Shown: piece by piece, positions 1-64,000 of the stretch
Position numbering within the stretch: the first letter of the stretch is position 1
Layout: every line of letters starts with the position of its first letter
Origin: Nitrospinae bacterium CG11_big_fil_rev_8_21_14_0_20_45_15
GTDB lineage: Bacteria; Nitrospinota; Nitrospinia; Nitrospinales; VA-1
Assembly: GCA_002787235.1 (NCBI GenBank)
Contig: PCWG01000041.1
Coordinates: 11,713-75,712, forward strand
Length of the DNA stretch: 64,000 nucleotides
Direction: 5' to 3'
Position numbers and translations under genes: made by a program
Notes under the pieces: model-generated
What the model saw: only the letters and a program-made list of their open reading frames with translations
Told to the model about the DNA's origin: nothing
The model's database searches: none

Positions 1-92
1 GATAATTATAAAATTATTTGTTAAATTTTTTAATCTTCTAACTCCTTGTGTGGGTGGGTCTTATGGGATGCGCTGATTCTTCGCATTAAAAT

Positions 93-108
93 TGGCATGG
101 GAGTTGCT
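93..108 (+). promoter_or_regulatory. Candidate sigma-54 (-24/-12) promoter upstream of the first pilin-like triad
   Basis: TGGCATGGGAGTTGCT has the spacing of the consensus TGGCAC-N5-TTGCW. The GG and GC doublets fall at consensus positions 2-3 and 14-15. It lies about 265 nt upstream of the 375 start. Confidence 0.5.
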
Positions 109-374
109 TTTGTTGGGGTGATTGGGCAAGTTTCCCAACTCATGGGTTGTAAGTGCAGGGTATTTGTGGGTTGACGGTTGGGTGTCGGCGAACGATATTT
201 TAAAATAATGATTATTAACTCTGAAACTCTTTGAAGTGATTAATGGTTGCGGTTTCTAATTATTGGATTATCATAAAATTATCAAAGTCAAATTATTTTA
301 AAAAATTTCATCGAACGACCGTTTGCAAGGTGTTTTGGTAATTTTGAGAACCATCTTAACTTGGAGAAATTGTT

Positions 375-1079
375 TTGAAAACTCAGGATAGGAAATCAGA
401 AATAATCCGGCCCGGAGATAGCGAAGGCGAAAAGGGTTTCAGTATGGTTGAGTTGCTCATCTCCATCGCATTATTCGGGGCAGGTGTCTTGGCCTATGGT
501 GGGATGACGGGCACTATCATCGGATTGGATAAAAGAAGCAAGATGGAAAGTATAGCGGTCACTCTTGCGCAAGATAAGATTGAGTATTTTAAGAACGTTG
601 CGCGTTCCAGTGAACTGCCATCCGATGGCAGTTTGACCAATCCCGCATTGTCGGGAGGGGTTTGGGATTCTTCGGGAGATGAAGTCGTGGATGAGTTGGG
701 TGCGACTGGAGGCTCGGATGCTCGTTACACAAGAACCTGGACGATCGAGCCTGTGGCGAATGCTAACCATCTCTACGATGTGGGTGTGAGTGTTGCCTGG
801 GTGGATAAAAGTTCACGAACTGAGACTTTGCATACTTTGATCAATCAGGATGTCGGCGTTGCCGTGGTGTCTGTTGCCGAACAAGCTGAAGACGATTCTG
901 CCAAAGACAAGGACAAGGACAGCGATTCTGCCAAAGATAAGGACAAGGACAGTGACTCTGCCAAAGATAAGGACAAGGACAGTGACTCTGCCAAAGATAA
1001 GGACAAGGACAGTGACAGCGGCGATAAAGACAAAGACAGTGACGCTTCTGCGAAGGATAAAGATAAGGACAGTGATTAA
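375..1079 (+). CDS. Prepilin-type N-terminal cleavage/methylation protein, PilV-like minor pilin (copy 1) with a C-terminal Lys/Asp repeat tail
   Basis: TTG start 7 nt after GGAGAA. Class III signal ...GEKG|FSMVELLISIALFG with Glu at +5 followed by a hydrophobic helix. The paralog at 3955 shares TLAQDKIE/LAQDKLE and RYTRTW/HFTRTW. Confidence 0.7.
   Translation: MKTQDRKSEIIRPGDSEGEKGFSMVELLISIALFGAGVLAYGGMTGTIIGLDKRSKMESIAVTLAQDKIEYFKNVARSSELPSDGSLTNPALSGGVWDSSGDEVVDELGATGGSDARYTRTWTIEPVANANHLYDVGVSVAWVDKSSRTETLHTLINQDVGVAVVSVAEQAEDDSAKDKDKDSDSAKDKDKDSDSAKDKDKDSDSAKDKDKDSDSGDKDKDSDASAKDKDKDSD
891..1076. repeat. In-frame 30-bp tandem repeat (about 4 near-identical units plus degenerate units) encoding (DSAKDKDKDS)n
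   Basis: gattctgccaaagayaaggacaaggacagy is repeated head to tail from 894. The last units are more diverged. Confidence 0.9.
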
Positions 1080-1218
1080 AACAGTTTAGAAGCAGGACCG
1101 TGGCTCAGGTCCAGGTAATTGTTTTAAAATTCTACCAATGCCAGGCGGGACTTGTGGGAGTTGTTGGGTTGCGCTCTGGGAATGATGATGGACAACGTCT
1201 TAAGGCTGGGGAAATCGC

Positions 1219-2007
1219 GTGAATATTCTAAAAAAAATAAAAAGAAACGAGCAGGACGGTGTGACTCTTGCGGAAATTTTGATAGGCATGGCGATCAGTT
1301 CGGCTTTGCTTATTGCGGTATTTAAGATTTTTATTCAGCAACAGAGTGCTTTCGAGAATTTAAACGACAGCACACTGATTCGGGCAAAAGGACGCTTGGC
1401 GATCAAGCTTCTGTCCAAAGAAATCAGGATGGCAGGGCATGGAATGCCCAAAAACTCAGGGATCGTTGCATTTGATTCCACTTCGATCACCTTTTATGTT
1501 GGCGGCGTATCGACGACGACCCCTCCAGGGTCTGCTGGAACCAAAGCGGTTGCAAGTGAGGATACGACGCTCAATGTGGTGAACGCAACGGGTTTTAGCG
1601 ATGGCAACAATGTGGTCATTCATGATCCGGCTTTGGGGACCACAGAGTTTGTTGAAATTGAAGGCACTCCTGAAACTGAAAGCAACCCCAATACCATTCC
1701 TCTGAAAGAGGCCGTGGTTCAGGATTTTATTTATGGCGTCAATTCCAATCTCGTGACAGTGACGGCATACAACACGGTGAAAATTTATCTCAATGACAAG
1801 AATGTTGTCAAAACGGTGGACGGTCAAGAGGTGACCGTTATTCAAGATGTTTCTTCTGGGGATGGTTTGTCATTTGACTTTTACGGCGCGGTTGAAACTT
1901 CCGCAATCGAAAAAGTTGGAATCACCATGAAGTTGATCGATCCTACTAATACCAGGGCAACCATTAATTTGAAATCAGACATAACTTTGAGGAATCAGCA
2001 GTCATGA
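1219..2007 (+). CDS. Prepilin-type protein, PilW-like minor pilin (copy 1)
   Basis: GTG start after GGGGAAA. N-terminus ...DG|VTLAEILIGMAISSALLIAVF with Glu at +5. The paralog at 4467 shares RAKGR..K.LSKE..MAG.G.P and TTPPG/STPPG. Confidence 0.65.
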   Translation: MNILKKIKRNEQDGVTLAEILIGMAISSALLIAVFKIFIQQQSAFENLNDSTLIRAKGRLAIKLLSKEIRMAGHGMPKNSGIVAFDSTSITFYVGGVSTTTPPGSAGTKAVASEDTTLNVVNATGFSDGNNVVIHDPALGTTEFVEIEGTPETESNPNTIPLKEAVVQDFIYGVNSNLVTVTAYNTVKIYLNDKNVVKTVDGQEVTVIQDVSSGDGLSFDFYGAVETSAIEKVGITMKLIDPTNTRATINLKSDITLRNQQS

Positions 2008-3737
2008 AAAAACTCAAAACGAGCTATATGCAATATGCAAAAAAAATGAGGGTTTCTCTAGAGTCGAATTTTTCTGGAGAGCAGGGGGTTGCCCTGATCA
2101 CAACGATGCTTTTCAGCTTTATCCTTGCCGCATTGGCATTGGTTGCCGTCAATTGGTCGACCACCGATAGAACGCGTTCGGCGCAATATATCAAGTCCCG
2201 TTCTGCTTTTTATATCGCCGAAGCGGGAATACAGAAGTCTCTGAATTACCTCAACTACGACGCAAATGGCAATGTGCCGGGCGATGCGGGAGAGGGCTTC
2301 ACCAGTGTGCTGACCAATTTCTTGACAACGCATTCGGCGGATTTGACCGATGTTTCTTATGCGAATGGAACTTTCAATGTCAGCGTGAGCGACAATGATG
2401 ACAATGACAGCGATGGCACGACGGATGTTGACAATACCATCGAGTTGGTTTCCAAAGGAACGAAGGGTAGTACAGAGGTTTCTGTTCGTGCGGTCATACA
2501 TCGCGCTTTGTACAGCCCGGAACACGCCATCGCAACCGAAAGCGCGTTGACCTTTACAGGCAACACCTCCGTCGATGGGACCAAAGGGAGTGTTCATGCC
2601 AATGGCTCCATTACAGGATCTTCCAATGATGTTTCACAAGGGATCACTTCGGCAGACTCCTGCGATTCGCCTTGTACCGTCGTTGGTGCAGAAAACTTTC
2701 CTCAAATCAAGCAGTCAACTTTGGGATCGTACGCAGATTATAACCTCAAAAGTGATGGAACGATCACCAATGCCGAGGGCACGACTTTGGTTCCCGACGA
2801 CAATAATCTGAGCAATCTGGCATATGCAAACACGGCCGATTACGAAGGCTGGCTGGCCTGGGATACCAATGCAGAAGGGCTTTATTATGTGGATGGCAAC
2901 ATCAAGTTCATTGATGCGAGTGTTAAGGATGATGGCTCTTGCTCTAGTGGCAAAGTGCTGATCTGCCATTTGCCCCCGGGAAATCCGGAAAATCAGATTC
3001 AAAAGTGTTTGCCACAACCCGCTGTAGCGGCTCATCTGGCTCATGGTGATACTGAGGGCTTGTGTGGGGATGCTGTCGCATCCGCAGATGGAGATAAGGA
3101 CAAAGACAGTGACAGTGGTGACAAAGATAAGGACAGCGACTCTGCCAAAGATAAAGATAAGGACAAAGACAGTGACAGCGCAAGCCTTCTGCTGGATCTT
3201 TTGTTGCCGAATGTCGCACTGGCCGCAGATAGTGATAAAGACAAAGACAGTGACTCTGCCAAAGATAAAGACAAGGACGGCGACAAAGATAAAGATAAGG
3301 ATAAGGATAAGGATAAGGACAAGGACGGCGACAAGGACAAGGATAAAGACAAAGATAAGGACAGTGATAAGGACGCGTGGAAGGTGTCTGTCATTGCCGA
3401 AGGCAATATCCTGGTCGAAGGAACTCAGAATCTCTTGGACTACAAGAAGAGTTCTCGCTCGGCAGATATCCAGAACCTGTTTTTTCTAGCGGGGGGCGAT
3501 ATCAATATGGAAGGAACCCTTTCGAATACAATCGAGGGGATCATTGCCGCCAAGGAGCAAATCAACATGGCGGGTAAAATGACACTCAAGGGTTATATCA
3601 TTGCAACGAGTGAAACGAATGACAGCTCGGTTGTCACAAGCAACTCGATTTCTAAAGACTTGACGGTTACCTTTCAGGGTTACGGCAATCCGTTCTTAAC
3701 CAAGACGGTGGAAGTGCTTTCCTGGAAGGAATTGTAA
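2004..3737 (+). CDS. PilX/GspK-like large minor pilin (copy 1) with a solenoid-like C-terminal region, a Cys-rich module and KD repeats
   Basis: ATGA overlap with the upstream gene. ...GEQG|VALITTMLFSFILAALALVAV lacks Glu at +5 and is followed by AFYIAEAGIQKSLNYLNYD (PilX_N-like). An internal start at 2046 is possible. Confidence 0.6.
   Translation: MKKLKTSYMQYAKKMRVSLESNFSGEQGVALITTMLFSFILAALALVAVNWSTTDRTRSAQYIKSRSAFYIAEAGIQKSLNYLNYDANGNVPGDAGEGFTSVLTNFLTTHSADLTDVSYANGTFNVSVSDNDDNDSDGTTDVDNTIELVSKGTKGSTEVSVRAVIHRALYSPEHAIATESALTFTGNTSVDGTKGSVHANGSITGSSNDVSQGITSADSCDSPCTVVGAENFPQIKQSTLGSYADYNLKSDGTITNAEGTTLVPDDNNLSNLAYANTADYEGWLAWDTNAEGLYYVDGNIKFIDASVKDDGSCSSGKVLICHLPPGNPENQIQKCLPQPAVAAHLAHGDTEGLCGDAVASADGDKDKDSDSGDKDKDSDSAKDKDKDKDSDSASLLLDLLLPNVALAADSDKDKDSDSAKDKDKDGDKDKDKDKDKDKDKDGDKDKDKDKDKDSDKDAWKVSVIAEGNILVEGTQNLLDYKKSSRSADIQNLFFLAGGDINMEGTLSNTIEGIIAAKEQINMAGKMTLKGYIIATSETNDSSVVTSNSISKDLTVTFQGYGNPFLTKTVEVLSWKEL
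3087..3374. repeat. Hexanucleotide-periodic GAY-AAR (Asp-Lys) repeat tracts inside PilX-like copy 1, related at DNA level to 891-1076
   Basis: Runs of gataaggacaaagac, including gacagtgactctgccaaagataa shared with the 891-1076 repeat. They are interrupted by a hydrophobic SLLLDLLLPNVALAA segment. Confidence 0.85.
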
Positions 3738-3775
3738 AACCGGAAATATTATTTTCGGTTTTGTTTGGAAACTGA

Positions 3776-3805
3776 AAACGGGGGGAGTTTCTCCCCCCGT
3801 TTTTG
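3776..3805 (+). terminator. Rho-independent terminator ending the first triad
   Basis: aaaacgggggag-ttt-ctccccccgtttt: a GC-rich perfect stem followed by a T run, 39 nt after the 3737 stop. A weaker AT-rich hairpin lies at 3737-3763. Confidence 0.8.
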
Positions 3806-3954
3806 GGGATTGAATAAAAAACCTTCTATCTCTGTAAATGTAAAAACAGGTAGTTTCACTTCACTTGTTTCCCCACTGTTTACCCCGTTATTCTTTGTGT
3901 GTTTGTGCGGTTATGCCGTTTCTCAAAAATAGCAGCTTCTATCCAGAGAGAATA

Positions 3955-4470
3955 ATGACTTTGCTGAATTATAATTTCATCCGAAAGGCACATCCCTTGA
4001 AAAAAGTGACAGCGGGCGATTTTGAAAGCAAAAACAGCCTGGGGGCTCAGGAGAGTGGTTTTACATTGGTCGAGATCCTGGTGGCGGTCGTGATACTTGC
4101 GATCGGTTTGTTTTTATTTCTCTCCACATCAGGTTCCATCATGACTAGAAATCAAAAGAGCAGTAATGAAACGATTGCCACTACGTTGGCTCAGGACAAA
4201 TTGGAGCTCATACAAAATACAGCCTTGACCGTATCTTTATCAGGCGCGGATGGATTGGCATCGCCATCCTATTCATCGGGGTGGACCGCGAATGCGAGCG
4301 GAGAGACCATTGACGCCTCTGGAAATACGGGAACTCCGGGTGCTCACTTCACTCGAACCTGGTCGATTGCAGCAGATGGAACCTTGTTTTTTTATTATCT
4401 GGTGACCGTTACGGTGACATGGAACAACGGTGCAAATTCTGTTGTGCTGACCACACAAATTTCACAATGA
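3955..4470 (+). CDS. PilV-like minor pilin (copy 2)
   Basis: ...QESG|FTLVEILVAVVILAIGLF prepilin signal with Glu at +5. I prefer ATG 3955 over the 3865 ORF start because the extra N-terminus looks non-coding. Paralog of 375-1079 without the KD tail. Confidence 0.7.
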   Translation: MTLLNYNFIRKAHPLKKVTAGDFESKNSLGAQESGFTLVEILVAVVILAIGLFLFLSTSGSIMTRNQKSSNETIATTLAQDKLELIQNTALTVSLSGADGLASPSYSSGWTANASGETIDASGNTGTPGAHFTRTWSIAADGTLFFYYLVTVTVTWNNGANSVVLTTQISQ

Positions 4471-5267
4471 GCAAGGACGGCAAAATGCCGAATGAAAAAA
4501 TGTTGAATCATCCCCCAAAAAAGTTTCTTGACGAGCGTGGATTCACCATCGTGGAGATGCTGATTGCTTCTCTGATCGGGGTGATTGTTTTGGGCGCGAC
4601 CATTTACATTTTTACGTTACAGGAAGATGTCTTGAATTCGGAGAATTCCTCCACCGATATTCGGGCAAAGGGCAGACATGCCATGAAGGTTCTGTCCAAA
4701 GAGTTGAAGATGGCGGGGTTTGGTTTGCCCACGAAGGAAAGTGTTACCGCGATCAGTTCAACCTCCATCAGTTATCGAGTCAACAATGACGATGTTCGCA
4801 CCAGCACTCCACCGGGAGCTTCGGGAACGACAATCACCACTGCGGGAGATACGGTCATTACGGTCGTAAATGGATCTGTTTTTACAGATGGTGATAAAAT
4901 TGTCATCTACAATCCAAGTTTTGGGCGGGCGGAATACAATATTGTTGATGGCACACCGACAACGACCAGTATTCCTTTAGATACCGCGTTGATAAACGGT
5001 TACGTAGCCAGTGCCAATGCAAAACTGGTAACGATCAACAAGTACAACGATGTGACCCTTGGCCTATCGGGAACCACTATCACAAAAACCGTGGACAGTG
5101 GATCGCCGGTTACTCTGGTGGGTGAAGTGTCCAATCTGTCCTTCGATTTTTATGGGGTCACCGAGACCTCACTTGTGAAGAGGGTTGGCGTCACGATCAA
5201 CATGCAGGATTCTAACGATTCTAGTATTACCTTCGATTATAAATCTGACGTCATTCTGAGAAATTAA
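4467..5267 (+). CDS. PilW-like minor pilin (copy 2)
   Basis: The ATG at 4467 overlaps the upstream stop (ATGA). ...DERG|FTIVEMLIASLIGVIVLG with Glu at +5. Collinear similarity to 1219-2007. Confidence 0.65.
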   Translation: MSKDGKMPNEKMLNHPPKKFLDERGFTIVEMLIASLIGVIVLGATIYIFTLQEDVLNSENSSTDIRAKGRHAMKVLSKELKMAGFGLPTKESVTAISSTSISYRVNNDDVRTSTPPGASGTTITTAGDTVITVVNGSVFTDGDKIVIYNPSFGRAEYNIVDGTPTTTSIPLDTALINGYVASANAKLVTINKYNDVTLGLSGTTITKTVDSGSPVTLVGEVSNLSFDFYGVTETSLVKRVGVTINMQDSNDSSITFDYKSDVILRN

Positions 5268-5275
5268 AGAGGTCT

Positions 5276-6613
5276 ATGATGATGACTTTTAAAAATTGGC
5301 TTCGAGAAGAAGGTATGCGGCTTAGAGGTTATTTCTCCAGACAAGAAGGGGTTGCGTTGACGACCGCTCTGATTTTATTGGTCGTGTTATCTGCTCTGGC
5401 CTTTGTTTCTGTTCGGTGGACGGCGCAAGACATTCCTCGCACCAAAAATTTTACCAAAACACGCCAGGCCGCCTATATTGCTGAAGCGGGATTTCATCGA
5501 GCGGTCAATTATTTTAATTACGATGCGACCGGGAAAAGTCCGGGAGAATTGAGCAACGGATTCACTGACGAAATCAATGGTAGCAACTGGCCATCGGGGA
5601 CGTTTACAAACATTGCCATGGGTGCAGGGACATACACGGTTACAATTGTCGATAATTCTGACGATGGCGATCAAACGACCGATAGTGACAATGCCGTGAT
5701 TCTGACTTCAACGGGAACCGTCGGAGGGGTGGAGGTCAAGGTGGAAGGAACATTGGTCCGCGCCTTGTATCAGGCTCAGCATGCCCTTGCTACTGATGGC
5801 GATTTGCTTGTCTCCGGGAATCCGACAATAACCGGAAGCAATGGAAGCGTTCATTCCAACAGTGATTTGAGTCTTACCGGGAATCCATCGGTCAGTTCGA
5901 CCGCAACCGCATCGGGAACATTTACCGCGACCGGAAGCCCCTCAGTTGGAGGTGGCACCGCGAGTGGAGCTACGACGGAGGGTATTCCTGTCGTGAACAT
6001 CTCAGATTATAAAAGTACTTCTCAATATGTATTGGGAGCCGACGGTATCGTACGCAACGGAGGCGGGACATTCATCCACGACACCAGTGTCAGTGGAAAT
6101 TTCAGGACCTCTGGCAATGCAAATAAAGGTTGGGGCTACAGTGCGGGGCCGCCCGTCGTTTGGGATTTAGGAGATGATGAAGCATTTGAAGGGACTTATT
6201 ATGTTGAAGGCAGTGCTGAGATGAGTAACAGTGGTTCTTCCGCACATCCATTCGATGTTACCGTCATTGCGGAAGGTCATATTACAGTAGGGGGAAATGC
6301 CACCTTGAGAAATAAGAAGCTGGCCTCCGACCCCGAAGAAGTTCAGAATATTTTCCTGATGGCAGGAACCGATATCGATTTGCAGGGAAATATCAGTAAC
6401 TCCGTACAAGGGATGATTTACGCTGGAGAGCAAATCGAGATATCGGGCAATCCCACCATCAATGGATTTGTTCTCGCCGCAGATTCTGCCGCGTCAGACA
6501 GTGAAGTGACGGCGAACAAGGTGAATGGAAATCCCACGATCACCTACAATGGAGGTTCTGTTTCGCCATTTTTCAGCAACAAAGTCACCGTGACCTCCTG
6601 GCAAGAGTTGTAG
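5276..6613 (+). CDS. PilX/GspK-like large minor pilin (copy 2), solenoid-like C-terminal region
   Basis: ...RQEG|VALTTALILLVVLSALAFVSV (no Glu at +5) followed by AAYIAEAGFHRAVNYFNYD. The C-terminus VTVTSWQEL matches VEVLSWKEL of copy 1. Confidence 0.6.
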   Translation: MMMTFKNWLREEGMRLRGYFSRQEGVALTTALILLVVLSALAFVSVRWTAQDIPRTKNFTKTRQAAYIAEAGFHRAVNYFNYDATGKSPGELSNGFTDEINGSNWPSGTFTNIAMGAGTYTVTIVDNSDDGDQTTDSDNAVILTSTGTVGGVEVKVEGTLVRALYQAQHALATDGDLLVSGNPTITGSNGSVHSNSDLSLTGNPSVSSTATASGTFTATGSPSVGGGTASGATTEGIPVVNISDYKSTSQYVLGADGIVRNGGGTFIHDTSVSGNFRTSGNANKGWGYSAGPPVVWDLGDDEAFEGTYYVEGSAEMSNSGSSAHPFDVTVIAEGHITVGGNATLRNKKLASDPEEVQNIFLMAGTDIDLQGNISNSVQGMIYAGEQIEISGNPTINGFVLAADSAASDSEVTANKVNGNPTITYNGGSVSPFFSNKVTVTSWQEL

Positions 6614-6819
6614 CCGCGACGATTGACCCTGTATCGGCTATATTTCCCCTATTGTCAACTCGTTTTCCCATGCCTTGAAATCATCACACAAACGGATGAT
6701 AACTCCGCGTTCGTGTCATCCCTCCCTCCTGTCGAGTTTGTTTTTCAAAAACCATTGAAGTTAAAAGAAAATTGCGGTACTTTGGTCAGTTCCTTTAACC
6801 CCATTTAGAAATCCCCGCA

Positions 6820-8265
6820 ATGCCATTTGAAGGGTCAGCAAAAATTATAATTGACCAAAGACCGCTTTGGATCGTGATACTCGACCGCTCGCGCCGGGCG
6901 TTGTTTCTGCTTCTGTTCTTTTCTTTATTTGCGTTTTTTCTCAGTCTGGATGGCCCCGACGATCTCTCCCTCGAAGGCTACAGAACCCTTTGTCTGTTTG
7001 GATTGTGTGTCTGTTTGTGGGCGACCAATTTGATTCCCCTTTCGATCACCAGTTTTCTGGTCATTGGAGCCGTTCCCATGCTGGGGATCATGGATTCCGC
7101 GCAGGCCTATTCCTTTTTTGGCAACAAAGCCGTATTTTTCATATTGGGAGCCTTCATCCTTTCGGCGGCGATGATCGCCAGCGGCTTGAGCTCTCGACTT
7201 TCCATGTGGTTTTTAGGGAAATGGGGAGACAGTCCCGTCCGTCTGATCAGTGGCATTTATTTTTTCTCAGCAGTCAGTTCCTGTTTCATGTCCGAGCATG
7301 CCGTTGCGGCGATGTTATTTCCGTTGGTGATGGAGCTGGTCGTTATTTTGAAACTCGAGCGTGGCAAGTCACAACTTGGGAAATCGTTGTTTTTTGCGCT
7401 CGGTTGGGGGTGCATCATCGGAGGTTCCATGACGGTTATGGGCGGAGCCCGTGTCCCTCTTGCGATCGAAATCCTTGAAAAAATCACTCAGGGAGCCCAT
7501 ACAGTTGGATTCGTGCAATACACGACTCTGAGTTTTCCCTTAGTGCTTATTCTTCTCGCAACGGGTTGGTTCACCTTGATTTTTATGTTCACACCGGAAA
7601 AAGTGGACACAGAGCCTGTATGTAAAATGTTGCGAGAAAAGTATGAAGAACTTGGCGGATTGAAATTTCGCGAAAAAGGCGTTGCTTTGGTGATGGTGAC
7701 CACGATATGCGCCTGGTTTGTTTATGGCGATGATGTGGGTATCGCAAACATAGCAATCATTGCAACGGTTGTGCTGTTCACCTTGAACCTGATCAATTGG
7801 AAAATGGTGGAAGAACACGTCAACTGGGCGATCATTTTGATGTATGGCGGGGCGATTTGTCTGGGAGAGGTGATGGCAAGCACGGGCGCGGCCCATTGGC
7901 TGGCGCAAAAGTGTTTTGATGGAGTGGTTGAATCTTCAGGAATGTTTTTAATCGTTTTAGCATTGCTCTCGACGATTTTCACCACCTTCATGAGCAATTC
8001 AGCCGTTATTGCCGTGTTGTTGCCGCCCGCAGTCACTCTTTGCGACAGTTACGGCATCAGCCCCGCACTGGCGACGATGGCCATCGTGATCCCGAGTAAT
8101 TTTGCGTTCATCCTTCCCATTGCGACACCGGCTTCTGCCCTGGCCTATTCTTCACGGTTCATCCCCTTGGGAGACATGATGAAATCGGGGCTACTGCTCA
8201 GCTTCATGGGGATGCTGGCCTTTTACTTTCTGCTATTGATTTACTGGCCCCTGTTCGGATTTTAA
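6820..8265 (+). CDS. SLC13/DASS-family anion (di/tricarboxylate or sulfate):cation symporter
   Basis: 481-aa polytopic membrane protein. The two-halves architecture and WATNLIPLSITSFLVIG / SNSAVIAVLLP motifs are typical of the ArsB/NhaD-SLC13 permease superfamily. Confidence 0.65.
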   Translation: MPFEGSAKIIIDQRPLWIVILDRSRRALFLLLFFSLFAFFLSLDGPDDLSLEGYRTLCLFGLCVCLWATNLIPLSITSFLVIGAVPMLGIMDSAQAYSFFGNKAVFFILGAFILSAAMIASGLSSRLSMWFLGKWGDSPVRLISGIYFFSAVSSCFMSEHAVAAMLFPLVMELVVILKLERGKSQLGKSLFFALGWGCIIGGSMTVMGGARVPLAIEILEKITQGAHTVGFVQYTTLSFPLVLILLATGWFTLIFMFTPEKVDTEPVCKMLREKYEELGGLKFREKGVALVMVTTICAWFVYGDDVGIANIAIIATVVLFTLNLINWKMVEEHVNWAIILMYGGAICLGEVMASTGAAHWLAQKCFDGVVESSGMFLIVLALLSTIFTTFMSNSAVIAVLLPPAVTLCDSYGISPALATMAIVIPSNFAFILPIATPASALAYSSRFIPLGDMMKSGLLLSFMGMLAFYFLLLIYWPLFGF

Positions 8266-8287
8266 CAGCTCAAAAGACAGAAGGCGG

Positions 8288-9409
<1,122 letters not shown>

Positions 9410-9478
9410 CTAAACGAAGTGGCACGGGTCGAAAAGATATCGACGGGTGCGGAGTTATTAAGGAGATGCGATGCGGGT

Positions 9479-10378
9479 CTAGGACAGCAACATTTCGAGC
9501 AGGGCTTTTTGCGCGTGAAGCCGGTTTTCGGCTTGATCGAATACAACGGATTGGGGACCATCGAGAACATCACCCGTGATTTCGTCGCCGCGATGGGCTG
9601 GCAGACAATGCATGACGAGGGCTCCGGGGTTGGCCTGATCGAGTAATTTTTGATTGATTTGAAAGGGTTGCAGAAGTTGCATTTTTTTATCTTGTTCAGC
9701 TTCCATTCCCATGCTCACCCACACGTCCGCATAGATCACATCCGCACCCTTCACAGCATCATCCGCAGAGGTGAAAAACGAAACGTTTTTCAGATGCGAA
9801 AAATCTTTCGTGCCGGGGGTTGTGCATTCGGGCGGAGTTGCGATGTTGAGCTGAAAATCAAACAGAGAGGCGGCTTCCATCCAGGAATACGTCATGTTGT
9901 TGCCGTCGCCAACGTAGGCGATACAGAAGTTTTCTACACGACCGAGCTTTTCCTGCAAGGTGAAGAGATCGCATAAAACTTGAACAGGGTGATTCTTGTC
10001 CGTCAAACCATTGATGATGGGGATGTCCGCATGTTCAGCAAGGAGTCGGGCTTCTTCGAAGTCGTCATTGCGAATCATGATGCCGTGCAGATAGCGGGAA
10101 AGTACACGGGCAGAATCTTCAATGGTTTCGCCACGCTTGAGCTGAAGTTGCTCGTCGGTCAAATACAAAGCATGACCGCCCAACTCAAACATACCGACCT
10201 CAAACGAAATTCGGGTGCGTGTGGAATTTTTACGAAAGATCATTCCCAGCGATTTGCCCTGTAAAACAGGATGAGGAATGTTTTCGCTTCGCTCTTTTTT
10301 CAACGTCGCTGTGCGTTTGATAAGATCAAGAATCTCCTGGCGACTGAGATCGGTCAGATTAAGAAAATCTCTTTTCAC
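9479..10378 (-). CDS. argF: Ornithine carbamoyltransferase
   Basis: STRTRISFE carbamoyl-phosphate motif, DVWVSMG and HCLPAHRGDEIT. Confidence 0.9.
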   Translation of the reverse strand: MKRDFLNLTDLSRQEILDLIKRTATLKKERSENIPHPVLQGKSLGMIFRKNSTRTRISFEVGMFELGGHALYLTDEQLQLKRGETIEDSARVLSRYLHGIMIRNDDFEEARLLAEHADIPIINGLTDKNHPVQVLCDLFTLQEKLGRVENFCIAYVGDGNNMTYSWMEAASLFDFQLNIATPPECTTPGTKDFSHLKNVSFFTSADDAVKGADVIYADVWVSMGMEAEQDKKMQLLQPFQINQKLLDQANPGALVMHCLPAHRGDEITGDVLDGPQSVVFDQAENRLHAQKALLEMLLS

Positions 10379-11595
10379 TATGAATCGTGCTCCCCAAAAA
10401 TTTCAGTGAGTGCGAGATCGAGAGCCTTCACGACCTGATCGATCTGTTTCTTTGTCGCCGTCAAGGGCGGCAGGAAACGAAGGATATCGCTCTGAATGCA
10501 GTTGATTAAAATGCCATTGCGCATGCATTCGTTGACGATCTCGGCACCGGGTCGGTTTAACTGAGCGGCCAGGATCAAGCCCATCCCGCGTATTTCGGTG
10601 ATGGCTGAGTGGCGTGTGGCTAATTGTTTCAGTTTTTGAATGAAGTACTCGCTCTTTTTTTCTACATTTGCCAGAAAACCTTTTTTCGAAAGCACTTTGA
10701 GCGAAGCCAGGCCCGCAGAGCAAGCCAGAGGATTGCCTCCAAACGTTGCGGCGTGCGTGCCGGGAACAAAAGATTTCATGACCTTATCGGTTGCACCCAT
10801 GGCACCAATGGCAAGACCGCCACCCAGGGCTTTCGCGAAAGTGATGATATCGGGCGTAACACCAAAGTTTTCGTAAGCAAACATTTTCCCAGTTCGGCCG
10901 AATGCGGTTTGCACTTCGTCGAAAATCAAAAGAGCTCCCGATTTCTTGCAGATTTTTTTCATCGCCTTGAAGTATCCTTTGGCAGGGACATTGACCCCAC
11001 CTTCCCCTTGCACAGGCTCTACCAGAATAGCGCAGGTCTGAGGGCCAACGGCTTTTCCCAAAGCGGGAATGTCGTTGTAGGGAACGTATTTGAATCCCGT
11101 CAACAGCGGTGCGAAACCGACGTGAAATTTTTTCTGTGCGGTTGCTGAAAGCGAAGCGATGGTTCGTCCGTGGAAAGATTGGTCGAATGTAATAATATCC
11201 TTCCTTCCCGTTTCGCTACGATCAAAAAAATATTTTCGTGCCAGTTTGATGGCGGCCTCATTGGCCTCGGTGCCGCTATTGCAAAAGAAATATTTGTCCG
11301 CAAAGCTCAGCCGAGTCAGTTCGCTGGCCAATTGCGATTGTTGTTCGATGTGGTACAAATTGGACACATGGAGCAGGCGACCGGCTTGTTCTTGAATGGC
11401 TTTCACGATTGCAGGATGGCAATGTCCCAAATTATTGACCGCAAGGCCCGAGACAAAATCCAGATAATGATTGCCCGAGCGATCCCAAACATCGGCTCCT
11501 TCTCCACGATCGAGAGCAATGGGAAAGCGCCCATAGGTTCGGGCTACGTGTTTGTCTGTCAGGGCAATGACATCTTCATTATTTTTTATTTTCAT
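10378..11595 (-). CDS. argD: Acetylornithine aminotransferase (class III PLP aminotransferase)
   Basis: Full-length class III aminotransferase pattern (SGTEANEAAIKLARKY, LIFDEVQTAFGRTGK, TFAKALGGG). Its stop overlaps the argF start by 1 nt. Confidence 0.85.
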   Translation of the reverse strand: MKIKNNEDVIALTDKHVARTYGRFPIALDRGEGADVWDRSGNHYLDFVSGLAVNNLGHCHPAIVKAIQEQAGRLLHVSNLYHIEQQSQLASELTRLSFADKYFFCNSGTEANEAAIKLARKYFFDRSETGRKDIITFDQSFHGRTIASLSATAQKKFHVGFAPLLTGFKYVPYNDIPALGKAVGPQTCAILVEPVQGEGGVNVPAKGYFKAMKKICKKSGALLIFDEVQTAFGRTGKMFAYENFGVTPDIITFAKALGGGLAIGAMGATDKVMKSFVPGTHAATFGGNPLACSAGLASLKVLSKKGFLANVEKKSEYFIQKLKQLATRHSAITEIRGMGLILAAQLNRPGAEIVNECMRNGILINCIQSDILRFLPPLTATKKQIDQVVKALDLALTEIFGEHDS

Positions 11596-11677
11596 TAGGA
11601 ATCAGATATAGTTTAAAGGTGAAATGCGCAAATTAGCACAAAATCCAAATAAAATCTTATGAAAATTTTCTCAAAAG

Positions 11678-12454
11678 TTGAATCGGATAGATAGTTTGAA
11701 CTCCAGAGATCAAAAAATACCCAAGGGTTTCTCGAATGTGTGGAACTTTTTTTGGGATAGCCTGTTTCCACAATTGTGCATTTATTGCGAAGGGGAGCGG
11801 ATCAATGGTGGGAATTTTCTTTGCGGTGATTGCCGGGAGGCCATTCAATTTTTAAAGGAGGCTCTTTGTCACACCTGCGGTGCTCCGGCGGATATCTCCT
11901 ATGATTTCCCGCGTGAGGACTTCCAGTGCGGGCTTTGCCGAAAAAAACCTTTTGCCTTCGATCGAGCCAGATCTCAGGGACGTTATGATACGGTTCTTAA
12001 GGAATTGATTCATTTTTTTAAATACCGGCCGCAACGCGGTGCGGTTTCTGAAATCAAATTCTTGCTGGAGCAATTTTTCCCTTACGAGAAGGAAGATCTC
12101 AAGGGTTTCTGGGTCCTGCCCATCCCGCTCTTCAAAAATAAATTACAGGAAAGACAATTTGATCAAGCGCACTTGATTGCAAGTTTGGTTGCGAAACAAT
12201 TCAGTCTGCCGATGGGACAGGAGTGGCTCGTCAAGATCAGGGATACGGCACCGCAAGCAAAAAAAAATAAAACGGAGCGGGTCAGAAACATGCGCGGTGC
12301 TTTTTCCGCCGCGAATAGAGAAATACTGGCAGGCAAGGACCTCCTCCTGGTAGACGATGTGTTCACTACAGGGGCGACGGTGAGCGAGGCTTCAAAAGTT
12401 TTAAAGCGGTCGAATTGCGGGCGGATTTATATTTTTACTCTGGCGCGTGCGTGA
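11678..12454 (+). CDS. comF: ComF-family protein (phosphoribosyltransferase-like, competence-associated)
   Basis: N-terminal CxxC...CxxC (CIYCEG...CGDC, CHTCG...CGLC) and the C-terminal PRTase motif LLVDDVFTTGATVSEA. The start is uncertain, with an in-frame GTG at 11738. Confidence 0.75.
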   Translation: MNRIDSLNSRDQKIPKGFSNVWNFFWDSLFPQLCIYCEGERINGGNFLCGDCREAIQFLKEALCHTCGAPADISYDFPREDFQCGLCRKKPFAFDRARSQGRYDTVLKELIHFFKYRPQRGAVSEIKFLLEQFFPYEKEDLKGFWVLPIPLFKNKLQERQFDQAHLIASLVAKQFSLPMGQEWLVKIRDTAPQAKKNKTERVRNMRGAFSAANREILAGKDLLLVDDVFTTGATVSEASKVLKRSNCGRIYIFTLARA

Positions 12455-12467
12455 AGGAAATTCTGCT

Positions 12468-12743
12468 ATGAATACAGAAAAATCACTCTTATGGACGGTG
12501 TACATCATCGAAGCGGAGTCGGGGAAACTGTACACGGGTATCACGACGGACCCGGAGCGCAGGTTGAAGGAACATATGAGCGGAAAGAAGGGGGCACGGT
12601 ATTTCCGACTCTCTAAGCCGGTCAGAATAATCTACCGGGAATCTTTTCCGGATCGTTCATCGGCCTCCATCCGCGAAGCTCAAATCAAGAAAATGAAACG
12701 TGCGGAAAAACTCCTCTTGTCGGGTCAGGCTGGCTGTCAATAA
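12468..12743 (+). CDS. GIY-YIG nuclease-family small protein
   Basis: WTVYIIEAESGKLYTGITTDPERRLKEH is the GIY-YIG signature. ATG 12468 is preceded by GAAGGAAA. Confidence 0.75.
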   Translation: MNTEKSLLWTVYIIEAESGKLYTGITTDPERRLKEHMSGKKGARYFRLSKPVRIIYRESFPDRSSASIREAQIKKMKRAEKLLLSGQAGCQ

Positions 12744-12800
12744 ATTTTTCAAAGATCTTGATAAAGCTGGCGGCCCTAAGTGTGGGGAGTGCCTCTGCTG

Positions 12801-12822
12801 TCCCGCTCCGGCGGGAATTTTT
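12801..12822 (+). terminator. Terminator-like hairpin plus T run (repeat copy 1), downstream of comF/GIY-YIG
   Basis: tcccgc-tccg-gcggga followed by attttt. Confidence 0.55.
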
Positions 12823-12884
12823 CAAAGAGCATTCAAATGGCTTTGTAAAGCTGGTTTCTCTAAGAATGGGGGCTGGGTCTGCTG

Positions 12885-12906
12885 TCCCGCTCCGGCGGGA
12901 ATTTTT
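12885..12906 (+). terminator. Second identical terminator-like hairpin (repeat copy 2)
   Basis: Same tcccgc-tccg-gcggga plus attttt, 84 bp downstream of the first. Confidence 0.45.
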
Positions 12907-13003
12907 CAAAGAGCATTCAAATGGCTTTGTAAAGCTGGTTTCTCTAAGTATGATGGGGCTGGGTCTGCTGTCCCGCGTCATTCACTCCCGCTTGGCGGGC
13001 GGA

Positions 13004-14557
13004 TCACTCCCATTCGATGGTGCCGGGCGGTTTGGAGCTGATGTCGAGCACGACTCGGTTGATGCCGCGTACTTCGTTGATGATGCGATTGGAGATATTC
13101 CCAAGCAGTTCGTAGGGAAGGCGTGCCCAGTCGGCGGTCATGCCATCGGCACTGGTTACCGCCCGGATAGCCGCTACATTTTCGTAAGTTCGTGAATCGC
13201 CCATCACACCAACGGTTTTGACCGGGAGCAGGACCATGAAAGATTGCCAGAGTTTGTCGTAATATCCGGCTTTTTTGATTTCTTCGAGCAAAATGGTATC
13301 TGCCGCGCGCAACACTTCAAGACCTTCGTGGGTGATGGCTCCCAGAATGCGAATGGCCAGTCCCGGACCGGGGAAAGGTTGACGTTGTAAAATGTCTTCG
13401 GGGATGCCGAGTTCTCTTCCCAGCAAGCGCGCCTCATCCTTGAAAAATTCGCGGAGTGGTTCGATCAGTTTCATCGCCATTTTCTCCGGCAGGCCGCCTA
13501 CATTATGGTGCGACTTGATCACCGCAGAAGGACCGCCTTTAAAAGAGACTGATTCGATGACATCGGGATACAAAGTACCTTGAGCGAGGAAGTCAAATTG
13601 ACCGAGTTTTTTAGCTTCCGCTTCAAAAGTTTCGATAAATACGTTGCCGATGATTTTACGTTTCTGCTCAGGATCGGTGACTCCCTTCAAGCGTTCCAGA
13701 AAAGTTTCTGCCGCATCCACAACCACCAGATTGAAATGAAAATTGTCGCGAAAAGTTTTTTCGACCTTGTCGCGTTCGCCCGCACGTAAAAGTCCGTTGT
13801 CGATGAATATGCAAGTCAGGCGGTCGCCGATGGCTTTGTGAACCAGAACGGCGACTACTGAAGAATCGACTCCACCGCTCAAACCGCAGATGACGCGAGA
13901 ATCGCCGGCCTGAACCCGGACCCCTTCGATCGTGCTTTCCGCGAGAGAATCCATTTTCCAATTGCGTTCGCACTGACAAATCCGAAACAGGAAATTATCG
14001 AGGATCTGCCGTCCTTCGACGGTGTGCACGACTTCAGGATGAAACTGAAGGCCGTAAATTTTTCTTTCAGGATTTTCGACTGCGGCGATGGGCGAGTTTT
14101 CGGTATGCGCCGAGGCCTTGAATCCGGTGGGCAGTTTGGAGATACGATCACCGTGACTCATCCAGACGGTTGTTTCATTTTTGACATCTTCAAACAGCAG
14201 GGATGTTTCTGGAATGATCAGGTTGGCTCGACCGAACTCACGTTTGTCAGCGGGGTCCACTTTTCCTTGCAGAAGATGGGTGATCAGCTGAAAGCCATAA
14301 CACACCCCAAGCACAGGAATCCCCATTTCAAAGATACGGGGATCGCACAAAGGTGCTTCGGGTTCCAGTACGCTGGAAGGTCCGCCGGACAAAATGATCC
14401 CATGAGGTTTCGTATTTTGGATATCGTCCCATGTCATCGTGCAGGGGTGGATTTCGCAATACACCTGTGCTTCGCGAATTTTCCGCGCGATGTTTTGCGT
14501 GTACTGCGATCCGTAATCAATGATGAGGATTTTTTGTTCGTGTAATTTGTCGGTCAT
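13004..14557 (-). CDS. guaA: GMP synthase (glutamine-hydrolysing)
   Basis: GATase domain (GVCYGFQL), ATP-PPase P-loop SGGVDSSV and canonical C-terminus PPGTIEWE. Confidence 0.95.
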
Positions 14558-14588
14558 TTTGGAATGTGGTTCTGGGCTGAAAGGAGGA

Positions 14589-16052
14589 TCATTCGGTTTG
14601 ATAATTGGGTGATTCTTGCGTGACGATCACGTCGTGGACATGGCTTTCTTTCAGGCCCGCTGGGGTGATGCGGATGAATTTTGCATTCTGGCGCAGGTCT
14701 TCAATGTCTTTGGCACCACAGTAGCCCATGCCGGCACGTAAGCCGCCGACCATTTGGTGTACGGTGAAGGAAAGCGGGCCGCGAAACGGAATGCGTGCTT
14801 CGACTCCTTCGGGTACCAGTTTGCTTTCGGAAAGTTCGCGGTCTTGAAAATAACGGTCGCTCGATCCCTGGCTCATAGCCGCGATCGACCCCATGCCGCG
14901 ATACTCTTTGTAGCTTCGGCCTTGAAATAAAATTTTCTCTCCCGGGCTTTCTTCGCACCCGGCGAACAGAGACCCCAGCATGACAGTGGATGCACCTGCG
15001 GCGATGGCTTTGGTGATTTCACCGGAGTTTTTGATTCCGCCATCCGCGATGATCGGGATATTCTTTTTTTCTGCGACTTTCACACAATCGGCGATGGCTG
15101 AAATTTGCGGAACCCCGACGCCTGATACTATGCGTGTGGTGCAGATAGAACCCGGCCCGATGCCCACCTTCACCGCATCGGCTCCTGCTTTGATCAGAGC
15201 CAGAGTGCCTTCGGCCGTTGCGACATTACCGCCGATGATGGGCAAATCGGGGAATGCTTTTTTTGCCCGACGCACGGTATCCAAAACCCCCTGGGAATGA
15301 CCATGTGCGCTGTCGATGACGAGTACATCGAGTCCGACCTTGACGAGTGACTCGATATGCTCTTCCTGATTTTCTTTAACGCCGAGGGCCGCACCGACTA
15401 ACAGTCGCCCTTGTTCGTCTTTTGCCGCATTGGGAAATTTTTCAGATTGTTCGATATCCCGGATGGTGAGCAAGCCTTTGAGGTTGCCTTTTTTATCGAC
15501 CACAAGCAATTTTTCGATGCGATTGTCGTGCAAGAGTTTTTTCGACGTCTCCATCGGTGTTCCGACGTTGATGGTGACCAGTTTGCGGGTCATCAAAGCA
15601 CTGACGGGTCTATCGACATTGGTTTCAAAACGCAGGTCGCGATTGGTCAATATCCCCACCGGCTTGCTTCCTTCAACGATGGGAATGCCCGAGATGTTGT
15701 ATTTTTTCTTGATTTCCAGAGCTCTGCTGATTTTCTCGTTGGGTCCCATTGTGATGGGATCGGGAACCATAACGCTGGTGGCACGCTTGACGCGGTCAAC
15801 CATTTTGCGTTGCTCGACCGGATCGAGATTGCGATGGATGATGCCGATACCGCCTTCCAGAGCAAGCGCAATGGCGAGCGACCATTCGGTGACCCTGTCC
15901 ATGGGAGCACTGACGAGAGGGCAATTCAATTGGATTTGACGCGTCAAGCGTGCTTTGACGCTGACAGAGGCTGGCAAAACTTTAGAATGTGCGGGTAAGA
16001 GCAGGACGTCGTCAAAAGTAAGGTATGTGATTAATTTTTCAGGTTCGATCAT
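14589..16052 (-). CDS. guaB: IMP dehydrogenase
   Basis: [11 protein letters not shown]-terminus, a CBS pair, the catalytic loop [11 protein letters not shown], and [12 protein letters not shown]. Confidence 0.95.
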
Positions 16053-16237
16053 GATGGCTCAGTGTGTTGAAAAATTTCTGTTCAAAAAGAAAGCGATATA
16101 TGTCGCTACATGTTTTTGAAAATATAACATGAGCTTCAGAGATTTGTTGAAAATGTTGCTTCTAAAAGTGTAATCCGTAGAAAAAACGAATTCTTTTTAT
16201 TTCAGGCGCAATGTGTTTGTACATTCTCCGGCCTGTC

Positions 16238-16302
16238 AAAAAAGAAACCCCCCATTCCTTCGAGTCTGGCGAGGTTGCTTAATCAACTCGGGGGAAGGGG
16301 GG
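16238..16302 (-). terminator. Rho-independent terminator of nrdJ
   Basis: On the minus strand: ccccccttcccccgagt...actcgaaggaatgggggg, an imperfect long stem followed by tttctttttt. It begins 37 nt after the stop. Confidence 0.65.
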
Positions 16303-16338
16303 TCAAGGACCTATTGACTTGATTTTTTCAGCCAGTTG

Positions 16339-19300
16339 TCATGAGCAACCCGAAGTTGCTCCGCAGGTCATACATTTCATGCAGGTACCGTTTCGCACCA
16401 GAGTCAGAGATCCGCATTCTGAACAAGGATCGCCTTCATAACCCTTCATTTTAGCGATAGCGGTAGCCGATGCACTGTCTTTTGCGGCTTGCAGGGTGGC
16501 AACGCCCAGAGTTGCTGATGAGGACATTGTTTTGCCTGCGTGCGCGCCGTTGCCATTTCCATTGAATCCATTGCCATTGGTGCCTGCGGGACTGGCATCG
16601 GTTTTTACAGGTTGCGCGACGGCGGTTGCGGTCTCCGTTGTTACCACGGGGGAGGTTGCTGTCCCATCCTGACTGACTTTGCCTTTGGTTATTTCGGGGG
16701 CGGTGTCAGGCCGGATTTTTCCGATTGCGTCAGAGCGGACATCTTCCTCGGTGACTTGCGCCAAATCGGTGCGTCCCAGATAATTGATTGCAAGTTCTCT
16801 GAAAATATAATCGATTGTCGAGGTCGACATGCTGATGGATTGATTTCCAGAAACGAAGCCATTGGGTTCGAATCGTGTGAAAATAAAGGAATCAACAAAT
16901 TCTTCAAGCGGCACTCCATATTGCAAGCCCATGGAAATGGAGATGGCGAAGCAGTTCATCAAACTTCTGAAAGCGGCACCTTCTTTGTGCATGTCGATGA
17001 ATATTTCGCCGAGTGTCCCATCTTCGTATTGACCGGTTCGCAGATACAGCTTGTGTCCGCCGATGATCGCCTTTTGGGTGTAGCCATCGCGACGATGGGG
17101 AAGAGCACGTCGTTTGCGAATGTTCTGTATTATCTTTGTGGCAATTTTCAGAGGTTGTTTCTCATCCAACTCTTCTTCTTGCAGACCTTTGAAATCTTCG
17201 GTGGCTACATTGTTGAGAGGTTGGCTCAATTTCGAACCGTCTCGATAAACGGCAGTTCCTTTCAAGGCCAGTTTCCAGCTCAGCATATGCGCCTTTTCAA
17301 CATCGCTGAGCAAGGCATCATTGGGCATGTTGATGGTCTTGGAAATGGCACCGGAAAGGAAGGGCTGACTTGCGGCCATCATTCGAATATGGGCTTCTGG
17401 CTTGATGAATCGTTGTCCATATTTGCCACATTTGCTGGCGCAGTCGAAGATGGGGTAATGTTCGGCCCTCAGATGAGGGGCATTTTCTATGGTCATGGTT
17501 CCGCAGATGGTATCGTTGGCTTTGCTGATTTCATCTGCGCTGAAGCCAAGAGCCGAAAGCATGTTGAAGTCGAATCGGTTCAGCTCATCACGGTCGAGAC
17601 CGAGCTGATTGACGCAGAACTCTTCTCCCAATACGAATTTATTGAAAGCGAAGGTGATGTCGAATGCTTTGGGAAGCTCGGACTGAATGCTGTCCAAAGC
17701 GGACTCGGTAAACCCTTTTGCCTTTAAGGCCGAACGGTTGATACCGGGTGAGGATTCCATATTGCCGGAACCCACACAATAATCGATGATGTCTCGGATT
17801 TGCTCGTTGGAGTAGCCCAATTTTCTGAGCGCGCCGGGAACGGATTGGTTGATGATCTTGAAATATCCGCCGCCCGCAAGTTTTTTGTATTTGACGAGAG
17901 CGAAGTCAGGTTCGATGCCCGTCGTGTCGCAATCCATGAGCAGTCCAATAGTTCCCGTGGGTGCGATGCAGGTGGTTTGCGCGTTGCGAAAGCCATTTTT
18001 TTCACCGAGTTCCAACGCGGTTTCCCACTCTTTTTTAGCGGCATTGAGGATGTAATCGATGCAAAAGTTTGAGTTGATGCCTTGCGGGAAAATCGTCAAT
18101 CCCTCGTATTCCTGAGCGGGAGCGCAATTGACGGCGCGGGCGTGATTGCGTAAAACGCGCAACATCTGTTTTTTGTTTTTGTCGTATTGTTGAAAGGCTC
18201 CCAATTCGCCAGCGATTTCTGCAGACATGGTGTAAGCGGAACCGGTCAGCATGGCGGTGAGGGCACCACAAATGGAACGACCTTTCTCGGAATCATAAGC
18301 GATGCCCATGACCATCAACAAGGCTCCCAGATTGGCGTAACCCAGACCCAGCGTTCGGTACTCAAAACTTTTTTGAGCGATCGCTTCGTTGGGGAATTGC
18401 GCCATGATGACAGAGATTTCGAGTGTCAGGGTCCACAGTCGACAGGCATGTCGGAAACGTTCTATTTGAAATTGGCAGGTCTCTTCGTCGTAAAATCTCA
18501 ACAGATTGATAGACGCCAGGTTGCAGGCGGTGTCGTCCAGAAACATGTATTCCGAACATGGATTGGATGCATTGATTCGACCACCTTCGGGGCAGGTGTG
18601 CCATTCGTTGATCGTGGTATCAAATTGCAGACCCGGATCGGCGCAAGACCAGGAAGCTTCATTGATTTTGTCCCACAAGTCCCGTGCCTTCAGCGTTCGG
18701 GCCACGCTACCGTCGGTTCGGCGTGTGAGATTCCAATCTCCGTCGCACTCTACGGCTTGCAGGAATTCGTTGCTCAGACGAACGGAATTGTTTGAATTTT
18801 GACCGGAAACGGTGAGATAGGATTCAGAGTTCCAGTTGGTGTCCAATTCCTCGAACTGGACTTCTTTAACGCCTTGTTTGGCCAACTGAATCATTCGATA
18901 GATATAATTTTCGGGGACAAAGGACTCAGTAGCTCTGCGAACGGCCTTGCGCAACTTTTTATTTTGTTTCAGGTCAAAACGGGAAGACTCTGTTTCGCCG
19001 GAATCCCAGCAGGCTTCTAAAATGTTTTTCAGACTTTTCCGACAAATGCGACTGCCTGCGGCCAGCGCGGCGACTTTGCGCTCTTCCTTGACTTTCCATT
19101 CCACAAATTCTTCGATGTCGGGATGATCTGCATCGAGAGTCACCATTTTCGCGGCACGTCGTGTGGTGCCACCGGACTTGATCGCCCCTGCGGCGCGATC
19201 ACCGATTTTTAGAAAGCTCATCAAGCCCGAAGAACGACCGCCGCCGGAAAGCGGTTCCCCCGATCCGCGCAGGGATGAAAAATTACTCCCCGTGCCGGAA

Positions 19301-19983
19301 CCGTATTTGAACAATCGGGCTTCTTGACGCCATAAATCCATGATGCCGCCGTCGCCAACGAGATCGTCCTTGACAGACATGATGAAGCAGGCATGGGGCT
19401 GAGGGCGTTCGTACGCGCTCTTGGAGCGCATCAGCTGTCCGGATTCCGGATCGAAATAATGATGGCCTTGCGAAGGGCCTTCAATACCATAAGCCCAGTT
19501 CAGGCCGGTATTGAACCATTGCGGGGAATTGGGCGCGGCCATTTGACGAACCAGCATGTATTGCATTTCATCGAAATAGGAGCGTGCGTGTTCTTCGTTC
19601 TCAAAGCATTTATTTTTCCATCCCCAATAAGTCCAGCAACCTGCCAAGCGACGAAAAACCTGGCGTGCATCGGTTTCACCGATGAATCGTTTCTCAGTGG
19701 GTAAGGCAACGATCCCGTCGGCATTGCCTACGGAGGCTTGCAACCAACTGGGAATGCCTTCTTCTTTTTTGCTTTGCAAGCTGGCGGGTATTCCGGCTTT
19801 GCGAAAGTATTTTTGGGCGAGAATATCCACCGCAACCTGGGACCAGAAATCTGGGGCGATCACTCCTTCGATCGAAGACACTACAGAACCATCTGAATTG
19901 GTTATCTTCGAAGTGCGCTCTACAAATTTGATCCCCGCGTAAGGGTCTTTCTGATCCTGGGTAAACTGTCGATGAATTAACAC
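16339..19983 (-). CDS. nrdJ: Adenosylcobalamin-dependent (class II) ribonucleotide reductase, long form
   Basis: 1214 aa. Class II N-terminal domain ([20 protein letters not shown]), RNR barrel motifs (NPCSEY, GLGYANL), and a C-terminal Cys-rich tail CSECGS...[11 protein letters not shown]. Confidence 0.9.
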
Positions 19984-20100
19984 AAAAACCTCCGCATATT
20001 TTTCCTGTTCTAAAACTTGTTTGTTTTATGTTTAAGCGCGTTGCAGTCGATTGTCAACTGTTGCGTATTTATTTGTTTATTGGGCAGATAACTCATTATC

Positions 20101-20147
20101 CCACAATATATTGCGGTTGCTGAATACTTTAGCACTATATATAGCGT
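20101..20147 (-). promoter_or_regulatory. Tandem NrdR boxes upstream of nrdJ
   Basis: ccACAATATATTGcgg (20101-20116) and gCACTATATATAGcgt (20132-20147) are two 16-bp AT-centred palindromes resembling acaCwAtATaTwGtgt. Centres are 31 bp apart. They lie 118-164 bp upstream of the ATG. Confidence 0.7.
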
Positions 20148-20358
20148 TGTCAATGGAATTTTGCCTGATTTTTAGCAGTCTTATAACTCTAGATATTTAA
20201 AGGCCTAACGGGATTGATAAATAAACAGTTTGTGTAATTATTATGGTAGCTTCCAAATGATAGGGAGTCATTTCGCCTTGTTGTTTGTGGGGGAAAACGG
20301 GTTGACACGGCGCAGGACAATATATATCAAGGGGGTGCGGGGCCTGCTGTTTAATATG

Positions 20359-21792
20359 TTATTTTTCAATGACTTCTATTTTGATTTTTCCGATGAATTC
20401 CATCAGCCGGAGTGGAGCGGTCTGTTCTTCTTCTAACAATTTGATATGTGAGGCGTCTACGTGATTTTGTCCGAGTGTGGGGTCGAGTGCACGCCACTCT
20501 CCTGCATAGACTTCTGGCCAGGCATGGTAGAGAAAGCCTTCGTCTTTTTCTGAATAAAGGAGACCGTTGACAATTTTTGTGGGGATGCCAACAGAGCGTG
20601 CTATGGCGGCGAACAGGTAGGTGTGGGATTGGCATTCGCCGCGCCGATTCCGCAAGGCATCGAGGGCAGTGGTGGAATCGACCAGTGTTTTTTCCAAATT
20701 GCTGTTCACCCAGAGGTTGATGTCTTTTGCGGCTTGCCAGGCGTCTTCATTTTTTTTTACCAGTTCCCGGCCGAGAGCGCGGATCATGGCGTGACGGGAC
20801 TGGACTTGAGCTGTGTCTTCGAGATAGTTTGAAAATGTTGGGTTGCTGATCGGCAACCTGATTTTTTTTGCGGGATTTCCAGATTCTGAATCCACCTGCA
20901 CGATCGTGCTGTAGGTGCCGTCTTCTGCTTGTTGCGATCGGACAATCTTTTGTCGATGATCTTCTGGAATCAGATCGGGGCCGCTCAACTGAAAAAATTG
21001 AAAGGACTGACTTTTTAATTCGCGGGGATTCTTAATGGGATGCTGGGTCTTGATCAGGCTGAAGGTGATGAAACTGCCGACCGAAAAAATTTCATTGCCG
21101 AGGTCTGTGGCTTTTTCTTCGGGTTCCCATAGGGATACAAAGCCGTTTTGAGTGGTTTCTTTCAGTATTTTCCCGTCGGGCTCAATCCAGGTGCTGCTTT
21201 CGGCACCGGATAGTTTCTGATCGATCACAAAAGCCTCTCTCAGTTCCCCTTGAATTTCTAATTGTTCTTTGCGTTGTACAACGTATTTCAAAGGATTCAA
21301 TATTTGGAAAGACTCCGTCATCATGGACAATTCCCCTTTGCGACCGACCACTAATCCGTCGTGTACGATTTTTTCGATGTAGTTGGCGGAGACAAAAAAT
21401 TCTGGATCGAATAATAATGAACGTTCACGATCAAAACCTTCGCCCTGGACTCGGTAGACGAAGCGGTCACCCTTAACCTGGCCCTGGATGCGCTGGCGGC
21501 TTCCCATGAGTTCTTGAAGCAGGGAAAAGTCGATCAATTTTCCTTTCGTGTCCAGATGAGTGGTTTGTGTGAAGGTGGTGGACTGGTCGAAGCCTTCCGA
21601 ACTCATCCTGAGGAAAGTTTTAGAGGTAACGGTTTTTCCTGAGCTGTCTGAAGTGCTTTGGGTGTGGGTGAATCCGATTTTTTTGTTGTTGAAATAAATT
21701 CCCATCCAATGATCTTCGGCCCATGCAGAGGTTGTGGGGAACAGGTAGAGGGTGCATAAGAAAAGAAATTGTAGACAATTAGACGGCCGCAA
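20359..21792 (-). CDS. Secreted transglutaminase-like (Cys-His-Asp) domain protein
   Basis: Signal-peptide-like N-terminus (TTSAWAE). C-terminal core RRGECQSHTYLFAAIARSVGIPTKIVNGL...YHAWPEVY...DP. TTG start. Confidence 0.65.
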   Translation of the reverse strand: MRPSNCLQFLFLCTLYLFPTTSAWAEDHWMGIYFNNKKIGFTHTQSTSDSSGKTVTSKTFLRMSSEGFDQSTTFTQTTHLDTKGKLIDFSLLQELMGSRQRIQGQVKGDRFVYRVQGEGFDRERSLLFDPEFFVSANYIEKIVHDGLVVGRKGELSMMTESFQILNPLKYVVQRKEQLEIQGELREAFVIDQKLSGAESSTWIEPDGKILKETTQNGFVSLWEPEEKATDLGNEIFSVGSFITFSLIKTQHPIKNPRELKSQSFQFFQLSGPDLIPEDHRQKIVRSQQAEDGTYSTIVQVDSESGNPAKKIRLPISNPTFSNYLEDTAQVQSRHAMIRALGRELVKKNEDAWQAAKDINLWVNSNLEKTLVDSTTALDALRNRRGECQSHTYLFAAIARSVGIPTKIVNGLLYSEKDEGFLYHAWPEVYAGEWRALDPTLGQNHVDASHIKLLEEEQTAPLRLMEFIGKIKIEVIEK

Positions 21793-21931
21793 ATCAATAC
21801 TCCTTGATGATATTTGTATCCAACGGGATACAAGGTCTGAAATACCCGTTAGGAAAGTTCTCTTATATCTCTATAATAATATAGCGTGAATCGTTTTCAG
21901 GGTGAATCATAAATTCGGAGAAGTGACCTTC

Positions 21932-22375
21932 ATGAACAGATTACCGATGAAAATTCTTTTTCTCTGCACAGGCAATTCCTGCCGAAGCCAAATGGCCGAG
22001 GGATGGGCGCGTCATTTGCGTGCTGAAACCCTGCAAGCGTATTCGGCAGGATTGACGGCGAAGGGACTCCATCCCCTGGCGGTTCAAGTCATGCGCGAGG
22101 CGGGGGTCGATATTACAGGGCAGAAGTCGCAAACGGTTGACGATTTGCAGGGTATCGCTTTCGATGTGGTGGTCACGGTTTGCGGACATGCCAACGAACA
22201 TTGTCCGTATTTTCCGGGAACGACTCGAATTGTTCATAGAGGATTTGATGATCCGCCGCAGTTGGCTAAAACTGCGAAAACAGATGAGGAAGCATTGTCT
22301 CATTTCCGGCGTGTGCGTGATGAGATTCGTTCATTTGTTGAAACCTTACCTGAAGCTCTGGAGGATTTATCGTGA
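21932..22375 (+). CDS. arsC: Arsenate reductase, thioredoxin-coupled LMW-PTP type (or a related low-molecular-weight phosphatase)
   Basis: P-loop LFLCTGNSCRSQMAEGW and a Cys pair CGHANEHC with the C-x6-C spacing of pI258-type ArsC. I prefer ATG 21932. Confidence 0.7.
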   Translation: MNRLPMKILFLCTGNSCRSQMAEGWARHLRAETLQAYSAGLTAKGLHPLAVQVMREAGVDITGQKSQTVDDLQGIAFDVVVTVCGHANEHCPYFPGTTRIVHRGFDDPPQLAKTAKTDEEALSHFRRVRDEIRSFVETLPEALEDLS

Positions 22376-23472
22376 ATGTTCGAGTCAGGGTCTTGATTTT
22401 GTTGATAATATTTACACTCGTTGCTGTTTCTGCGCAGGGAGAGGTTGCGCAAAAGGGCAAGGAGGCTTTTCGTGTCGCTATCGTTGGGGATACGGGGATT
22501 GGTGAACGTGCCTATCGGCCCGGATTTTTAGCGGTTCAGAAAGCATTGCGCGAAAGCACTCCCGACTTATTGCTTCATTTGGGAGATTTTGTGTATCAGC
22601 CGGAATTTTTCCCTTCTGCGTGCAACCCCAAATACATTCGCGAAGTGAAGGAAACTCTGGTCGATCCTTTCCCGGCTCGATTGTTTGTTGCGGGGGATAA
22701 TGATTTTCCTCCGATCAAATGGAAACCCAAGGCTTCGGGTTGCTGGGAGGGGATAGCACCCATGGGCACCGCATTCGACGCATCTTCTGCACCGGCACCC
22801 GTAGCGAAACCGCGTAAACTGGAAGGGACTTTGACTTTTGGGCCGGTTCTGTTTGCGGTCGTTAATAATTATCCCTGGAAGGACCCTCGAAGCTGGCTGG
22901 AGCCACGCATTCGCCGTGCCCGTGAACAGGGCAAATGGATTGTGCTGGCTTATCACGAGCCTGCGGTCACAACGGCGTGGTTTGTCGATAAGCGCAAGAC
23001 GGCCTTGAAAGAGATTCAGGATTTGAAACCGGATCTGACCTTTTCCGGCAATCAGCATTCTTACGAGCGATTTTATCCTTTGACAGGGCCGCAAGAGGAT
23101 GGAAGTTTTTCTGTTGTTAAAGAAAATACTTACAGGCAAGGGCAGGGCACAACGCATATTGTTTCCGGTGGCGGGGGAGCTTTTCTCAAACCCTTTGCCG
23201 ATATGCAAAAAAATGCGGAGCGCAGCGCACCTGCCGAGATTTTTGATGCGCTCGCCAAACGTGCCTTGATGAATCATTTTGTGATTCTTGATATCACGCC
23301 AGAAAAGATTGTCGGCACAACGTATCGGGTGTGTCCCGGCAACTCAACGGGAGAAGCAAATCCGCGCTGGCGGCCGCAGAAAAAGTTTTGGCAAGACATT
23401 CGACTGGAATGTGACGGAAAAGCTCAGGGTGTCGAATCTTTTGATCGCTTCGAAATCGTAAGAGAGGATTGA
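22372..23472 (+). CDS. Secreted calcineurin-like metallophosphoesterase
   Basis: The GTG start overlaps the arsC stop. Signal peptide, then VGDTGIG, HLGDFVY, GDND, YHEP and GNQHSYERF motifs. Confidence 0.7.
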   Translation: MNVRVRVLILLIIFTLVAVSAQGEVAQKGKEAFRVAIVGDTGIGERAYRPGFLAVQKALRESTPDLLLHLGDFVYQPEFFPSACNPKYIREVKETLVDPFPARLFVAGDNDFPPIKWKPKASGCWEGIAPMGTAFDASSAPAPVAKPRKLEGTLTFGPVLFAVVNNYPWKDPRSWLEPRIRRAREQGKWIVLAYHEPAVTTAWFVDKRKTALKEIQDLKPDLTFSGNQHSYERFYPLTGPQEDGSFSVVKENTYRQGQGTTHIVSGGGGAFLKPFADMQKNAERSAPAEIFDALAKRALMNHFVILDITPEKIVGTTYRVCPGNSTGEANPRWRPQKKFWQDIRLECDGKAQGVESFDRFEIVRED

Positions 23473-23544
23473 TTTTTCCAAAACCTGGAATCAACCATCG
23501 GCTAGTCGCCTCTGGAGTGAGCAGGCGGTTTTAGCCGCAACACA

Positions 23545-24324
23545 TCAGCGTAACCCTTTGCTCGAATCGATTTTCTGGAAACCGACGGGGATTTGTGGCG
23601 GTTTGGGCAAGCCGACGGCACTCAGATATTCGTCAAAAGCGGGATCGTTGTATATCTCGTTCGGAATCGGATAACTTTCCCGGTTGCGCATGAAAGACTC
23701 ACGACCGTCTTCTTCCTGCCCGTCGGACAATCCATACTCTTTTTTGTATTCTGGAGGGATGTCCACCTTGTTTTCAAGCAGGTAATTGGTGATCGCCGGT
23801 TCCATAAAAACATGGGAAGGAAGTTTCGCCAGAGGATGCGTGGGAAGAATCTCCCGGGCGCGTTTGGGCGGCTCCGGTCGTTTGAATTTTCCACGCGGGC
23901 GGGCAGGGATTTCCGGACGGATTTTCTCAGGTTGAGATGGCGTCATCACTGCCTTGGGCACCGCATTCGCGACAGGTGCCGCAGGAATGTAGTCTCCCAG
24001 CCCGACGATGCGGATGGTGCTACCGGAAATTTTTTCATTCCACATTTCCAATTTTGAAAAATCTTTCAGCAGTTCACTGACCAGTGTTTTCCAGTCCGGA
24101 GCTTGCAGATTTGCAGTGATCGGGGTGGCAGACAATTCGTCGCGTGTATAAAAGGAAATGCCGCTTTTAGCACTGATGGATTGCAGAACGGCGGCAAGAG
24201 GCTGGTTCGCCGATTTAAAATGAATACCGTCCGGTTGTTGGGTCAGCTCGAAATCACTCGCCCACAAAGGCGGCGCAAGCACGAACCCGATAACACAAAG
24301 AGACAATAAAATTTTGAGCTTCAT
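23545..24324 (-). CDS. Hypothetical secreted protein
   Basis: Signal peptide MKLKILLSLCVIGFVLAPPLWAS and a Pro-rich middle region. I recognise no family. Confidence 0.45.
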   Translation of the reverse strand: MKLKILLSLCVIGFVLAPPLWASDFELTQQPDGIHFKSANQPLAAVLQSISAKSGISFYTRDELSATPITANLQAPDWKTLVSELLKDFSKLEMWNEKISGSTIRIVGLGDYIPAAPVANAVPKAVMTPSQPEKIRPEIPARPRGKFKRPEPPKRAREILPTHPLAKLPSHVFMEPAITNYLLENKVDIPPEYKKEYGLSDGQEEDGRESFMRNRESYPIPNEIYNDPAFDEYLSAVGLPKPPQIPVGFQKIDSSKGLR

Positions 24325-24356
24325 TGCAGAACACCTGACACATTAAAAAACGGATA

Positions 24357-24393
24357 GAAAAAAACCGGGAGAGGAGAACATTCCCCCACCCGG
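24357..24393 (-). terminator. Rho-independent terminator after the collagen-like gene
   Basis: Minus strand: ccgggtggggga-atgttc-tcctctcccgg (imperfect stem) followed by T8. Confidence 0.6.
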
Positions 24394-24423
24394 CTATGAT
24401 TTCATGAGACTTGACCGCTTTCA

Positions 24424-25497
24424 CTACGGAATAGTGTCGTAAATACCGTAAGTACTAAGGAAATACCCGCCGGTGACGGTACTGCAATTATCTCTGGCAA
24501 GATTGCGAAATCCGCCGGTGACGCTACTGTAGTTAGCCGAAGCAGTATTGTAATTTCCGCCGCTGACGCTACTGCTATAAGCCGAAGCAGTATTGCCCAT
24601 CCCGCCGAGGATGCTACTGTATGAACCTGTGGCAGTATTGCCACCTCCGCCATTGATGGCACTTCCGATAACGTAGGCAGTATTGCTAAACCCGCCGGTG
24701 ACGCTACTGGATTGACCTGAGGCATTATTGCGAAACCCGCCGCTGACGCTACTGTATTGACCTGAGGCATTATTGCGAAACCCGCCGCTGACGCTACCGT
24801 CAGAACCCCAAGCAAAATTTCCATTTCCGCCGCTGATGCTGGAGTAAAGTCCTGATGCCTGATTGAATCTTCCACCAGTGACCGAAGCATAAGCATTGCT
24901 GGATTCATTGTCCAAGCCGGCGACAATGGCTCCGTAGCTGGAATAATTGGCACCTCTTCCGACGATCAGGTTATGCGAGCCAGTCTTGTTGCTAGTCAAA
25001 TAACTACTGACCTCGTTGTAACCGACGATCAGGTTGCCCAGTCCGTTGACGGCACCATCTGTATCACCGGAACCATTTACTATCTGCATGTTCATACCCG
25101 TGAACCTGAGATCGTCTCCCGTTCTCGTGACACCGCTGAAACGGGTTTGCAGTTCAGAGATATCCGCATTTACCTGAGTGAGATCGGAACTTCCGTCCGC
25201 ACCCGCAGGACCCTGTGGACCTACAGGACCGGCAGGGCCTTGTGGACCCTGTGGGCCTGGGGTCAATTGTATGTTGTTGATCTGCGCTTGCAAATCCTGA
25301 ATCTGTTGTTGCAGTTGTTCCACTAAATGGCGCAACCCCTTATCGCCGTCGTGATCATCGTCATGACGACCTTCGCTCCTAGATTGGTTTTCATTAGATT
25401 TCGATTTTTCATTACCCGAATCCTTGGCGGCTAAAACAGGCGATGCCGACCACAGGAGACCTGCAATAAGCAATGACATGAACGATAGCGATTTCAT
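24424..25497 (-). CDS. Secreted collagen-like / 14-residue-repeat fibre protein (YadA-head/Hep_Hag-like repeats), with no membrane anchor seen
   Basis: Signal peptide, coiled-coil LVEQLQQQIQDLQAQINNIQ, and seven G-X-Y triplets GPQGPQGPAGPVGPQGPAGADG. These are followed by about 10 repeats of the type SSVSGGFRNNASGQY. Confidence 0.6.
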   Translation of the reverse strand: MKSLSFMSLLIAGLLWSASPVLAAKDSGNEKSKSNENQSRSEGRHDDDHDGDKGLRHLVEQLQQQIQDLQAQINNIQLTPGPQGPQGPAGPVGPQGPAGADGSSDLTQVNADISELQTRFSGVTRTGDDLRFTGMNMQIVNGSGDTDGAVNGLGNLIVGYNEVSSYLTSNKTGSHNLIVGRGANYSSYGAIVAGLDNESSNAYASVTGGRFNQASGLYSSISGGNGNFAWGSDGSVSGGFRNNASGQYSSVSGGFRNNASGQSSSVTGGFSNTAYVIGSAINGGGGNTATGSYSSILGGMGNTASAYSSSVSGGNYNTASANYSSVTGGFRNLARDNCSTVTGGYFLSTYGIYDTIP

Positions 25498-25834
25498 GAG
25501 TGCGTCCTTTTCGGTTGTGTTTTAAATACTAGACTATTAAAACTAATTCAATTGGCTACAAAATATTTCATCCCCAATACAACAAAAACTTAGGTAAGTG
25601 TAAAGCTAGTAAAACTATCATTCAAGTCAAAAAAAGCAACCAAAACTCTAGACGCTCCGTCCTATTTGACACTGAAAATCTGTTATCAACAGAATAGTAA
25701 AACAAACCAAAGGTTGGTGGGGGAGGGGTCAAACCTGGAATATTGCAAGCAAACTGGTAAAAAACGCTTATGGACACAAAGCTCAGTCACTATCAGCTTA
25801 TAATGGCGCGGGGGAGTGGCTTTGGAGCTGTCAA

Positions 25835-26452
25835 TCAGTTGGGGAGATCTTTCGGGGAATCTAAAATCAAAGCCGGGAGCAAAGTTTCCCACTCCTCGTA
25901 ATAAGGATGTATTTCATACTCTAAAAGGTCGGCTAAAAGAACCCAGTCCTTGTTTTTATTCGCGTCCACCATTTGCAGGGTCAGGTTAGTCAACTGATCG
26001 TGGCGTTCTTTCATCGTTTTACCATCGATACTCAGTTCATCCAGACTAAAACCCTGCACGGTCACAACCACCTGCAGGACTTGCGAGAACCAGTCAATGC
26101 CGTCAATGATCTGCACGAAAAATTTATTGGCCTCAATCTCGTTTTCATTACGAAACAACTCCGATGCCTTTTCGATACCCGGCAGAAGACGCTGCAAATA
26201 GTTCTGCGCATTGGTAACATTCTTCACCAATGAATCGTTCAGCAGGTTGACATTCGCTTCAAGGGTCTCAATTTCTGTAACAGGAAGGGCATTGATGTCA
26301 TCTGCATTTGCGGAAACCTCTTTGCCATCAATAAGAAGGCGCGATATAAAATATTTAGAACCATCGACATCTTGTAAAATAGCGTCCAGAATATCTCTGA
26401 CCTGGTTCCCTGCGATAGCGGGTCTTTCTTTTCCGTTGACGATTATTTTCAT
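25835..26452 (-). CDS. Hypothetical protein, divergent from the flagellin gene
   Basis: 205-aa ORF with a small beta-grasp-like N-terminus (MKIIVNGKE...) and a helical C-terminal part. I recognise no family. Confidence 0.4.
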   Translation of the reverse strand: MKIIVNGKERPAIAGNQVRDILDAILQDVDGSKYFISRLLIDGKEVSANADDINALPVTEIETLEANVNLLNDSLVKNVTNAQNYLQRLLPGIEKASELFRNENEIEANKFFVQIIDGIDWFSQVLQVVVTVQGFSLDELSIDGKTMKERHDQLTNLTLQMVDANKNKDWVLLADLLEYEIHPYYEEWETLLPALILDSPKDLPN

Positions 26453-26566
26453 GAACTTGGAGAGGTTTAAAATTAAAATGAGGTGGGAATGATTTAATTC
26501 ACGTTTTAAAAATTTTTGGAAATTGCGTTAGAAACTTGCAAAAGACCAGACTGCTTAAGTATTCTA

Positions 26567-26597
26567 TAAAGAGTCCCCTTTTTTTTCAACCGATAAT
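26567..26597 (+). promoter_or_regulatory. Possible sigma-28 (FliA)-type promoter for the flagellin gene
   Basis: TAAA...aCCGATAAt. The -10 element CCGATAA is a good match about 40 nt upstream of the ATG. The TAAA-to-CCGATAA distance is 19 nt against 16 expected, so the -35 assignment is doubtful. Confidence 0.3.
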
Positions 26598-26635
26598 AAC
26601 AGGCAAGCAGTTTTCTGTTGTTGGGAGAATTTAAA

Positions 26636-27487
26636 ATGGCTGTATCGAGTCCCTTTGGAAATGTGAACAACATCCTGAATTCCATTCAGAACAATCGCAC
26701 TGGCATACGCGATACGCTGGATCGAATCAGCTCTGGACGACGCCTGAACCGCGCCGGAACCGATCCCGCCAGCAGTGCCCTGTCGCAACAATTGAAATCT
26801 GAAATCCGCTCTTTGACTCAGGCGGTACAAAATGCTGAGACCGGCGGAAACTTTGTACGAACGGTTGACAGTAGTCTTGAAAGCATTGGCGAATTGCTGG
26901 CACGTGGGCGCGAATTGGCCAGCCAGTCTGCCAATGGAACTCTCAACGATACGCAACGTCAGACGATCGATCAGGAATTTCAACAAATTCGCAAAGAGAT
27001 CGACCGTACTTCTCAAACCGCGAATTTCAACGGCCAGAAATTTCTCGACGGCTCGCTGAGCTCGGGAGCTTCCCGTCCCGTGAACATTCAAGTGGGTTCG
27101 GGAAGTGGACCCGAAAATCAAATCAACCTGAATGTCGTGGACGAGGTATCGAGCCAGGGGCTGGGCATTGACAACACGGATCTTTCCACTTCGGCGGGTG
27201 CTTTGCAGGCCATCGACACGCTCGATCAGGCCATTGGTACGGTGACTTCAAGCCGGGGACAGGTGGGCGCGGTTTCCAACCGGCTTTCAAGCGCAACGCG
27301 AGGTCTGGAATCGACGGTCCAAAATCTGACGGAAGCCGAATCGAATTTGGGCGATGCCGATATTGCGAAAGAAATCAGCAATCTGAAACAAAGTCTGACA
27401 CAGTTTGAAGCCTCCATCCGCACGCTCGGCATCCAGAACCAGATCAACGAACGCAGTTCGGGCGGCTTGCTCAATCGCATCGCTTGA
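26636..27487 (+). CDS. Flagellin-family protein (short, D0/D1 only; FliC/FlgL family)
   Basis: ATG 8 nt after GGGAGA. The N-terminal helical region ISSGRRLNRAGTDPASSALSQQL...ELASQSANGTLNDTQRQTIDQEFQQI fits the family. So does the C-terminal AVSNRLSSA...LTEAESNLGDADIAKEISNL. Confidence 0.75.
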   Translation: MAVSSPFGNVNNILNSIQNNRTGIRDTLDRISSGRRLNRAGTDPASSALSQQLKSEIRSLTQAVQNAETGGNFVRTVDSSLESIGELLARGRELASQSANGTLNDTQRQTIDQEFQQIRKEIDRTSQTANFNGQKFLDGSLSSGASRPVNIQVGSGSGPENQINLNVVDEVSSQGLGIDNTDLSTSAGALQAIDTLDQAIGTVTSSRGQVGAVSNRLSSATRGLESTVQNLTEAESNLGDADIAKEISNLKQSLTQFEASIRTLGIQNQINERSSGGLLNRIA

Positions 27488-27688
27488 ACCTTGCGCGTAG
27501 GGGATCGTTTGAAAAATCAAACGCAGCGATTCTCAGAATGACAAGAATAGAACGACTCGTGGGAAACACGCCCGTCATCGCCAGCGACTGAAAGGAGCGT
27601 GGCGATCCATTCTCCTTAGTATCTTCCTCATTTCTTTCCCGATCAAAACGAAATACTCAAATGGATTGCCGCGTCGGCTTACAGCCTC

Positions 27689-27737
27689 CTCGCACAATGC
27701 AGAGGTGTGCAATGGGCACACCTCTGCATTGTGCGAG
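27689..27737. repeat. Perfect 22-bp inverted repeat (hairpin, 5-nt loop) between convergent genes
   Basis: ctcgcacaatgcagaggtgtgc-aatgg-gcacacctctgcattgtgcgag. No flanking T run. Confidence 0.9.
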
Positions 27738-27826
27738 CGATCGGTCAGAGATCTTTCTCTTCGTTCCGGATGACATTCGAGGGGGGGGGTAGATGCAATA
27801 GCTCAGAAAAAAATCAGGAAGCTTTG

Positions 27827-28267
27827 TTACTCGCCTTCGGCTGGAGTTTTTTCCTTGCTCGCGTCCAGTTCGACTCTCATTTTTTTAATGAGTGCCACTT
27901 CTTTGAGCAGTTCTCTTTGGAAGGAAATCATATCCAGATTGATCCTGTTTTGCATGCTTGCCAATGTGGAATCCATATTTTCCAACTGCGCTTGCTGGAC
28001 GGTGCGGCTGAAGAAAATAAAACCCACGAGGAGAACAGTCAATCCAGTATAGAGGATAATTCGCAAGGTGATGTTTTCTGTTTTTCGGATATGCAGGGTT
28101 TTTTTGATGGTTTCAATATCACGCGCAAGGTTTTCTACTTTTGCGTTCAGGCTTTCGATGCGGGGGTCGGAACTTCCTGTGTCATTGTTATCCATGGGCT
28201 CTGCATGCTCCTCTATAAATTTCACTGCTTTGTTCTGCATTTTAGACCTGCATAAAAAAAATTCCAA
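27827..28267 (-). CDS. Hypothetical single-pass membrane protein with coiled-coil segments
   Basis: One TM segment (ITLRIILYTGLTVLLVGFIFF) flanked by heptad-like helices. It lies 29 nt downstream of pilD on the same strand. The likely start is ATG 28240 rather than TTG 28267. Confidence 0.45.
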   Translation of the reverse strand: MEFFLCRSKMQNKAVKFIEEHAEPMDNNDTGSSDPRIESLNAKVENLARDIETIKKTLHIRKTENITLRIILYTGLTVLLVGFIFFSRTVQQAQLENMDSTLASMQNRINLDMISFQRELLKEVALIKKMRVELDASKEKTPAEGE

Positions 28268-28296
28268 CCGAAATTCGTTGCATCGCTTTGAGCCTT

Positions 28297-29094
28297 TTAC
28301 ATCATGGATCGTAAATAAAGGAAAATCAATTCATCTCCCCAAAAAAACGCCACCAGGGTTCCTGCGGCCAAAAAGGGTCCGAAAGGTATTTGACTCATGC
28401 CATTCAAACGCTGATCGAGCATGCCGACGAGACCAACAATCGATCCCAAAAACGCGGCAATAAAAATAACCAGAAAAGTTTTTTGCCATCCCAGCAACGC
28501 TCCGGCTCCGGCGATGTATTTTACATCGCCCATGCCCATGCCGATCTCTCCACGCAATCTGTAATAAACTTCGCCGATGAAAAGGAACAATCCGGCTCCG
28601 CTGATAAATCCTATAACGGAGGGCCAGAGGCCTTCCAGATAAATTCCCCCCGCCAGTCCGAAAAGCATCCCCGGCAGGGTGATGAGGTTGGGAATGATTC
28701 GATGTTCGATATCAATCGCGGTGATGATGACGAGCGCGGGACCCAGAATGAAGAAGATGGCAAACTTCCAACTCCAGCCAAACTGGAAAAATCCTGCGGT
28801 CAACAATACAGCGGTGATCAACTCAATGAAGGGATAAATCCAGGAAATCCCGGCCTTACAATGTCGGCATTTCCCGCCCAAAATGAGGTAACTCAGAATG
28901 GGGATGTTATCGAACAAACGGATCGGGGTCTGGCACGAGGTACAATGGGAACCGGGAAAAACAACCGATTTTTCCTGTGGCATTCGGTAGATGCACACGT
29001 TTGCAAAACTGCCCACGAGCAGTCCAAATGTGAAAACGACCAGGCCCTGAAAGGGAAGGGGGGCATTGCTCAATTGTTGCAGGGAATCAATCAT
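28297..29094 (-). CDS. pilD: Prepilin peptidase / N-methyltransferase (A24 family)
   Basis: GLLVGSFANVCIYRMP, Cys pairs CTSC...CRHC, and the Asp motifs of A24 peptidases (GMGDVKY, ITAIDIEHRIIPN). Confidence 0.88.
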   Translation of the reverse strand: MIDSLQQLSNAPLPFQGLVVFTFGLLVGSFANVCIYRMPQEKSVVFPGSHCTSCQTPIRLFDNIPILSYLILGGKCRHCKAGISWIYPFIELITAVLLTAGFFQFGWSWKFAIFFILGPALVIITAIDIEHRIIPNLITLPGMLFGLAGGIYLEGLWPSVIGFISGAGLFLFIGEVYYRLRGEIGMGMGDVKYIAGAGALLGWQKTFLVIFIAAFLGSIVGLVGMLDQRLNGMSQIPFGPFLAAGTLVAFFWGDELIFLYLRSMM

Positions 29095-29563
29095 CGTCAG
29101 TCGGGGTTTGGAGAATTGCGTAGATGATGCTCACCGGAAAGCCTTTACGCTCTAAAAAAGGGGCCAGTCGCTTGCGTTGTTTATCGCGGTCGAGATGCGC
29201 CATCGTGCGCATCTTTTTTTCAGCGCACGCTTCGGCAAGCTTGAATTCGTCGATCTCCTCGTAGAGATCGCGCAGGGCAGAAGCCGCAGTTTCTCCCTTT
29301 ATCCCTCTTTGCGCTAATTCCTGTAGCAAGCGGCGCGAACCCCAGAACCTCGACTGGATGCGGGATCGCCCCCATTGACGGGCCAATTCCGCATCGTTGA
29401 CATACTTCAGTTCTTTCAGTTCATCGACAACCGACTGAGCGCAATCAGGAGAAATTTCTTTTTTTTCAAGATGATCAAAAATTTCCGCGACGCTTCGATT
29501 CTTGAAGGCTAGAAACTTAAAGGCAATCGAACGCGCTCGCTTCCTCTCTTCCTGAAGGCTCAT
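29087..29563 (-). CDS. recX: RecA regulator RecX
   Basis: 158 aa with three-helix repeats typical of RecX. It sits immediately downstream of recA (15-nt gap), and its 3' end overlaps the pilD start by 8 nt. Confidence 0.8.
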   Translation of the reverse strand: MSLQEERKRARSIAFKFLAFKNRSVAEIFDHLEKKEISPDCAQSVVDELKELKYVNDAELARQWGRSRIQSRFWGSRRLLQELAQRGIKGETAASALRDLYEEIDEFKLAEACAEKKMRTMAHLDRDKQRKRLAPFLERKGFPVSIIYAILQTPTDDD

Positions 29564-29578
29564 GTCAAAGTAGAATGG

Positions 29579-30637
29579 CTATTTCCCTTTTTTCTTACTT
29601 CCGGTATCTTCGTCATCAGTGACAACAGATTCTTCACCGCTACCAGTAAACCCGAGTGTTTGTCTCAGTTTGACATAGAGCTCGTCGTAAATATCCGGAT
29701 TGTCTTTTAAGAATTTCTTCGCATTGGCGCGACCTTGCCCGATGCGGTTTTCGTTGTAGGAAAACCAGGTTCCACTTTTGGCGATGAGTTCATGCTCCAC
29801 AGCCAAGTCCAGCAGATCACCGGTTTTTGAAATTCCTTCGCCATAAATGATATCGAATTCACAATCCCGGAAGGGCGGTGCGACTTTATTTTTTACAATG
29901 CGCACGCGCGTTCGGTTACCGATGACCTGATCGCCATCTTTGATCGCCGCGATGCGCCGAATGTCCATGCGAACGGAGGAATAAAATTTCAGCGCATTGC
30001 CACCGGTGGTGGTCTCGGGATTGCCAAACATCACTCCGATTTTCATTCGAATCTGGTTGATGAAAATAAGGGTCGTGTGCGACTTGCTGACCACACCGGT
30101 CAATTTGCGCATGGCCTGAGACATGAGTCGGGCTTGCAATCCCATATGCGAATCGCCCATATCGCCATCCAGCTCAGCTTTGGGAACCAGTGCGGCAACG
30201 GAATCGACGACGATGACATCCACCGCGCCACTGCGTACCAGAACTTCTGCGATTTCGAGCGTTTGCTCCCCGGTATCCGGTTGCGACAAAAGCAATTCAT
30301 CAAGATCCACTCCCAGTGCCTGGGCATATTTAGGATCGAGCGCATGCTCTGCGTCGATAAAAGCCGCAGTGCCACCGGCCTTCTGCGCTTCTGCAATGAT
30401 GTGCAGGGTGAGACTGGTTTTTCCTGATCCTTCAGGGCCGAAAATTTCGACGATACGGGAACGGGGCACACCACCGACTCCCAACGCATTGTCCAGAGTA
30501 ATGGACCCTGTGGATATAACGGGAATGCCTTTTTGCGCTCCGGCCTGTCCCAACTTCATTATGGAACCTTTACCGAATTGCTTTTCGATTTGAGAAAAGG
30601 CCAATTCCAGAGCTTTCTCTTTTTCGGTTGACGACAT
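29579..30637 (-). CDS. recA: Recombinase RecA
   Basis: [23 protein letters not shown], the Walker A motif GPEGSGKTS, and [28 protein letters not shown]. Confidence 0.97.
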
Positions 30638-30823
30638 CTATCCTCCCAAGTTATGGATGTATTCTATGTGTGGCAGAGGATCGTACGGGATCTCTGCTGA
30701 GGGTAATTCTCTATCGGATGGGACCTGCAAATACGCTTCATTATATAGCGAGGCTCATGTCAAATAGCAAGGACAATCCGCCCAAACCTTCCTTAAATCT
30801 CCGCGTTCTCTAACCATCTGGAT

Positions 30824-31813
30824 TCATTCGTGTTTCCCGACCAGGCTTCCTTTCACTACCGATCCCGGGGCAATGAGACCAGAGATCACACTGCCTTCGA
30901 TATGACAATTTTCTGCAATCTCGCTTCTTTCCCAGCAAATCGAGCGTTCGATTTTTGTACCGGAACCGACTTTGCAATGGTCTCCCAAAATCACATAAGG
31001 CCCGATACTTGCTGAGGGAGACAGTTCGCAATGTTTCCCAATCAATACAGGATGAATGATTTCAGGATCTTGCGATTTCTGCATCTGACCAGAAACCGCT
31101 TTGTCCAAAACGTCAAAATTGGCTTGCAGATAGGTTTCGCGTGTTCCGGCGTCGATCCAATAACCTTCGTGCAAATAGCCGTACACCGGATTTCCTTCCC
31201 GAATCATTTGCGGGAAAATGTCTTCAGTCGTGCCACAGAATTTACCCGCAGGAATGCGTGCAAAAATCTCAGGTTCCATGATCTGGATACCCGTGAACAT
31301 GACGCGCTCTCCGGTTTCTTTGACGTCAGGAGGAATGGCTCCCAAAAAATTCACGATTCTCCCGGTGGCGTCGATCTCGATGGGTCGATAACTTTCGCTC
31401 GGACCGTAACGACGAACGACCAGGGTGAGCGCGGATTGGCGTTCTTTGTGAAACTTCAATACATCCTTGATATTCACGTCAGAAAGGATATCGGAATTGA
31501 GCGCGAGAAAAGGCGAACCCTCATCGAGAAACTCCTGAGCGGCACGAATGCCGCCCGCCGTTCCCAATATTTTTTCTTCAATAAAAAAACGCAAATCTAA
31601 ATTATTGTAAGAACGCGTCGGATAACCATCGACCACCGCTTGCGCGAGATGGTGCAGGTTGATCGCAATCTGCCCGATACCCTCACGCTCCAAAAAATCG
31701 AGGGAATGCTGGAGCAGGGGCCGATTGCAAACCGGAAACAAGGGCTTCGGACAATGGTCTGTCAAGGGCTGAAGTCGGGAGCCGAAGCCTGCGGCCAGAA
31801 TCATCGCCTTCAT
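30824..31813 (-). CDS. Sugar-1-phosphate nucleotidyltransferase with a C-terminal left-handed beta-helix (GlmU/GMPP/eIF2B-gamma/epsilon-like architecture)
   Basis: MKAMILAAGFGSRLQPLTDHCPKPLFPV (NTP_transferase G-loop) plus C-terminal hexapeptide repeats. ATG 31813 lies 1 nt after the mtnA stop. The longer ORF to 32098 overlaps mtnA and is rejected. Confidence 0.75.
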   Translation of the reverse strand: MKAMILAAGFGSRLQPLTDHCPKPLFPVCNRPLLQHSLDFLEREGIGQIAINLHHLAQAVVDGYPTRSYNNLDLRFFIEEKILGTAGGIRAAQEFLDEGSPFLALNSDILSDVNIKDVLKFHKERQSALTLVVRRYGPSESYRPIEIDATGRIVNFLGAIPPDVKETGERVMFTGIQIMEPEIFARIPAGKFCGTTEDIFPQMIREGNPVYGYLHEGYWIDAGTRETYLQANFDVLDKAVSGQMQKSQDPEIIHPVLIGKHCELSPSASIGPYVILGDHCKVGSGTKIERSICWERSEIAENCHIEGSVISGLIAPGSVVKGSLVGKHE

Positions 31814-31814
31814 T

Positions 31815-32855
31815 TCATTTTTTTTCTGCAAGCATTCGCAACGATTGCGTATAGGGAGCATAGGCCACTCCCTTGTCGGTGATGATGCCTGTGACCAACT
31901 CGTGCGGGGTGATATCGAATGCAGGATGTCCCACTTCAATGCCCTGCGGCGCGATGCGTTTGCCGTTGATGGAAACCACTTCTCCCGCCGAACGCTCTTC
32001 AATCGGAATTTGATCTCCAGAGGCAAGCGAAAGGTCCAGAGTCGAAATCGGGGCCGCAACGTAAAAGGGAATATTGTGACGATGCGCCAGAACCGCAACC
32101 ATGTACGTTCCTATCTTGTTGGCAACATCGCCGTTGCTGGCGATGCGGTCGGCACCAACGACGACGCGATCGACCGCGCCGCTTTTCATAAAATGCCCAC
32201 ACATGCTGTCGGTAATCAACTTGACGGGAATATCGTCTTCCTTCAATTCCCAGACGGTCAAACGTGCGCCTTGCAGGAACGGTCGGGTCTCATTAGCGAT
32301 CACTTTGACCCGTTTGCCCGCATCCACAGCCCCGCGAACAACGCCGAGCGCGGTCCCGTAACCTGCCGTGGCCAATGCTCCGGCATTGCAATGGGTGAGG
32401 ATGGTATTGCCATCGTCGATCAATGCCTGCCCAAAAGATCCAATGCGTTTATTCGCGGCGATGTCCTCTTCCCAGATATTCATCGCTTCTTTTCGGATAC
32501 GCCTTTTCAACACATTCATGGAAAGTGCTTTATTCTCTTTGACCACGCGCAACATGCGTTCGATGGCCCAAGCAAGATTCACCGCCGTCGGACGCGATTG
32601 CCCCAGAATGTCGCATTTTTCCTTCAGTTGTGCGAAAAAGGAATCGTAGTTATTGCCCTGAATGGTATTGGCTTCCAGACTGACACCCATCGCGGCGGCA
32701 ACGCCGATAGCCGGTGCGCCTCTTATGATCATCGTTTTGATGGCGGAACCCACGTCTTCGATGGTGTAACAATTGACATAGGTCTTTTCATTGGGCAACT
32801 TGGTCTGGTCAATCATTCGAACCACGCCATCTGCATATTCTACGGTATTGATCAT
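31815..32855 (-). CDS. mtnA: S-methyl-5-thioribose-1-phosphate isomerase (eIF-2B alpha/beta/delta family)
   Basis: DGVVRMIDQTKLP, IRGAPAIGVAAAMG, TRPFLQGARLT and VGADRIASNGDVANKIGTY. ATG 32855 is preceded by AAGGAAAA. Confidence 0.85.
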   Translation of the reverse strand: MINTVEYADGVVRMIDQTKLPNEKTYVNCYTIEDVGSAIKTMIIRGAPAIGVAAAMGVSLEANTIQGNNYDSFFAQLKEKCDILGQSRPTAVNLAWAIERMLRVVKENKALSMNVLKRRIRKEAMNIWEEDIAANKRIGSFGQALIDDGNTILTHCNAGALATAGYGTALGVVRGAVDAGKRVKVIANETRPFLQGARLTVWELKEDDIPVKLITDSMCGHFMKSGAVDRVVVGADRIASNGDVANKIGTYMVAVLAHRHNIPFYVAAPISTLDLSLASGDQIPIEERSAGEVVSINGKRIAPQGIEVGHPAFDITPHELVTGIITDKGVAYAPYTQSLRMLAEKK

Positions 32856-33066
32856 GCTTTTCCTTTCGATAGGGACTGACCCCTTGTAAAAATGCAAGCC
32901 TCGCTCTTTTCCTTACCAAGAAACGATAGAGCAGGCGTTTGAATTGTATTTCCTTTTACTTGCAAAACGTCCATATGTTTCTACGGAAATTCTCAATAAA
33001 ACGTCAAATAATTTTTAATCGGTTGCGAACGATAATATTTCGGGATCATGGCAAAGCGGTAAAGCA

Positions 33067-33414
33067 TCAATCAAGATAAGGGGCCAACCTGGATAATATT
33101 TGGGGAGGCTTGAGGTTCTCAATCTGAACAATTTTTTTTCGGGAGGTTTCTCCACTGACAATAGAAATGCTTGAGGATTTCACATCAAATAATTTTGCCA
33201 GAAACTTAACACACATCCGGTTGGCAGAACCATCGACCGGCGGCGAGGTCAATTTTATTTTCAATCTTCCATCCTGAAATCCCACAACTTCGTTTCGGGA
33301 CGACCGGGGCAATGCCTGTATGGCAATCTGAGAACCGCCATCGCACTCTTTTATCGCCAGATTCGGTTCGTTCAATTCAATCCCGGTCGGTTGTTTTGGA
33401 TTTGATATTGTCAA
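33067..33414 (-). CDS. DUF167 (YggU) family protein
   Basis: LKIKLTSPPVDGSANRMCVKFLAKLF...SIVSGETSRKK is the DUF167 pattern. Confidence 0.65.
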   Translation of the reverse strand: MTISNPKQPTGIELNEPNLAIKECDGGSQIAIQALPRSSRNEVVGFQDGRLKIKLTSPPVDGSANRMCVKFLAKLFDVKSSSISIVSGETSRKKIVQIENLKPPQILSRLAPYLD

Positions 33415-33859
33415 TATAATCCCGAGCCGTTTTTTTGATGCTTTCCATCACGTTTTTCTTTTCCTGCTTCAACTGCTGTATCTCTTCCTTAATCTGCTCC
33501 AACTCCTTCTCTGCTTTTTGACGATGAACCTCCGCGTGCTCTTTGGCCGCCGCCAATACTCGCCGGGCTTTTTCCTTGATGATCTCTGGAGTGAGCTGGG
33601 CCTCTGCCCCCATGCTGGGAGATTTTTGCAACTGATCAATGATATTATTTTTTTCTTCCAGCTCGGCGCGAAGTTCAGCAATGTGTTCGTCTTTGCTTTC
33701 CTGCCGTTTCAATTTTTGTTTGAGGGCTTCAATTTCGTCCTCCAACTCTTTGAAATCTCTGGACACCAGTTCGAGAAAGGATTCAACTTCTTCCTTACTG
33801 TAACCGCGAAATTTTTCCCGGAAACATTGTTCCAGTATGTCGAGGTGATTGAGTCTCAC
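33377..33859 (-). CDS. DivIVA-domain cell-division protein
   Basis: N-terminus LDILEQCFREKFRGYSKEEVESFLELV (DivIVA motif) followed by a long coiled coil. Confidence 0.7.
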   Translation of the reverse strand: MRLNHLDILEQCFREKFRGYSKEEVESFLELVSRDFKELEDEIEALKQKLKRQESKDEHIAELRAELEEKNNIIDQLQKSPSMGAEAQLTPEIIKEKARRVLAAAKEHAEVHRQKAEKELEQIKEEIQQLKQEKKNVMESIKKTARDYIDNIKSKTTDRD

Positions 33860-33914
33860 GATTCCTGATTCCTGGATAACATGGGGTAAGTTGATTTAAA
33901 CTGGATCAACGCAA

Positions 33915-34214
33915 TCATCTCAATTGCATGGCGATGTCACCCAGAGACTGCACTAAAAATGTCTGCAAAAACATGATTGCTAAAATGATGACAATGGGCG
34001 CAAAATCAAGTCCCATATTCGACATCGGCAAGTATCGGCGAACTCGATACAAAAGCGGTTCTGTGATACTGTATAAAAACTGAACAATGGGATTATAGGG
34101 ATCGGGATTGACCCACGAAAGAAGTGCCCGAATGATGATGATCCACATATAAAGGGTAAGCGCAACGCTCAACACTTGGGCTATGGCCGCCAGTAAATTA
34201 CTGATTAAAAACAC
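33915..34214 (-). CDS. YggT-family membrane protein
   Basis: 99 aa with two TM pairs. IIIRALLSWVNPDPYNPIVQFLYSITEPLLYRVRR is the YGGT repeat. Confidence 0.7.
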   Translation of the reverse strand: MFLISNLLAAIAQVLSVALTLYMWIIIIRALLSWVNPDPYNPIVQFLYSITEPLLYRVRRYLPMSNMGLDFAPIVIILAIMFLQTFLVQSLGDIAMQLR

Positions 34215-34392
34215 AGGAAATCCTTCGGTTTTGGGCGGAGTGGCTCCGCTGGTGATAGTACAGCGGGGAGGGCTTTTGAGATATTACGAATTGTTGAAAC
34301 TGCTAAGCCCATTGACCTCGGCCCCGCTTGATGGGCACTTAGAAAGTAACTAAAATCTGTCGGCTTGTCAATCAAGACTCGACTATTCAGGA

Positions 34393-35790
34393 ATGAGTAT
34401 GAAACACACAAAAATCAATAAATTAATCACAGAAAACATTGAGCACCCGGAAATTACGGTCAAAGGCTGGGTGCGCACTCGCAGAGACTCAAAAGGCGGC
34501 TTTTCCTTTTTAGAAGTCAACGACGGGTCTTGTTTGAAAAATATTCAGGTGGTTGTCGATCACAGTGTGGAAACTTTTCAAAAATACGCCAGTCAATTGC
34601 ATACGGGATCTTCCGTCGCTGTTTGTGGTCCTCTGGTGCGCTCTCAGGGTAAAGAGCAAGGCGTAGAAATTCAGGCAAAAGAGATCACCGTTTACGGCGG
34701 GGCCAACCCGGAAAGCTACCCTCTCCAAAAAAAACACCACTCCTTCGAGTTCCTGCGCGAAATCGCGCATTTGCGCGCGCGAACCAATACGTTTGGTGCC
34801 GTCATGCGCGTCCGCAACCGGTTGGCTTTTGGAATCCACAAGTTTTTCAATGACAAGGGCTTTGTCTATCTGCACACGCCGATCATCACTGCGGGCGATT
34901 GTGAAGGTGCCGGCGAGTTGTTTCAAGTCACGACTCTGGACCTCAATAATATTCCTCGTGTGAATGGGAAGATAGATTACAAACAGGATTTTTTCGGCGA
35001 TAAAACCGGTTTGACCGTGAGCGGTCAACTGCAAGGCGAAACCTACGCCATGGCTCTCTCTGAAATTTACACTTTCGGGCCGACTTTTCGCGCTGAAAAC
35101 TCGCACACGAGCCGACATCTCGCGGAATTCTGGATGGTGGAGCCGGAAATGGCATTTTATGATCTGAACGACGATATGGATCTGGCGGAGGAGTTTATTA
35201 AATACCTGTTCCACGATGCTTTGTCGCACTGTGCGGAAGATCTTGAGTTCTTCGATGCAAGAATTCATCCCGGCCTTTTGGAAAATCATCGCCTGATCTG
35301 TGACGCGCCTTTTGAACGGGTCGATTACACCAAAGCCATCGAATTGCTGGGAAAAGCAAACGTTAAATTCACTTATGCGCCTGAATGGGGATGCAATCTG
35401 CAAGCGGAACACGAGCATTATTTGAGCGAAACGGTTTTTAAACGACCGGTGATGGTTTTCAACTATCCGGAAAAAATCAAACCGTTTTATATGAAGGCAA
35501 ACGAGGACGGCAAAACGGTACGGGCGATGGACGTATTACTGCCGAAGCTTGGAGAGATCATCGGTGGCAGTCAGAGGGAAGACGATTACGATATTCTTTT
35601 GCAAAGAATGCGCGATAAAGACATCGAGGAGAAAGAATACCAATGGTACCTCGACCTGAGACGTTTTGGCTCGGCTCCGCACGCCGGCTTTGGTCTGGGT
35701 TTTGAACGCCTGGTGCAGTTCGTCACGGGTATGGAAAATATTCGCGATGTGATCCCCTTTCCACGCACGCCCAAAAATGCAAAATTCTAA
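34393..35790 (+). CDS. asnS: Asparagine--tRNA ligase
   Basis: OB-fold N-terminus and class IIb motifs (FRAENSHTSRHLAEFWMVEPEMAF, GSAPHAGFGLGFERL). Confidence 0.92.
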   Translation: MSMKHTKINKLITENIEHPEITVKGWVRTRRDSKGGFSFLEVNDGSCLKNIQVVVDHSVETFQKYASQLHTGSSVAVCGPLVRSQGKEQGVEIQAKEITVYGGANPESYPLQKKHHSFEFLREIAHLRARTNTFGAVMRVRNRLAFGIHKFFNDKGFVYLHTPIITAGDCEGAGELFQVTTLDLNNIPRVNGKIDYKQDFFGDKTGLTVSGQLQGETYAMALSEIYTFGPTFRAENSHTSRHLAEFWMVEPEMAFYDLNDDMDLAEEFIKYLFHDALSHCAEDLEFFDARIHPGLLENHRLICDAPFERVDYTKAIELLGKANVKFTYAPEWGCNLQAEHEHYLSETVFKRPVMVFNYPEKIKPFYMKANEDGKTVRAMDVLLPKLGEIIGGSQREDDYDILLQRMRDKDIEEKEYQWYLDLRRFGSAPHAGFGLGFERLVQFVTGMENIRDVIPFPRTPKNAKF

Positions 35791-35870
35791 CCCGCCAGCG
35801 CGACGCTGGAGGCATTGGGCAATGAATTCATAAGCTTTCTTTCCTGATTGTGCGCAATCGACAGATCTCT

Positions 35871-37133
35871 CTATTCCGCAGGCGTTGCCTGGGACAGGAT
35901 CGCCGTGACTTCTTCTATCTTCCCTGCGCGTAATAATTTCAGGCGCACCGCGTCGCCCGAAGATTTCGTTTGCAGGTAATCCGCCAGATCGGGAACGACG
36001 GCCAGCGGTTTGCCATCGACCTCCGTCAACAAGTCGTCTTCTTTTATTCCCGCCCTTTGCGCCGGGCTATCATCGCCGACCCCGCGAACACGCAGTCCCG
36101 CCTCCTCTTCCTTCAGCATCACACCGAGGCGGATGCGTTTGTCCGGTAGAAGTTCATAATCCACCTTCCAGAGATAATCTGCCGCGTACAATGGAATCGA
36201 AACATGCTCGATTTCCATTTCCCGCCCTTCCTTGATCTCCTCAGGCACTTCAACCACAGTGGGCAGAACGATGGAATATGCGTGTGCGATTCTGCGAAAT
36301 GCACGTTTGGGAATCCCGAAACCGTATTGCACATGGAATCCGCCCGCCAGAACGATCAATTTTTTCTGGCCCGTGCGGTCGTTTCGTAAAAAATCGGAAA
36401 CAGTGCGGGCCATCGACTCCTCCCAGAGCGTCAGCATACGATAAGGCTTTTCGACTTTTTCAGTGTGACCGCCAAAAGTAGACATCGAATAGGCGCGGTG
36501 ATACACATCGTTGAAATCCATCTCAGGATAGTCGCCCATTTCATCTTTACGGAAATGATCTTCCGTTTCCCTGGAAGCTTTCAAACCAATGAGCGGGACG
36601 TTGCGTTCCTTCAGGAAATCAAAAATCGGCGCGTATAAGTTGTAGCCCGGACCCCAATTCTCATGAAACAAGCTTTTGAATTCACGAGAAGGCAATAGCC
36701 CTTTCGCCCAGGCATCGAGTTGAGTTTGGGCCGAGCGGCGAAACATCTCCATGCCCACACTGATCTGACCCGGGAAACGTTCTTCCAAAGCCCGGATGAT
36801 TTCCAATTGGACGCGATGCGCCGAAACATTGTCGTGCGTTTCACCCACATAGATGACCCGTGCGCCCGACACCACATCAATCAAATCACCCGAAGACAAA
36901 CGAATACCGGTAGGAACATGAACAATACCACCCACCGGAACATCCTTCAGGTTCGTGTAAGGCGAGCCATCGTTGGGAACAGCATATTCCGAGGGGTACG
37001 CCTGCTTTACCGGCGAGAGTGCAAAAAAAACGAACAAGATGCAAAGAACAATGCGAATGCTGTAGGAAACAGGTGAAGTATTCATTGTATTTATTGAAGG
37101 ACTTTGTTGATTAGAGAAATCTTGATTTGACAT
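35871..37133 (-). CDS. ChaN/Tiki-superfamily (haem-binding uptake-like) protein fused to a C-terminal PDZ domain
   Basis: VIYVGETHDNVSAHRVQLEIIRAL is the ChaN/DUF399 signature. The C-terminal LGVMLKEEEAGLRVRGVGDDSPAQRAGIKEDDLLTEVDGKP is PDZ-like. Confidence 0.55.
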   Translation of the reverse strand: MSNQDFSNQQSPSINTMNTSPVSYSIRIVLCILFVFFALSPVKQAYPSEYAVPNDGSPYTNLKDVPVGGIVHVPTGIRLSSGDLIDVVSGARVIYVGETHDNVSAHRVQLEIIRALEERFPGQISVGMEMFRRSAQTQLDAWAKGLLPSREFKSLFHENWGPGYNLYAPIFDFLKERNVPLIGLKASRETEDHFRKDEMGDYPEMDFNDVYHRAYSMSTFGGHTEKVEKPYRMLTLWEESMARTVSDFLRNDRTGQKKLIVLAGGFHVQYGFGIPKRAFRRIAHAYSIVLPTVVEVPEEIKEGREMEIEHVSIPLYAADYLWKVDYELLPDKRIRLGVMLKEEEAGLRVRGVGDDSPAQRAGIKEDDLLTEVDGKPLAVVPDLADYLQTKSSGDAVRLKLLRAGKIEEVTAILSQATPAE

Positions 37134-37200
37134 TGTTGGACTTTTCCATCAGAATAGCACATCTTAAATTTTCAGTCAGATCCTAAGGGATCGTTCTTTT

Positions 37201-37419
37201 TTGGAAGGGGGGGGAGAATTTTTGGAAGTTACCGTCTATCAGAACCAAGTTGAGCGGGCGTTGAAGATATTGAAACGTCAAATGACGAAAGAGGGCCTGC
37301 TTAAAGAACTGAAGCGAAGAAGATTTTACGAAAAGCCATCAGTTAAGAAAAAGCGCAAGCAAAAAGAAGCAAAGAAGAAGCGTAAAGCCGCTATGCGTCG
37401 GTTAAGAAGCAGAATATAA
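37201..37419 (+). CDS. rpsU: 30S ribosomal protein S21
   Basis: EVTVYQNQVERALKILKRQMTKEGLLKELKRRRFYEKPSVKKKRK. The true start is probably the in-frame TTG at 37222, after GGGGGGAGAA. Confidence 0.85.
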   Translation: MEGGGEFLEVTVYQNQVERALKILKRQMTKEGLLKELKRRRFYEKPSVKKKRKQKEAKKKRKAAMRRLRSRI

Positions 37420-37526
37420 CTGGATTTCAACAACTCCACTTTAAAGTTTCCACTTAGTTTTGGAGACTTTTGGGGCGAGAATCACAGATTATTGAGCTTC
37501 TCTTTGTTTCGAGCAAGTTTCAGAAA

Positions 37527-37557
37527 GGTCGGAGGCGTTCACGCCCCGGCCTTTTTT
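37527..37557 (+). terminator. Rho-independent terminator after rpsU
   Basis: ggtcggaggcg-ttca-cgccccggcc (10 bp with one bulge) followed by tttttt. Confidence 0.6.
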
Positions 37558-37574
37558 GCGTTTTGCATCGCAAC

Positions 37575-38339
37575 TCATTTTCCAGAAGCCGCATTTCTTT
37601 TCTGGCGCAATATCTCATACAAGACGATCGCACCCGCCCCTCCGGCGTTCAAAGATTCGGCCCCACTGGACATGGGGATGGAAATCAAAAAATCGCAGGA
37701 TTTTTTAAGCAGTGGGCGAATGCCTTTCGCTTCGTTACCGATAACAAACGCAACCGGGCCATTAAAATCGACCTGCCAGCACGGGCCAGGCGCGAGCGCA
37801 TCCAGACCGTATATCCAGAATCCTTCATCGCGCAATATTTCAAATGCACGTTGCAGAGACGCCGTTTCCGCAATGGGGAGCCGCTCAATAGCCCCCGCCG
37901 ATACCTTGGCGACTGTCGCATTGAGGGGTGCCGCCCGACGGGTTGGAAGGATCAAACCGTGACAGTCCAGCGCACCCGCAGAACGAATGAAGGCACCCAG
38001 ATTCTGCGGATCTTCAATGCTGTCCAATATGGCGAGGGTCGGCTTGTCGGTCGTGCGATAAGCCGAGCGAATGAGTTCTTCTACCGTCAATGTTTTTACA
38101 GCCGCAACGTAGGCGATGATGCCTTGATTGGCTCGATTCTGAAATTTTTTTTGAAACACCGCGCGCGGTAAAATTTCGACCCGAATGCCCATACTTTTGG
38201 CTTTATTGATGACTTCTTTTTTTTTCTCAGAATCCTGCCCCGCAATCACAACGATCCGGGAACATTTGCGACTCTCCGACTGCAAGACCTCCATGGTTGC
38301 ATGGATACCGTAAACAATCGATTCTAACGATGGGTCCAT
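37575..38339 (-). CDS. rlmB: 23S rRNA 2'-O-ribose G2251 methyltransferase (SpoU/TrmH family)
   Basis: An N-terminal substrate-binding domain (IVYGIHATMEVL) and the SpoU core (LDSIEDPQNLGAFIRSA, FVIGNEAKGI, IPMSSGAESLNAG). I prefer ATG 38339. Confidence 0.8.
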   Translation of the reverse strand: MDPSLESIVYGIHATMEVLQSESRKCSRIVVIAGQDSEKKKEVINKAKSMGIRVEILPRAVFQKKFQNRANQGIIAYVAAVKTLTVEELIRSAYRTTDKPTLAILDSIEDPQNLGAFIRSAGALDCHGLILPTRRAAPLNATVAKVSAGAIERLPIAETASLQRAFEILRDEGFWIYGLDALAPGPCWQVDFNGPVAFVIGNEAKGIRPLLKKSCDFLISIPMSSGAESLNAGGAGAIVLYEILRQKRNAASGK

Positions 38340-38540
38340 ACCCGGCTCCCAAAAACAAACACAGCATTGAAAAAACCCTAACTTAATGATATAGATAGAG
38401 TTAGATGTCCACACCAAGCCCTAGGCTCAGTTGAAAGATGAAGATAGCATAATTTCTCCCGCCGTAAATAATTCTTTTCTTTCATCACTGATATTGCGAC
38501 TTGGTTTAGAAGTTGTACCGTTTTACTCAAATATACCCTC

Positions 38541-41500
38541 ATGGTTTTCCGCCGAATAAAGACTGCATTAAAATATTTCCTGGCCGTTTTGTTGCTGGCC
38601 TGCCTCTCTCTGGTCGGTCTGGTTTTTTGGAACCTGACAGATGTTGACCGCTTGAAAGAGCTGGCGATCATGCAATTGGAAAACTTGACGGGACGCGAAG
38701 TTGTGGTCGGTGCGGCAGAACTGGATTGGTCGAAGGGTGTGAGCGTGAAATTGCTCAATGTCTCCATCGGCGGGGTACAAGGCAGTGGTCCAGAATGCTC
38801 CGCAAGAAGTGTCTGGGTGGTTGCCAAGATATTGCCTCTTTTAGAAAAACAAATCGAAATCCAGAAAGTGATCGTTCAGGGAGCCTATTTGCTTTTAGAG
38901 CGCAACGCCTCTGGAGATATGCGGCTGGGTGGCTGGGCTCCCAAACCCGGAACCAACACCCCCTCCCGCTGGGCAAATGTTTTCAAAGTCAACGCAATCA
39001 CTGAAGTGAGCTTCAAAGACAGTTCGCTGAAATTTGTAGATCACGCAAACACGGCAGGTGATGACTCCCCACGGCGCATCTCGTTGGAAAATTTTCATAT
39101 CAGTATCCGCAAACCTCTTTTGCAAAAAAAGTTAAGCTTTGTACTGGGTGGAGAAATGCCAAACGAAGGACCGCCTACCTTTATCAACACCGAGGGAACT
39201 TTGGGAGCCGAAATCCTGACGGGAGATTTCTCCAATCTATCCATTGCTGGAAACATGAAGGTGCAAGGCTTGCTTCTGCAAACCGTCAGACCTTATCTTA
39301 AATTTGTTTCCTCAGACTTTCCCGCAAACAGCCGTCTTTCTTTTGAAACGGATTTTGAGGGAGGCCGCTCATGGCAAATCAATGGCAAAGCACAATACTC
39401 ACTGACCGCGCGTGATGGATCACCGACGTTATCGAATCGTTCCACCTCAAATCGTGTCAGTGCCAACTTTGAAGCCTTTTATAACGAAAACGCTTTGGAA
39501 TTAAAAAACGTTTCCATAAGTGCAGGGCAATTTCACTTGAAAGGGAATGCCCAGTCGAAAAACATATTTGCCAGCGATCCTCAAATTAAATTTTCTGTCT
39601 CTACCGACCCGTTTTATATCGATCAAAGTCCTCATTATTTGCCTCTCAAAGTGATTCCTGAAAGGGTGCATGACATACTTCACAGCCGCTTTCAGGGAGG
39701 AACCATTAAAGTCAAATCATTGCATTTCGACGGCACTCTCAATCAGTTGAAGGGACTTGGAACGGAAGAAAACGACCGTCTTATTTCAGCTGAAATGGAT
39801 TTGGACCGGGTGGACTGGCTGGACCCCCTGCCAGACTTTAAAAAAGTAACCGGTTCTTTGAAATTGCACCAGGGCGATAGCGAGGTGCTGATCACCAATA
39901 CCACTTTTGTGGGCTTGCCTATCTCAAAAATCAGCGGGTCTATAAAAAATCTACTGCACGCTCCGGTTGCCGATCTTCAGGTAAAAAACCAGGTAGAAAT
40001 ACAGGCATTTAAAAAATTTCTGATTCGCATTTTGAAGGATGCTCCCTTTGTAAAGACTCTCAATCAACTGGAGGAAATAAAAGGAGAGGGAATTGTTACC
40101 GTCACTTTGAAAGGGTCGCTTGAAAACGACTCCGACCTTTCCATCAAAGGTCATTTAACAATTGATGACGCGACGATCAAGCGCAGGGGACTCAAGGAAA
40201 TAATAACCACCGTGCGCGGCGAGGTTTTTTACGATCAGCCATCAGCTATAGAAAAAAGTAAAACGGGAGTGACAACAACCGCCCGACTGGACAATTTTTC
40301 TGGCAAATTAAAACAAAGCTCCTTCTCAAATTTCAACGCCAATCTGGATCTGGACTCTAAAGACCCTTATCGAAAACTTTCCACAAAATTGCATCTCAAC
40401 CTTGTCGATGTGCCGAGCTTGCTTGCCGATTTTCCTCTTTCAAAGCCTGCAGAAGAATTGCTGAAGTTCATTGAATTTACCGGTGGGTTTGTGGATATCG
40501 AACGCTTTGTAACCACCGATCCCAAAAAACCGGGTAGCGAGAAGGCCTGGGGAAGTGCGCGTTTAAAAAACGCCTCGTTCAAATATCGCAACCGTTTTCA
40601 ACCGTTGATGAATGTAACGGGAACCATAAAATTCGCCGATCAGTCTCCTTTTTTATTGGAAAACATCACCGGTTGGTACGGCAATGCGCCACTGCACTTG
40701 AACGGGAATATCGACCGATCTGCCCCGTCACGACTGTCTTACGCTTTGAACTTCGATCTGGATAAGCTTTTAAGTGCCGATCTCAAAGACATTCCGCAAT
40801 TGCAAAGTTTGAAATTTGAAGGTCCCTTGCATTTCAAAGGCAAACTGACAGGCACTGTCGGAACCGATCCCGCGAGTCCTTCCAATCCTTCTTACCATTT
40901 AGCCTATGAACTGGACAAAATCCTGCGCAATGAGTTCACAGATGTTTCTTATCTGAAAAATTGGAAATTTGAAGGACCTTTGCATGCCAGCGGAACTTTG
41001 AACGGCCAAAATGATGAAATAGAATTTGACCAAATCATCGACCTGACTCCAATTGCATACCAACAGGAATCTATTTTTTCAAAACCTGCGGGTGTACGTA
41101 ATCCCCTACATTTGCAAGGGATTTACAGTCCAGCAAAAGGTTTACAGCTCAAGAAAATTCAATTCGATCTGGAAAAAATTCGTTTTGACGGCAGTGCTTC
41201 CATCAGCGCGGGGCAACCCTCTTTGTTTGATCTGAACGTCAAAGCACCCGATTTTGATCTGGCATCGGCTTCACGTTACTTCAAAAGCTTGTCCTTCGCA
41301 AAACAGGGAACTCTCAGCTTGAATTTTCAACTGAATGGGCCCATGGAATCGGGGAATAAAAATCTGACCGTTGCTGAAGCAAACTTCAAAAACGTTTTAC
41401 TGAACCCTTCCAACGCATCCTTTCCACCTGGAATATTCAGTGGCAAGTTTGAAAAAAAGGCGAACGACTATTCACTGAAAGAAGGACAGTGGACCCGCGA

Positions 41501-42575
41501 TGATTCGCAACTTTTCTTTAACGGAAATTACAGAGACAGTCTGACTCCGCAATTGAATCTTCAATTGACCGCCGGCACGTTGAAAATCGAAGATAGTAAA
41601 AAAGAACAGGATGAAAATGAAGACAGTGGATTGACGAAGTTAATAAAATCAGACATCCCGTTATTCACCAAAGGTACGGTTTCTGTGAACCTGGCCCTGG
41701 ACTCTCTGGTCTACAAAAAATTGAATATGAAAAAGGTCCATGGACAAATCAATATCAAGGATAAAAAACTGACCGTATCAAAGTTCAATTTTGGTGAAAA
41801 TAATTCGATCCATACTGAGGGAACCTTTGCTTTTCACAAAGACAAACCCATGGAGTTCAAAAATAGGCTATCTGTAAAAAACATGCACGCGCAAAACTTT
41901 ATAGCTTCACTGGGATCGGATTTTAAAAATGGACTAACGGGCGAGATCAAAAACCTGTCGGCCAGTCTTTCCGGGCAGGGTGATAAATGGGATGAAATTT
42001 CTTCATCGCTTACAGGAAGTATCGAACTGCATATGGAAGCGGGCAATTTCCATAAAACGCAATTCAAGCAAGGCATAGAAACCTTGATCGGCAACGCTTC
42101 GAAAATAACTCAGACAGAAAATAAAGAAACGTCTGAAGATGAGCTGAATAAAAAGTCACCTAAAAAAGAGGACGATAACATACCCTTCGACAAGGTCATC
42201 GGCAAATTCATGCTCATCGGCGGGGTTGCTAAAACGGACGATCTTATTTTTGAATCTCCGGGACGAAGAACATCGCTCGTTGGCAAATTTGATCTGGTGC
42301 AAAATAGTATGGATCTGGTGGTTGGCGTTGCTCCACTGGCAGATCTTGATAAATTTTTGACACAAATCCCTCTGGTCGGGAAAATCCTGACCGCCGGAGA
42401 TGAAGCAAGTTTGCTCAAGGCTTATTACACCGCCAAAGGACCGTTGACCGATCCCGAGGTAACCGCCATTCCTTTTGTTTCACTCGGCAAGAAAGTGATG
42501 GGTATTTTCCAGGGCATCCTGCAAACCCCTCAGGAAATACTTTCACTCCCCGACTCCGGGAATCCAACAAACTAG
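38541..42575 (+). CDS. AsmA-like / YhdP-like large envelope protein
   Basis: 1344 aa with a single N-terminal TM (ALKYFLAVLLLACLSLVGLVFW). A long beta-rich body follows, with a C-terminal DLVVGVAPLADLDKFLTQIPLVGKIL region typical of the AsmA-like C-terminus. Confidence 0.55.
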   Translation: MVFRRIKTALKYFLAVLLLACLSLVGLVFWNLTDVDRLKELAIMQLENLTGREVVVGAAELDWSKGVSVKLLNVSIGGVQGSGPECSARSVWVVAKILPLLEKQIEIQKVIVQGAYLLLERNASGDMRLGGWAPKPGTNTPSRWANVFKVNAITEVSFKDSSLKFVDHANTAGDDSPRRISLENFHISIRKPLLQKKLSFVLGGEMPNEGPPTFINTEGTLGAEILTGDFSNLSIAGNMKVQGLLLQTVRPYLKFVSSDFPANSRLSFETDFEGGRSWQINGKAQYSLTARDGSPTLSNRSTSNRVSANFEAFYNENALELKNVSISAGQFHLKGNAQSKNIFASDPQIKFSVSTDPFYIDQSPHYLPLKVIPERVHDILHSRFQGGTIKVKSLHFDGTLNQLKGLGTEENDRLISAEMDLDRVDWLDPLPDFKKVTGSLKLHQGDSEVLITNTTFVGLPISKISGSIKNLLHAPVADLQVKNQVEIQAFKKFLIRILKDAPFVKTLNQLEEIKGEGIVTVTLKGSLENDSDLSIKGHLTIDDATIKRRGLKEIITTVRGEVFYDQPSAIEKSKTGVTTTARLDNFSGKLKQSSFSNFNANLDLDSKDPYRKLSTKLHLNLVDVPSLLADFPLSKPAEELLKFIEFTGGFVDIERFVTTDPKKPGSEKAWGSARLKNASFKYRNRFQPLMNVTGTIKFADQSPFLLENITGWYGNAPLHLNGNIDRSAPSRLSYALNFDLDKLLSADLKDIPQLQSLKFEGPLHFKGKLTGTVGTDPASPSNPSYHLAYELDKILRNEFTDVSYLKNWKFEGPLHASGTLNGQNDEIEFDQIIDLTPIAYQQESIFSKPAGVRNPLHLQGIYSPAKGLQLKKIQFDLEKIRFDGSASISAGQPSLFDLNVKAPDFDLASASRYFKSLSFAKQGTLSLNFQLNGPMESGNKNLTVAEANFKNVLLNPSNASFPPGIFSGKFEKKANDYSLKEGQWTRDDSQLFFNGNYRDSLTPQLNLQLTAGTLKIEDSKKEQDENEDSGLTKLIKSDIPLFTKGTVSVNLALDSLVYKKLNMKKVHGQINIKDKKLTVSKFNFGENNSIHTEGTFAFHKDKPMEFKNRLSVKNMHAQNFIASLGSDFKNGLTGEIKNLSASLSGQGDKWDEISSSLTGSIELHMEAGNFHKTQFKQGIETLIGNASKITQTENKETSEDELNKKSPKKEDDNIPFDKVIGKFMLIGGVAKTDDLIFESPGRRTSLVGKFDLVQNSMDLVVGVAPLADLDKFLTQIPLVGKILTAGDEASLLKAYYTAKGPLTDPEVTAIPFVSLGKKVMGIFQGILQTPQEILSLPDSGNPTN

Positions 42576-42683
42576 CAAATCACCTTCAGCACTCGTAACT
42601 AACCTGCACTTGTGAAATGTCAGGGATTGATTCGTTTCGTAACAAAATGATTTGATCCCTCTTGACTCATCCTGTCGAATCGA

Positions 42684-43352
42684 TCAGAGATCGCCGCGAT
42701 GACGAATGATTTCACCTTCCGTGAAATAGATAACATCTTCCGCAATATTGGTGGCATGGTCGGCAATGCGTTCCAGATAACGCGATGCAGAAAGAATTTG
42801 AATAAAAACCTTGATGCGATCGGGATTGTCTCGCATTGCGGATTCCATTTGTCGGTACATTTCGCGATTCAAATCGTCTACCGCGTCGTCACTAGCACAT
42901 ACCTTTCTCGCTAAGTTGGCGTCCGCGTTTACAAAAGCATCCAGACTTTCGCGCAACATTTCCTTAACGAGGTTCGCCATCGAGTTGATCTCAAAAGGAA
43001 TCGGCATTTTTTCTTTGGAAGACAGATAGATCGCACGCTCGGAAACGTTGGCAGCAAGATCACCCACCCGCTCCAGGTCCTGATTCATTTTTAAAATCGA
43101 TACAATGAATCGCAGATCGTTTGCAACGGGCTGATACAGAGCAAGAATTTTCAGGCATTCTTCCTCGACCTCTACTTCCATAAGATCTATTTCGCGATCA
43201 GACTCAATCACTTTTTTAGCCAAATCGGTGTTTCTTTCAATCAGAGATTTCACGGCGTTCTGGACGCTTTCTTCCACGCGCGTACCCAGCGAAAGCACCA
43301 GATCCCGCAATCGCGTCAATTCTCTTTCCAAGTGCAAGACATGTCTCGCCAT
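42684..43352 (-). CDS. phoU: Phosphate signalling complex protein PhoU
   Basis: Two PhoU repeats with the E(D)xxxD motifs (ESDREIDLMEVEVEE; ASDDAVDDLNREMY). ATG 43352 lies 13 nt after the pstB stop. Confidence 0.88.
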   Translation of the reverse strand: MARHVLHLERELTRLRDLVLSLGTRVEESVQNAVKSLIERNTDLAKKVIESDREIDLMEVEVEEECLKILALYQPVANDLRFIVSILKMNQDLERVGDLAANVSERAIYLSSKEKMPIPFEINSMANLVKEMLRESLDAFVNADANLARKVCASDDAVDDLNREMYRQMESAMRDNPDRIKVFIQILSASRYLERIADHATNIAEDVIYFTEGEIIRHRGDL

Positions 43353-43365
43353 AATCTTCTTTTCC

Positions 43366-44160
43366 TTACCCGAACCTGCCGGTGATATAGTCTTCAGTTT
43401 TCTTTTCTTTTGGCTTCCTGAAAATGAGTTCCGTCGCACTGAACTCGATCAACTCGCCCATGAATAAAAAACCAGTGAAGTCAGCAATGCGTGCCGCCTG
43501 TTGCATGTTGTGTGTGACAATGATTATAGTATATCGTTCCTTCAATTCGACAATCAACTCTTCGATGCGCGCTGTCGCGATGGGGTCGAGTGCCGAACAG
43601 GGTTCATCCATGAGCAGGATATCCGGCTCGACGGCAATGGCCCTGCCAATGCAGAGGCGTTGTTGCTGACCGCCGGAAAGCTGGAGCGCGCTGTCGTGTA
43701 CCCGATCTTTCACTTCCTCCCAAAGAGCCACTCGTTTCAGACTCCGCTCCACAATTTCATCCAACTCACGTTTATCTTTCAAACCGTGTATGCGCGGCCC
43801 ATAGGCAACGTTTTCATAAATACTTTTGGGGAAGGGATTGAATTTCTGAAACACCATCCCCACTCTTTTACGCAAGTCACTGACATCTTTGGACGGCTCA
43901 TTAATATCCTGATCGCCTATACTAATCGTGCCTTCCAGCCGAACATTATCCACGAGGTCGTTCATTCGGTTCAGACAACGCAAAAGGGTTGACTTGCCAC
44001 ATCCCGATGGACCGATGAAAGCAGTCACCTTATTTTTCGGAAGCTTCATACATATATCTGACAAAGCTTTTTTATTTCCGTAATAAAATGAAACTTTGTC
44101 GATGAGGACTGCGGTTTCACATGCCGAAAGTTCTTTGCGTTGAGACGTTCCCTGCGTCAT
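43366..44160 (-). CDS. pstB: Phosphate ABC transporter ATP-binding protein
   Basis: Walker [10 protein letters not shown], signature [16 protein letters not shown], Walker [14 protein letters not shown], and the PstB-typical C-terminus [10 protein letters not shown]. Confidence 0.95.
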
Positions 44161-44289
44161 AGCTTAAAAATCTCCGTGACGGGTTTATTAACACACACCT
44201 TCATAAGTTACTTTCTACCTGCATCGACCTTAAAAAATAAAGCGGTTGCTTCAATTTCAAAATACAAAACAATGACACGCTTCATGACA

Positions 44290-45897
44290 TCATACCGGGT
44301 TTGTCGCCAGTTTTTTGCGCAAACGTTTCCTGAGGTTGATGGCAAACAAATTCAAAATCAGAATAATCAAAATCAATAACAAGGTCGTCGCAAAAACCAT
44401 GGGACGCGCGGCATCCACATTGGGAGACTGAAACCCGACGTCATAAATATGAAATCCCAAATGCATGAATTTTTGATCCAGATGCAAGAAGGGCCAAACT
44501 CCATCCAGGGGCAATGAGGGTGCCATTTTAACAACGCCCGTGATCATCAAAGGGGCCACTTCTCCGGCCGCACGCGCCATTGCCAGTATCAAACCGGTCA
44601 AAATAGATGGCATGACGGCTGGAAAAACAATGCGCCAGGACGTTTCCCACTTGGTCGCCCCCAACGCTAAAGAAGCTTCCCGTATACCCCGCGGAACAGC
44701 GGCCAGCCCTTCCTCGGTTGAAACAATAACGATGGGAACGGTCAACAGGGCCATGGTGAGTGAAGCCCAAAGAATGCCTCCGGTTCCAAATGTGGGTGTG
44801 GGAAGCGATTCTGCAAAGAAAAAACTGTCGATGGTTCCACCGACAAAATAGATAAAAAATCCGACTCCAAAAACTCCAAATACGATAGAGGGAACACCTG
44901 CCAGATTATTTACGGCAATGCGTGTTGCGCTGACAAAAAATCCCGGCTTGGCGTATTCGCGCAAATAAAATCCAGCAAGCACTCCAAGGGGAGCGGCAAA
45001 AAAGCTCATCAACAAAACCATCATCACGGTGCCAAAGATCGCGGGAAACACACCGCCTTCCGTATTCGACTCGCGCGGATCATCCACCAAAAATCGCAGA
45101 ACTTTGTTATAAAAGAAGACTCCTTTATCCCAGAGATTGAATTGATTGGGCAAATGCACCTGAATGATCTTAGCCAGTGCAACCGTTCGTTTTTGGCCGT
45201 CTGCCATTCTAACAAGGACGGAACCTGTGAGTTGCGCTCTCAGGTCCACCAGGTGTTTTTCCAGTTCTTCGTATTGACGATTCAGATCTGCAATGTCTTT
45301 CTCGATTTTCTCTTTTTCTGCTGAATTGGATTTTTCTTCATTCTTCAAAGTTTTGAGACGCAATCGATGATCTTCCAATTGATGGTTGATGCTACCCACA
45401 TCTCTGTTGGAAATTTTTTCAATCTCGTCGTGAATTTTTCCCAGTACAGTCAATCGCTCACGAATCACCCGGACACTTTCTTCTGATCCTGTGGCGAGGA
45501 TCTTCTCTCCGTCACGCACTTCTTCCACATAGCCGATCAGGTCGCCCCATTCTCGGCGCTCCATGATCAATGCCTGTGCAGGAAATTCCGAGCTCTGGAT
45601 TTTGTCTTCGTCCAGCCAAACAAAGTCACTCCCGTAAACATCGCGTCCACCGCGTTTTATCTGGATACGAAAACGTTCGGGGAGGGTTGAAGGGATGAGT
45701 TCCTGTCGAACCACGGCTCCGAGAATTGTTTTCTCTTTTGTCGCCGTGCTAAAACTCTGTAATGGAGTGGGCCAAAAAGCCATCGTTCCATTTATCAGCA
45801 AATTCAACAGCAATGCGCTTACGAGAAATAAGGCGAACGCCAGGCATATCCCCGTCAGCCAAATAAACATGTCTCCCGTTTTCCAAATGTTTCGCAT
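44290..45897 (-). CDS. pstA: Phosphate ABC transporter permease PstA, long form with a large periplasmic/coiled-coil insertion after TM1
   Basis: The C-terminal BPD-transporter core (EASLALGATKWETSWRIVFP) is PstA-like. An insertion of about 250 aa contains the heptad-rich LKNEEKSNSAEKEKIEKDIADLNRQYEELEKHLVDL. Confidence 0.85.
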   Translation of the reverse strand: MRNIWKTGDMFIWLTGICLAFALFLVSALLLNLLINGTMAFWPTPLQSFSTATKEKTILGAVVRQELIPSTLPERFRIQIKRGGRDVYGSDFVWLDEDKIQSSEFPAQALIMERREWGDLIGYVEEVRDGEKILATGSEESVRVIRERLTVLGKIHDEIEKISNRDVGSINHQLEDHRLRLKTLKNEEKSNSAEKEKIEKDIADLNRQYEELEKHLVDLRAQLTGSVLVRMADGQKRTVALAKIIQVHLPNQFNLWDKGVFFYNKVLRFLVDDPRESNTEGGVFPAIFGTVMMVLLMSFFAAPLGVLAGFYLREYAKPGFFVSATRIAVNNLAGVPSIVFGVFGVGFFIYFVGGTIDSFFFAESLPTPTFGTGGILWASLTMALLTVPIVIVSTEEGLAAVPRGIREASLALGATKWETSWRIVFPAVMPSILTGLILAMARAAGEVAPLMITGVVKMAPSLPLDGVWPFLHLDQKFMHLGFHIYDVGFQSPNVDAARPMVFATTLLLILIILILNLFAINLRKRLRKKLATNPV

Positions 45898-48164
45898 CAG
45901 AGAGCCTTGAATTTTTCGCGCAATTTCAATCGCACAATTTCGGCGATGGTATTTGCAATGAAGGTAAACACAAATAAAAGAAAAGCCATGAGAAACAAGA
46001 TGCGATAAAGCGTACCCCCTTCAGGGGCTTCCGGCAATTCAACGGCAATATTCGCAGACATGGCGCGGAATCCGTTGAACACACTCATGTCCATGATCGG
46101 CGTGTTGCCCGTAGCCATGAGCACGATCATCGTTTCCCCGATGGCGCGTCCAAAACCTATCATGACCGCTGAAAAAATTCCCGGCAATGCGACAGGCAGA
46201 ATCACCTTTACAGCCGTCTGCCAGGGGGTCGCTCCCAATGCAAGGGAACCTGCCTTGAGATGAGAAGGGACATTCGACAGCGAATCTTCGGCAATGGTAA
46301 AAATCAGGGGAACAACGGCAAAACCCATCGCAATGCCCACAACCATCGTGTTGCGCTGATCGTATTGGACATTAAAAACTTCGAGTGCCCATGTTTTAAA
46401 ATCACCCGCCATCCACTGCGTTTCAATAAAACCTCCAAACAGGATGGAACCCCCGGCCGCACCCAACACAAGGGGAATCAGAAAAATCATTTCCATACCG
46501 GGCTTCAACCCTAATTTACCTGAGATTTTCCATTTGCGATCTGCCGCCCAACCGAGCAATGCGGCCGCCGCAGAAACCACCGGGAACAAAACAAATCCCA
46601 CAAAATACTCCTCCAATAAGGGAGCAATGATGAGTGCTCCTACAAAACCCAAAGCCACTGTGGGCAGAGTTGCCATCAGTTCTACGGTCGGCTTGGTGAT
46701 TTCGCGCAATCGTGGATTCATGAACTGGGAGGCATAAAAAGCACTCAACAACGCCAGCGGAAGGGCAAATAGCATGGCATAAAAAGTTCCCTTCGCGGTT
46801 CCGTAAATGAGCGGGATGAGGCTGTACTTGGGCTCAAATTCATCACTTCCCCCCGTGGATTGCCAGGTGTATTCAGGCTTGGAATATCCTTCGTACCAGA
46901 TTTTGCCAAACAAGGCCTTGAAAGACACCGAGGGATGCGGGTTGTCCAGGGTCCAATGATAAACATCCCCCTTGGAATCAACTGCCAGCAAGCCATTGTT
47001 CTTTGGGGAGATTGCCAAAGTTTTAAAATGAGCCCCGCTCGCTCCTGTCATCGAATACTGAGTTTCACCCGTTGTCGCGTAGCGGTATTGAATCTTGCCA
47101 TCTTTACCTGCGGTAAAAAAACCTTTGTCACGCAAGGAATGGGAGATTGCCGTCACCGCTTCAGCGTGCGGGGAAAATGCGTGAATGGGTTTCAGACTAC
47201 CGGCAAGATTGGCGCGATCCAGTTGATAACTGCGGACATTGCCTTCGCTGTCGCCGACAATCAGGGTGTACCCACCGTTTAAAAATTGAATGAAAACGAC
47301 CGCAACATTGGAACTTTCGGTTGCACCCACTACGGACACGGAGCTTTCATGGTCGTCACCCTCAAGATTCACTTGCAGAATTTGCCCGGAAGAGGTTCCC
47401 GCTAACAATCGTTTTCCAGATTCGTCCAATGCCAGAGCGGTCAACTCCCCCTGTACTGGCAAGGTCCATTTCGAAGTCGAAACTTTCCTGCGCACCGCAC
47501 CCGTCATCGATCGTTTGAGTTTGATATGGGTCACTGACACGTCACCGCCCTTGCCCGCACTGGCGATGGCATAACCGTTTTCCAAATGAGCATAAGCCAA
47601 AACGCTGACAGCTTGCCCGGAATTAACTGCCGGCAAGGCTTTCTGCTCTTCCAGACCGGGGAAAACGGCGCGCACTTCGTTCTTATAGGTCGATTCAAAA
47701 ATAATTTTTACAGGAAGCACTCTGCCATCTGATAGCCCCAGAACCGCAAATCTTTTTGAGGAATGAGAAACCCCCGTTACGGTGGCAGTTCCCAGTTCTT
47801 CAAGTGCAGGTACTTCCACAGGTGTCCACGCGGGCAGAGTATAAAAATGTATTCCCTGCGCATCAATCACATAAGCGATCTGCTGATATTCGTCGATGCC
47901 CAGGGCCATCGGAGGCTCTTTGACGGCACCTGTTTTTTTATAGGTGAGGGTAATTTCTGCGGATTTAAAAAGCGGCAAGGCTTCAAGCATGATGACCAAA
48001 AGGATCGCCATGATCGAAAAAATAATGACCATGCCACCAAAAGTCACGACTCGCGAGGCGATTCGATCCACCCATTGACGCCGAAAATTATTCGAAGAAG
48101 TTAAAATGGAATTCTTTTTAAAGGGCGATGATCCCGTCTGACCAGCTTCAACCGTGCCTGTCAT
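45897..48164 (-). CDS. pstC: Phosphate ABC transporter permease PstC, long form with an N-terminal periplasmic repeat domain
   Basis: The C-terminal permease core (AGSLALGATPWQTAVKVILP) is PstC-like. After TM1 comes a domain of about 370 aa with seven blade-like repeats. Its stop overlaps the pstA start by 1 nt. Confidence 0.85.
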   Translation of the reverse strand: MTGTVEAGQTGSSPFKKNSILTSSNNFRRQWVDRIASRVVTFGGMVIIFSIMAILLVIMLEALPLFKSAEITLTYKKTGAVKEPPMALGIDEYQQIAYVIDAQGIHFYTLPAWTPVEVPALEELGTATVTGVSHSSKRFAVLGLSDGRVLPVKIIFESTYKNEVRAVFPGLEEQKALPAVNSGQAVSVLAYAHLENGYAIASAGKGGDVSVTHIKLKRSMTGAVRRKVSTSKWTLPVQGELTALALDESGKRLLAGTSSGQILQVNLEGDDHESSVSVVGATESSNVAVVFIQFLNGGYTLIVGDSEGNVRSYQLDRANLAGSLKPIHAFSPHAEAVTAISHSLRDKGFFTAGKDGKIQYRYATTGETQYSMTGASGAHFKTLAISPKNNGLLAVDSKGDVYHWTLDNPHPSVSFKALFGKIWYEGYSKPEYTWQSTGGSDEFEPKYSLIPLIYGTAKGTFYAMLFALPLALLSAFYASQFMNPRLREITKPTVELMATLPTVALGFVGALIIAPLLEEYFVGFVLFPVVSAAAALLGWAADRKWKISGKLGLKPGMEMIFLIPLVLGAAGGSILFGGFIETQWMAGDFKTWALEVFNVQYDQRNTMVVGIAMGFAVVPLIFTIAEDSLSNVPSHLKAGSLALGATPWQTAVKVILPVALPGIFSAVMIGFGRAIGETMIVLMATGNTPIMDMSVFNGFRAMSANIAVELPEAPEGGTLYRILFLMAFLLFVFTFIANTIAEIVRLKLREKFKAL

Positions 48165-48305
48165 AAGTCATTCATCCCTGTGAGCACAGGAATCACAGCA
48201 AGAATCGAAAAGCTCAAAAACGCTCTTGCCCGCTCGACTTCCAACATTATTTTCATTTTCACAGACACAATCCTATTTAAGAGAACTCGTAGCTTAAACT
48301 TGTTT

Positions 48306-48327
48306 TGTTAGAATTGTGTTAGGAATG
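48306..48327 (-). promoter_or_regulatory. Pho-box-like direct repeat upstream of pstC
   Basis: Plus strand TGTTAGA-ATTG-TGTTAGG (coding strand CCTAACAcaatTCTAACA) gives 7-bp direct repeats at 11-bp periodicity. A TAAGCT -10-like hexamer follows 9 nt downstream on the coding strand (48291-48296). Confidence 0.5.
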
Positions 48328-48354
48328 CTATTTTTTGGTTTTTTTTAGGAGGGC

Positions 48355-48387
48355 CCCCTTTCCCAAGGGAAAACCTTGAGAAAGGGG
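48355..48387 (-). other. Intercistronic stem-loop between pstS and pstC
   Basis: cccctttcccaagg-gaaaa-ccttgagaaagggg: a 14-bp stem with one mismatch and no U run on the coding strand. Confidence 0.7.
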
Positions 48388-48522
48388 TATTTTCAGAGGA
48401 TACTTTTTAACTCACAATATTTCAAACACATACTAACGGAATGCTCTTATCGCCAGACGATTCACAACTCCGACTGAATATTTCATCCATTAGCATCTTT
48501 GTGAAAATTTTTCACAGCGACT

Positions 48523-49509
48523 CTATTCAACACCGATCAATGCGAGATCTTCTTTTGCTACAACACCCGGCAATGGGAAATAGCCCCCTTTGGCAGTGAT
48601 CTGTTGGCCTTCTTCAGAAAGAACCATTCGCAAAAATTCCAGTGTCAATGGGTCCAAAGGTTTGCCCGGTGCCTTATTCACGTAGATATAGAGGAAACGT
48701 GAAAGTGGGTAATCGCCGGTCAATGCGTTTTCCAAGGTCGCCTCAACATATTCCGTTCCTTCTTCGGACAATGGCAGGGCGCGGACATTCGAGGTCATGT
48801 AACCGATTCCGCTATAACCCATGGCGAACCGATCAACGCTGATCCCTTGAACTACAGAGGCCGAGCCCGGTTGCTCTTTCACATCGTCGCGATAATCGCC
48901 CTTTTTCAAAACATTAGATTTGAAAAAACCGTAAGTACCGGAAGCCGAATTTCGACCGAACAAGCTGATGGGCTTGCTGGCCCATTCTCCCGTCAAACCG
49001 ACCTCACCCCAGGTTTTGATTGGCTTGCCACCGCGACGCTGGGTCTTGGAAAAAGCCGCATCCACCTGTGCCAGACTCATCCCCTTGATGGGATTGTCTT
49101 TATTCACAAAAACCGCCAAGGCGTCAATCGCTACCCGAACCGCTGTCGGCTTGTATCCGTAACGATTTTCAAATGTATCTATTTCTTTATTTTTCATCTG
49201 ACGGGACATCGGCCCCAATTGAGAAACAGCAGAAATCAATGCTGGCGGAGCGGTCGATGAACCTTTGCCTTCGACCTGGATATTGACGTTTGGATAGTAT
49301 GTTTTGAATTTTTCGCTCCAAAAGGTCATTAAATTATTGAGCGTATCGGAACCGATGCTGTCCAGATTGCCGCTAACGCCCGACTGTTTGGCGTAAGGCT
49401 TCAAAGCAACCTCGGCTGATGCCATTCCGGGTATCGAAGCTATGGAAAGACAGGCCGCTAAAACGAAAGCACTTACTTTCTTAACTTCGAATTTATTTCT
49501 CATTACCAT
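48523..49509 (-). CDS. pstS: Phosphate-binding protein PstS
   Basis: Signal peptide, then a type-2 periplasmic binding fold with GKGSSTAPPALI and SASGTYGFF. ATG 49509 lies 8 nt after AAGGAG. Confidence 0.88.
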   Translation of the reverse strand: MVMRNKFEVKKVSAFVLAACLSIASIPGMASAEVALKPYAKQSGVSGNLDSIGSDTLNNLMTFWSEKFKTYYPNVNIQVEGKGSSTAPPALISAVSQLGPMSRQMKNKEIDTFENRYGYKPTAVRVAIDALAVFVNKDNPIKGMSLAQVDAAFSKTQRRGGKPIKTWGEVGLTGEWASKPISLFGRNSASGTYGFFKSNVLKKGDYRDDVKEQPGSASVVQGISVDRFAMGYSGIGYMTSNVRALPLSEEGTEYVEATLENALTGDYPLSRFLYIYVNKAPGKPLDPLTLEFLRMVLSEEGQQITAKGGYFPLPGVVAKEDLALIGVE

Positions 49510-49608
49510 TTCACAATCTCCTTGAAAGTGAGTATCACTTAACTTGCTTGATTGATGTGCCAAAAAGTTCTTTTGCAGTTTCACTCTTTGTTAATTTGTT
49601 AGAGGACC

Positions 49609-49637
49609 CCCTCCCGCAAGGATTACCTTGGGGAGGG
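49609..49637 (-). other. Stem-loop between the porin gene and pstS, related in sequence to 48355-48387
   Basis: ccctcccgcaagg-atta-ccttggggaggg: 12 bp with one bulge. It shares the CCC..CAAGG-loop-CCTTG..GGG layout with the pstS-pstC hairpin. Confidence 0.7.
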
Positions 49638-49667
49638 TTGTCTTGGAGGAGACGATCCTCTGCATGA

Positions 49668-51011
49668 TTAGAAATCTACTTGAAAGCGGATCACGTTGGT
49701 GATCAAAGTTCCATTGTCGGCACCGATTCCGCTGGTGTAGTCTGCGGTCACATAGTTGTACATGACACGTGACATGGGGCTCAATTCCCAGTTGACACCC
49801 AGGGTCAGGCTTTGTTGCTCTCCACCGGCAATACCAGCTTTACCATCGTTCAGGTCCAACTCAGCATAACGCACCGCCAGTTGCACCGCACCCAGACCAT
49901 TGCCTTTGCTCCAATCCTTGTCCCAACTGAAGTTTTGTTTGGGCTTGAAGCGACCGACAGATCCACTTTTCTTACTATAGTTCCGATGCTCACCCGTTAC
50001 ATACCAGGTACCTTGAACATAATAAGCACCCAATCGCCCTTCCGGCCTATCTCTTCGATCCACATAAGTGGTGACATACTCACTCTGCAAACCGAATTGG
50101 TTCAGGTTCAAAGCACCTTCCAAACCTACGATATGATATTTCTTTGCATCGATTGAACCTGTATCCGGGAAATGAGAGGTGATTTCTGTATCGCGAGCTC
50201 CCTGAAATCGCACCAGATTATTCAAAGCGGCTTCATAACTGTAGCTCGCACCCAAATGCAACCAGTCCTTACCATCATCACTGATCATGGGCAAGCCCGT
50301 CACACGAGTGGTCACGTTCCAGTCACCATCAGCTCGGAGATCCGGCGGCCTTTCGCCAGAGGTCTTGTTCAGAAAGGTGAACCAGGTCAACCTTTGATCC
50401 AGATGCTGATTGAAAAATGCAAAACCTATGTTTCGAGTTTTGAAGAACGTGTTGGTTAAAGAACGTTCTATAAAGGTATTGTACTTAGAGCTGGTGACGG
50501 AATCCAGCGAAGCCGGTCGTTTGAAATGACCGACCCTGAAATTTCCGACAACAGGGATATGAGGGACGGAGATATACATGTCCTTGAAGGTCACACCATT
50601 TGCGCCACCATCCACATCGATGTCCCATTTGTACTGAACTGTATTGTAAAGCTGACCGGCCATGAAAAATCGTGCGCGACGGAAACGAGAACCATCCTGC
50701 TGATTGCCGAAAGCACTTATGAACTTGCTGTCTTCATTAAAGAAAGCCCAGTCGTACATGATACGACCACCGACCTGAAACTGAAATTCATTGTCCGCGG
50801 TCCGCATTTTAAGTCCATTCTTAAAATACACCTGAACTTCTTCTTCACCCTTCTTAAACTTCGAATATTTCTCTCTCTCCCGACTTTCCAACTCTGCCAA
50901 ACGTCTCTCCAGACGTTCGATCTGGCTAGAATCTACGGGATCTGCGCCCACATTGCCCACAAACGGCGACAACAGAATCATCAGCCCTATCGCTAATACT
51001 TTTCTTTTCAT
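49668..51011 (-). CDS. Phosphate-selective porin O/P family outer-membrane protein
   Basis: Signal peptide, an N-terminal coiled-coil IERLERRLAELESRE, then a beta-barrel ending in ...IRFQVDF. ATG 51011 follows GGAGGG. Confidence 0.7.
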   Translation of the reverse strand: MKRKVLAIGLMILLSPFVGNVGADPVDSSQIERLERRLAELESREREKYSKFKKGEEEVQVYFKNGLKMRTADNEFQFQVGGRIMYDWAFFNEDSKFISAFGNQQDGSRFRRARFFMAGQLYNTVQYKWDIDVDGGANGVTFKDMYISVPHIPVVGNFRVGHFKRPASLDSVTSSKYNTFIERSLTNTFFKTRNIGFAFFNQHLDQRLTWFTFLNKTSGERPPDLRADGDWNVTTRVTGLPMISDDGKDWLHLGASYSYEAALNNLVRFQGARDTEITSHFPDTGSIDAKKYHIVGLEGALNLNQFGLQSEYVTTYVDRRDRPEGRLGAYYVQGTWYVTGEHRNYSKKSGSVGRFKPKQNFSWDKDWSKGNGLGAVQLAVRYAELDLNDGKAGIAGGEQQSLTLGVNWELSPMSRVMYNYVTADYTSGIGADNGTLITNVIRFQVDF

Positions 51012-51308
51012 CCTACCCTCCATTGATTCATCTTTTTCTCCATTCAATAAAATCTGACTGCGTAAAATTAAAAACAGGATCTGTGCTGGAAACGGATACT
51101 TAGAGACTCATGCAAAGATAACTTCCGTTCAAAATTCCAACCAGTCCCAATAAAAAAATAATCGTCTCGTGACTTTGATATTTAAAATTAAAATTTTTCA
51201 TCTATCCCCCTTCAACAAGGTTGCCTGCTGTTACCGCCAGTGCTTGAACTCTGTAACAGGATCAAAACTTTTTAAATTCAGGATATGTACAAAGACTAGA
51301 CTTTCTTT

Positions 51309-51352
51309 GTTAGCGTTTTATGAGTGCTTCGTTAGGATTGTGTTTGAATATT
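51309..51352 (-). promoter_or_regulatory. Double Pho-box-like array (four 11-bp units), proximal copy, upstream of the porin gene
   Basis: gttagcgtttt/atgagtgcttc/gttaggattgt/gtttgaatatt on the plus strand. The coding strand has ..CTAAC.. half-sites every 11 bp. TAGTCT lies 10 nt downstream (51293-51298). Confidence 0.5.
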
Positions 51353-51473
51353 TCCTGCAAAAGCTCGACAACCTCTTTTAAAATTCATCGTGATTCAATA
51401 CTTTTGCGAATCCGTTCGTGTGACTGACAACCACTCACTATTGATTCAACACAATAAAGATTAGACCCCTTGC

Positions 51474-51517
51474 GTTAGCTTCTTATGAGAGGCCCGTTAG
51501 AATTGCGTTTGAATAAT
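51474..51517 (-). promoter_or_regulatory. Double Pho-box-like array, distal copy (165 bp upstream of the proximal one)
   Basis: gttagcttctt/atgagaggccc/gttagaattgc/gtttgaataat. The -10-like TAATCT sits at the same 10-nt offset (51458-51463). It lies just downstream of the phoR stop. Confidence 0.5.
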
Positions 51518-51541
51518 GTTCAGGAGATAAAGAAGGAAGGA

Positions 51542-53335
51542 TCAATCTGCAAACTGGTGCAGATCTATACGTATGAAAAACTGACTGCCTTGCCCCGGAG
51601 TGCTTTGCACGGAGACCGTCCCATTGTGGGCCTGAGCAATGTGTTTGACAATGGCAAGCCCCAGACCCGAGCCACCGAGATTTCTACTGCGGGCCGCATC
51701 GACTCGATAAAAACGTTCAAAAAGCCGGGGCAGATGTGTCGCCTCAATGCCAGGCCCCCAATCCTGAACGGAAAGAATCAGAACATCATTTTCTATCGCA
51801 CCTGAGACACGGATTTTTTTTCCGCCTTTACCATACTTCAATCCATTCTGAATCAGATTGACCACAGCCTCTTCCAAAAGCGGACGATTCACATGTGCGA
51901 ACAATTGCGCATCACACACCAGTTCCACTTCCATTTGCCCCTCGGTAGCGGCAAAAGCACAATCCTGTATCGTTGATTGAAGCAATTCCCGGATGCGCAC
52001 TTTTTCACGGGAAATTTCTACTCGATCCATCTCCGATTCCATACGCGACAAACTCAGTAAATCGTCGATGATGACATTGAGCCGGGTGGTCTGTTTCATG
52101 ATGATCTGTAAAAAACGCTGAGCCGATTCGGGGTCGTTGAAATCATCCTGCAAAAGAGTTTCAACAAAACCCTTGATCGAAGTGATGGGGGTCTTCAATT
52201 CATGAGAAACATTTGCGACAAAATCCCGGCGCATATTCTCCAATTTTCGTAATTTAGTCACATCGTTCAAAACCGCAAGCGCACCAATTCTTTTGTTATC
52301 CGCGTCCACCAAAGCGGCCCCGTGGGCGTGAATGAAACAATCCTTTTCACCCATCACCGTGAACTGATCTTCAACCGGATCAGAGCTTTCCAAAGTCCTG
52401 CGTATGAATTTCTTTAACTTGCTGTTACGAAAAATTTCATGAAAACGACGACCGCAAATATGGTCGCTCTCGATTCCAAAAAGATCTGCCGCTGCCCGGT
52501 TCACACGCAATATTTTTTCATCCGCATCCACCGCAAGAACCCCTTCGGACATACTGAACAGAACGGCCTCCACCTCATTTTTTTGCAATAAAACAGTGCG
52601 GATGCGACCATCTATCCGCTTCGCCATCCGATTCATTTTATGCAACAAGGGGTCCATCCCCACACCCCCATTTTCAGACGATTTAATAGAAAGATCCCCC
52701 TGCGAAAAACGAGTCACCGATTCCTCCATCATCCGCAACGATTCATTTTCCAATCGGTTTTTTCGCCATAAGATACCCATCAAAATAAAAACAAATGCGC
52801 CCAGAACGAAAAATAACCGGGATGCAAATTCTGCCCATTCCACCATGATTCCATCCGACTCCGCACGCACCAAAACAACACCCACAACTTCTCCATCTTT
52901 CTCAATGGCCGCCGCTGAAATAAATTGACCGCTGTCAATACTCTTATCGGAAAGAGAAGAAGCGATTTCTCCCGCACGCGCTTTCTGAAATTCTGGCAAG
53001 TGCGACTGATTCTCCAATCGACCCGGATCTTTCTGAGAATCCGCCAAAACCCGCCCCGAAGGACCTGCAACTGTAAACCGGTATGAAGCCGCACCCTCCC
53101 ATTGCTCCGTCAAAGCCTGCAATGCCTCAACCTTCTTCAAAGGAAAAAATGTTTTTGCCTGAAGAGACGCAAGACGAGCTCTTTCGTTCAAATTTTCAAT
53201 TTCAATCTCAAGCAACCTGTCCTTGAAGACCGACAGCGAATAACCAACACCCCCCGTTAAAAACAGGCATACAACGAGACAGGTGGGCAAAAAAAAGCGT
53301 CGAAAAAAAATAGCTTTAAACATAGGCTTTACCAA
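51542..53335 (-). CDS. phoR: PhoR-like sensor histidine kinase (TM-periplasmic-TM, HAMP, PAS, HisKA, HATPase)
   Basis: FVANVSHELKTPITSIKGFVETL (H-box) and the N/G boxes (NLIQNGLKYG, DWGPGI, GGSGLGLAIVKHI). The gene sits at the head of the pst cluster. Confidence 0.7.
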   Translation of the reverse strand: MVKPMFKAIFFRRFFLPTCLVVCLFLTGGVGYSLSVFKDRLLEIEIENLNERARLASLQAKTFFPLKKVEALQALTEQWEGAASYRFTVAGPSGRVLADSQKDPGRLENQSHLPEFQKARAGEIASSLSDKSIDSGQFISAAAIEKDGEVVGVVLVRAESDGIMVEWAEFASRLFFVLGAFVFILMGILWRKNRLENESLRMMEESVTRFSQGDLSIKSSENGGVGMDPLLHKMNRMAKRIDGRIRTVLLQKNEVEAVLFSMSEGVLAVDADEKILRVNRAAADLFGIESDHICGRRFHEIFRNSKLKKFIRRTLESSDPVEDQFTVMGEKDCFIHAHGAALVDADNKRIGALAVLNDVTKLRKLENMRRDFVANVSHELKTPITSIKGFVETLLQDDFNDPESAQRFLQIIMKQTTRLNVIIDDLLSLSRMESEMDRVEISREKVRIRELLQSTIQDCAFAATEGQMEVELVCDAQLFAHVNRPLLEEAVVNLIQNGLKYGKGGKKIRVSGAIENDVLILSVQDWGPGIEATHLPRLFERFYRVDAARSRNLGGSGLGLAIVKHIAQAHNGTVSVQSTPGQGSQFFIRIDLHQFAD

Positions 53336-53575
53336 GAATGAAGAGAAAACCGCTAAACATCACAGGAACACCGTTAACCATTATAAGGGCATCTATAAAA
53401 ATTGTACCAGACATTGTAATCTCATATTCGTTATATATACGAAAACATAACGATGGTCAATCAATAAATTTTGCGGCGGCATGGCTTGCAAGTGATAACC
53501 CTTCTCCCAAAATAGTCACGCAGTTAACCTGATAAATAGTTTAACGCTCACAACCTCCAGTAAAAAATTTTTCCA

Positions 53576-53755
53576 TTAATATAAAAACAAGATTTGACCC
53601 CAAAATAGGGAGGAAGAATCATCAAGTAATTTTCGGGCTTCCTTGCGGATCTTCGTACGGTCATAGGCTTTTCTGTTTTCCTGCTTTTTAACATGAAACC
53701 GTTTGCTCTGAAGTTGCTTCACAACATAATCCAAAGGCTTCTTTAAAATCTTCAT
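53576..53755 (-). CDS. Possible small basic protein (hypothetical)
   Basis: The ORF from ATG 53755 is Lys/Arg-rich (MKILKKPLDYVVKQLQSKRFHVKKQENRKAYDRTKIRKEARK). I recognise no family and see no clear RBS. Confidence 0.25.
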   Translation of the reverse strand: MKILKKPLDYVVKQLQSKRFHVKKQENRKAYDRTKIRKEARKLLDDSSSLFWGQILFLY

Positions 53756-53843
53756 GATCTTTTTCCTTAATTTAAAATTCAAACCATCTCAAATACTGCA
53801 CAATTTACCCACAATACAACCTGCCTGTCACAAGGGGATTCCC

Positions 53844-54902
53844 TTACAACTCCCCTAATTCTACAGGGAGATCGCCACGTCCCGGTTCAGAATGAGGAGC
53901 GGTGGCTGGAGATTGAGGATTGGCAACATCCTCCTTCAATTCACGATTCCAGACCTTTTGGATGGATGGCCAAAGATATCTGACCGCCTGCCCTGCGGCG
54001 ATGTCAAACGCTTCCATTTCCGCAACCAGAGGATCCGCATTCTGGGCAACTGCAAATTCGCTACGTGCCGAAATGAGAGCAGAACTTAAAGCCGAAACGA
54101 CATTGAGACTGATATTCGACTGAATGGACACCTCTCCCTCCTGCGAAGTTGCCCGCTGGGAAGATGCCGCATTTCCCAGAATCACCAGATCCGCACCGGC
54201 TTTCAAACCAATATGCGCGGCCACTTTCATATCGCCGTTCAGGGCCTTCATGATAGTTTCTTCGGGAATAGAATCCTGAACAAGCTTGCGACCGATGATA
54301 TTCGCACCCGCCTCTATGAGCTTTTGCGACAGCGCGGTTTCAGATATGGGAACCAGTTGCCAGAAAGGTCGCGGTTTGCTTGAGGTATAACTCAACTCTC
54401 GAATCAATACCAGGATCCCTTTTTCTTTGACATTGCTTGAAAAAAGCCCCTGCGAACTCAAGGTATTGGCCAGAACATTGTAGAAAAAGGTGGCTTCCAG
54501 TTTTATATCGCTGGTTTGGGCAACTTGATTGTCTGCGGCATAAAGAATACGATAACTTTTGACGTAATCTTCCGCATCCCTGACAACACCGCCCAATTCC
54601 CTTGAATTGGATGCATATTCCTCTTCTCCCAAAAGAGATTTCAGCGCATAGCGCAAAGCCTCTTGCAGAGCTTTGGAAATCGCACGTTTTCTTCCGACCA
54701 CATAATTCCCATCATTGACACCCACACTTGCTTCAGCAAAATGCACAGACTGAAACGCTTTTGCTTCAACCGCGTCGGTCGAGTGCCGGGAATGAAAATC
54801 ATCTACCGCAGGTTCTTGCCCGGCTACCGGGCTTGCCAGCAAGCAGAGAATTGACAGCATCAGCAATCCCTGCCAGGAAAATATTTTGAGCAAAAACCTC
54901 AT
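53844..54902 (-). CDS. Hypothetical secreted/periplasmic protein
   Basis: Signal peptide (LLMLSILCLLASPVAGQ). The start overlaps the rluB stop (ATGA). The N-terminal GRKRAISKALQEALRYALKSLLG loosely recalls LPP20/FlgT-N-like domains, but this is unverified. Confidence 0.45.
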   Translation of the reverse strand: MRFLLKIFSWQGLLMLSILCLLASPVAGQEPAVDDFHSRHSTDAVEAKAFQSVHFAEASVGVNDGNYVVGRKRAISKALQEALRYALKSLLGEEEYASNSRELGGVVRDAEDYVKSYRILYAADNQVAQTSDIKLEATFFYNVLANTLSSQGLFSSNVKEKGILVLIRELSYTSSKPRPFWQLVPISETALSQKLIEAGANIIGRKLVQDSIPEETIMKALNGDMKVAAHIGLKAGADLVILGNAASSQRATSQEGEVSIQSNISLNVVSALSSALISARSEFAVAQNADPLVAEMEAFDIAAGQAVRYLWPSIQKVWNRELKEDVANPQSPATAPHSEPGRGDLPVELGEL

Positions 54903-55639
54903 TTTTTTTGCGGAGAAGTTGCCACAAGGTTTTTAAGCGAACGAATTTCTCGCGGTCCCAAAAACCTGAAGGCTCCCAAAGGCAAGTCTCCCAGACCGAT
55001 CCCGGCAAAACAGGTGCGTTTGAGGCGGATGACGGGATGCCCGATCATTTCACAAATGCGCTTGACGTGACGGTTCTTGCCTTCAATCATACGCAACTTG
55101 AGAAAACAATTTTTGCCGCTCATTCTCTGGATTTCCACTTGCAACGGTGCCGTCGGCCGTTCGTCCAGCCAAAGTCCCTTGCGCAAACGGTTCAGTTTTT
55201 TTTCATCCGGAGTGCCACGCACCTTTGCCAGATAAATACGTTCTATCTTGAACCGAGGCTCAAGCAACTTTTCTGAAAGTTCCCCATCATTGGTGAACAA
55301 CAAAATTCCCTGAGTATTGAAATCGAGCCGTCCCACAGGAAACACTCGCCCGGGAACCTTTTTAACAAAGTCCATCACGGTCTGGCGACCCCGCAAATCC
55401 TTGCCCGTCGTCGTCAGACAACTGCCGGGTTTGTGAAAAAGGATATACACCTTCTCCTGCATTCTCGGCAGTCGTTTGCCATTGACCTCGATGACATCCA
55501 CTTCGGGATCAGCGGTTTCCCCGCGTTTGTCAACCTTCTTGCCATTGACCTTGACTTTTCCTTCGCTCATCCAACTTTCGGCCTGCCGGCGAGAAGTGAG
55601 GCCCGCATCTGCTATCAATTTGTGAATTCGTGTTTTCAT
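54899..55639 (-). CDS. rluB: rRNA pseudouridine synthase, RsuA/RluB family
   Basis: S4 domain RIHKLIADAGLTSRRQAESWMSEGKVKVNGK and the catalytic GRLDFNTQGILLFTNDG. Confidence 0.85.
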   Translation of the reverse strand: MKTRIHKLIADAGLTSRRQAESWMSEGKVKVNGKKVDKRGETADPEVDVIEVNGKRLPRMQEKVYILFHKPGSCLTTTGKDLRGRQTVMDFVKKVPGRVFPVGRLDFNTQGILLFTNDGELSEKLLEPRFKIERIYLAKVRGTPDEKKLNRLRKGLWLDERPTAPLQVEIQRMSGKNCFLKLRMIEGKNRHVKRICEMIGHPVIRLKRTCFAGIGLGDLPLGAFRFLGPREIRSLKNLVATSPQKK

Positions 55640-56281
55640 CTATCTATTTTACGCACCATCCAAAGTTATCGTTCAAAACAATTATTGACCCAACCCCAAG
55701 GGTTCCGTCAACTTAAAATCCGTAATTTCATCTGAGTCCCTGCACCCGGCTTTATTTAGAAAAAGCACCACAAGACTGCATGACCCCGTCTATCCCCACT
55801 CCAATTTCAACAATTTTGATTGCCGTAAAATGCCTGAACAGCAACCCGGATCGCTGTCAATACTTGACCGAATCGGGTCACCGCAGATCGTTTGCCAGAA
55901 GTGGGATATCTAGGAGTATCTCAAAGATATCCTATTTTTCATCATGATTTCGAGTGAAATCGACAAAGAAAGGACTTTTTACTGATTTTTTACCTCCTCA
56001 AATTATTCTTCGACGAGGCTCAAAATTTCTTGATTGTGATCGTAAATTTTCGAGGAAAATTCAAAAAAGGGGGAATATTTCAAAATAAACCGTATCTATC
56101 TAAAATATAAACTAACTTCCTGTCTCCCACGCCCCTTTGCGACGGAAGCTCACACAACCTCCCGGCGACCGTTGCAAAGGGGCTTTGATGGGATTTCTTT
56201 TACAATTCAAGCCGATTCCACTTTAAACATAATCATAACAATAAATTACAAGAAATTCTGGCCCGATTGAAATAAAAAATA

Positions 56282-57076
56282 TCAATCCTTGGGTTCTGCT
56301 GAATCCGGTGCATCCGATTCGGGTGAGATGGACTCAGGTGAGACGGGCTCCGGTACTGCCCGCTCCGGTGCTATCGGCTCCGGTGCTACCGGTTCTGGTG
56401 AGACCGACCCGGAAGATTCCGATGTCACATTTTCCTGATCCAGAGATTTCGAACCCATTTGCGAGAGGGTCTGGTTCCAGGGCTCGTCGTCACCGACTTC
56501 CTCATCTGCGAATGAAAACAGGGACTGCTGGCTCGATTCTGGCGTTCCATCATTTTCTTCATCCTTAAGGTCTTCCAGAGTTGGCATATCGCTCAAATCT
56601 TTGAGACCGAAGTATTCCAGGAACTTTCGAGTGGTCTGGTACATGATGGGGCGACCGGGAACTTTTTTTCGTCCCGCAGGAGCGATGATTTTTTTTTCGA
56701 GCAAGTTTCGTACAATGCCACTGGAATCGACACCGCGAATGTCTTCCACCTCTTGCCGGGTCAAAGGTTGCTTGTAAGCAATGATGGACAAGGTGTCGAG
56801 ACTGGGTTGAGACAATTTGGTGGTTTTGTCGAGCTTCAGAAAGGTTCTTATCCATTCGGAATATTCATGACGCGTGCTGAGTTGATAACCCTGGGCAACT
56901 TCTATGATTTGCAAATTCCGGGACTGATAATCGCTTTTGAGTTCCTCCAGAATAGAAATCGCCTCTTTTTCCGACACCCCACCGGGCAGGGTTTGTCGTA
57001 ATTGTTCCGGCGTGAGCGGTTGCTCCGCCGCCAACAAAAGGTTTTCTACTATCGCTTTGAGTTCTTCGCGTTCCAC
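56282..57076 (-). CDS. scpB: Segregation and condensation protein B
   Basis: IVENLLLAAEQPLTPEQL and SQPSLDTLSIIAYKQPLTRQEVEDIRGVDS (winged-helix pair). The C-terminal tail has PE-x3 pentapeptide repeats. Confidence 0.85.
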   Translation of the reverse strand: MEREELKAIVENLLLAAEQPLTPEQLRQTLPGGVSEKEAISILEELKSDYQSRNLQIIEVAQGYQLSTRHEYSEWIRTFLKLDKTTKLSQPSLDTLSIIAYKQPLTRQEVEDIRGVDSSGIVRNLLEKKIIAPAGRKKVPGRPIMYQTTRKFLEYFGLKDLSDMPTLEDLKDEENDGTPESSQQSLFSFADEEVGDDEPWNQTLSQMGSKSLDQENVTSESSGSVSPEPVAPEPIAPERAVPEPVSPESISPESDAPDSAEPKD

Positions 57077-57146
57077 AGAATGTTTCCGTAAAAAATGATT
57101 GTATTGGGTCTGAATGAAGCCGGTTGTTTCTTGAAAATTGCCCGCT

Positions 57147-58328
57147 TTACTGTTTGAAAAATTTACTCAAGGTCAATTCCTGATTCTGGTAATTGGATTT
57201 GATATCTTTGCCATAAACACGTGTGGGCGTAGCCACTACTTTTTCAAAATTCAGCCGGCAAAAAGTTTGTCCGTCTTCAACCATGAAAGGAACATCGTGC
57301 GGCCGCACTTCCATAACCGCTCGGGTGCCCTGGTCGCCCCCTTCGCGCCAGCCAAAACCGGGATCGAAAAAACCCGCATAATGGGTCCGCAATTCCCCGC
57401 TGTTTGGCTCGTAGGCAACCATTTCAGCGAGCAGGTTGGGCTCAATGCAGATTTTCTCTTTGGACATCATGATGTAAAAACTTTCAGGCTCTAAAACCAG
57501 CCGATTTTTCTGCTCCGGCCGCAAGCAGATCGGCTCCCAGAAATCCAGAGCTTCATAATGGTTGATCTTTGAAAGATCGATCACGCTGGAATTGGTCTTG
57601 GCTTTAAAAGCAACAACCGTGTCACTCGATGGCGTAGATAACTGGACGCTGACATACAATCCGCCATCAATTTTGACGTTTTTAAATGGGATGGCGATGC
57701 CATTCGGATCAAACAAAATCGGCTGTTTTTCGTAAATCGGTTCAATTTCATCTTTTCCGAGAATGTCCTGCTTGCTATGAATGAAACGCAACTGGTTGAG
57801 TGTCAAGTTTTCCCGGACTTTCACCGGAAAGGAGCGCGGGATGATCTCCAGATACATTTTACCCTTGTAACCAAAAGGAATTTCATCGAAACGATGCCCA
57901 TTATCCACAATAACACGCGTGAACATATCCACACGCCCGGTCGAACTTTTGGGATTGGTCTTACCAAAAATTTCAGGCGGAAGGTTCAACTCCTCTTGCA
58001 GGGGAATGAGATAAATCGCACCCTTTTCGAGGATACCGCCGTCGCCCCTCAAATCCACCTCATAAAGAGTGAGTTCCTTGAGACGTTCTTCCACCGTATT
58101 ATTTTCTGGCAAAAAACTGCATTGGATGCGATATCCCTTTTGCCCCAGCCTCAAATCCAGGCTCACCGGCTGAAATTGCGCCAGAGAAAGTGCCACGGAA
58201 GAATGAACGATGCCCTGATGGGCCGCCAACTCGATGTATTGACAAGGCAAGTAGCCGGGATGCCCGTTCAACAGCGTGAGCAAGTCTTCGTCTTTGGCGA
58301 TCAATGATTTAGATGATATTGGATTCAT
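57147..58328 (-). CDS. 2'-deoxycytidine 5'-triphosphate deaminase (long DCD family) protein
   Basis: 393 aa with duplicated dUTPase-like beta-barrel halves. The GELRTHYAGFFDPGFGW and STGRVDMFTRV motifs recall the DCD family (assigned from memory). Confidence 0.55.
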   Translation of the reverse strand: MNPISSKSLIAKDEDLLTLLNGHPGYLPCQYIELAAHQGIVHSSVALSLAQFQPVSLDLRLGQKGYRIQCSFLPENNTVEERLKELTLYEVDLRGDGGILEKGAIYLIPLQEELNLPPEIFGKTNPKSSTGRVDMFTRVIVDNGHRFDEIPFGYKGKMYLEIIPRSFPVKVRENLTLNQLRFIHSKQDILGKDEIEPIYEKQPILFDPNGIAIPFKNVKIDGGLYVSVQLSTPSSDTVVAFKAKTNSSVIDLSKINHYEALDFWEPICLRPEQKNRLVLEPESFYIMMSKEKICIEPNLLAEMVAYEPNSGELRTHYAGFFDPGFGWREGGDQGTRAVMEVRPHDVPFMVEDGQTFCRLNFEKVVATPTRVYGKDIKSNYQNQELTLSKFFKQ

Positions 58329-58466
58329 ACCTATAACTTAACTGGAGAGAACTTCAGGTCTGGGAGAGCTGAAGTTGAATACGCATTGACAGGGTCCGCG
58401 AGGTTATGATTTAATCCTATTATTCATAACTTTTCAACAAGATAATTTGAAGCGGTCTGAAAGCCC

Positions 58467-58715
58467 ATGCCTCTTTACGAATATTATTGCGACGATTGTC
58501 AAAAAGATTTCACTTTACTACAATCGTCCCAGGTCAATAAAGACGAAACACAGTGTCCCGATTGCTCAGGAACCCGGGTACATTATAAACTGTCCACCTT
58601 CGCGCCAAAAACCAAAGGTTTTTCGCTGGAAAACAAAGCCCCGGTCACGACAAAAGATTTACCCAATCCCAACGTCATGAACCTGCCGATCCCAAGACTG
58701 AGGTCGGAATTGTAA
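58467..58715 (+). CDS. FmdB-family zinc-ribbon protein
   Basis: MPLYEYYCDDCQKDFTLL...CPDCSG is the CxxC-CxxC FmdB signature. Confidence 0.7.
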   Translation: MPLYEYYCDDCQKDFTLLQSSQVNKDETQCPDCSGTRVHYKLSTFAPKTKGFSLENKAPVTTKDLPNPNVMNLPIPRLRSEL

Positions 58716-58914
58716 ATAAAGACACGAGGCTTGACCCGACATCGGCACCAAAACCAATCATACAATAATGCAACAGGATCGACCCCGATAATATTGAACA
58801 AAATCGAAAAAACTCGATTTTCAGCAGGTTTGGCCTGTGTGTAGCTAAAAAAAATTTCGACTACTTTGTAAAAGAATAATTCTCCCTTTAATCCTTAATT
58901 TTGATTCCCAAACG

Positions 58915-60993
58915 ATGAAGAAAAACAACCCGCAGGAAAAGACAGCCACTCCAAAATCAAAACCCATAACAAAATTCGTTTCCGCAATAGGCAGTATCAG
59001 CCTGTTAGCCGGAGGCTTGTGGGCCTTGATGTATTTTTCCACCCCCCAAACCCAATTGCGCCCCTACAAAGACGCTTTGACTTTGGCAAAGGCGGAAAAA
59101 ACGGAAAAAGAAGACGTAAAAAAAGAGTCTTCCTCGGAAAATTCACCCCCTTCTCAATCGGAACCAGAATCGAAACCAGAGCCGGAGCCCGAATCGGAAG
59201 CAGAGCAGGAAGCTAAAAATATCTTGAAGGATAAAATCACTCCTCCTCTCGATATCATAAAAGCATCTGTGACCACGGACCCGAATTCCGCACAATTGCC
59301 TCGTGAAACGCTGGAGTATATTCAACGCGGCATTGCCTTGACTGAAAAGGGCGAATACAACGCAGGCTCTCTGGAGTTTGAAAAAGCCGCTGAACTGAGT
59401 CCCAACGCCCCGCAAGTCTATGCCATCTGGGCAACCGCGATGAAAATGGCCAAAAGTTACAAGGGTGCCACCAACCATTTTGCCCGTGCCGCCGAGCTAT
59501 CTGGCAACGATCCTGAAATTCTTTTCAATTGGGCCATGTCCGAACTGGAAGCAAACAACAACAAAGACGCCGGTGATTTATTGGAAAAAGTACTCAAGGT
59601 ACAACCCGATAACTATGTGGCCCTGAACTATCTGGGGAAAGCTTATGGCCGTCAAAAATTATACGATCAAGAAGAACAGGCCTACCGCGACGCTTTGAAA
59701 CTCGAACCCAATTTCGCGCAAGCCTATTTCAATTTGGGTATCGTCCTCAGCATCCGCAAAAAGTTTGAAGAAGCCGCTCCGTTCTTTGAAAAAGCCATTG
59801 CAATGGATCGCTTCTACGAGAAACCCTTCGTTGTTCAAATGCTGACGGCACTCGGACGCTATGTGACACCGGAAGACAAAAAAGCTCCCCTCGTCCCCAG
59901 CAATCAGAAAAAAGACGAAGCCGAAAATAAGGCCGAGGAAAACAAGGTCGAAACCGCCAGTGCCGAAGAACATAAAACGGAAGAAGAAAAAATGGAAGGT
60001 TCCAGTGGCATGAAGGATGGGTCCGGCAAAAAGATCAAAGGAACCACCAACGTCAAAGGAAAAATTCTGATCAACGGGCAACCGGCAGGGCTTGATACCA
60101 TCGTCATTCTGGAAACAAAAAGCAAAATGAAGGTGCGCAAGCAGGAGCAGGAAGCCTTGACCATCAATCAAACGGATTTGAAATTTGTACCGATGCACTC
60201 CGTTGTATCCGTCGGCTCTACCGTCACCTTCAAAAACCTGGATACGGATGTTCATAACATTTACTCCAAATCGCTCAACAATCAATTCAATCTGGGAGCC
60301 ATGGCCTCAGGATCGGTCAAGAGCATCACCCTCGATTCAGCCGGGCCTGTGGTATTGCGATGCAATATGCACAAAAACATGGTTGGCACCGTTTTCGTTG
60401 TGCCCAACGGTTATTACACGACCTCCAATGACAAAGGCGAATACTCTTTTGAAAATATCGACAGCAAAAACTTCATCATGCAAGTCTGGAATCCCAGTCT
60501 CAAGCCCGAAGAAGTGGCCGCAAACTTGAAGAGTGCCGATCTCACCGGCGTTGATCAAACCATCGACTTTGATATCAAATCGAACTCGAAACCCGGTGAT
60601 ATCAACGATCTGGTTGAAGCCACCGACTACAATCTGGTCGTGGACAACATTGAACAAGAGATGTTGCAGGCCATTCAGGATTGGAAAGATGGTAAAAAAT
60701 TTATTTCCAGAAAACGCATGTTGCTGGCCATCACCCAACATTTTGCCGGTGGCGGTTTGAAAGGTGCCATTGCCAAAAGTTTCAGTAAAAAACGAAGCGA
60801 CGGTTTGGAGAAAAAAATGGACGACATCCGTAAAAAAATCTCTGGACTCGCTGGTAGCGAGGGTGTGACCGAGGCCGAGTTGATAAGTGAAGCAAAATTT
60901 GCGGTCTCGCAATTGCGCAACAACGTCAAGGAACTTGAGGCTCGGCTCAATCCCGATTTCGAAAAAGATCAAAATAAATCGGATACAAAATGA
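58915..60993 (+). CDS. Membrane-anchored TPR-repeat protein with cupredoxin-like and carboxypeptidase-regulatory-like beta domains
   Basis: N-terminal TM and an acidic PE-rich linker, followed by several TPR units (AEELSGNDPEILFNWAMS..., ALKLEPNFAQAYFNLGIVL). Then VGSTVTFKNLDTDVHNIYS...LRCNMHKNMVGTVFV, and GEYSFENI. Confidence 0.55.
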   Translation: MKKNNPQEKTATPKSKPITKFVSAIGSISLLAGGLWALMYFSTPQTQLRPYKDALTLAKAEKTEKEDVKKESSSENSPPSQSEPESKPEPEPESEAEQEAKNILKDKITPPLDIIKASVTTDPNSAQLPRETLEYIQRGIALTEKGEYNAGSLEFEKAAELSPNAPQVYAIWATAMKMAKSYKGATNHFARAAELSGNDPEILFNWAMSELEANNNKDAGDLLEKVLKVQPDNYVALNYLGKAYGRQKLYDQEEQAYRDALKLEPNFAQAYFNLGIVLSIRKKFEEAAPFFEKAIAMDRFYEKPFVVQMLTALGRYVTPEDKKAPLVPSNQKKDEAENKAEENKVETASAEEHKTEEEKMEGSSGMKDGSGKKIKGTTNVKGKILINGQPAGLDTIVILETKSKMKVRKQEQEALTINQTDLKFVPMHSVVSVGSTVTFKNLDTDVHNIYSKSLNNQFNLGAMASGSVKSITLDSAGPVVLRCNMHKNMVGTVFVVPNGYYTTSNDKGEYSFENIDSKNFIMQVWNPSLKPEEVAANLKSADLTGVDQTIDFDIKSNSKPGDINDLVEATDYNLVVDNIEQEMLQAIQDWKDGKKFISRKRMLLAITQHFAGGGLKGAIAKSFSKKRSDGLEKKMDDIRKKISGLAGSEGVTEAELISEAKFAVSQLRNNVKELEARLNPDFEKDQNKSDTK

Positions 60994-62453
60994 CGCAACC
61001 GAAAATACTTAAAATTTTCAACACCCAGAGCGGGAAAAAAGAGGAATTTGTTCCTCTCATCCCCGGTCGCGTCAGCATGTACGTGTGCGGCGTCACCGTC
61101 TACGACTATTGCCATGTGGGGCACGCACGCTCTGCCGTTGCTTTTGATGTCATCTACCGTTACCTGAAACGTCTCGGGTACGATGTCAACTTTGTCCGCA
61201 ATTTCACCGACATCGACGACAAGATCATCAAACGCGCCAACGAACGTGGCGTTCCCTGGACAGACATCACGCGCGAATTCATCGATGCGTTTTACGAAGA
61301 CATGGGTCGTTTGAACATTGAGAAGCCCAGTAATGAACCGCTTGCGACCGATCATATCCACGACATGCTTGCCATGATCTCGACTCTGATCGAACGCGGT
61401 CACGCGTACCCGGCAGACGGCGACGTTTTTTACTCCGTTCGCTCCTTCAAAGATTACGGTCAGTTGTCGGGAAAAAACATCGAAGATTTGCAATCAGGAG
61501 CCCGAATCGATGTCAACGAAACCAAAAAAGACCCGCTCGATTTTGCTTTGTGGAAAAAAAGCAAACCCGGCGAACCCTTTTGGGACAGCCCCTGGGGCCA
61601 AGGCCGACCGGGATGGCATATCGAATGCTCCGCAATGAGTGCAAAACTGCTTGGAGAGACCTTTGATATCCACGGCGGCGGCAAAGATCTGGTATTCCCG
61701 CATCACGAAAACGAAGTCGCCCAATCCTGCGGAGCCACCGGCCACAAACCGGTTCGCTACTGGATGCACAACGGTTTTGTTAATATCGACAAGGAAAAAA
61801 TGTCCAAATCACTGGACAATTTCTTCACTATCCGCGAAATTTTTGAAAAATTTCATCCGGAAACCCTGCGCCTGTTTTTGATAAGTTGTCAATATCGTGG
61901 GCCGATCGACTTCTCCCAGCACAATCTGGAAGAAGCTGAAAAAGTAGCGACCCGATTTTACGAGGCTCTGGAATCTGCCCAGGCACTGCTCGACAAACGC
62001 ACGGAAGTCAACCTGCCCAATCTGGAAAAAGACATTGAGGCCCATTCCCTTCTTTCCGGTTTCGACGAAGCCATGTGCGATGACTTCAACACCGCTGTCG
62101 CCATTGCCCATATGAATGAAGCCTTGAAGGCTCTCAATCCCTGCTTGCAAAAAGCCAATCCAGACATCAACAATGTCCGCAAAATTGCAGTGATCTCAGG
62201 GGCTTTACGAAAAGTCGGCAATCTGCTGGGTTTGTTCCACAGTTCTCCCGAAGATTTCAAGGCCACCGCATTCAACCGAAAAAAAGCCGAGTCCGGCATT
62301 GATCCCGCGAAAGTGGAAGCTTTGATTCTGGAAAGAAACAACGCACGCGCCGAAAAGAACTGGGCGGTCGCCGATCAGAAACGCGATGAATTGATCGCCC
62401 TGGGAGTGATTCTGGAGGACGGTCCTGAGGGAACCACCTGGAAATTGAAATGA
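60990..62453 (+). CDS. cysS: Cysteine--tRNA ligase
   Basis: HVGHARS (HIGH) and KMSKSLDNF (KMSKS), plus Zn ligands (CG...C...H). ATGA overlap with the upstream gene. Confidence 0.95.
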   Translation: MTQPKILKIFNTQSGKKEEFVPLIPGRVSMYVCGVTVYDYCHVGHARSAVAFDVIYRYLKRLGYDVNFVRNFTDIDDKIIKRANERGVPWTDITREFIDAFYEDMGRLNIEKPSNEPLATDHIHDMLAMISTLIERGHAYPADGDVFYSVRSFKDYGQLSGKNIEDLQSGARIDVNETKKDPLDFALWKKSKPGEPFWDSPWGQGRPGWHIECSAMSAKLLGETFDIHGGGKDLVFPHHENEVAQSCGATGHKPVRYWMHNGFVNIDKEKMSKSLDNFFTIREIFEKFHPETLRLFLISCQYRGPIDFSQHNLEEAEKVATRFYEALESAQALLDKRTEVNLPNLEKDIEAHSLLSGFDEAMCDDFNTAVAIAHMNEALKALNPCLQKANPDINNVRKIAVISGALRKVGNLLGLFHSSPEDFKATAFNRKKAESGIDPAKVEALILERNNARAEKNWAVADQKRDELIALGVILEDGPEGTTWKLK

Positions 62454-64000
62454 ATGCTCCGCATTCCTCTTTCGCTGAAGATTACCTCAAATTCACTCGC
62501 ATTTTCTCAAGCGTCCGCGTTTGCGAAGAAGATTCCAAAATCAGAATCCCCGAAAAGGTTCTGCGTTGCGTGTGGAACGATCAGGCACTGAAGAAAGACA
62601 AACTCTGCACCACCGATGCCGAATCAGCCGAAGTGATCTTTCCCGGATACTGGAATTTTGGACCCGGCCCCGATTTCAAAAATGCGACGATCAAAATCGA
62701 CGGCAAACTTTTTGAAGGCGATCTGGAAATCCACGTCAATTCGGGAGACTGGCAAGCGCACAATCACTCCAGCAATCCCGAATTCGACAACGTTGTTTTC
62801 CATGTTTTTCTCTGGAAAACAGGCAAAGCCCCCGTCTCCTCCCGCCCCGCCGATATCGGACCCGAACAACTGCGCGGCGGTCATATCTTTGAATTCGAAC
62901 TGAAGAATTTTCTCAAAAAAGGCATCCTGCAACTCGCCGAAGAACTGGATCTGGAAAGCTATCCGATAATGAACCGGTTCAATTACGGCTTGTGCCACGA
63001 ACCACTCGCGCGGCTCCCCTTTGAACGACTGGAGCAATTGTTCGATGCCGCCGGAGACGCACGGATTGTCACCAAAATGGGACGCTTCCACGACCGGGTG
63101 ATCCTCAGAGGCTACGAACAAGTTTTCTACGAAGGTCTGGCCGAAGCGATGGGCTACCCCAACAACAAACAAAGCTTTCGATACCTCGCCGAAGACCTTC
63201 CCCTTGCATTGATCAAAGAACTTCTGCCACAACGCATTTCAGTAGAGCTGAAACGCCTTCATGTCTCCGCAATGCTGTTTGGATTCTCAGGCCTGATTGA
63301 TTTTAAGGGGCTCGATCTCACGACCTTGCCGACAAAGGACAGGGAATATTTTGCAAGTTTGCAAAAACTCTGGAAACAGTACCAGCCCCGGCTTCCAGCC
63401 TCCAGCCTGAATGCGGATTGCTGGAAATTCAGTGGCCTCCGCCCTGCAAACTATCCTTATCGCCGAATCGCCGGACTGGCGAGTCTCATCGTGCGTCATC
63501 TGAATGGCGGGTTGTTTGCAGACTTCATCGCCACCTTGAAAAAAGAAACCCAGATGTCACCGCAGAAGGGTTATGCCGTCAAAATCCCAAAAAAAATTTA
63601 CGATTACTTTTCCATTGGTGGCGAAGACTATTGGAACCTGCATTACACCCCCGGCGGGAAACTGTTGAAAAAAGCCCAAAACCTGATCGGCCCCACTCGC
63701 TCTGCAGAAATCATTCTCAACATCGTACTGCCCATTGGACTGATCTATGCGCGCGCCCAACGATCCCCAGAACTGGAAGCCACCTTCAACAAACTCTACC
63801 AATCGAGCAAAGCCAGTGGCGACAATCATCTCCTGCGATTCATCAAATACTATATCCTCGGCAATCAAAAAGAAATGACCGACTTATTGGTCAACGACAG
63901 AAAGCGTCAGGGGCTCATGCAGATTTATCAGGATTTTTGCGCCCAAAACGGAAACAACTGCAATCGGTGTCCCTTCCCGAACGTCGTCAAAAAATACTTC
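62450..64000 (+). CDS. DUF2851-family protein (3' end beyond the window)
   Basis: The ATG at 62450 overlaps the cysS stop (ATGA). My own translation reads ...VLRCVWNDQ...IFPGYWNFGPGPDFKNATIKIDGKLFEGDLEIHVNSGDWQAHNHS...VVFHVFLW. It stays open for 517 codons to the window edge and is not in the supplied track. Confidence 0.6.
   Translation, partial: MNAPHSSFAEDYLKFTRIFSSVRVCEEDSKIRIPEKVLRCVWNDQALKKDKLCTTDAESAEVIFPGYWNFGPGPDFKNATIKIDGKLFEGDLEIHVNSGDWQAHNHSSNPEFDNVVFHVFLWKTGKAPVSSRPADIGPEQLRGGHIFEFELKNFLKKGILQLAEELDLESYPIMNRFNYGLCHEPLARLPFERLEQLFDAAGDARIVTKMGRFHDRVILRGYEQVFYEGLAEAMGYPNNKQSFRYLAEDLPLALIKELLPQRISVELKRLHVSAMLFGFSGLIDFKGLDLTTLPTKDREYFASLQKLWKQYQPRLPASSLNADCWKFSGLRPANYPYRRIAGLASLIVRHLNGGLFADFIATLKKETQMSPQKGYAVKIPKKIYDYFSIGGEDYWNLHYTPGGKLLKKAQNLIGPTRSAEIILNIVLPIGLIYARAQRSPELEATFNKLYQSSKASGDNHLLRFIKYYILGNQKEMTDLLVNDRKRQGLMQIYQDFCAQNGNNCNRCPFPNVVKKYF

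Follow-up and report, generated by a model that had tools for sequence, protein, structure and literature searches.

Minor-pilin sets that are multiple or include a solenoid-bearing PilX have already been described in Thermus, cyanobacteria and Myxococcus. In Thermus thermophilus, ComZ, proposed as a tip subunit, has a Glu5-less GspK-like pilin domain with a large triangular beta-solenoid in the pilin sheet (PDB 6QVI), and is encoded beside GspI-like and GspJ-like minor pilins (PMC6561018). Two solenoid-PilX sets per genome, Com and EPS, are described in cyanobacteria, where they are separately transcribed and regulated and prime two distinct filaments of one machine; each has PilV, PilW and PilX, PilY1 is absent, and the solenoid, between the penultimate and last strands, is the proposed tip plug (bioRxiv 10.64898/2026.02.12.705559). 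With Myxococcus xanthus, several minor-pilin/PilY1 clusters, their expression being condition-dependent, provide alternative priming/tip modules for one T4aP machine (PMC7541494, PMC8833165).

The locus considered here, in a 64-kb window (the whole stretch of DNA that was analysed) from a marine bacterium of the phylum Nitrospinota, has six plus-strand genes in two collinear triads, each with a PilV/GspI-like, a PilW/GspJ-like and a PilX/GspK-like member. This arrangement, claimed in an earlier note made from the sequence alone, is borne out by the ORF map and by public annotation of identical metagenome contigs, where the gene calls match the six-gene ORF structure.

93..108, + strand: sigma-54-type -24/-12 element TGGCATGGGAGTTGCT, a motif match 5' of set 1
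375..1079, + strand: g1 (set 1, member 1), PilV/GspI-like prepilin, 234 aa
867..1076, + strand: C-terminal Asp/Lys/Ser repeat tail of g1 (Tandem Repeats Finder)
1219..2007, + strand: g2 (set 1, member 2), PilW/GspJ-like prepilin, 262 aa, its stop overlapping the g3 start
2004..3737, + strand: g3 (set 1, member 3), ComZ-like PilX/GspK-type putative tip pilin without Glu5, 577 aa
2940..3065, + strand: Cys/His module in g3, 42 aa (phmmer)
3066..3374, + strand: Asp/Lys repeat tract of the g3 insert (tandem repeats), containing the hydrophobic island SASLLLDLLLPNVALAAD
3775..3806, + strand: intrinsic terminator between the sets, AAAACGGGGGGAGTTTCTCCCCCCGTTTTT, a 7-bp G/C stem and then a T run
3955..4470, + strand: g4 (set 2, member 1), PilV/GspI-like prepilin, 171 aa
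4467..5267, + strand: g5 (set 2, member 2), PilW/GspJ-like prepilin, 266 aa in the public call (260 aa if the start is 4485)
5276..6613, + strand: g6 (set 2, member 3), ComZ-like PilX/GspK-type putative tip pilin with a predicted beta-solenoid, 445 aa
28297..29094, - strand: prepilin peptidase (PilD) gene (Pfam A24_N_bact, Peptidase_A24)

The locus is probably best regarded as two alternative core minor-pilin (priming/tip) modules of a type IV filament, with the genes for its machine and major pilin located elsewhere in the genome, each module having, from its sequences, the appearance of a GspI/J/K-type trio. The first two members of each set carry prepilin motifs (G|FSMVE in g1, G|VTLAE in g2, G|FTLVE in g4 and G|FTIVE in g5), the only four in the 64-kb window to head a hydrophobic pilin-type helix. 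Two further motif matches in the same scan sit within unrelated ORFs. The profile HMM searches on the six proteins that the earlier note had advised largely uphold its assignment of members 1 and 2 as prepilins, g1 (22.6 bits), g4 (27.3) and g5 (23.2) passing the Pfam N_methyl cut-off of 21.2 bits and g2 (19.6) being slightly under it. The third members start G|VALIT (g3) and G|VALTT (g6), with Thr at +5, continue AFYIAEAG and AAYIAEAG, and end SWKEL and SWQEL, so that their translations agree with the earlier description of proteins lacking Glu+5 and sharing AxYIAEAG and a common C-terminus; g3 also passes PilX_N (27.1 bits, cut-off 25.5). More specific matches are sub-threshold: TIGR02523 PilV to g1 (E 3e-5) and g4 (E 6.7e-10, 39.6 bits against a cut-off of 52.2), PRK10557 to g2 (E 8e-7), and prepilin-peptidase-dependent-protein profiles among members 1 and 2; matches of the member 1 profile to PDB sequences are limited to N-terminal helices. 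Homologs of g6 number 109, many with PF14341 PilX_N and PF23981 DUF7305. For g5 there are 64 homolog clusters, all those with a source-assigned organism being from Nitrospinota and some sources using the name PilW, and for g2 only 3 among 5.8 billion proteins.

ComZ, cited earlier as a precedent, proves to be a relative: the third members are homologs of it, more than analogues, given both a profile sequence search (g6 family against PDB sequences, ComZ 6QVI, E 2.8e-5) and a fold match. The AF2 model of g6 (pLDDT 90.7, pTM 0.81) places a helix at 23-81 and a pilin sheet at 113-166; the short-strand rungs span 171-423 and the last strand 429-444. In it, a beta-solenoid is inserted between pilin sheet and C-terminal strand, in keeping with the solenoid earlier proposed from repeated motifs. 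Its best Foldseek match in the PDB is 6qvi_A (ComZ; E 1.4e-10), followed by ice-binding proteins, a resemblance likewise reported for the ComZ solenoid (PMC6561018). Global superposition on ComZ gives a low TM-score of 0.31, rmsd 15 A and ~12-13% identity, and the similarity is at the level of domains and topology, domain orientation or size being different. The g5 model (pLDDT 87.3) has a long helix and beta sheets. Describing both third members as giant was an overstatement, as g3 exceeds g6 solely through a 150-aa insert of low-complexity repeats and a small module. There are other differences from Thermus. ComZ accompanies PilA1-PilA2-PilA3, whereas here no GspH-like PilA1 and no adjoining major pilin are present (a FimU/GspH-like fourth core member was not found at the locus), and the sets are two, tandem and paralogous, one with an insert and repeat tails not present in ComZ. 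Unlike ComZ, all the mature proteins are acidic (pI 4.4-4.8; 18 K+R versus 41 D+E in g6), which counts weakly against a ComZ-like role as DNA receptor.

The GspI-GspJ-GspK tip complex of the T2SS pseudopilus was reportedly described by Korotkov and Hol in 2008 (PDB 3CI0). EpsI-EpsJ structures are available as PDB 2RET/3CFI, and the domain inserted in GspK is alpha-helical rather than a solenoid. The likeness to the triads extends to three members, their size order and the large Glu5-less cap, and the g5 model has local EpsJ matches in Foldseek (probability 0.96-0.99, but E > 1e-3). That the triads are such pseudopilus tip complexes, of a T2SS-like or polysaccharide-secretion system, and not type IV minor pilins, is nevertheless unlikely. 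In its favour, each set has the I-J-K composition, with a large Glu5-less member and none of the H type, there are weak NCBIfam matches to GspI, GspK, XpsH/I and HpsB/C, ComZ's own pilin domain is GspK-like (PMC6561018), and the HpsA-like cyanobacterial PilX_EPS is tied to polysaccharide secretion (bioRxiv 10.64898/2026.02.12.705559). However, all Gsp scores are far under their cut-offs (GspK 16.9 versus 130 bits, GspI 25.7 versus 44.35); PilV, PilX_N and ComZ match better, homologs are named PilW or PilX in source annotations, and no T2SS gene is present in the ~74 kb of this organism's genome examined. Nor did Pfam scans of ~40 ORFs find pilB/C/M/N/O/P/Q/T, PilY1 or a major pilin in 6.6-64 kb; major pilin, PilY1 and assembly genes are missing from 10 kb upstream (rpsA, cmk, tyrA, pheA and a Thiamine_BP gene on an identical contig) to 57 kb downstream. 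The earlier statement to this effect holds for those genes, with the qualification that a PilD gene (A24_N_bact E 4.7e-34, Peptidase_A24 E 1.8e-19) lies 22 kb from the triads, directly downstream of recA-recX. Processing of g1, g2, g4 and g5 is the expected role of PilD. Its gene, the set-1 sigma-54-type element, the repeat tails and the Cys/His module are absent from the earlier note.

Quite improbable, too, is that the two sets are redundant duplicates without distinct specificity or regulation, one being a drifting spare copy. Gene order and fold family are identical in both, and a single set suffices in some relatives, yet the paralogs are deeply diverged: 34% identity for g1/g4 (BLASTP E 6e-25), 42% for g2/g5 (E 3e-64) and 36-38% for g3/g6 in two blocks flanking the insert (E 3e-51 and 2e-25). 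In a tree, set 1 has a long branch to itself; the g2 clade and g5 are not sisters there, g5 falling among orthologs that include the one from Nitrohelix. The duplication, as proposed earlier, is judged from these sequences to be old, with set 2 the common Nitrospinota type and set 1 a rare, long-diverged lineage. Values of dN/dS against orthologs are low for all six genes (~0.04-0.18), and both triads are intact in relatives; the outcomes named beforehand as adverse (no pilin fold, no solenoid, only one triad intact) are not what was found. Among relatives the locus is modular: L013 carries both sets, L016 has set 1 alone between the same flanking genes, and Nitrohelix combines a set-2 type with another cassette, one that contains GspH.

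Regulation also bears on redundancy: set 1 comes with a conserved promoter element and a terminator of its own. The 64-kb window has no exact sigma-54 -24/-12 match and three with one mismatch, of which the element at 93..108 is, on the ORF map, the sole intergenic one; across the window as a whole, the pattern shows no enrichment (43 matches, 34.5 expected). TGGCAT-N5-TTGCTTTAT is conserved 5' of set 1 in L013 and L016, where the flanks have diverged, and was not found upstream of set 2. Set 1 is probably transcribed from a sigma-54 promoter, an assignment based on the motif. The strong terminator noted earlier is present, and L013 has a hairpin of different sequence at the equivalent position. 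With the terminator behind set 1, and the element conserved ahead of that set but not of set 2, the two sets look like separate transcription units, as had been claimed.

Set-1 additions are conserved in three species-level relatives. The g1 tail, ~70 aa with the unit SAKDKDKDSD, is encoded by a 30-bp repeat (period 30, 4.1 copies, 96% matches) and is polymorphic, the g1 gene differing by 30 bp among otherwise identical contigs (224 and 234 aa proteins). The 150-aa g3 insert, in a solenoid loop, combines an Asp/Lys tract, which shares 81-85% DNA identity with the repeats of the g1 tail across 52-62 nt, with the 42-aa Cys/His module; it is missing from 14 homologs and kept, at variable length, in L013-L016. 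The module consensus is C-H-x-PPGNP-x-N ... A-H-L-A-H-G-D-x-x-G-x-C. No Pfam or NCBIfam model matches it, and phmmer against 1.84 billion representatives finds it in 2245 proteins at E<=1e-3, with <=22 copies per protein and in >2,000 other protein clusters. In staphylococcal Clf/Sdr MSCRAMMs, Ser-Asp stalks are likewise long, length-polymorphic, acidic dipeptide-type tracts in surface proteins, but the tracts here are polyampholytes of Asp-Lys(-Ser) and belong to pilin-type proteins of a diderm; there is neither an LPXTG anchor nor an A domain, nor any homology beyond the repeats, and the NCBIfam ClfB/SdrD matches are low-complexity. It is very improbable that set 1 encodes membrane-anchored surface adhesins or a short pseudopilus 'stalk' displaying module and tracts independently of fibre extension: despite that stalk resemblance, the module's occurrence elsewhere in large multi-copy proteins, a few with adhesin-type domains, and the hindrance that bulky additions might pose to secretin passage, the full V-W-X trio, cleavable prepilin signals, complete ComZ-like fold and low dN/dS are retained, and ComZ shows that a pilus can accommodate a bulky tip subunit (PMC6561018).

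Under the favoured reading of two alternative tip modules, each trio would combine a small pilin resembling PilV, one resembling PilW that has an additional beta domain, and a Glu5-less PilX/GspK-like subunit whose triangular beta-solenoid interrupts the pilin fold before the last strand. On the model of GspIJK, of ComZ-PilA2 and of the priming complexes in cyanobacteria and Myxococcus, the three N-terminal helices would bundle in the inner membrane, PilD would cleave the Glu5-bearing members, and the trimer would nucleate polymerisation of the major pilin and finish at the fibre tip, capped by the solenoid. The latter may substitute for the absent PilY1 and supply the surface for binding a ligand, whether adhesion target or DNA. 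The suggestion made earlier, that two alternative tip complexes may give one shared machine different specificities, has published parallels in cyanobacteria (bioRxiv 10.64898/2026.02.12.705559) and in Myxococcus (PMC7541494). The cyanobacterial sets, likened here by their published description, differ in including FimT, in being usually non-adjacent, and in that neither Asp/Lys tracts nor the Cys/His module is reported for them; those of Myxococcus have four minor pilins, a small PilX and a PilY1 adhesin, in contrast to three genes, a solenoid-bearing PilX and no PilY1.

What is unusual is set 1, with its charged repeat tails and apparently undescribed small Cys/His domain. Set 2 is the standard Nitrospinota module. 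The set-1 tip would also expose two flexible polyampholyte tracts rich in Asp and Lys, together with a small disulfide/His-rich module, and, if so, would be a tip that is differently regulated and has a different surface chemistry.

The six plus-strand open reading frames described in the earlier note lie where it placed them and agree with the genes called publicly on metagenome contigs of identical sequence. They form two collinear paralogous sets, with identities of 34% (g1/g4), 42% (g2/g5) and 36-38% (g3/g6), and the terminator claimed to lie between the sets is present as a clean 7-bp G/C hairpin followed by a T run.

375-1079, plus strand: g1, set 1, PilV/GspI-like
1219-2007, plus strand: g2, set 1, PilW/GspJ-like
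2004-3737, plus strand: g3, set 1, PilX/GspK-like candidate tip pilin
3775-3806: terminator between the sets
3955-4470, plus strand: g4, set 2, PilV/GspI-like
4467 or 4485-5267, plus strand: g5, set 2, PilW/GspJ-like
5276-6613, plus strand: g6, set 2, PilX/GspK-like candidate tip pilin

Prepilin type was judged by Gly at -1, a hydrophobic N-terminal helix, Glu at +5 and a Pfam N_methyl (PF07963) score of at least 21.2 bits, the gathering cut-off. Four of the six carry the expected class III signal with Glu at +5 (G/FSMVE and G/VTLAE in set 1, G/FTLVE and G/FTIVE in set 2), with N_methyl at 22.6 bits for g1, 27.3 for g4 and 23.2 for g5; g2, at 19.6 bits, is narrowly under the cut-off, yet has its G/VTLAE. 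The third members lack Glu5 as claimed, having Thr at +5 in both g3 and g6 (G/VALIT, G/VALTT), and continue into A(F/A)YIAEAG, with SWKEL or SWQEL at the C-terminus. A six-frame motif scan gave two further prepilin matches, both within unrelated ORFs with no hydrophobic pilin-type helix behind. Leader peptides counted from the called start codons of the six genes are 14-35 aa versus the 5-7 aa typical of type IVa pilins, and these start codons may be mis-assigned.

Beyond the N-terminus the first two members are harder to place. NCBIfam models yield solely sub-threshold matches on the six proteins (PilV, GspI, GspK and prepilin-peptidase-dependent protein), PilV TIGR02523 (cut-off 52.2 bits) scoring 39.6 bits on g4 and 24.5 on g1 over profile positions 2-79 of 139. 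Against PDB sequences, both a PilV-like profile from four orthologs (A6) and a PilW-like family profile (A4) match N-terminal helices only. Member 1 is assigned as PilV/GspI-like from sub-threshold profile matches and size alone. Homologs of g5 fall into 64 clusters, most of about 257 aa, and all those with an organism assigned by a source are from Nitrospinota; some sources label them PilW, and Pfam PilW has no match to g5. The AF2 model of g5 (pLDDT 87.3) has a long helix, beta sheets and an additional beta subdomain. No Foldseek match to it reaches E<=1e-3, that to the T2SS pseudopilin EpsJ being local (probability 0.96-0.99, rmsd 2.6-4 A, about 91 columns, E 0.05-0.2) and that to Thermus TTHA1219 weaker.

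For the third members the reference model was PilX_N (PF14341, cut-off 25.5 bits), i.e. a prepilin-like helix without Glu5 followed by AxxxAEAG. Both are of the PilX_N/GspK type: g3 scores 27.1 bits, and g6, at 11.3 bits by itself, has the AxxxAEAG motif in common with its homologs P0007 and P0017, which score 33-35 bits. Many of the 109 homologs found with g6 have PilX_N plus a DUF7305 (PF23981) or bactofilin-like match. DUF7305 was sought over the C-terminal solenoid (threshold 27 bits), and neither g3 nor g6 matches it at E<=1. P0007, with about 45% identity to g6, reaches 31.9 bits, and PF23981 or Bactofilin PF04519 is borne by several g6 search matches. Nothing relevant to DUF7305 was found in the literature searched.

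The solenoid that had been proposed from iterated strand-like motifs is predicted for g6. Its AF2 model (pLDDT 90.7, pTM 0.81) has a 59-residue N-terminal helix and a four-strand pilin sheet (113-166), then some 250 residues of short-strand solenoid rungs (171-423) and a long closing strand (429-444) that rejoins the sheet. Three chains of ComZ, the Thermus thermophilus tip pilin with a beta-solenoid (PDB 6QVI), lead the PDB matches by Foldseek (E 1.4e-10 to 6e-9, probability 1.0), the next being DUF3494 ice-binding proteins; the ComZ paper likewise states the two resemblances for ComZ itself (PMC6561018). With hmmsearch, a 96-sequence g6-family profile against all PDB sequences finds 6QVI at E 2.8e-5, over the pilin domain. 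Modelled fold and homology both make g6 a ComZ-type beta-solenoid pilin, the relation being one of domain and topology, since the global TM-score is low (0.31). A g6-like topology, with a solenoid set between the last two strands, is described for all PilX proteins of cyanobacteria in a 2026 preprint, where it is proposed that the solenoid stands in for PilY1 as tip plug (10.64898/2026.02.12.705559). ComZ interacts with PilA2, its neighbouring GspI-like pilin, and with double-stranded DNA. All six mature proteins encoded in 375-6613 are acidic (pI 4.4-4.8), which argues mildly against a ComZ-like DNA-receptor role.

Set 1 differs from set 2 in being decorated on two of its members.

867-1076, plus strand: C-terminal 70-aa tail of g1, SAKDKDKDSD repeats
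2940-3065, plus strand: 42-aa Cys/His module, g3 residues 313-354 (also in proteins P0110-P0259 from the searches)
3066-3374, plus strand: Asp/Lys repeat region of g3

The g1 tail is encoded by a 30-bp unit in 4.1 copies (96%), and contigs that are otherwise identical differ in it by one unit (g1 of 224 versus 234 aa). The 150-aa insert of g3 sits in the solenoid loop equivalent to g6 residues 318-326, and 14 homologs are without it; after its Cys/His module comes an Asp/Lys tract, which a conserved hydrophobic island (SASLLLDLLLPNVALAAD) separates from a second tract. This architecture is kept in g3 orthologs of 577, 589, 596, 600 and 620 aa, and length is polymorphic even among near-identical contigs (589, 596 or 600 aa). 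(P0183 at first looked like a g3 ortholog whose C-terminus differs, and proves to be the full-length protein of the related locus L013 in a variant or frameshifted call.) At the DNA level the g1 repeats match those of g3 with 81-85% identity across 52-62 nt. Repeat flavour is the same in members 1 and 3 of one genome and different among genomes, being DKDKDSDSAK in the window, (DK)n at L013 and DKDKDG at L016, another related locus; on this sequence pattern the set-1 repeats point to fast, concerted evolution.

The Cys/His module has the consensus K-[IV]-T-I-C-H-x-P-P-G-N-P-x-N-x-x-T-I-x-[IV]-x-x-S-A-x-x-A-H-L-A-H-G-D-x-x-G-x-C, with C, H, PPGN, N, H, HGD, G and C near-invariant. It occurs in 2245 representative proteins at E<=1e-3, usually as 2-22 tandem copies (22 being the most in one protein) with short Gly/Glu/Asp/Asn-rich linkers, in host proteins of up to 3300 aa. 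No Pfam or NCBIfam model matches it, and nothing relevant to it or to its PPGNP motif was found in the literature searched. The module has the look of an extracellular mini-domain not described before, possibly with a disulfide plus a His/Asp metal site.

Control of the two sets also appears to differ. Candidate sigma-54 elements were judged by GG at -24, GC at -12, TGGCAC-N5-TTGCW spacing and conservation in orthologous upstream regions. In the window such a -24/-12 element, TGGCAT-N5-TTGCTTTAT, stands 265 nt 5' of g1, and TGGCAT-N5-TTGCT is present 5' of set 1 in three genomes. The sites identified by sequence motif are:

Window 93-108: 5' of set 1
L013:5894: 5' of set 1
L016:3982: 5' of set 1
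L005:11582 (Candidatus Nitrohelix vancouverensis): preceding a GspH-type pilin cassette

When the three set-1 upstream regions, which are otherwise diverged, are aligned, the element supplies the longest blocks without variation; it was not found 5' of set 2 (window, L013) or of the set-2-type triad of Nitrohelix. Set 1 is probably under sigma-54 control. Matches in a sigma-70 consensus scan were not enriched. A second conserved box, TTATTGGATTAT(C/A)AT at about 262-276, some 100 nt 5' of the g1 start, is shared by all three set-1 loci and could be a further promoter or regulator site. A riboswitch (e.g. for c-di-GMP) in the 265-nt leader was ruled out, an Rfam search of 1-7000 giving nothing above noise.

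The closest named homologs are in Candidatus Nitrohelix vancouverensis and other Nitrospinota. At L013 (g2 ortholog 79% identical) both triads lie between the same Thiamine_BP gene and MFS gene, and L016 (81%) has only set 1, with the orthologous MFS gene coming right after it. In Nitrohelix the corresponding site is occupied by a set-2-type triad, after which comes a different, four-gene pilin cassette.

L005:11833-16609: GspH-like protein (202 aa), small pilin (177 aa), PilX_N protein (611 aa) and prepilin (587 aa) with Big_1/invasin-like Ig domains and EF-hand-like matches

A PilZ-domain gene lies downstream of that cassette. In a Nitrospina MAG a single set-2-type triad occurs amid housekeeping genes, and a ComZ-like gene stands by itself in another Nitrospinaceae genome. 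Other arrangements are two tandem ComZ-like/PilX_N genes of 493 and 463 aa (L010:8001-11765) and a pair of minor-pilin sets in divergent orientation, close to a PilD gene (L012:4285-9380). A related-locus search with a narrow alignment (A3) gave three Nitrospinota genomes only. Set 1 is rare: g2 has 3 clusters in 5.8 billion proteins, and a metagenome scan with set-1 PilW-like proteins gave four loci, mostly already known.

A neighbour-joining tree gives the PilW-like proteins of set 1 a long branch of their own (100% bootstrap), and g5 groups with its orthologs, with P0261 at 100% and with Nitrohelix at 66%, which implies either an old split or a transfer of set 1 inside the phylum. A recent tandem duplication is ruled out by this tree together with the 34-42% identities, which put set 1 on an old lineage of its own. 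Decay of either set into pseudogenes is likewise ruled out, as orthologs are intact and dN/dS against them is low (0.04-0.18 for every gene computable, approximate with dS saturated). That the two sets are simply redundant is a less well supported reading of this paralogy; decoration and the sigma-54-type element are features of set 1.

The window begins 374 nt before g1, so the upstream side was judged from the identical contig L001, where rpsA, cmk, tyrA, pheA and the Thiamine_BP gene are found. Downstream, Pfam scans of about 40 ORFs gave housekeeping genes, a flagellin and the pst operon. The claim that no partners are nearby stands for pilB/C/M/N/O/P/Q/T, PilY1 and a major pilin, none being found in those ORFs by Pfam, and fails for the prepilin peptidase gene, pilD (28297-29094, minus strand), directly after recA-recX. 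The three genes are contiguous and co-oriented (28297-30637, minus strand), pilD overlapping the recX stop by 8 nt, which suggests a recA-recX-pilD operon linking recombination genes with prepilin processing. Elsewhere, a 755-aa phosphate-ABC permease-like protein (BPD_transp_1) of the pst operon (45897-48164, minus strand) has weak WD40/beta-propeller matches at about residues 230-430, an unusual fusion. ORFs of 180-360 aa without significant Pfam match lie at 23545-26452 (minus), 27707-28255 (plus), 53844-54902 (minus) and 62624-63232 (minus); three adjoin the flagellin gene (26618-27487), and one has a weak collagen-repeat match.

Neither GspH (FimU-like) nor PilY1 has a match among the six proteins (Pfam, NCBIfam) or elsewhere in the window; the locus differs in this from the T4aP core set FimU-PilV-PilW-PilX (+PilY1), with its FimU/GspH-like fourth member. 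T2SS-type pseudopilus tips are the other familiar comparison, with the local EpsJ match to g5 on one side; the T2SS trio itself scores far under its cut-offs here (GspK 16.9 bits vs 130, GspI 25.7 vs 44.35, GspJ 11.9 vs 64.85), neither the window nor the upstream stretch contains a gsp gene, and this reading is less well supported.

Each trio would most likely form a helix-bundled heterotrimer that nucleates pilus assembly and stays at the tip, where the solenoid would cap the fibre and offer the binding surface; the analogy is with GspIJK, with ComZ-PilA2 and with the priming complexes found in Myxococcus and in cyanobacteria. On this model the standard tip of Nitrospinota would come from set 2, and set 1 would give an alternative one, separately regulated and bearing polyampholyte tracts and the Cys/His module. 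A non-pilus adhesin role for set 1 is less well supported. The interpretation in the earlier note, of two alternative tip complexes giving one pilus machine different surface specificities, is upheld as far as it is testable. A more speculative extension, which is possible and rather less than an even bet, is that set 1 represents an undescribed class of decorated tip, sigma-54-switched, with co-evolving hypervariable-length Asp/Lys tracts on two subunits and a cap whose 42-aa disulfide/His-rich module (C-H-x-PPGNP...A-H-x-x-H-G-D...C) belongs to a widespread unannotated extracellular family, possibly metal- or mineral-binding. If that binding were true, the pilus would gain a specific ligand, e.g. 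a metal, mineral or particle surface.

Solenoid cap pilins of the ComZ type are published already, as are multiple minor-pilin sets; current models are left standing and the value is incremental. The new details are the phylum, the tandem layout that lacks a FimU-type member, and set 1 itself, decorated and probably under sigma-54 control, which offers a handle on the role of polyampholyte repeat tracts at the pilus tip and on a common unannotated Cys/His mini-domain (>2,000 protein clusters). Nitrospinota are the ocean's main nitrite oxidisers, and no description of pili or surface appendages in them (Nitrospina/Nitrohelix) was found in the literature searched. The present analysis suggests that they rely on ComZ-type solenoid caps in place of PilY1, and that at least one lineage holds two differently regulated tip modules, with which the 'one machine, several tips' principle of Thermus, cyanobacteria and Myxococcus would reach another phylum.

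Follow-up and report, generated by a model that had tools for sequence, protein, structure and literature searches.

A candidate display loop with a four-cysteine module and Asp-Lys repeats in a predicted PilX/ComZ-type minor pilin of Nitrospinaceae

The closest described counterparts of the protein considered here are large minor pilins. ComZ of Thermus thermophilus (PDB 6QVI) is a large minor pilin in which a beta-solenoid is set into the pilin fold (PMC6561018), and cyanobacterial PilX proteins are described with a ComZ-like architecture and in two PilX/PilV sets (bioRxiv 10.64898/2026.02.12.705559). The modular type IV pilins, such as PilB with a vWA and PilC with a lectin module in S. sanguinis, offer a second comparison, as a functional module on a tip-located minor pilin widens the binding range of the pilus (PMC8179133). 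Finally, the staphylococcal MSCRAMMs (ClfA/ClfB, SdrC/D) are surface proteins with long in-frame, slippage-prone, Asp-rich dipeptide repeats.

Marine nitrite oxidation is chiefly the work of Nitrospinaceae, and to our knowledge their ways of attaching to surfaces are almost unstudied. We analyzed a window of 64,000 nucleotides from a Nitrospinae bacterium, in which a PilX-like protein, referred to below as copy 1, resembles all of these systems in part. As in ComZ and cyanobacterial PilX, a solenoid terminal minor pilin is encoded together with PilV/PilW-type pilins. The sequence identity of copy 1 to ComZ is, however, only ~11%, nothing here points to DNA uptake as its role, and the available parts of the ComZ and PilX papers report neither a folded mini-domain with a ~100-aa Asp-Lys (KD) polyampholyte in a solenoid loop nor a matching KD tail on PilV. 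While the S. sanguinis modules are attached at the C-terminal end via a short linker (PMC8179133), the cargo of copy 1 is nested in a loop of the inserted solenoid and consists of an unannotated ~45-aa domain and a long disordered repeat.

Gene sets and pilin scaffold

The features discussed are listed in Table 1. Two tandem sets of PilV-like, PilW-like and PilX-like genes are found in the window, recalling the two PilX/PilV sets of cyanobacteria. The PilV-PilW-PilX order of set 1 is repeated in two related loci, L001 and L002, and a PilW-like 262-aa ortholog stands at the matching place in both.

Table 1. Coordinates of the minor-pilin genes and of the elements within them (window positions).
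Feature	Position	Strand	Details
PilV-like minor pilin, set 1	375..1079	+	234 aa; G↓FSMVE with Glu5; Pfam N_methyl E 7.5e-5
PilV-like KD(S/A) repeat tail	885-1076	+	C-terminal ~64 aa; 26 D / 17 K
PilW-like minor pilin, set 1	1219..2007	+	262 aa; G↓VTLAE with Glu5; Pfam N_methyl E 6e-4
PilX/ComZ-type large minor pilin, copy 1	2004..3737	+	577 aa; intact ORF; PilX_N hydrophobic helix without Glu5; predicted beta-solenoid body
Lineage-specific loop insertion	2898..3374	+	aa 299-457; relative to copy 2 and outgroups; from BLASTP, MAFFT alignment A2, anchor lengths and tree
Four-Cys variant of CHxPPGNPxN...AHLxHGDxxGxC module	2934..3071	+	aa 311-356; Cys 313, 321, 335, 354
KD tract 1	3087..3182	+	aa 362-393; DGDKDKDSDSGDKDKDSDSAKDKDKDKDSDSA; predicted disordered, pLDDT ~30; has repeat units of the PilV-like tail
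Hydrophobic motif SLLLDLLLPNVALAA	3183..3227	+	aa 394-408; between KD tracts; ends in AxA-like ALA↓A
KD tract 2	3228..3374	+	aa 409-457; TRF rows 3237-3374; 6/12/18/24-nt tandem periods
Terminator-like G+C-rich hairpin and T-run	3780..3797	+	between gene set 1 and set 2
Second tandem set (PilV-like/PilW-like/PilX-like copy 2)	3865..6613	+	
PilV-like ORF, set 2	3865-4470	+	
PilW-like, set 2	4419-5267	+	
PilX-like copy 2	5276-6613	+	445 aa; short 17-aa loop; without KD tail

Copy 1 matches PF14341 PilX_N above the family cutoff (27.1 bits against 25.5, E 4e-6, aa 27-76), and copy 2 gives a weak match of 11.3 bits. Copy 1 is encoded behind two genes with N_methyl motifs, i.e., with PilV/PilW-type minor pilins. 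Its mature N-terminus (EQG↓VALITT) has no Glu5, which both of these neighbours possess; the cyanobacterial study uses this as the criterion for a capping subunit (bioRxiv 10.64898/2026.02.12.705559). The AF2 model gives the solenoid strands pLDDT values of 80-93, and this should be read together with the moderate quality of the whole-protein model (mean pLDDT 68.5, 18 sequences). With this model, the best PDB match in Foldseek is ComZ 6qvi (E 8e-9, prob 1.0), followed by the solenoids of ice-binding proteins. As judged from these predictions, a beta-solenoid is inserted in the pilin fold and copy 1 is a PilX/ComZ-type minor pilin, presumably built of a pilin module and a bulky beta-solenoid like Thermus ComZ and cyanobacterial PilX. 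By analogy with these proteins we infer that it sits at the pilus tip, where it would be the terminal subunit of a priming or tip complex of the PilV-PilW-PilX type.

The expanded loop and its repeats

BLASTP of copy 1 against copy 2 yielded two collinear blocks, one joining copy 1 aa 4-298 to copy 2 aa 1-312 (36% identity, E 3e-51) and the other joining aa 451-577 to aa 318-445 (38%, E 2e-25). An earlier note on this DNA, aligning the two paralogs by eye, had placed an insertion of roughly 140 codons at 2918-3375, and the formal alignment proves this to be essentially right: between GLYYVDG and WKVSVIAEG, copy 1 carries an insert where copy 2 has about 15 residues, with ~145 extra codons net and borders as listed in Table 1. 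The insert falls between strands 300-302 and 459-465 of the AF2 model, in agreement with the loop position proposed for it in a tip-type pilin with a solenoid. It contains, in this order, the 46-aa four-Cys module, KD tract 1, the 15-aa hydrophobic motif SLLLDLLLPNVALAA and KD tract 2.

The length of this loop from anchor to anchor is 14-17 aa in copy-2-type proteins and outgroups and 64-408 aa in copy-1-type proteins. All copy-1-type orthologs compared have the expanded loop, with no reversion to the short form in the tree. As short loops are found in all copy-2-type paralogs and distant outgroups compared, the expanded loop is a derived trait of the copy-1 proteins. Proteins both with and without the insertion thus exist, divided along these lines. 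As an argument against a mosaic, the earlier note had named a region that is ancestral, present in most orthologs and lost in copy 2; every copy-1 ortholog does have the expanded loop, but copy 2 did not lose it.

The content of the loop in copy-1 orthologs falls into three classes (KD-only, other Cys-rich, and module with KD), which track subclades of the tree. KD loops are present at the insert site also in orthologs that have neither the Cys module nor the hydrophobic motif, so that the KD tract probably predates the module, and no capture from the neighbouring gene is required to explain it. The full order of module, KD tract 1, hydrophobic motif and KD tract 2 recurs in the L002 ortholog, which is 77% identical and comes from an independent MAG; the insert is therefore neither recent nor private to the window gene. 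The window, L001/P0006 and L002 all have the module at the same site, each time with its four Cys and at 79-87% identity, and it appears to have been acquired once, in one subclade. In L001, the equivalent gene is broken by a stop codon and extra sequence, and the architecture is thus not stable everywhere. A metagenome scan with the junction peptide returned only two module-level matches and no further orthologs. Taken from the sequence comparisons, the expanded loop is best described as an old, derived, hypervariable display loop of the copy-1 lineage.

Between aa 357 and 455, where pLDDT is ~30, copy 1 contains 39 D versus 26 K. The tandem periods of KD tract 2 are all multiples of three (TRF), and the PilV-like tail consists of a unit with a period of 30 nt (4.1 copies, 96% matches, TRF) that encodes DSDSAKDKDK. 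That KD DNA is common to both genes, as the earlier note had it, was confirmed: two copies of the 23-mer GACAGTGACTCTGCCAAAGATAA lie in the PilV-like tail, at 948 and 978, and a further one in KD tract 2, at 3246, and the two genes match at 81-85% identity over stretches of 52-62 nt. It should be considered that KD tracts of different genomes also have exact matches of 14-25 nt, so that raw identity is mostly what is expected of (GAY-AAR)n tracts; by 15-mer sharing, within-genome pairs of KD tracts were not separable from between-genome pairs. The peptide unit is more telling. DSDSAKDKDKD is found three times in the PilV-like tail, twice in the PilX-like insert and in none of three related loci. 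In addition, the longest exact match of the PilV tail is to the second PilX KD tract of its own genome in the window (23 nt), L001 (29 nt) and L002 (26 nt). A matching KD tail is present on the PilV-like partner in four genomes, and a genome-specific unit is common to both genes in only two of the four genomes compared. Unit and length vary even among close relatives. Genome-specific repeat units in both genes support concerted evolution or gene conversion between the PilV-like tail and the KD tracts of copy 1.

The hydrophobic motif has a counterpart in L002 (SASLLDFLLPSVAHA, also given as SLLDFLLPSVAHA), which stands there between repeats of another unit and another length. As the motif was kept while its flanks diverged, a functional motif under selection is suggested rather than a relic. 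No structure is predicted for it in the AF2 model. The stretch had been read as the core of a signal peptide with its cleavage site. It does lie between the KD tracts and ends in the AxA-like ALA↓A, the only feature that fits a Sec signal peptide; however, it is internal, follows DKDSDSA, has Asp398 and Pro402 in its core and lacks a basic n-region. At the corresponding place L001 has the start of a separate ORF, whose product opens with a true N-terminal signal peptide and continues with SDKDKDKD.... We do not claim homology of the motif to this signal peptide, as the similarity is too weak (39% identity with gaps).

These results bear on a first alternative, by which the insert would be a recent mosaic, with part of a secreted KD-rich gene captured together with its signal peptide and cleavage site, and/or KD DNA copied from the PilV-like gene. 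The AxA-ending motif directly before KD repeats in both the window and L002, the L001 ORF and the repeat units common to the PilV-like and PilX-like genes, including the 23-nt exact match, all agree with such a history, and gene conversion would fit the shared units. However, the architecture shared with the L002 ortholog, the KD loops without module or motif, the weak parallel in L001, the unfavourable motif core and its conservation between diverged flanks speak against it. The segment is more probably a functional motif than a captured signal peptide, and a recent mosaic as a whole appears unlikely.

A recurrent secreted module

The Cys-bracketed element had been noted at 2964-3065. The module is indeed there, but 2964 is the first base of the cysteine codon of its CH motif, and the true start lies at 2934. 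Modelled alone, the module of copy 1 reaches a pLDDT of 88 in AF2 (70-85 within the full protein), with a predicted beta-beta-alpha topology. Every invariant column of alignments A1, A3 and A4 is present in it, the core cysteines C321 and C354 are 33 residues apart, and its place in the pilin is periplasmic or extracellular. Against a database of 5.8 billion proteins, homologs were retrieved at E values from 2.5e-7 (single sequence) to 3.7e-27, and a module profile matched 8,602 cluster representatives (50% identity) at E<=1e-3 and 3,345 at E<=1e-10. With these numbers the module of copy 1 is far beyond chance; profiles A1 and A3, in which it is the first row, retrieve members by the thousand. 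The pattern, which the earlier note had ascribed to secreted proteins of other bacteria, is real and very widespread.

Members are found either as single secreted proteins of 70-80 aa or in arrays that reach 22 copies in one protein, with signal peptides or with partner domains such as PKD, Ig, cadherin-like or a T9SS tail. About a dozen positions are 85-100% conserved. While 626 of the 654 instances among the fetched proteins have exactly two Cys, a Cys at +14 is accompanied by a Cys at -8 to -12 in 18/18 instances (base rate ~21%), which implies a second disulfide in the four-Cys subtype. Copy 1 shares all invariant residues and the spacing with the stand-alone and tandem CHxPPGNP...HLAHGD..G.C proteins, among which are hypothetical secreted proteins from Tenacibaculum, Lacinutrix and Gemmatimonadota, and its extra Cys pair is that of the recurrent four-Cys subtype. 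It differs from them in context: a single copy in a pilin loop, as opposed to a signal peptide with one module or arrays in giant surface proteins. A second, apparently unrelated pilin family, with an N_methyl motif and Glu5, bears two modules per protein. The module is a genuine, recurrent and previously undescribed domain, and at least two pilin families recruited it independently.

No family covering the module was found in Pfam (scanned with the module, five stand-alone homologs, ten multi-copy proteins and 123 A4 members) or in NCBIfam (scanned with the whole copy 1 protein and the five stand-alone homologs). Among PDB sequences, the profile search yielded nothing beyond a chance capsid match (E 1.2), Foldseek of the module model against the PDB found no resembling solved structure (best E 5.6), and the searchable literature held nothing relevant on the conserved motifs. 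The neighbourhoods of three stand-alone module genes (peptidase M1 and cobalamin genes; polysaccharide export; a lasso-peptide-like cluster) provided no functional hint. With no resembling structure and inconsistent neighbourhoods, no specific ligand is indicated for the module. As for its company with KD repeats, only 7 of ~490 linkers downstream of the module are KD-like, in a sample biased by the retrieval of several of the 7 with a query containing both module and KD, and a general association is not supported.

Proposed function and alternatives

In our preferred reading, the copy-1 lineage of Nitrospinaceae has made one of the loops between the solenoid rungs into a hypervariable display site that tolerates insertions. 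In the subclade of the window, a single ancestral event would have placed a four-Cys variant of the mini-domain (~45 aa, beta-beta-alpha, K-[VI]-T-I-C-H-x-P-P-G-N-P-x-N...A-H-L-A-H-G-D-x-x-G-x-C) at the N-terminal edge of this loop. The remainder would be a disordered, net-acidic Asp-Lys(-Ser/Gly) polyampholyte of ~100 residues, broken by the conserved 15-residue hydrophobic motif. The KD tracts would change length and unit through in-frame slippage and be partly homogenised with the C-terminal KD tail of the co-transcribed PilV-like pilin; we propose that, in consequence, both partners of the tip complex bear matching tails. The module would then act as a disulfide-stabilised head, probably ligand-binding, presented at the pilus tip as in modular pilins. 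It may bind metal via the invariant His/His/His/Asp, as the conserved His, Asp and Cys would allow, and from its sequence we infer a ligand- or metal-binding head. Around it, KD loop and KD tail could form a hydrated cloud, cation-binding or anti-fouling, or a spacer. Taken as a whole, with tip location, hypervariable loop, a single gain of the module, and a ligand-binding head with its KD cloud, we consider this explanation probable, if with some reserve.

The likeness to MSCRAMMs should not be over-interpreted. The only NCBIfam similarities of the insert are to ClfA/ClfB/SdrC/SdrD regions, at 24-27 bits against cutoffs of 999-2500, so that what they have in common is composition; the dipeptide repeated is D-K instead of SD, and an LPXTG is absent. 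The module adjoins the predicted solenoid directly, and the KD tract is thus a closed loop rather than a projecting stalk, which makes the analogy to an SD-repeat spacer imperfect. The KD repeats of copy 1 and PilV form such a loop or a C-terminal tail, unlike the wall-spanning stalk of the staphylococcal proteins.

It is also conceivable that nothing in the insert is selected, i.e., that a permissive loop tolerates slippage-prone DNA and a mobile mini-domain that arrived by accident. The predicted disorder of the KD tract, its differences in unit and length between close relatives and the huge variation in length and content of the ortholog loops (64 to 408 aa) would be expected from this. 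Yet every copy-1-type protein keeps the expanded loop, the reading frame is always kept, family-invariant residues and the paired extra Cys are retained in three lineages, the hydrophobic motif is conserved, and the PilV-like protein of four genomes bears a tail to match. We regard neutrality as decidedly unlikely.

A bolder version of the preferred reading can be put forward for the module. It would be a new metal-dependent head, His-Me-finger-like or with a zinc/copper site, that is widely used on bacterial surface proteins and that Nitrospinaceae show on a ComZ-like pilus tip amid the matched acidic KD tails of two subunits, capturing a specific substrate, e.g., extracellular DNA, a metal, or a mineral or particle surface, while the hydrophobic/AxA motif might serve as an internal site of processing or docking. 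We judge this a quite unlikely elaboration.

The narrower idea of a minimal His-Me finger (HNH-like), which would capture or nick extracellular DNA as a DNA-binding or nuclease head of a ComZ-like competence pilus, draws on the beta-beta-alpha topology, with a His ending strand 1, an Asn in the loop and a His in the helix. ComZ, the best structural match of the scaffold, is reported to bind DNA (PMC6561018), and one BFVD "HNHc domain" match was obtained (TM 0.63, rmsd 1.4 Å, 41 columns). However, this Foldseek match is non-significant (E 4.1) and nothing HNH-like appears among the PDB matches. None of 123 members matches a Pfam HNH family even at E<=10, hhalign against the HNH segments of colicin E9 and SpCas9 (sequences entered by hand) gives a probability below 1%, and a binding or structural repeat, more than a nuclease, would account for arrays of up to 22 copies in surface proteins of the Ig/PKD type. 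The topology alone agrees with this family, and such a role is very unlikely.

Very improbable, too, is that the hydrophobic motif and AxA form an internal site for a signal-peptidase-like or other protease, yielding a two-chain pilin with two free KD tails. A small-x-small pattern does follow the hydrophobic stretch (ALA↓A in the window, AHA↓S in L002 and VEA↓S in the second ORF of L001), but this is a sequence pattern only, and the segment has a mere 14-15 aa, with Asp and Pro breaking it up and acidic residues in front of it. An artefact (a chimeric or collapsed assembly, or a pseudogene) can practically be dismissed: repeats are prone to mis-assembly and the L001 ortholog is interrupted, but the frame is intact through the 477-nt insert into the conserved C-terminal domain, and the independent MAG of L002 has the identical order of elements.

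Under the preferred reading, the PilX/ComZ-type solenoid has a dedicated insertion-tolerant loop that was reused in evolution for very different cargo, with KD repeats, two unrelated Cys-rich modules and domains several hundred residues long seen so far. Modular pilins would thereby come to include, besides end-to-end grafts, modules nested and displayed in a loop, and the solenoid loop suggests itself as a natural site for engineering pilus tips. The analysis also brings up a very common secreted domain of ~45 aa without a Pfam or NCBIfam model, a good candidate for family curation. Finally, the matched KD tails give a compact natural example of disordered regions that evolve in concert, apparently through recombination, on two interacting subunits of one tip complex.

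Gene sets, scaffold and insertion in copy 1

Two tandem sets of three genes each, all on the + strand, lie in the initial 6.6 kb of the window. In either set, the two smaller proteins have an N-terminal methylation motif with Glu5 (Glu at position 5 of the mature pilin N-terminus). Copy 1, the large PilX-like protein of set 1, matches Pfam PilX_N at 27.1 bits (cutoff 25.5) and, as read from its sequence, has no Glu5, which has been described as a mark of the terminal capping subunit in the minor-pilin priming complex (bioRxiv 10.64898/2026.02.12.705559). No FimU/GspH-like or PilY1-like gene adjoins either set, in the window or upstream in L002, the related locus of Nitrospinaceae bacterium OFTM96.

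The AF2 model of copy 1, built from 18 sequences, is of moderate overall confidence (mean pLDDT 68.5), with values of 80-93 for the beta-strand body, 70-85 for the four-Cys module and about 30 for aa 357-455. The top Foldseek match in the PDB was the minor pilin ComZ of Thermus thermophilus (6qvi; E 8e-9, probability 1.0), followed by ice-binding-protein solenoids. ComZ combines a pilin fold with a large beta-solenoid and binds DNA, and its authors argued for a position at the tip (PMC6561018). An ice-binding-protein-like solenoid is also found in cyanobacterial PilX, and the two PilX/PilV sets that co-occur in cyanobacteria parallel the two PilV-PilW-PilX sets of the window (bioRxiv 10.64898/2026.02.12.705559). 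By this modelled match to ComZ and the likeness to cyanobacterial PilX, copy 1 is classed as a PilX/ComZ-type tip pilin.

BLASTP aligned aa 4-298 of copy 1 with aa 1-312 of copy 2, and aa 451-577 with aa 318-445, as two collinear blocks; copy 1 therefore has about 145 surplus residues between GLYYVDG and WKVSVIAEG. They enter between predicted solenoid strands 300-302 and 459-465, and the frame stays open through the insertion to the conserved C-terminal domain. The Cys module, Asp-Lys (KD) tracts and hydrophobic stretch described in the earlier note are all present, at coordinates that proved good except for the module start, which is 2934 and not 2964. The cysteines of the module are at positions 313, 321, 335 and 354.

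Pilin gene sets and elements of the copy 1 insertion, in window coordinates
Feature	aa of copy 1	nt	Strand
Set 1, PilV-like pilin		375-1079	+
Set 1, PilW-like pilin		1219-2007	+
Set 1, large PilX-like protein (copy 1, 577 aa)		2004-3737	+
Whole insertion	299-457	2898-3374	
Cys module	311-356	2934-3071	
KD tract 1	362-393	3087-3182	
Hydrophobic motif SLLLDLLLPNVALAA	394-408	3183-3227	
KD tract 2	409-457	3228-3374	
G+C-rich hairpin with T-run, 3' of set 1		3780-3797	
Set 2, first ORF		3865-4470	+
Set 2, second ORF		4419-5267	+
Set 2, third ORF (copy 2, 445 aa)		5276-6613	+

The Cys module as a domain

When the 60-aa module segment was used as a query, five proteins of 71-92 aa were retrieved, four of which consist of a signal peptide and a single KVTICHxPPGNPxN...HLAHGDxLGxC copy, while the fifth begins within its own signal-peptide region. 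A profile of the module matched 8,602 cluster representatives among 1.84 billion at E<=1e-3 (3,345 at E<=1e-10), with up to 22 matched stretches per protein. A second profile gave about 1,000 proteins among the matches listed, mostly of 60-80 aa; all are 'hypothetical', none has a Pfam domain, and the few named organisms are Tenacibaculum, Lacinutrix, Pseudofulvibacter, Oceanihabitans and Gemmatimonadota. In multi-domain proteins the partners of the module are all extracellular (PKD, Ig-like, cadherin-like, DUF4114, T9SS sorting tail). These matches, signal peptides and partners bear out the earlier note, which had linked the Cys-bracketed pattern to secreted proteins of other bacteria. No Pfam or NCBIfam model covers the module, even with 123 aligned members scanned at E<=10, no PDB chain matches it by sequence, and a literature search for its motif strings returned no paper containing them. 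It is a widespread domain, seemingly as yet undescribed.

The consensus of 482 ungapped instances is K-[VI]-T-I-C-H-x-P-P-G-N-P-x-N-x-x-T-I-x-[IV]-x3-A-x2-A-H-L-A-H-G-D-x2-G-x-C, and AlphaFold2 with the 123-sequence alignment predicts a confident beta-beta-alpha mini-fold (pLDDT 88). Exactly two cysteines occur in 626 of 654 complete instances. The module of the window belongs to a recurrent four-Cys subtype: a Cys at +14 is found in 18/482 instances, every one of which also has a Cys at -8 to -12 (base rate about 21%), and this pairing points to a second disulfide. A putative metal site is suggested by the invariant His, His, His and Asp. Kinship with HNH or His-Me-finger domains, prompted by the beta-beta-alpha topology and one insignificant BFVD match, was tested and gained no sequence support.

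Gene neighbourhoods of stand-alone modules gave no clue to function. The module also occurs, in two copies each, in a second pilin-like family (P0026, P0029, P0126, P0140, P0142; locus L088:6001-8088) of 520-695 aa, with a GFTL[IL]E N-terminus, N_methyl motif and Glu5, which is apparently no kin of the PilX-like family. P0026 and P0029 also have GKDKDKD tracts and a Cys-rich region, and in L088 a neighbouring gene carries the N_methyl motif as well.

History of the loop and its KD tracts

Homologs of copy 1 come from Nitrospinaceae and Nitrospina MAGs. In L002 (620 aa, 77% identical) the elements follow in the same order: the four-Cys module, a longer KD tract 1 (DKDGDK units), SASLLDFLLPSVAHA, KD tract 2 and then WKVSVIAEGNILVEG. 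The loop of L001 (P0006, 67% identical) has the window's module type and a short KD tract, then other sequence. Only DKDKD(S/T)DSG repeats, 64-139 aa, fill the loop in L003 and P0007-P0014; P0015-P0021 have another type of Cys-rich element in this position (CDPGLACDPASGTCCGQCDPGPAC... / CDPGLACDPASGTCCGQCDPGPACVADDPNAIPCCG), and P0022 has about 400 aa of other sequence. The loop is 14-17 residues in copy 2, P0023, L004-L009, L011 and the outgroups L012, L013 and L017.

In a neighbour-joining tree built on the conserved N-terminal part, copy-2-type proteins, all with short loops, form one clade and copy-1-type proteins, all with expanded loops, another, and the three content classes of expanded loop form three subclades. 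Loop contents and tree together imply that the expansion is a derived state dating from the base of the copy-1 lineage, that KD repeats probably preceded the module in the loop, and that a single gain brought the module into the ancestor of the window, L001 and L002. Mosaic acquisition into a surface loop, as proposed earlier, was correct as to the kind of event, but it happened long ago and the arrangement has been kept since.

Several observations accompany these comparisons. The KD-only orthologs have a Cys before the loop (W.LNGCS) and a second opening it (GNVDKC), which suggests a disulfide clamp at the loop base; the window's protein lacks the first. P0021 and P0022 have inserts of 370-410 aa. 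A homolog 44% identical to this Nitrospinaceae-type protein is encoded on the 2.7-kb contig L007 (JAKUUR010000057.1), which has been assigned to a bin labelled Candidatus Thioglobus autotrophicus, perhaps in error. In L001:8137-9119 (ENA ERZ6049595 NODE_1493), the KD tract is followed by some 105 aa of AT-rich sequence that is unrelated and contains Cys, up to a stop codon at 8459-8461. Another ORF opens at 8463 with a genuine signal peptide, then DKDKDK repeats and a further beta-rich segment, and the contig ends upstream of any C-terminal solenoid part. A split gene, an additional inserted cassette or faulty assembly could each explain the interruption.

The buried hydrophobic motif had been likened to a signal peptide. 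This identity is ruled out, as the motif lies inside the protein, spans just 15 residues, has Asp and Pro breaking it up and follows acidic residues. It is conserved in the window and L002, whose flanking repeats differ in unit and length, and both copies end in small-x-small (AxA); our reading is a short linear motif under selection, with a docking or processing role. A signal-peptide origin is hinted at by the L001 ORF.

KD decorations are confined to set 1 (375-3737), on PilV and PilX, with none in set 2 (3865-6613), and a KD tail on the PilV-like partner is present in each of the four genomes examined. The DNA quoted as common to both genes, GACAGTGACTCTGCCAAAGATAA, does recur: the PilV-like tail has it at 948 and 978 and copy 1 at 3246, and stretches of 52-62 nt are 81-85% identical. 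Raw k-mer sharing did not tell within-genome from between-genome tract pairs, but two further measures did. The longest exact DNA match of the PilV tail is to the second PilX tract of its own genome in the window (23 nt), L001 (29 nt) and L002 (26 nt), with a tie at 21 nt in L003. Unusual peptide units also recur within genomes: DSDSAKDKDKD occurs 3 + 2 times in the window's two genes and 0 times in the other three loci, and DKDGDKDKD 5 + 10 times in L002. There is thus moderate evidence for concerted evolution of the PilV and PilX tracts, 2 kb apart, by gene conversion, as suggested earlier, or by common repeat turnover; the pattern is clear in two of four genomes. Every tandem period in the KD DNA is a multiple of three, and slippage therefore alters length and not frame.

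Other tandem repeats were seen in the window. A 357-aa secreted protein (24424-25497, - strand), with a collagen-like GPQGPQGPAGPVGPQGPAG stretch and then many S.SGG..N.AS repeats encoded by 45-nt and 135-nt tandem repeats (24465-24797), resembles a fibre or tail-fibre-like protein. Just downstream of a ComF-like phosphoribosyltransferase ORF (11678-12454), where the ORFs are all short and overlap one another, is an 84-nt repeat (12794-12976; 2.2 copies at 96% matches). Short repeats at 56346-56400 and 59156-59211, with periods of 15 nt and 12/24 nt, multiples of three, are probably coding low-complexity tracts.

Probable display at the pilus tip

The loop probably serves for display at the pilus tip, with the module as a small binding head stabilised by disulfides, given the ComZ/PilX scaffold, the precedent of modular pilins (PMC8179133), the extracellular contexts of the module and its apparently independent recruitment into the second pilin-like family, in two copies each and with a pilin gene as neighbour. 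As the module abuts the solenoid, the KD tract forms a closed loop and no stalk, which limits the analogy with a spacer. The disordered part of the insertion is net acidic (39 D vs 26 K); in the PilV tail, 26 D + 1 E stand against 17 K. Together the KD loop and this tail would form a flexible, hydrated, cation-binding cloud.

Copy 1 as a modular tip pilin represents a known concept. Two aspects are seemingly undescribed: the nested display in a loop, combined with polyampholyte tails that match on both tip subunits, and the module itself, a very common secreted mini-domain.
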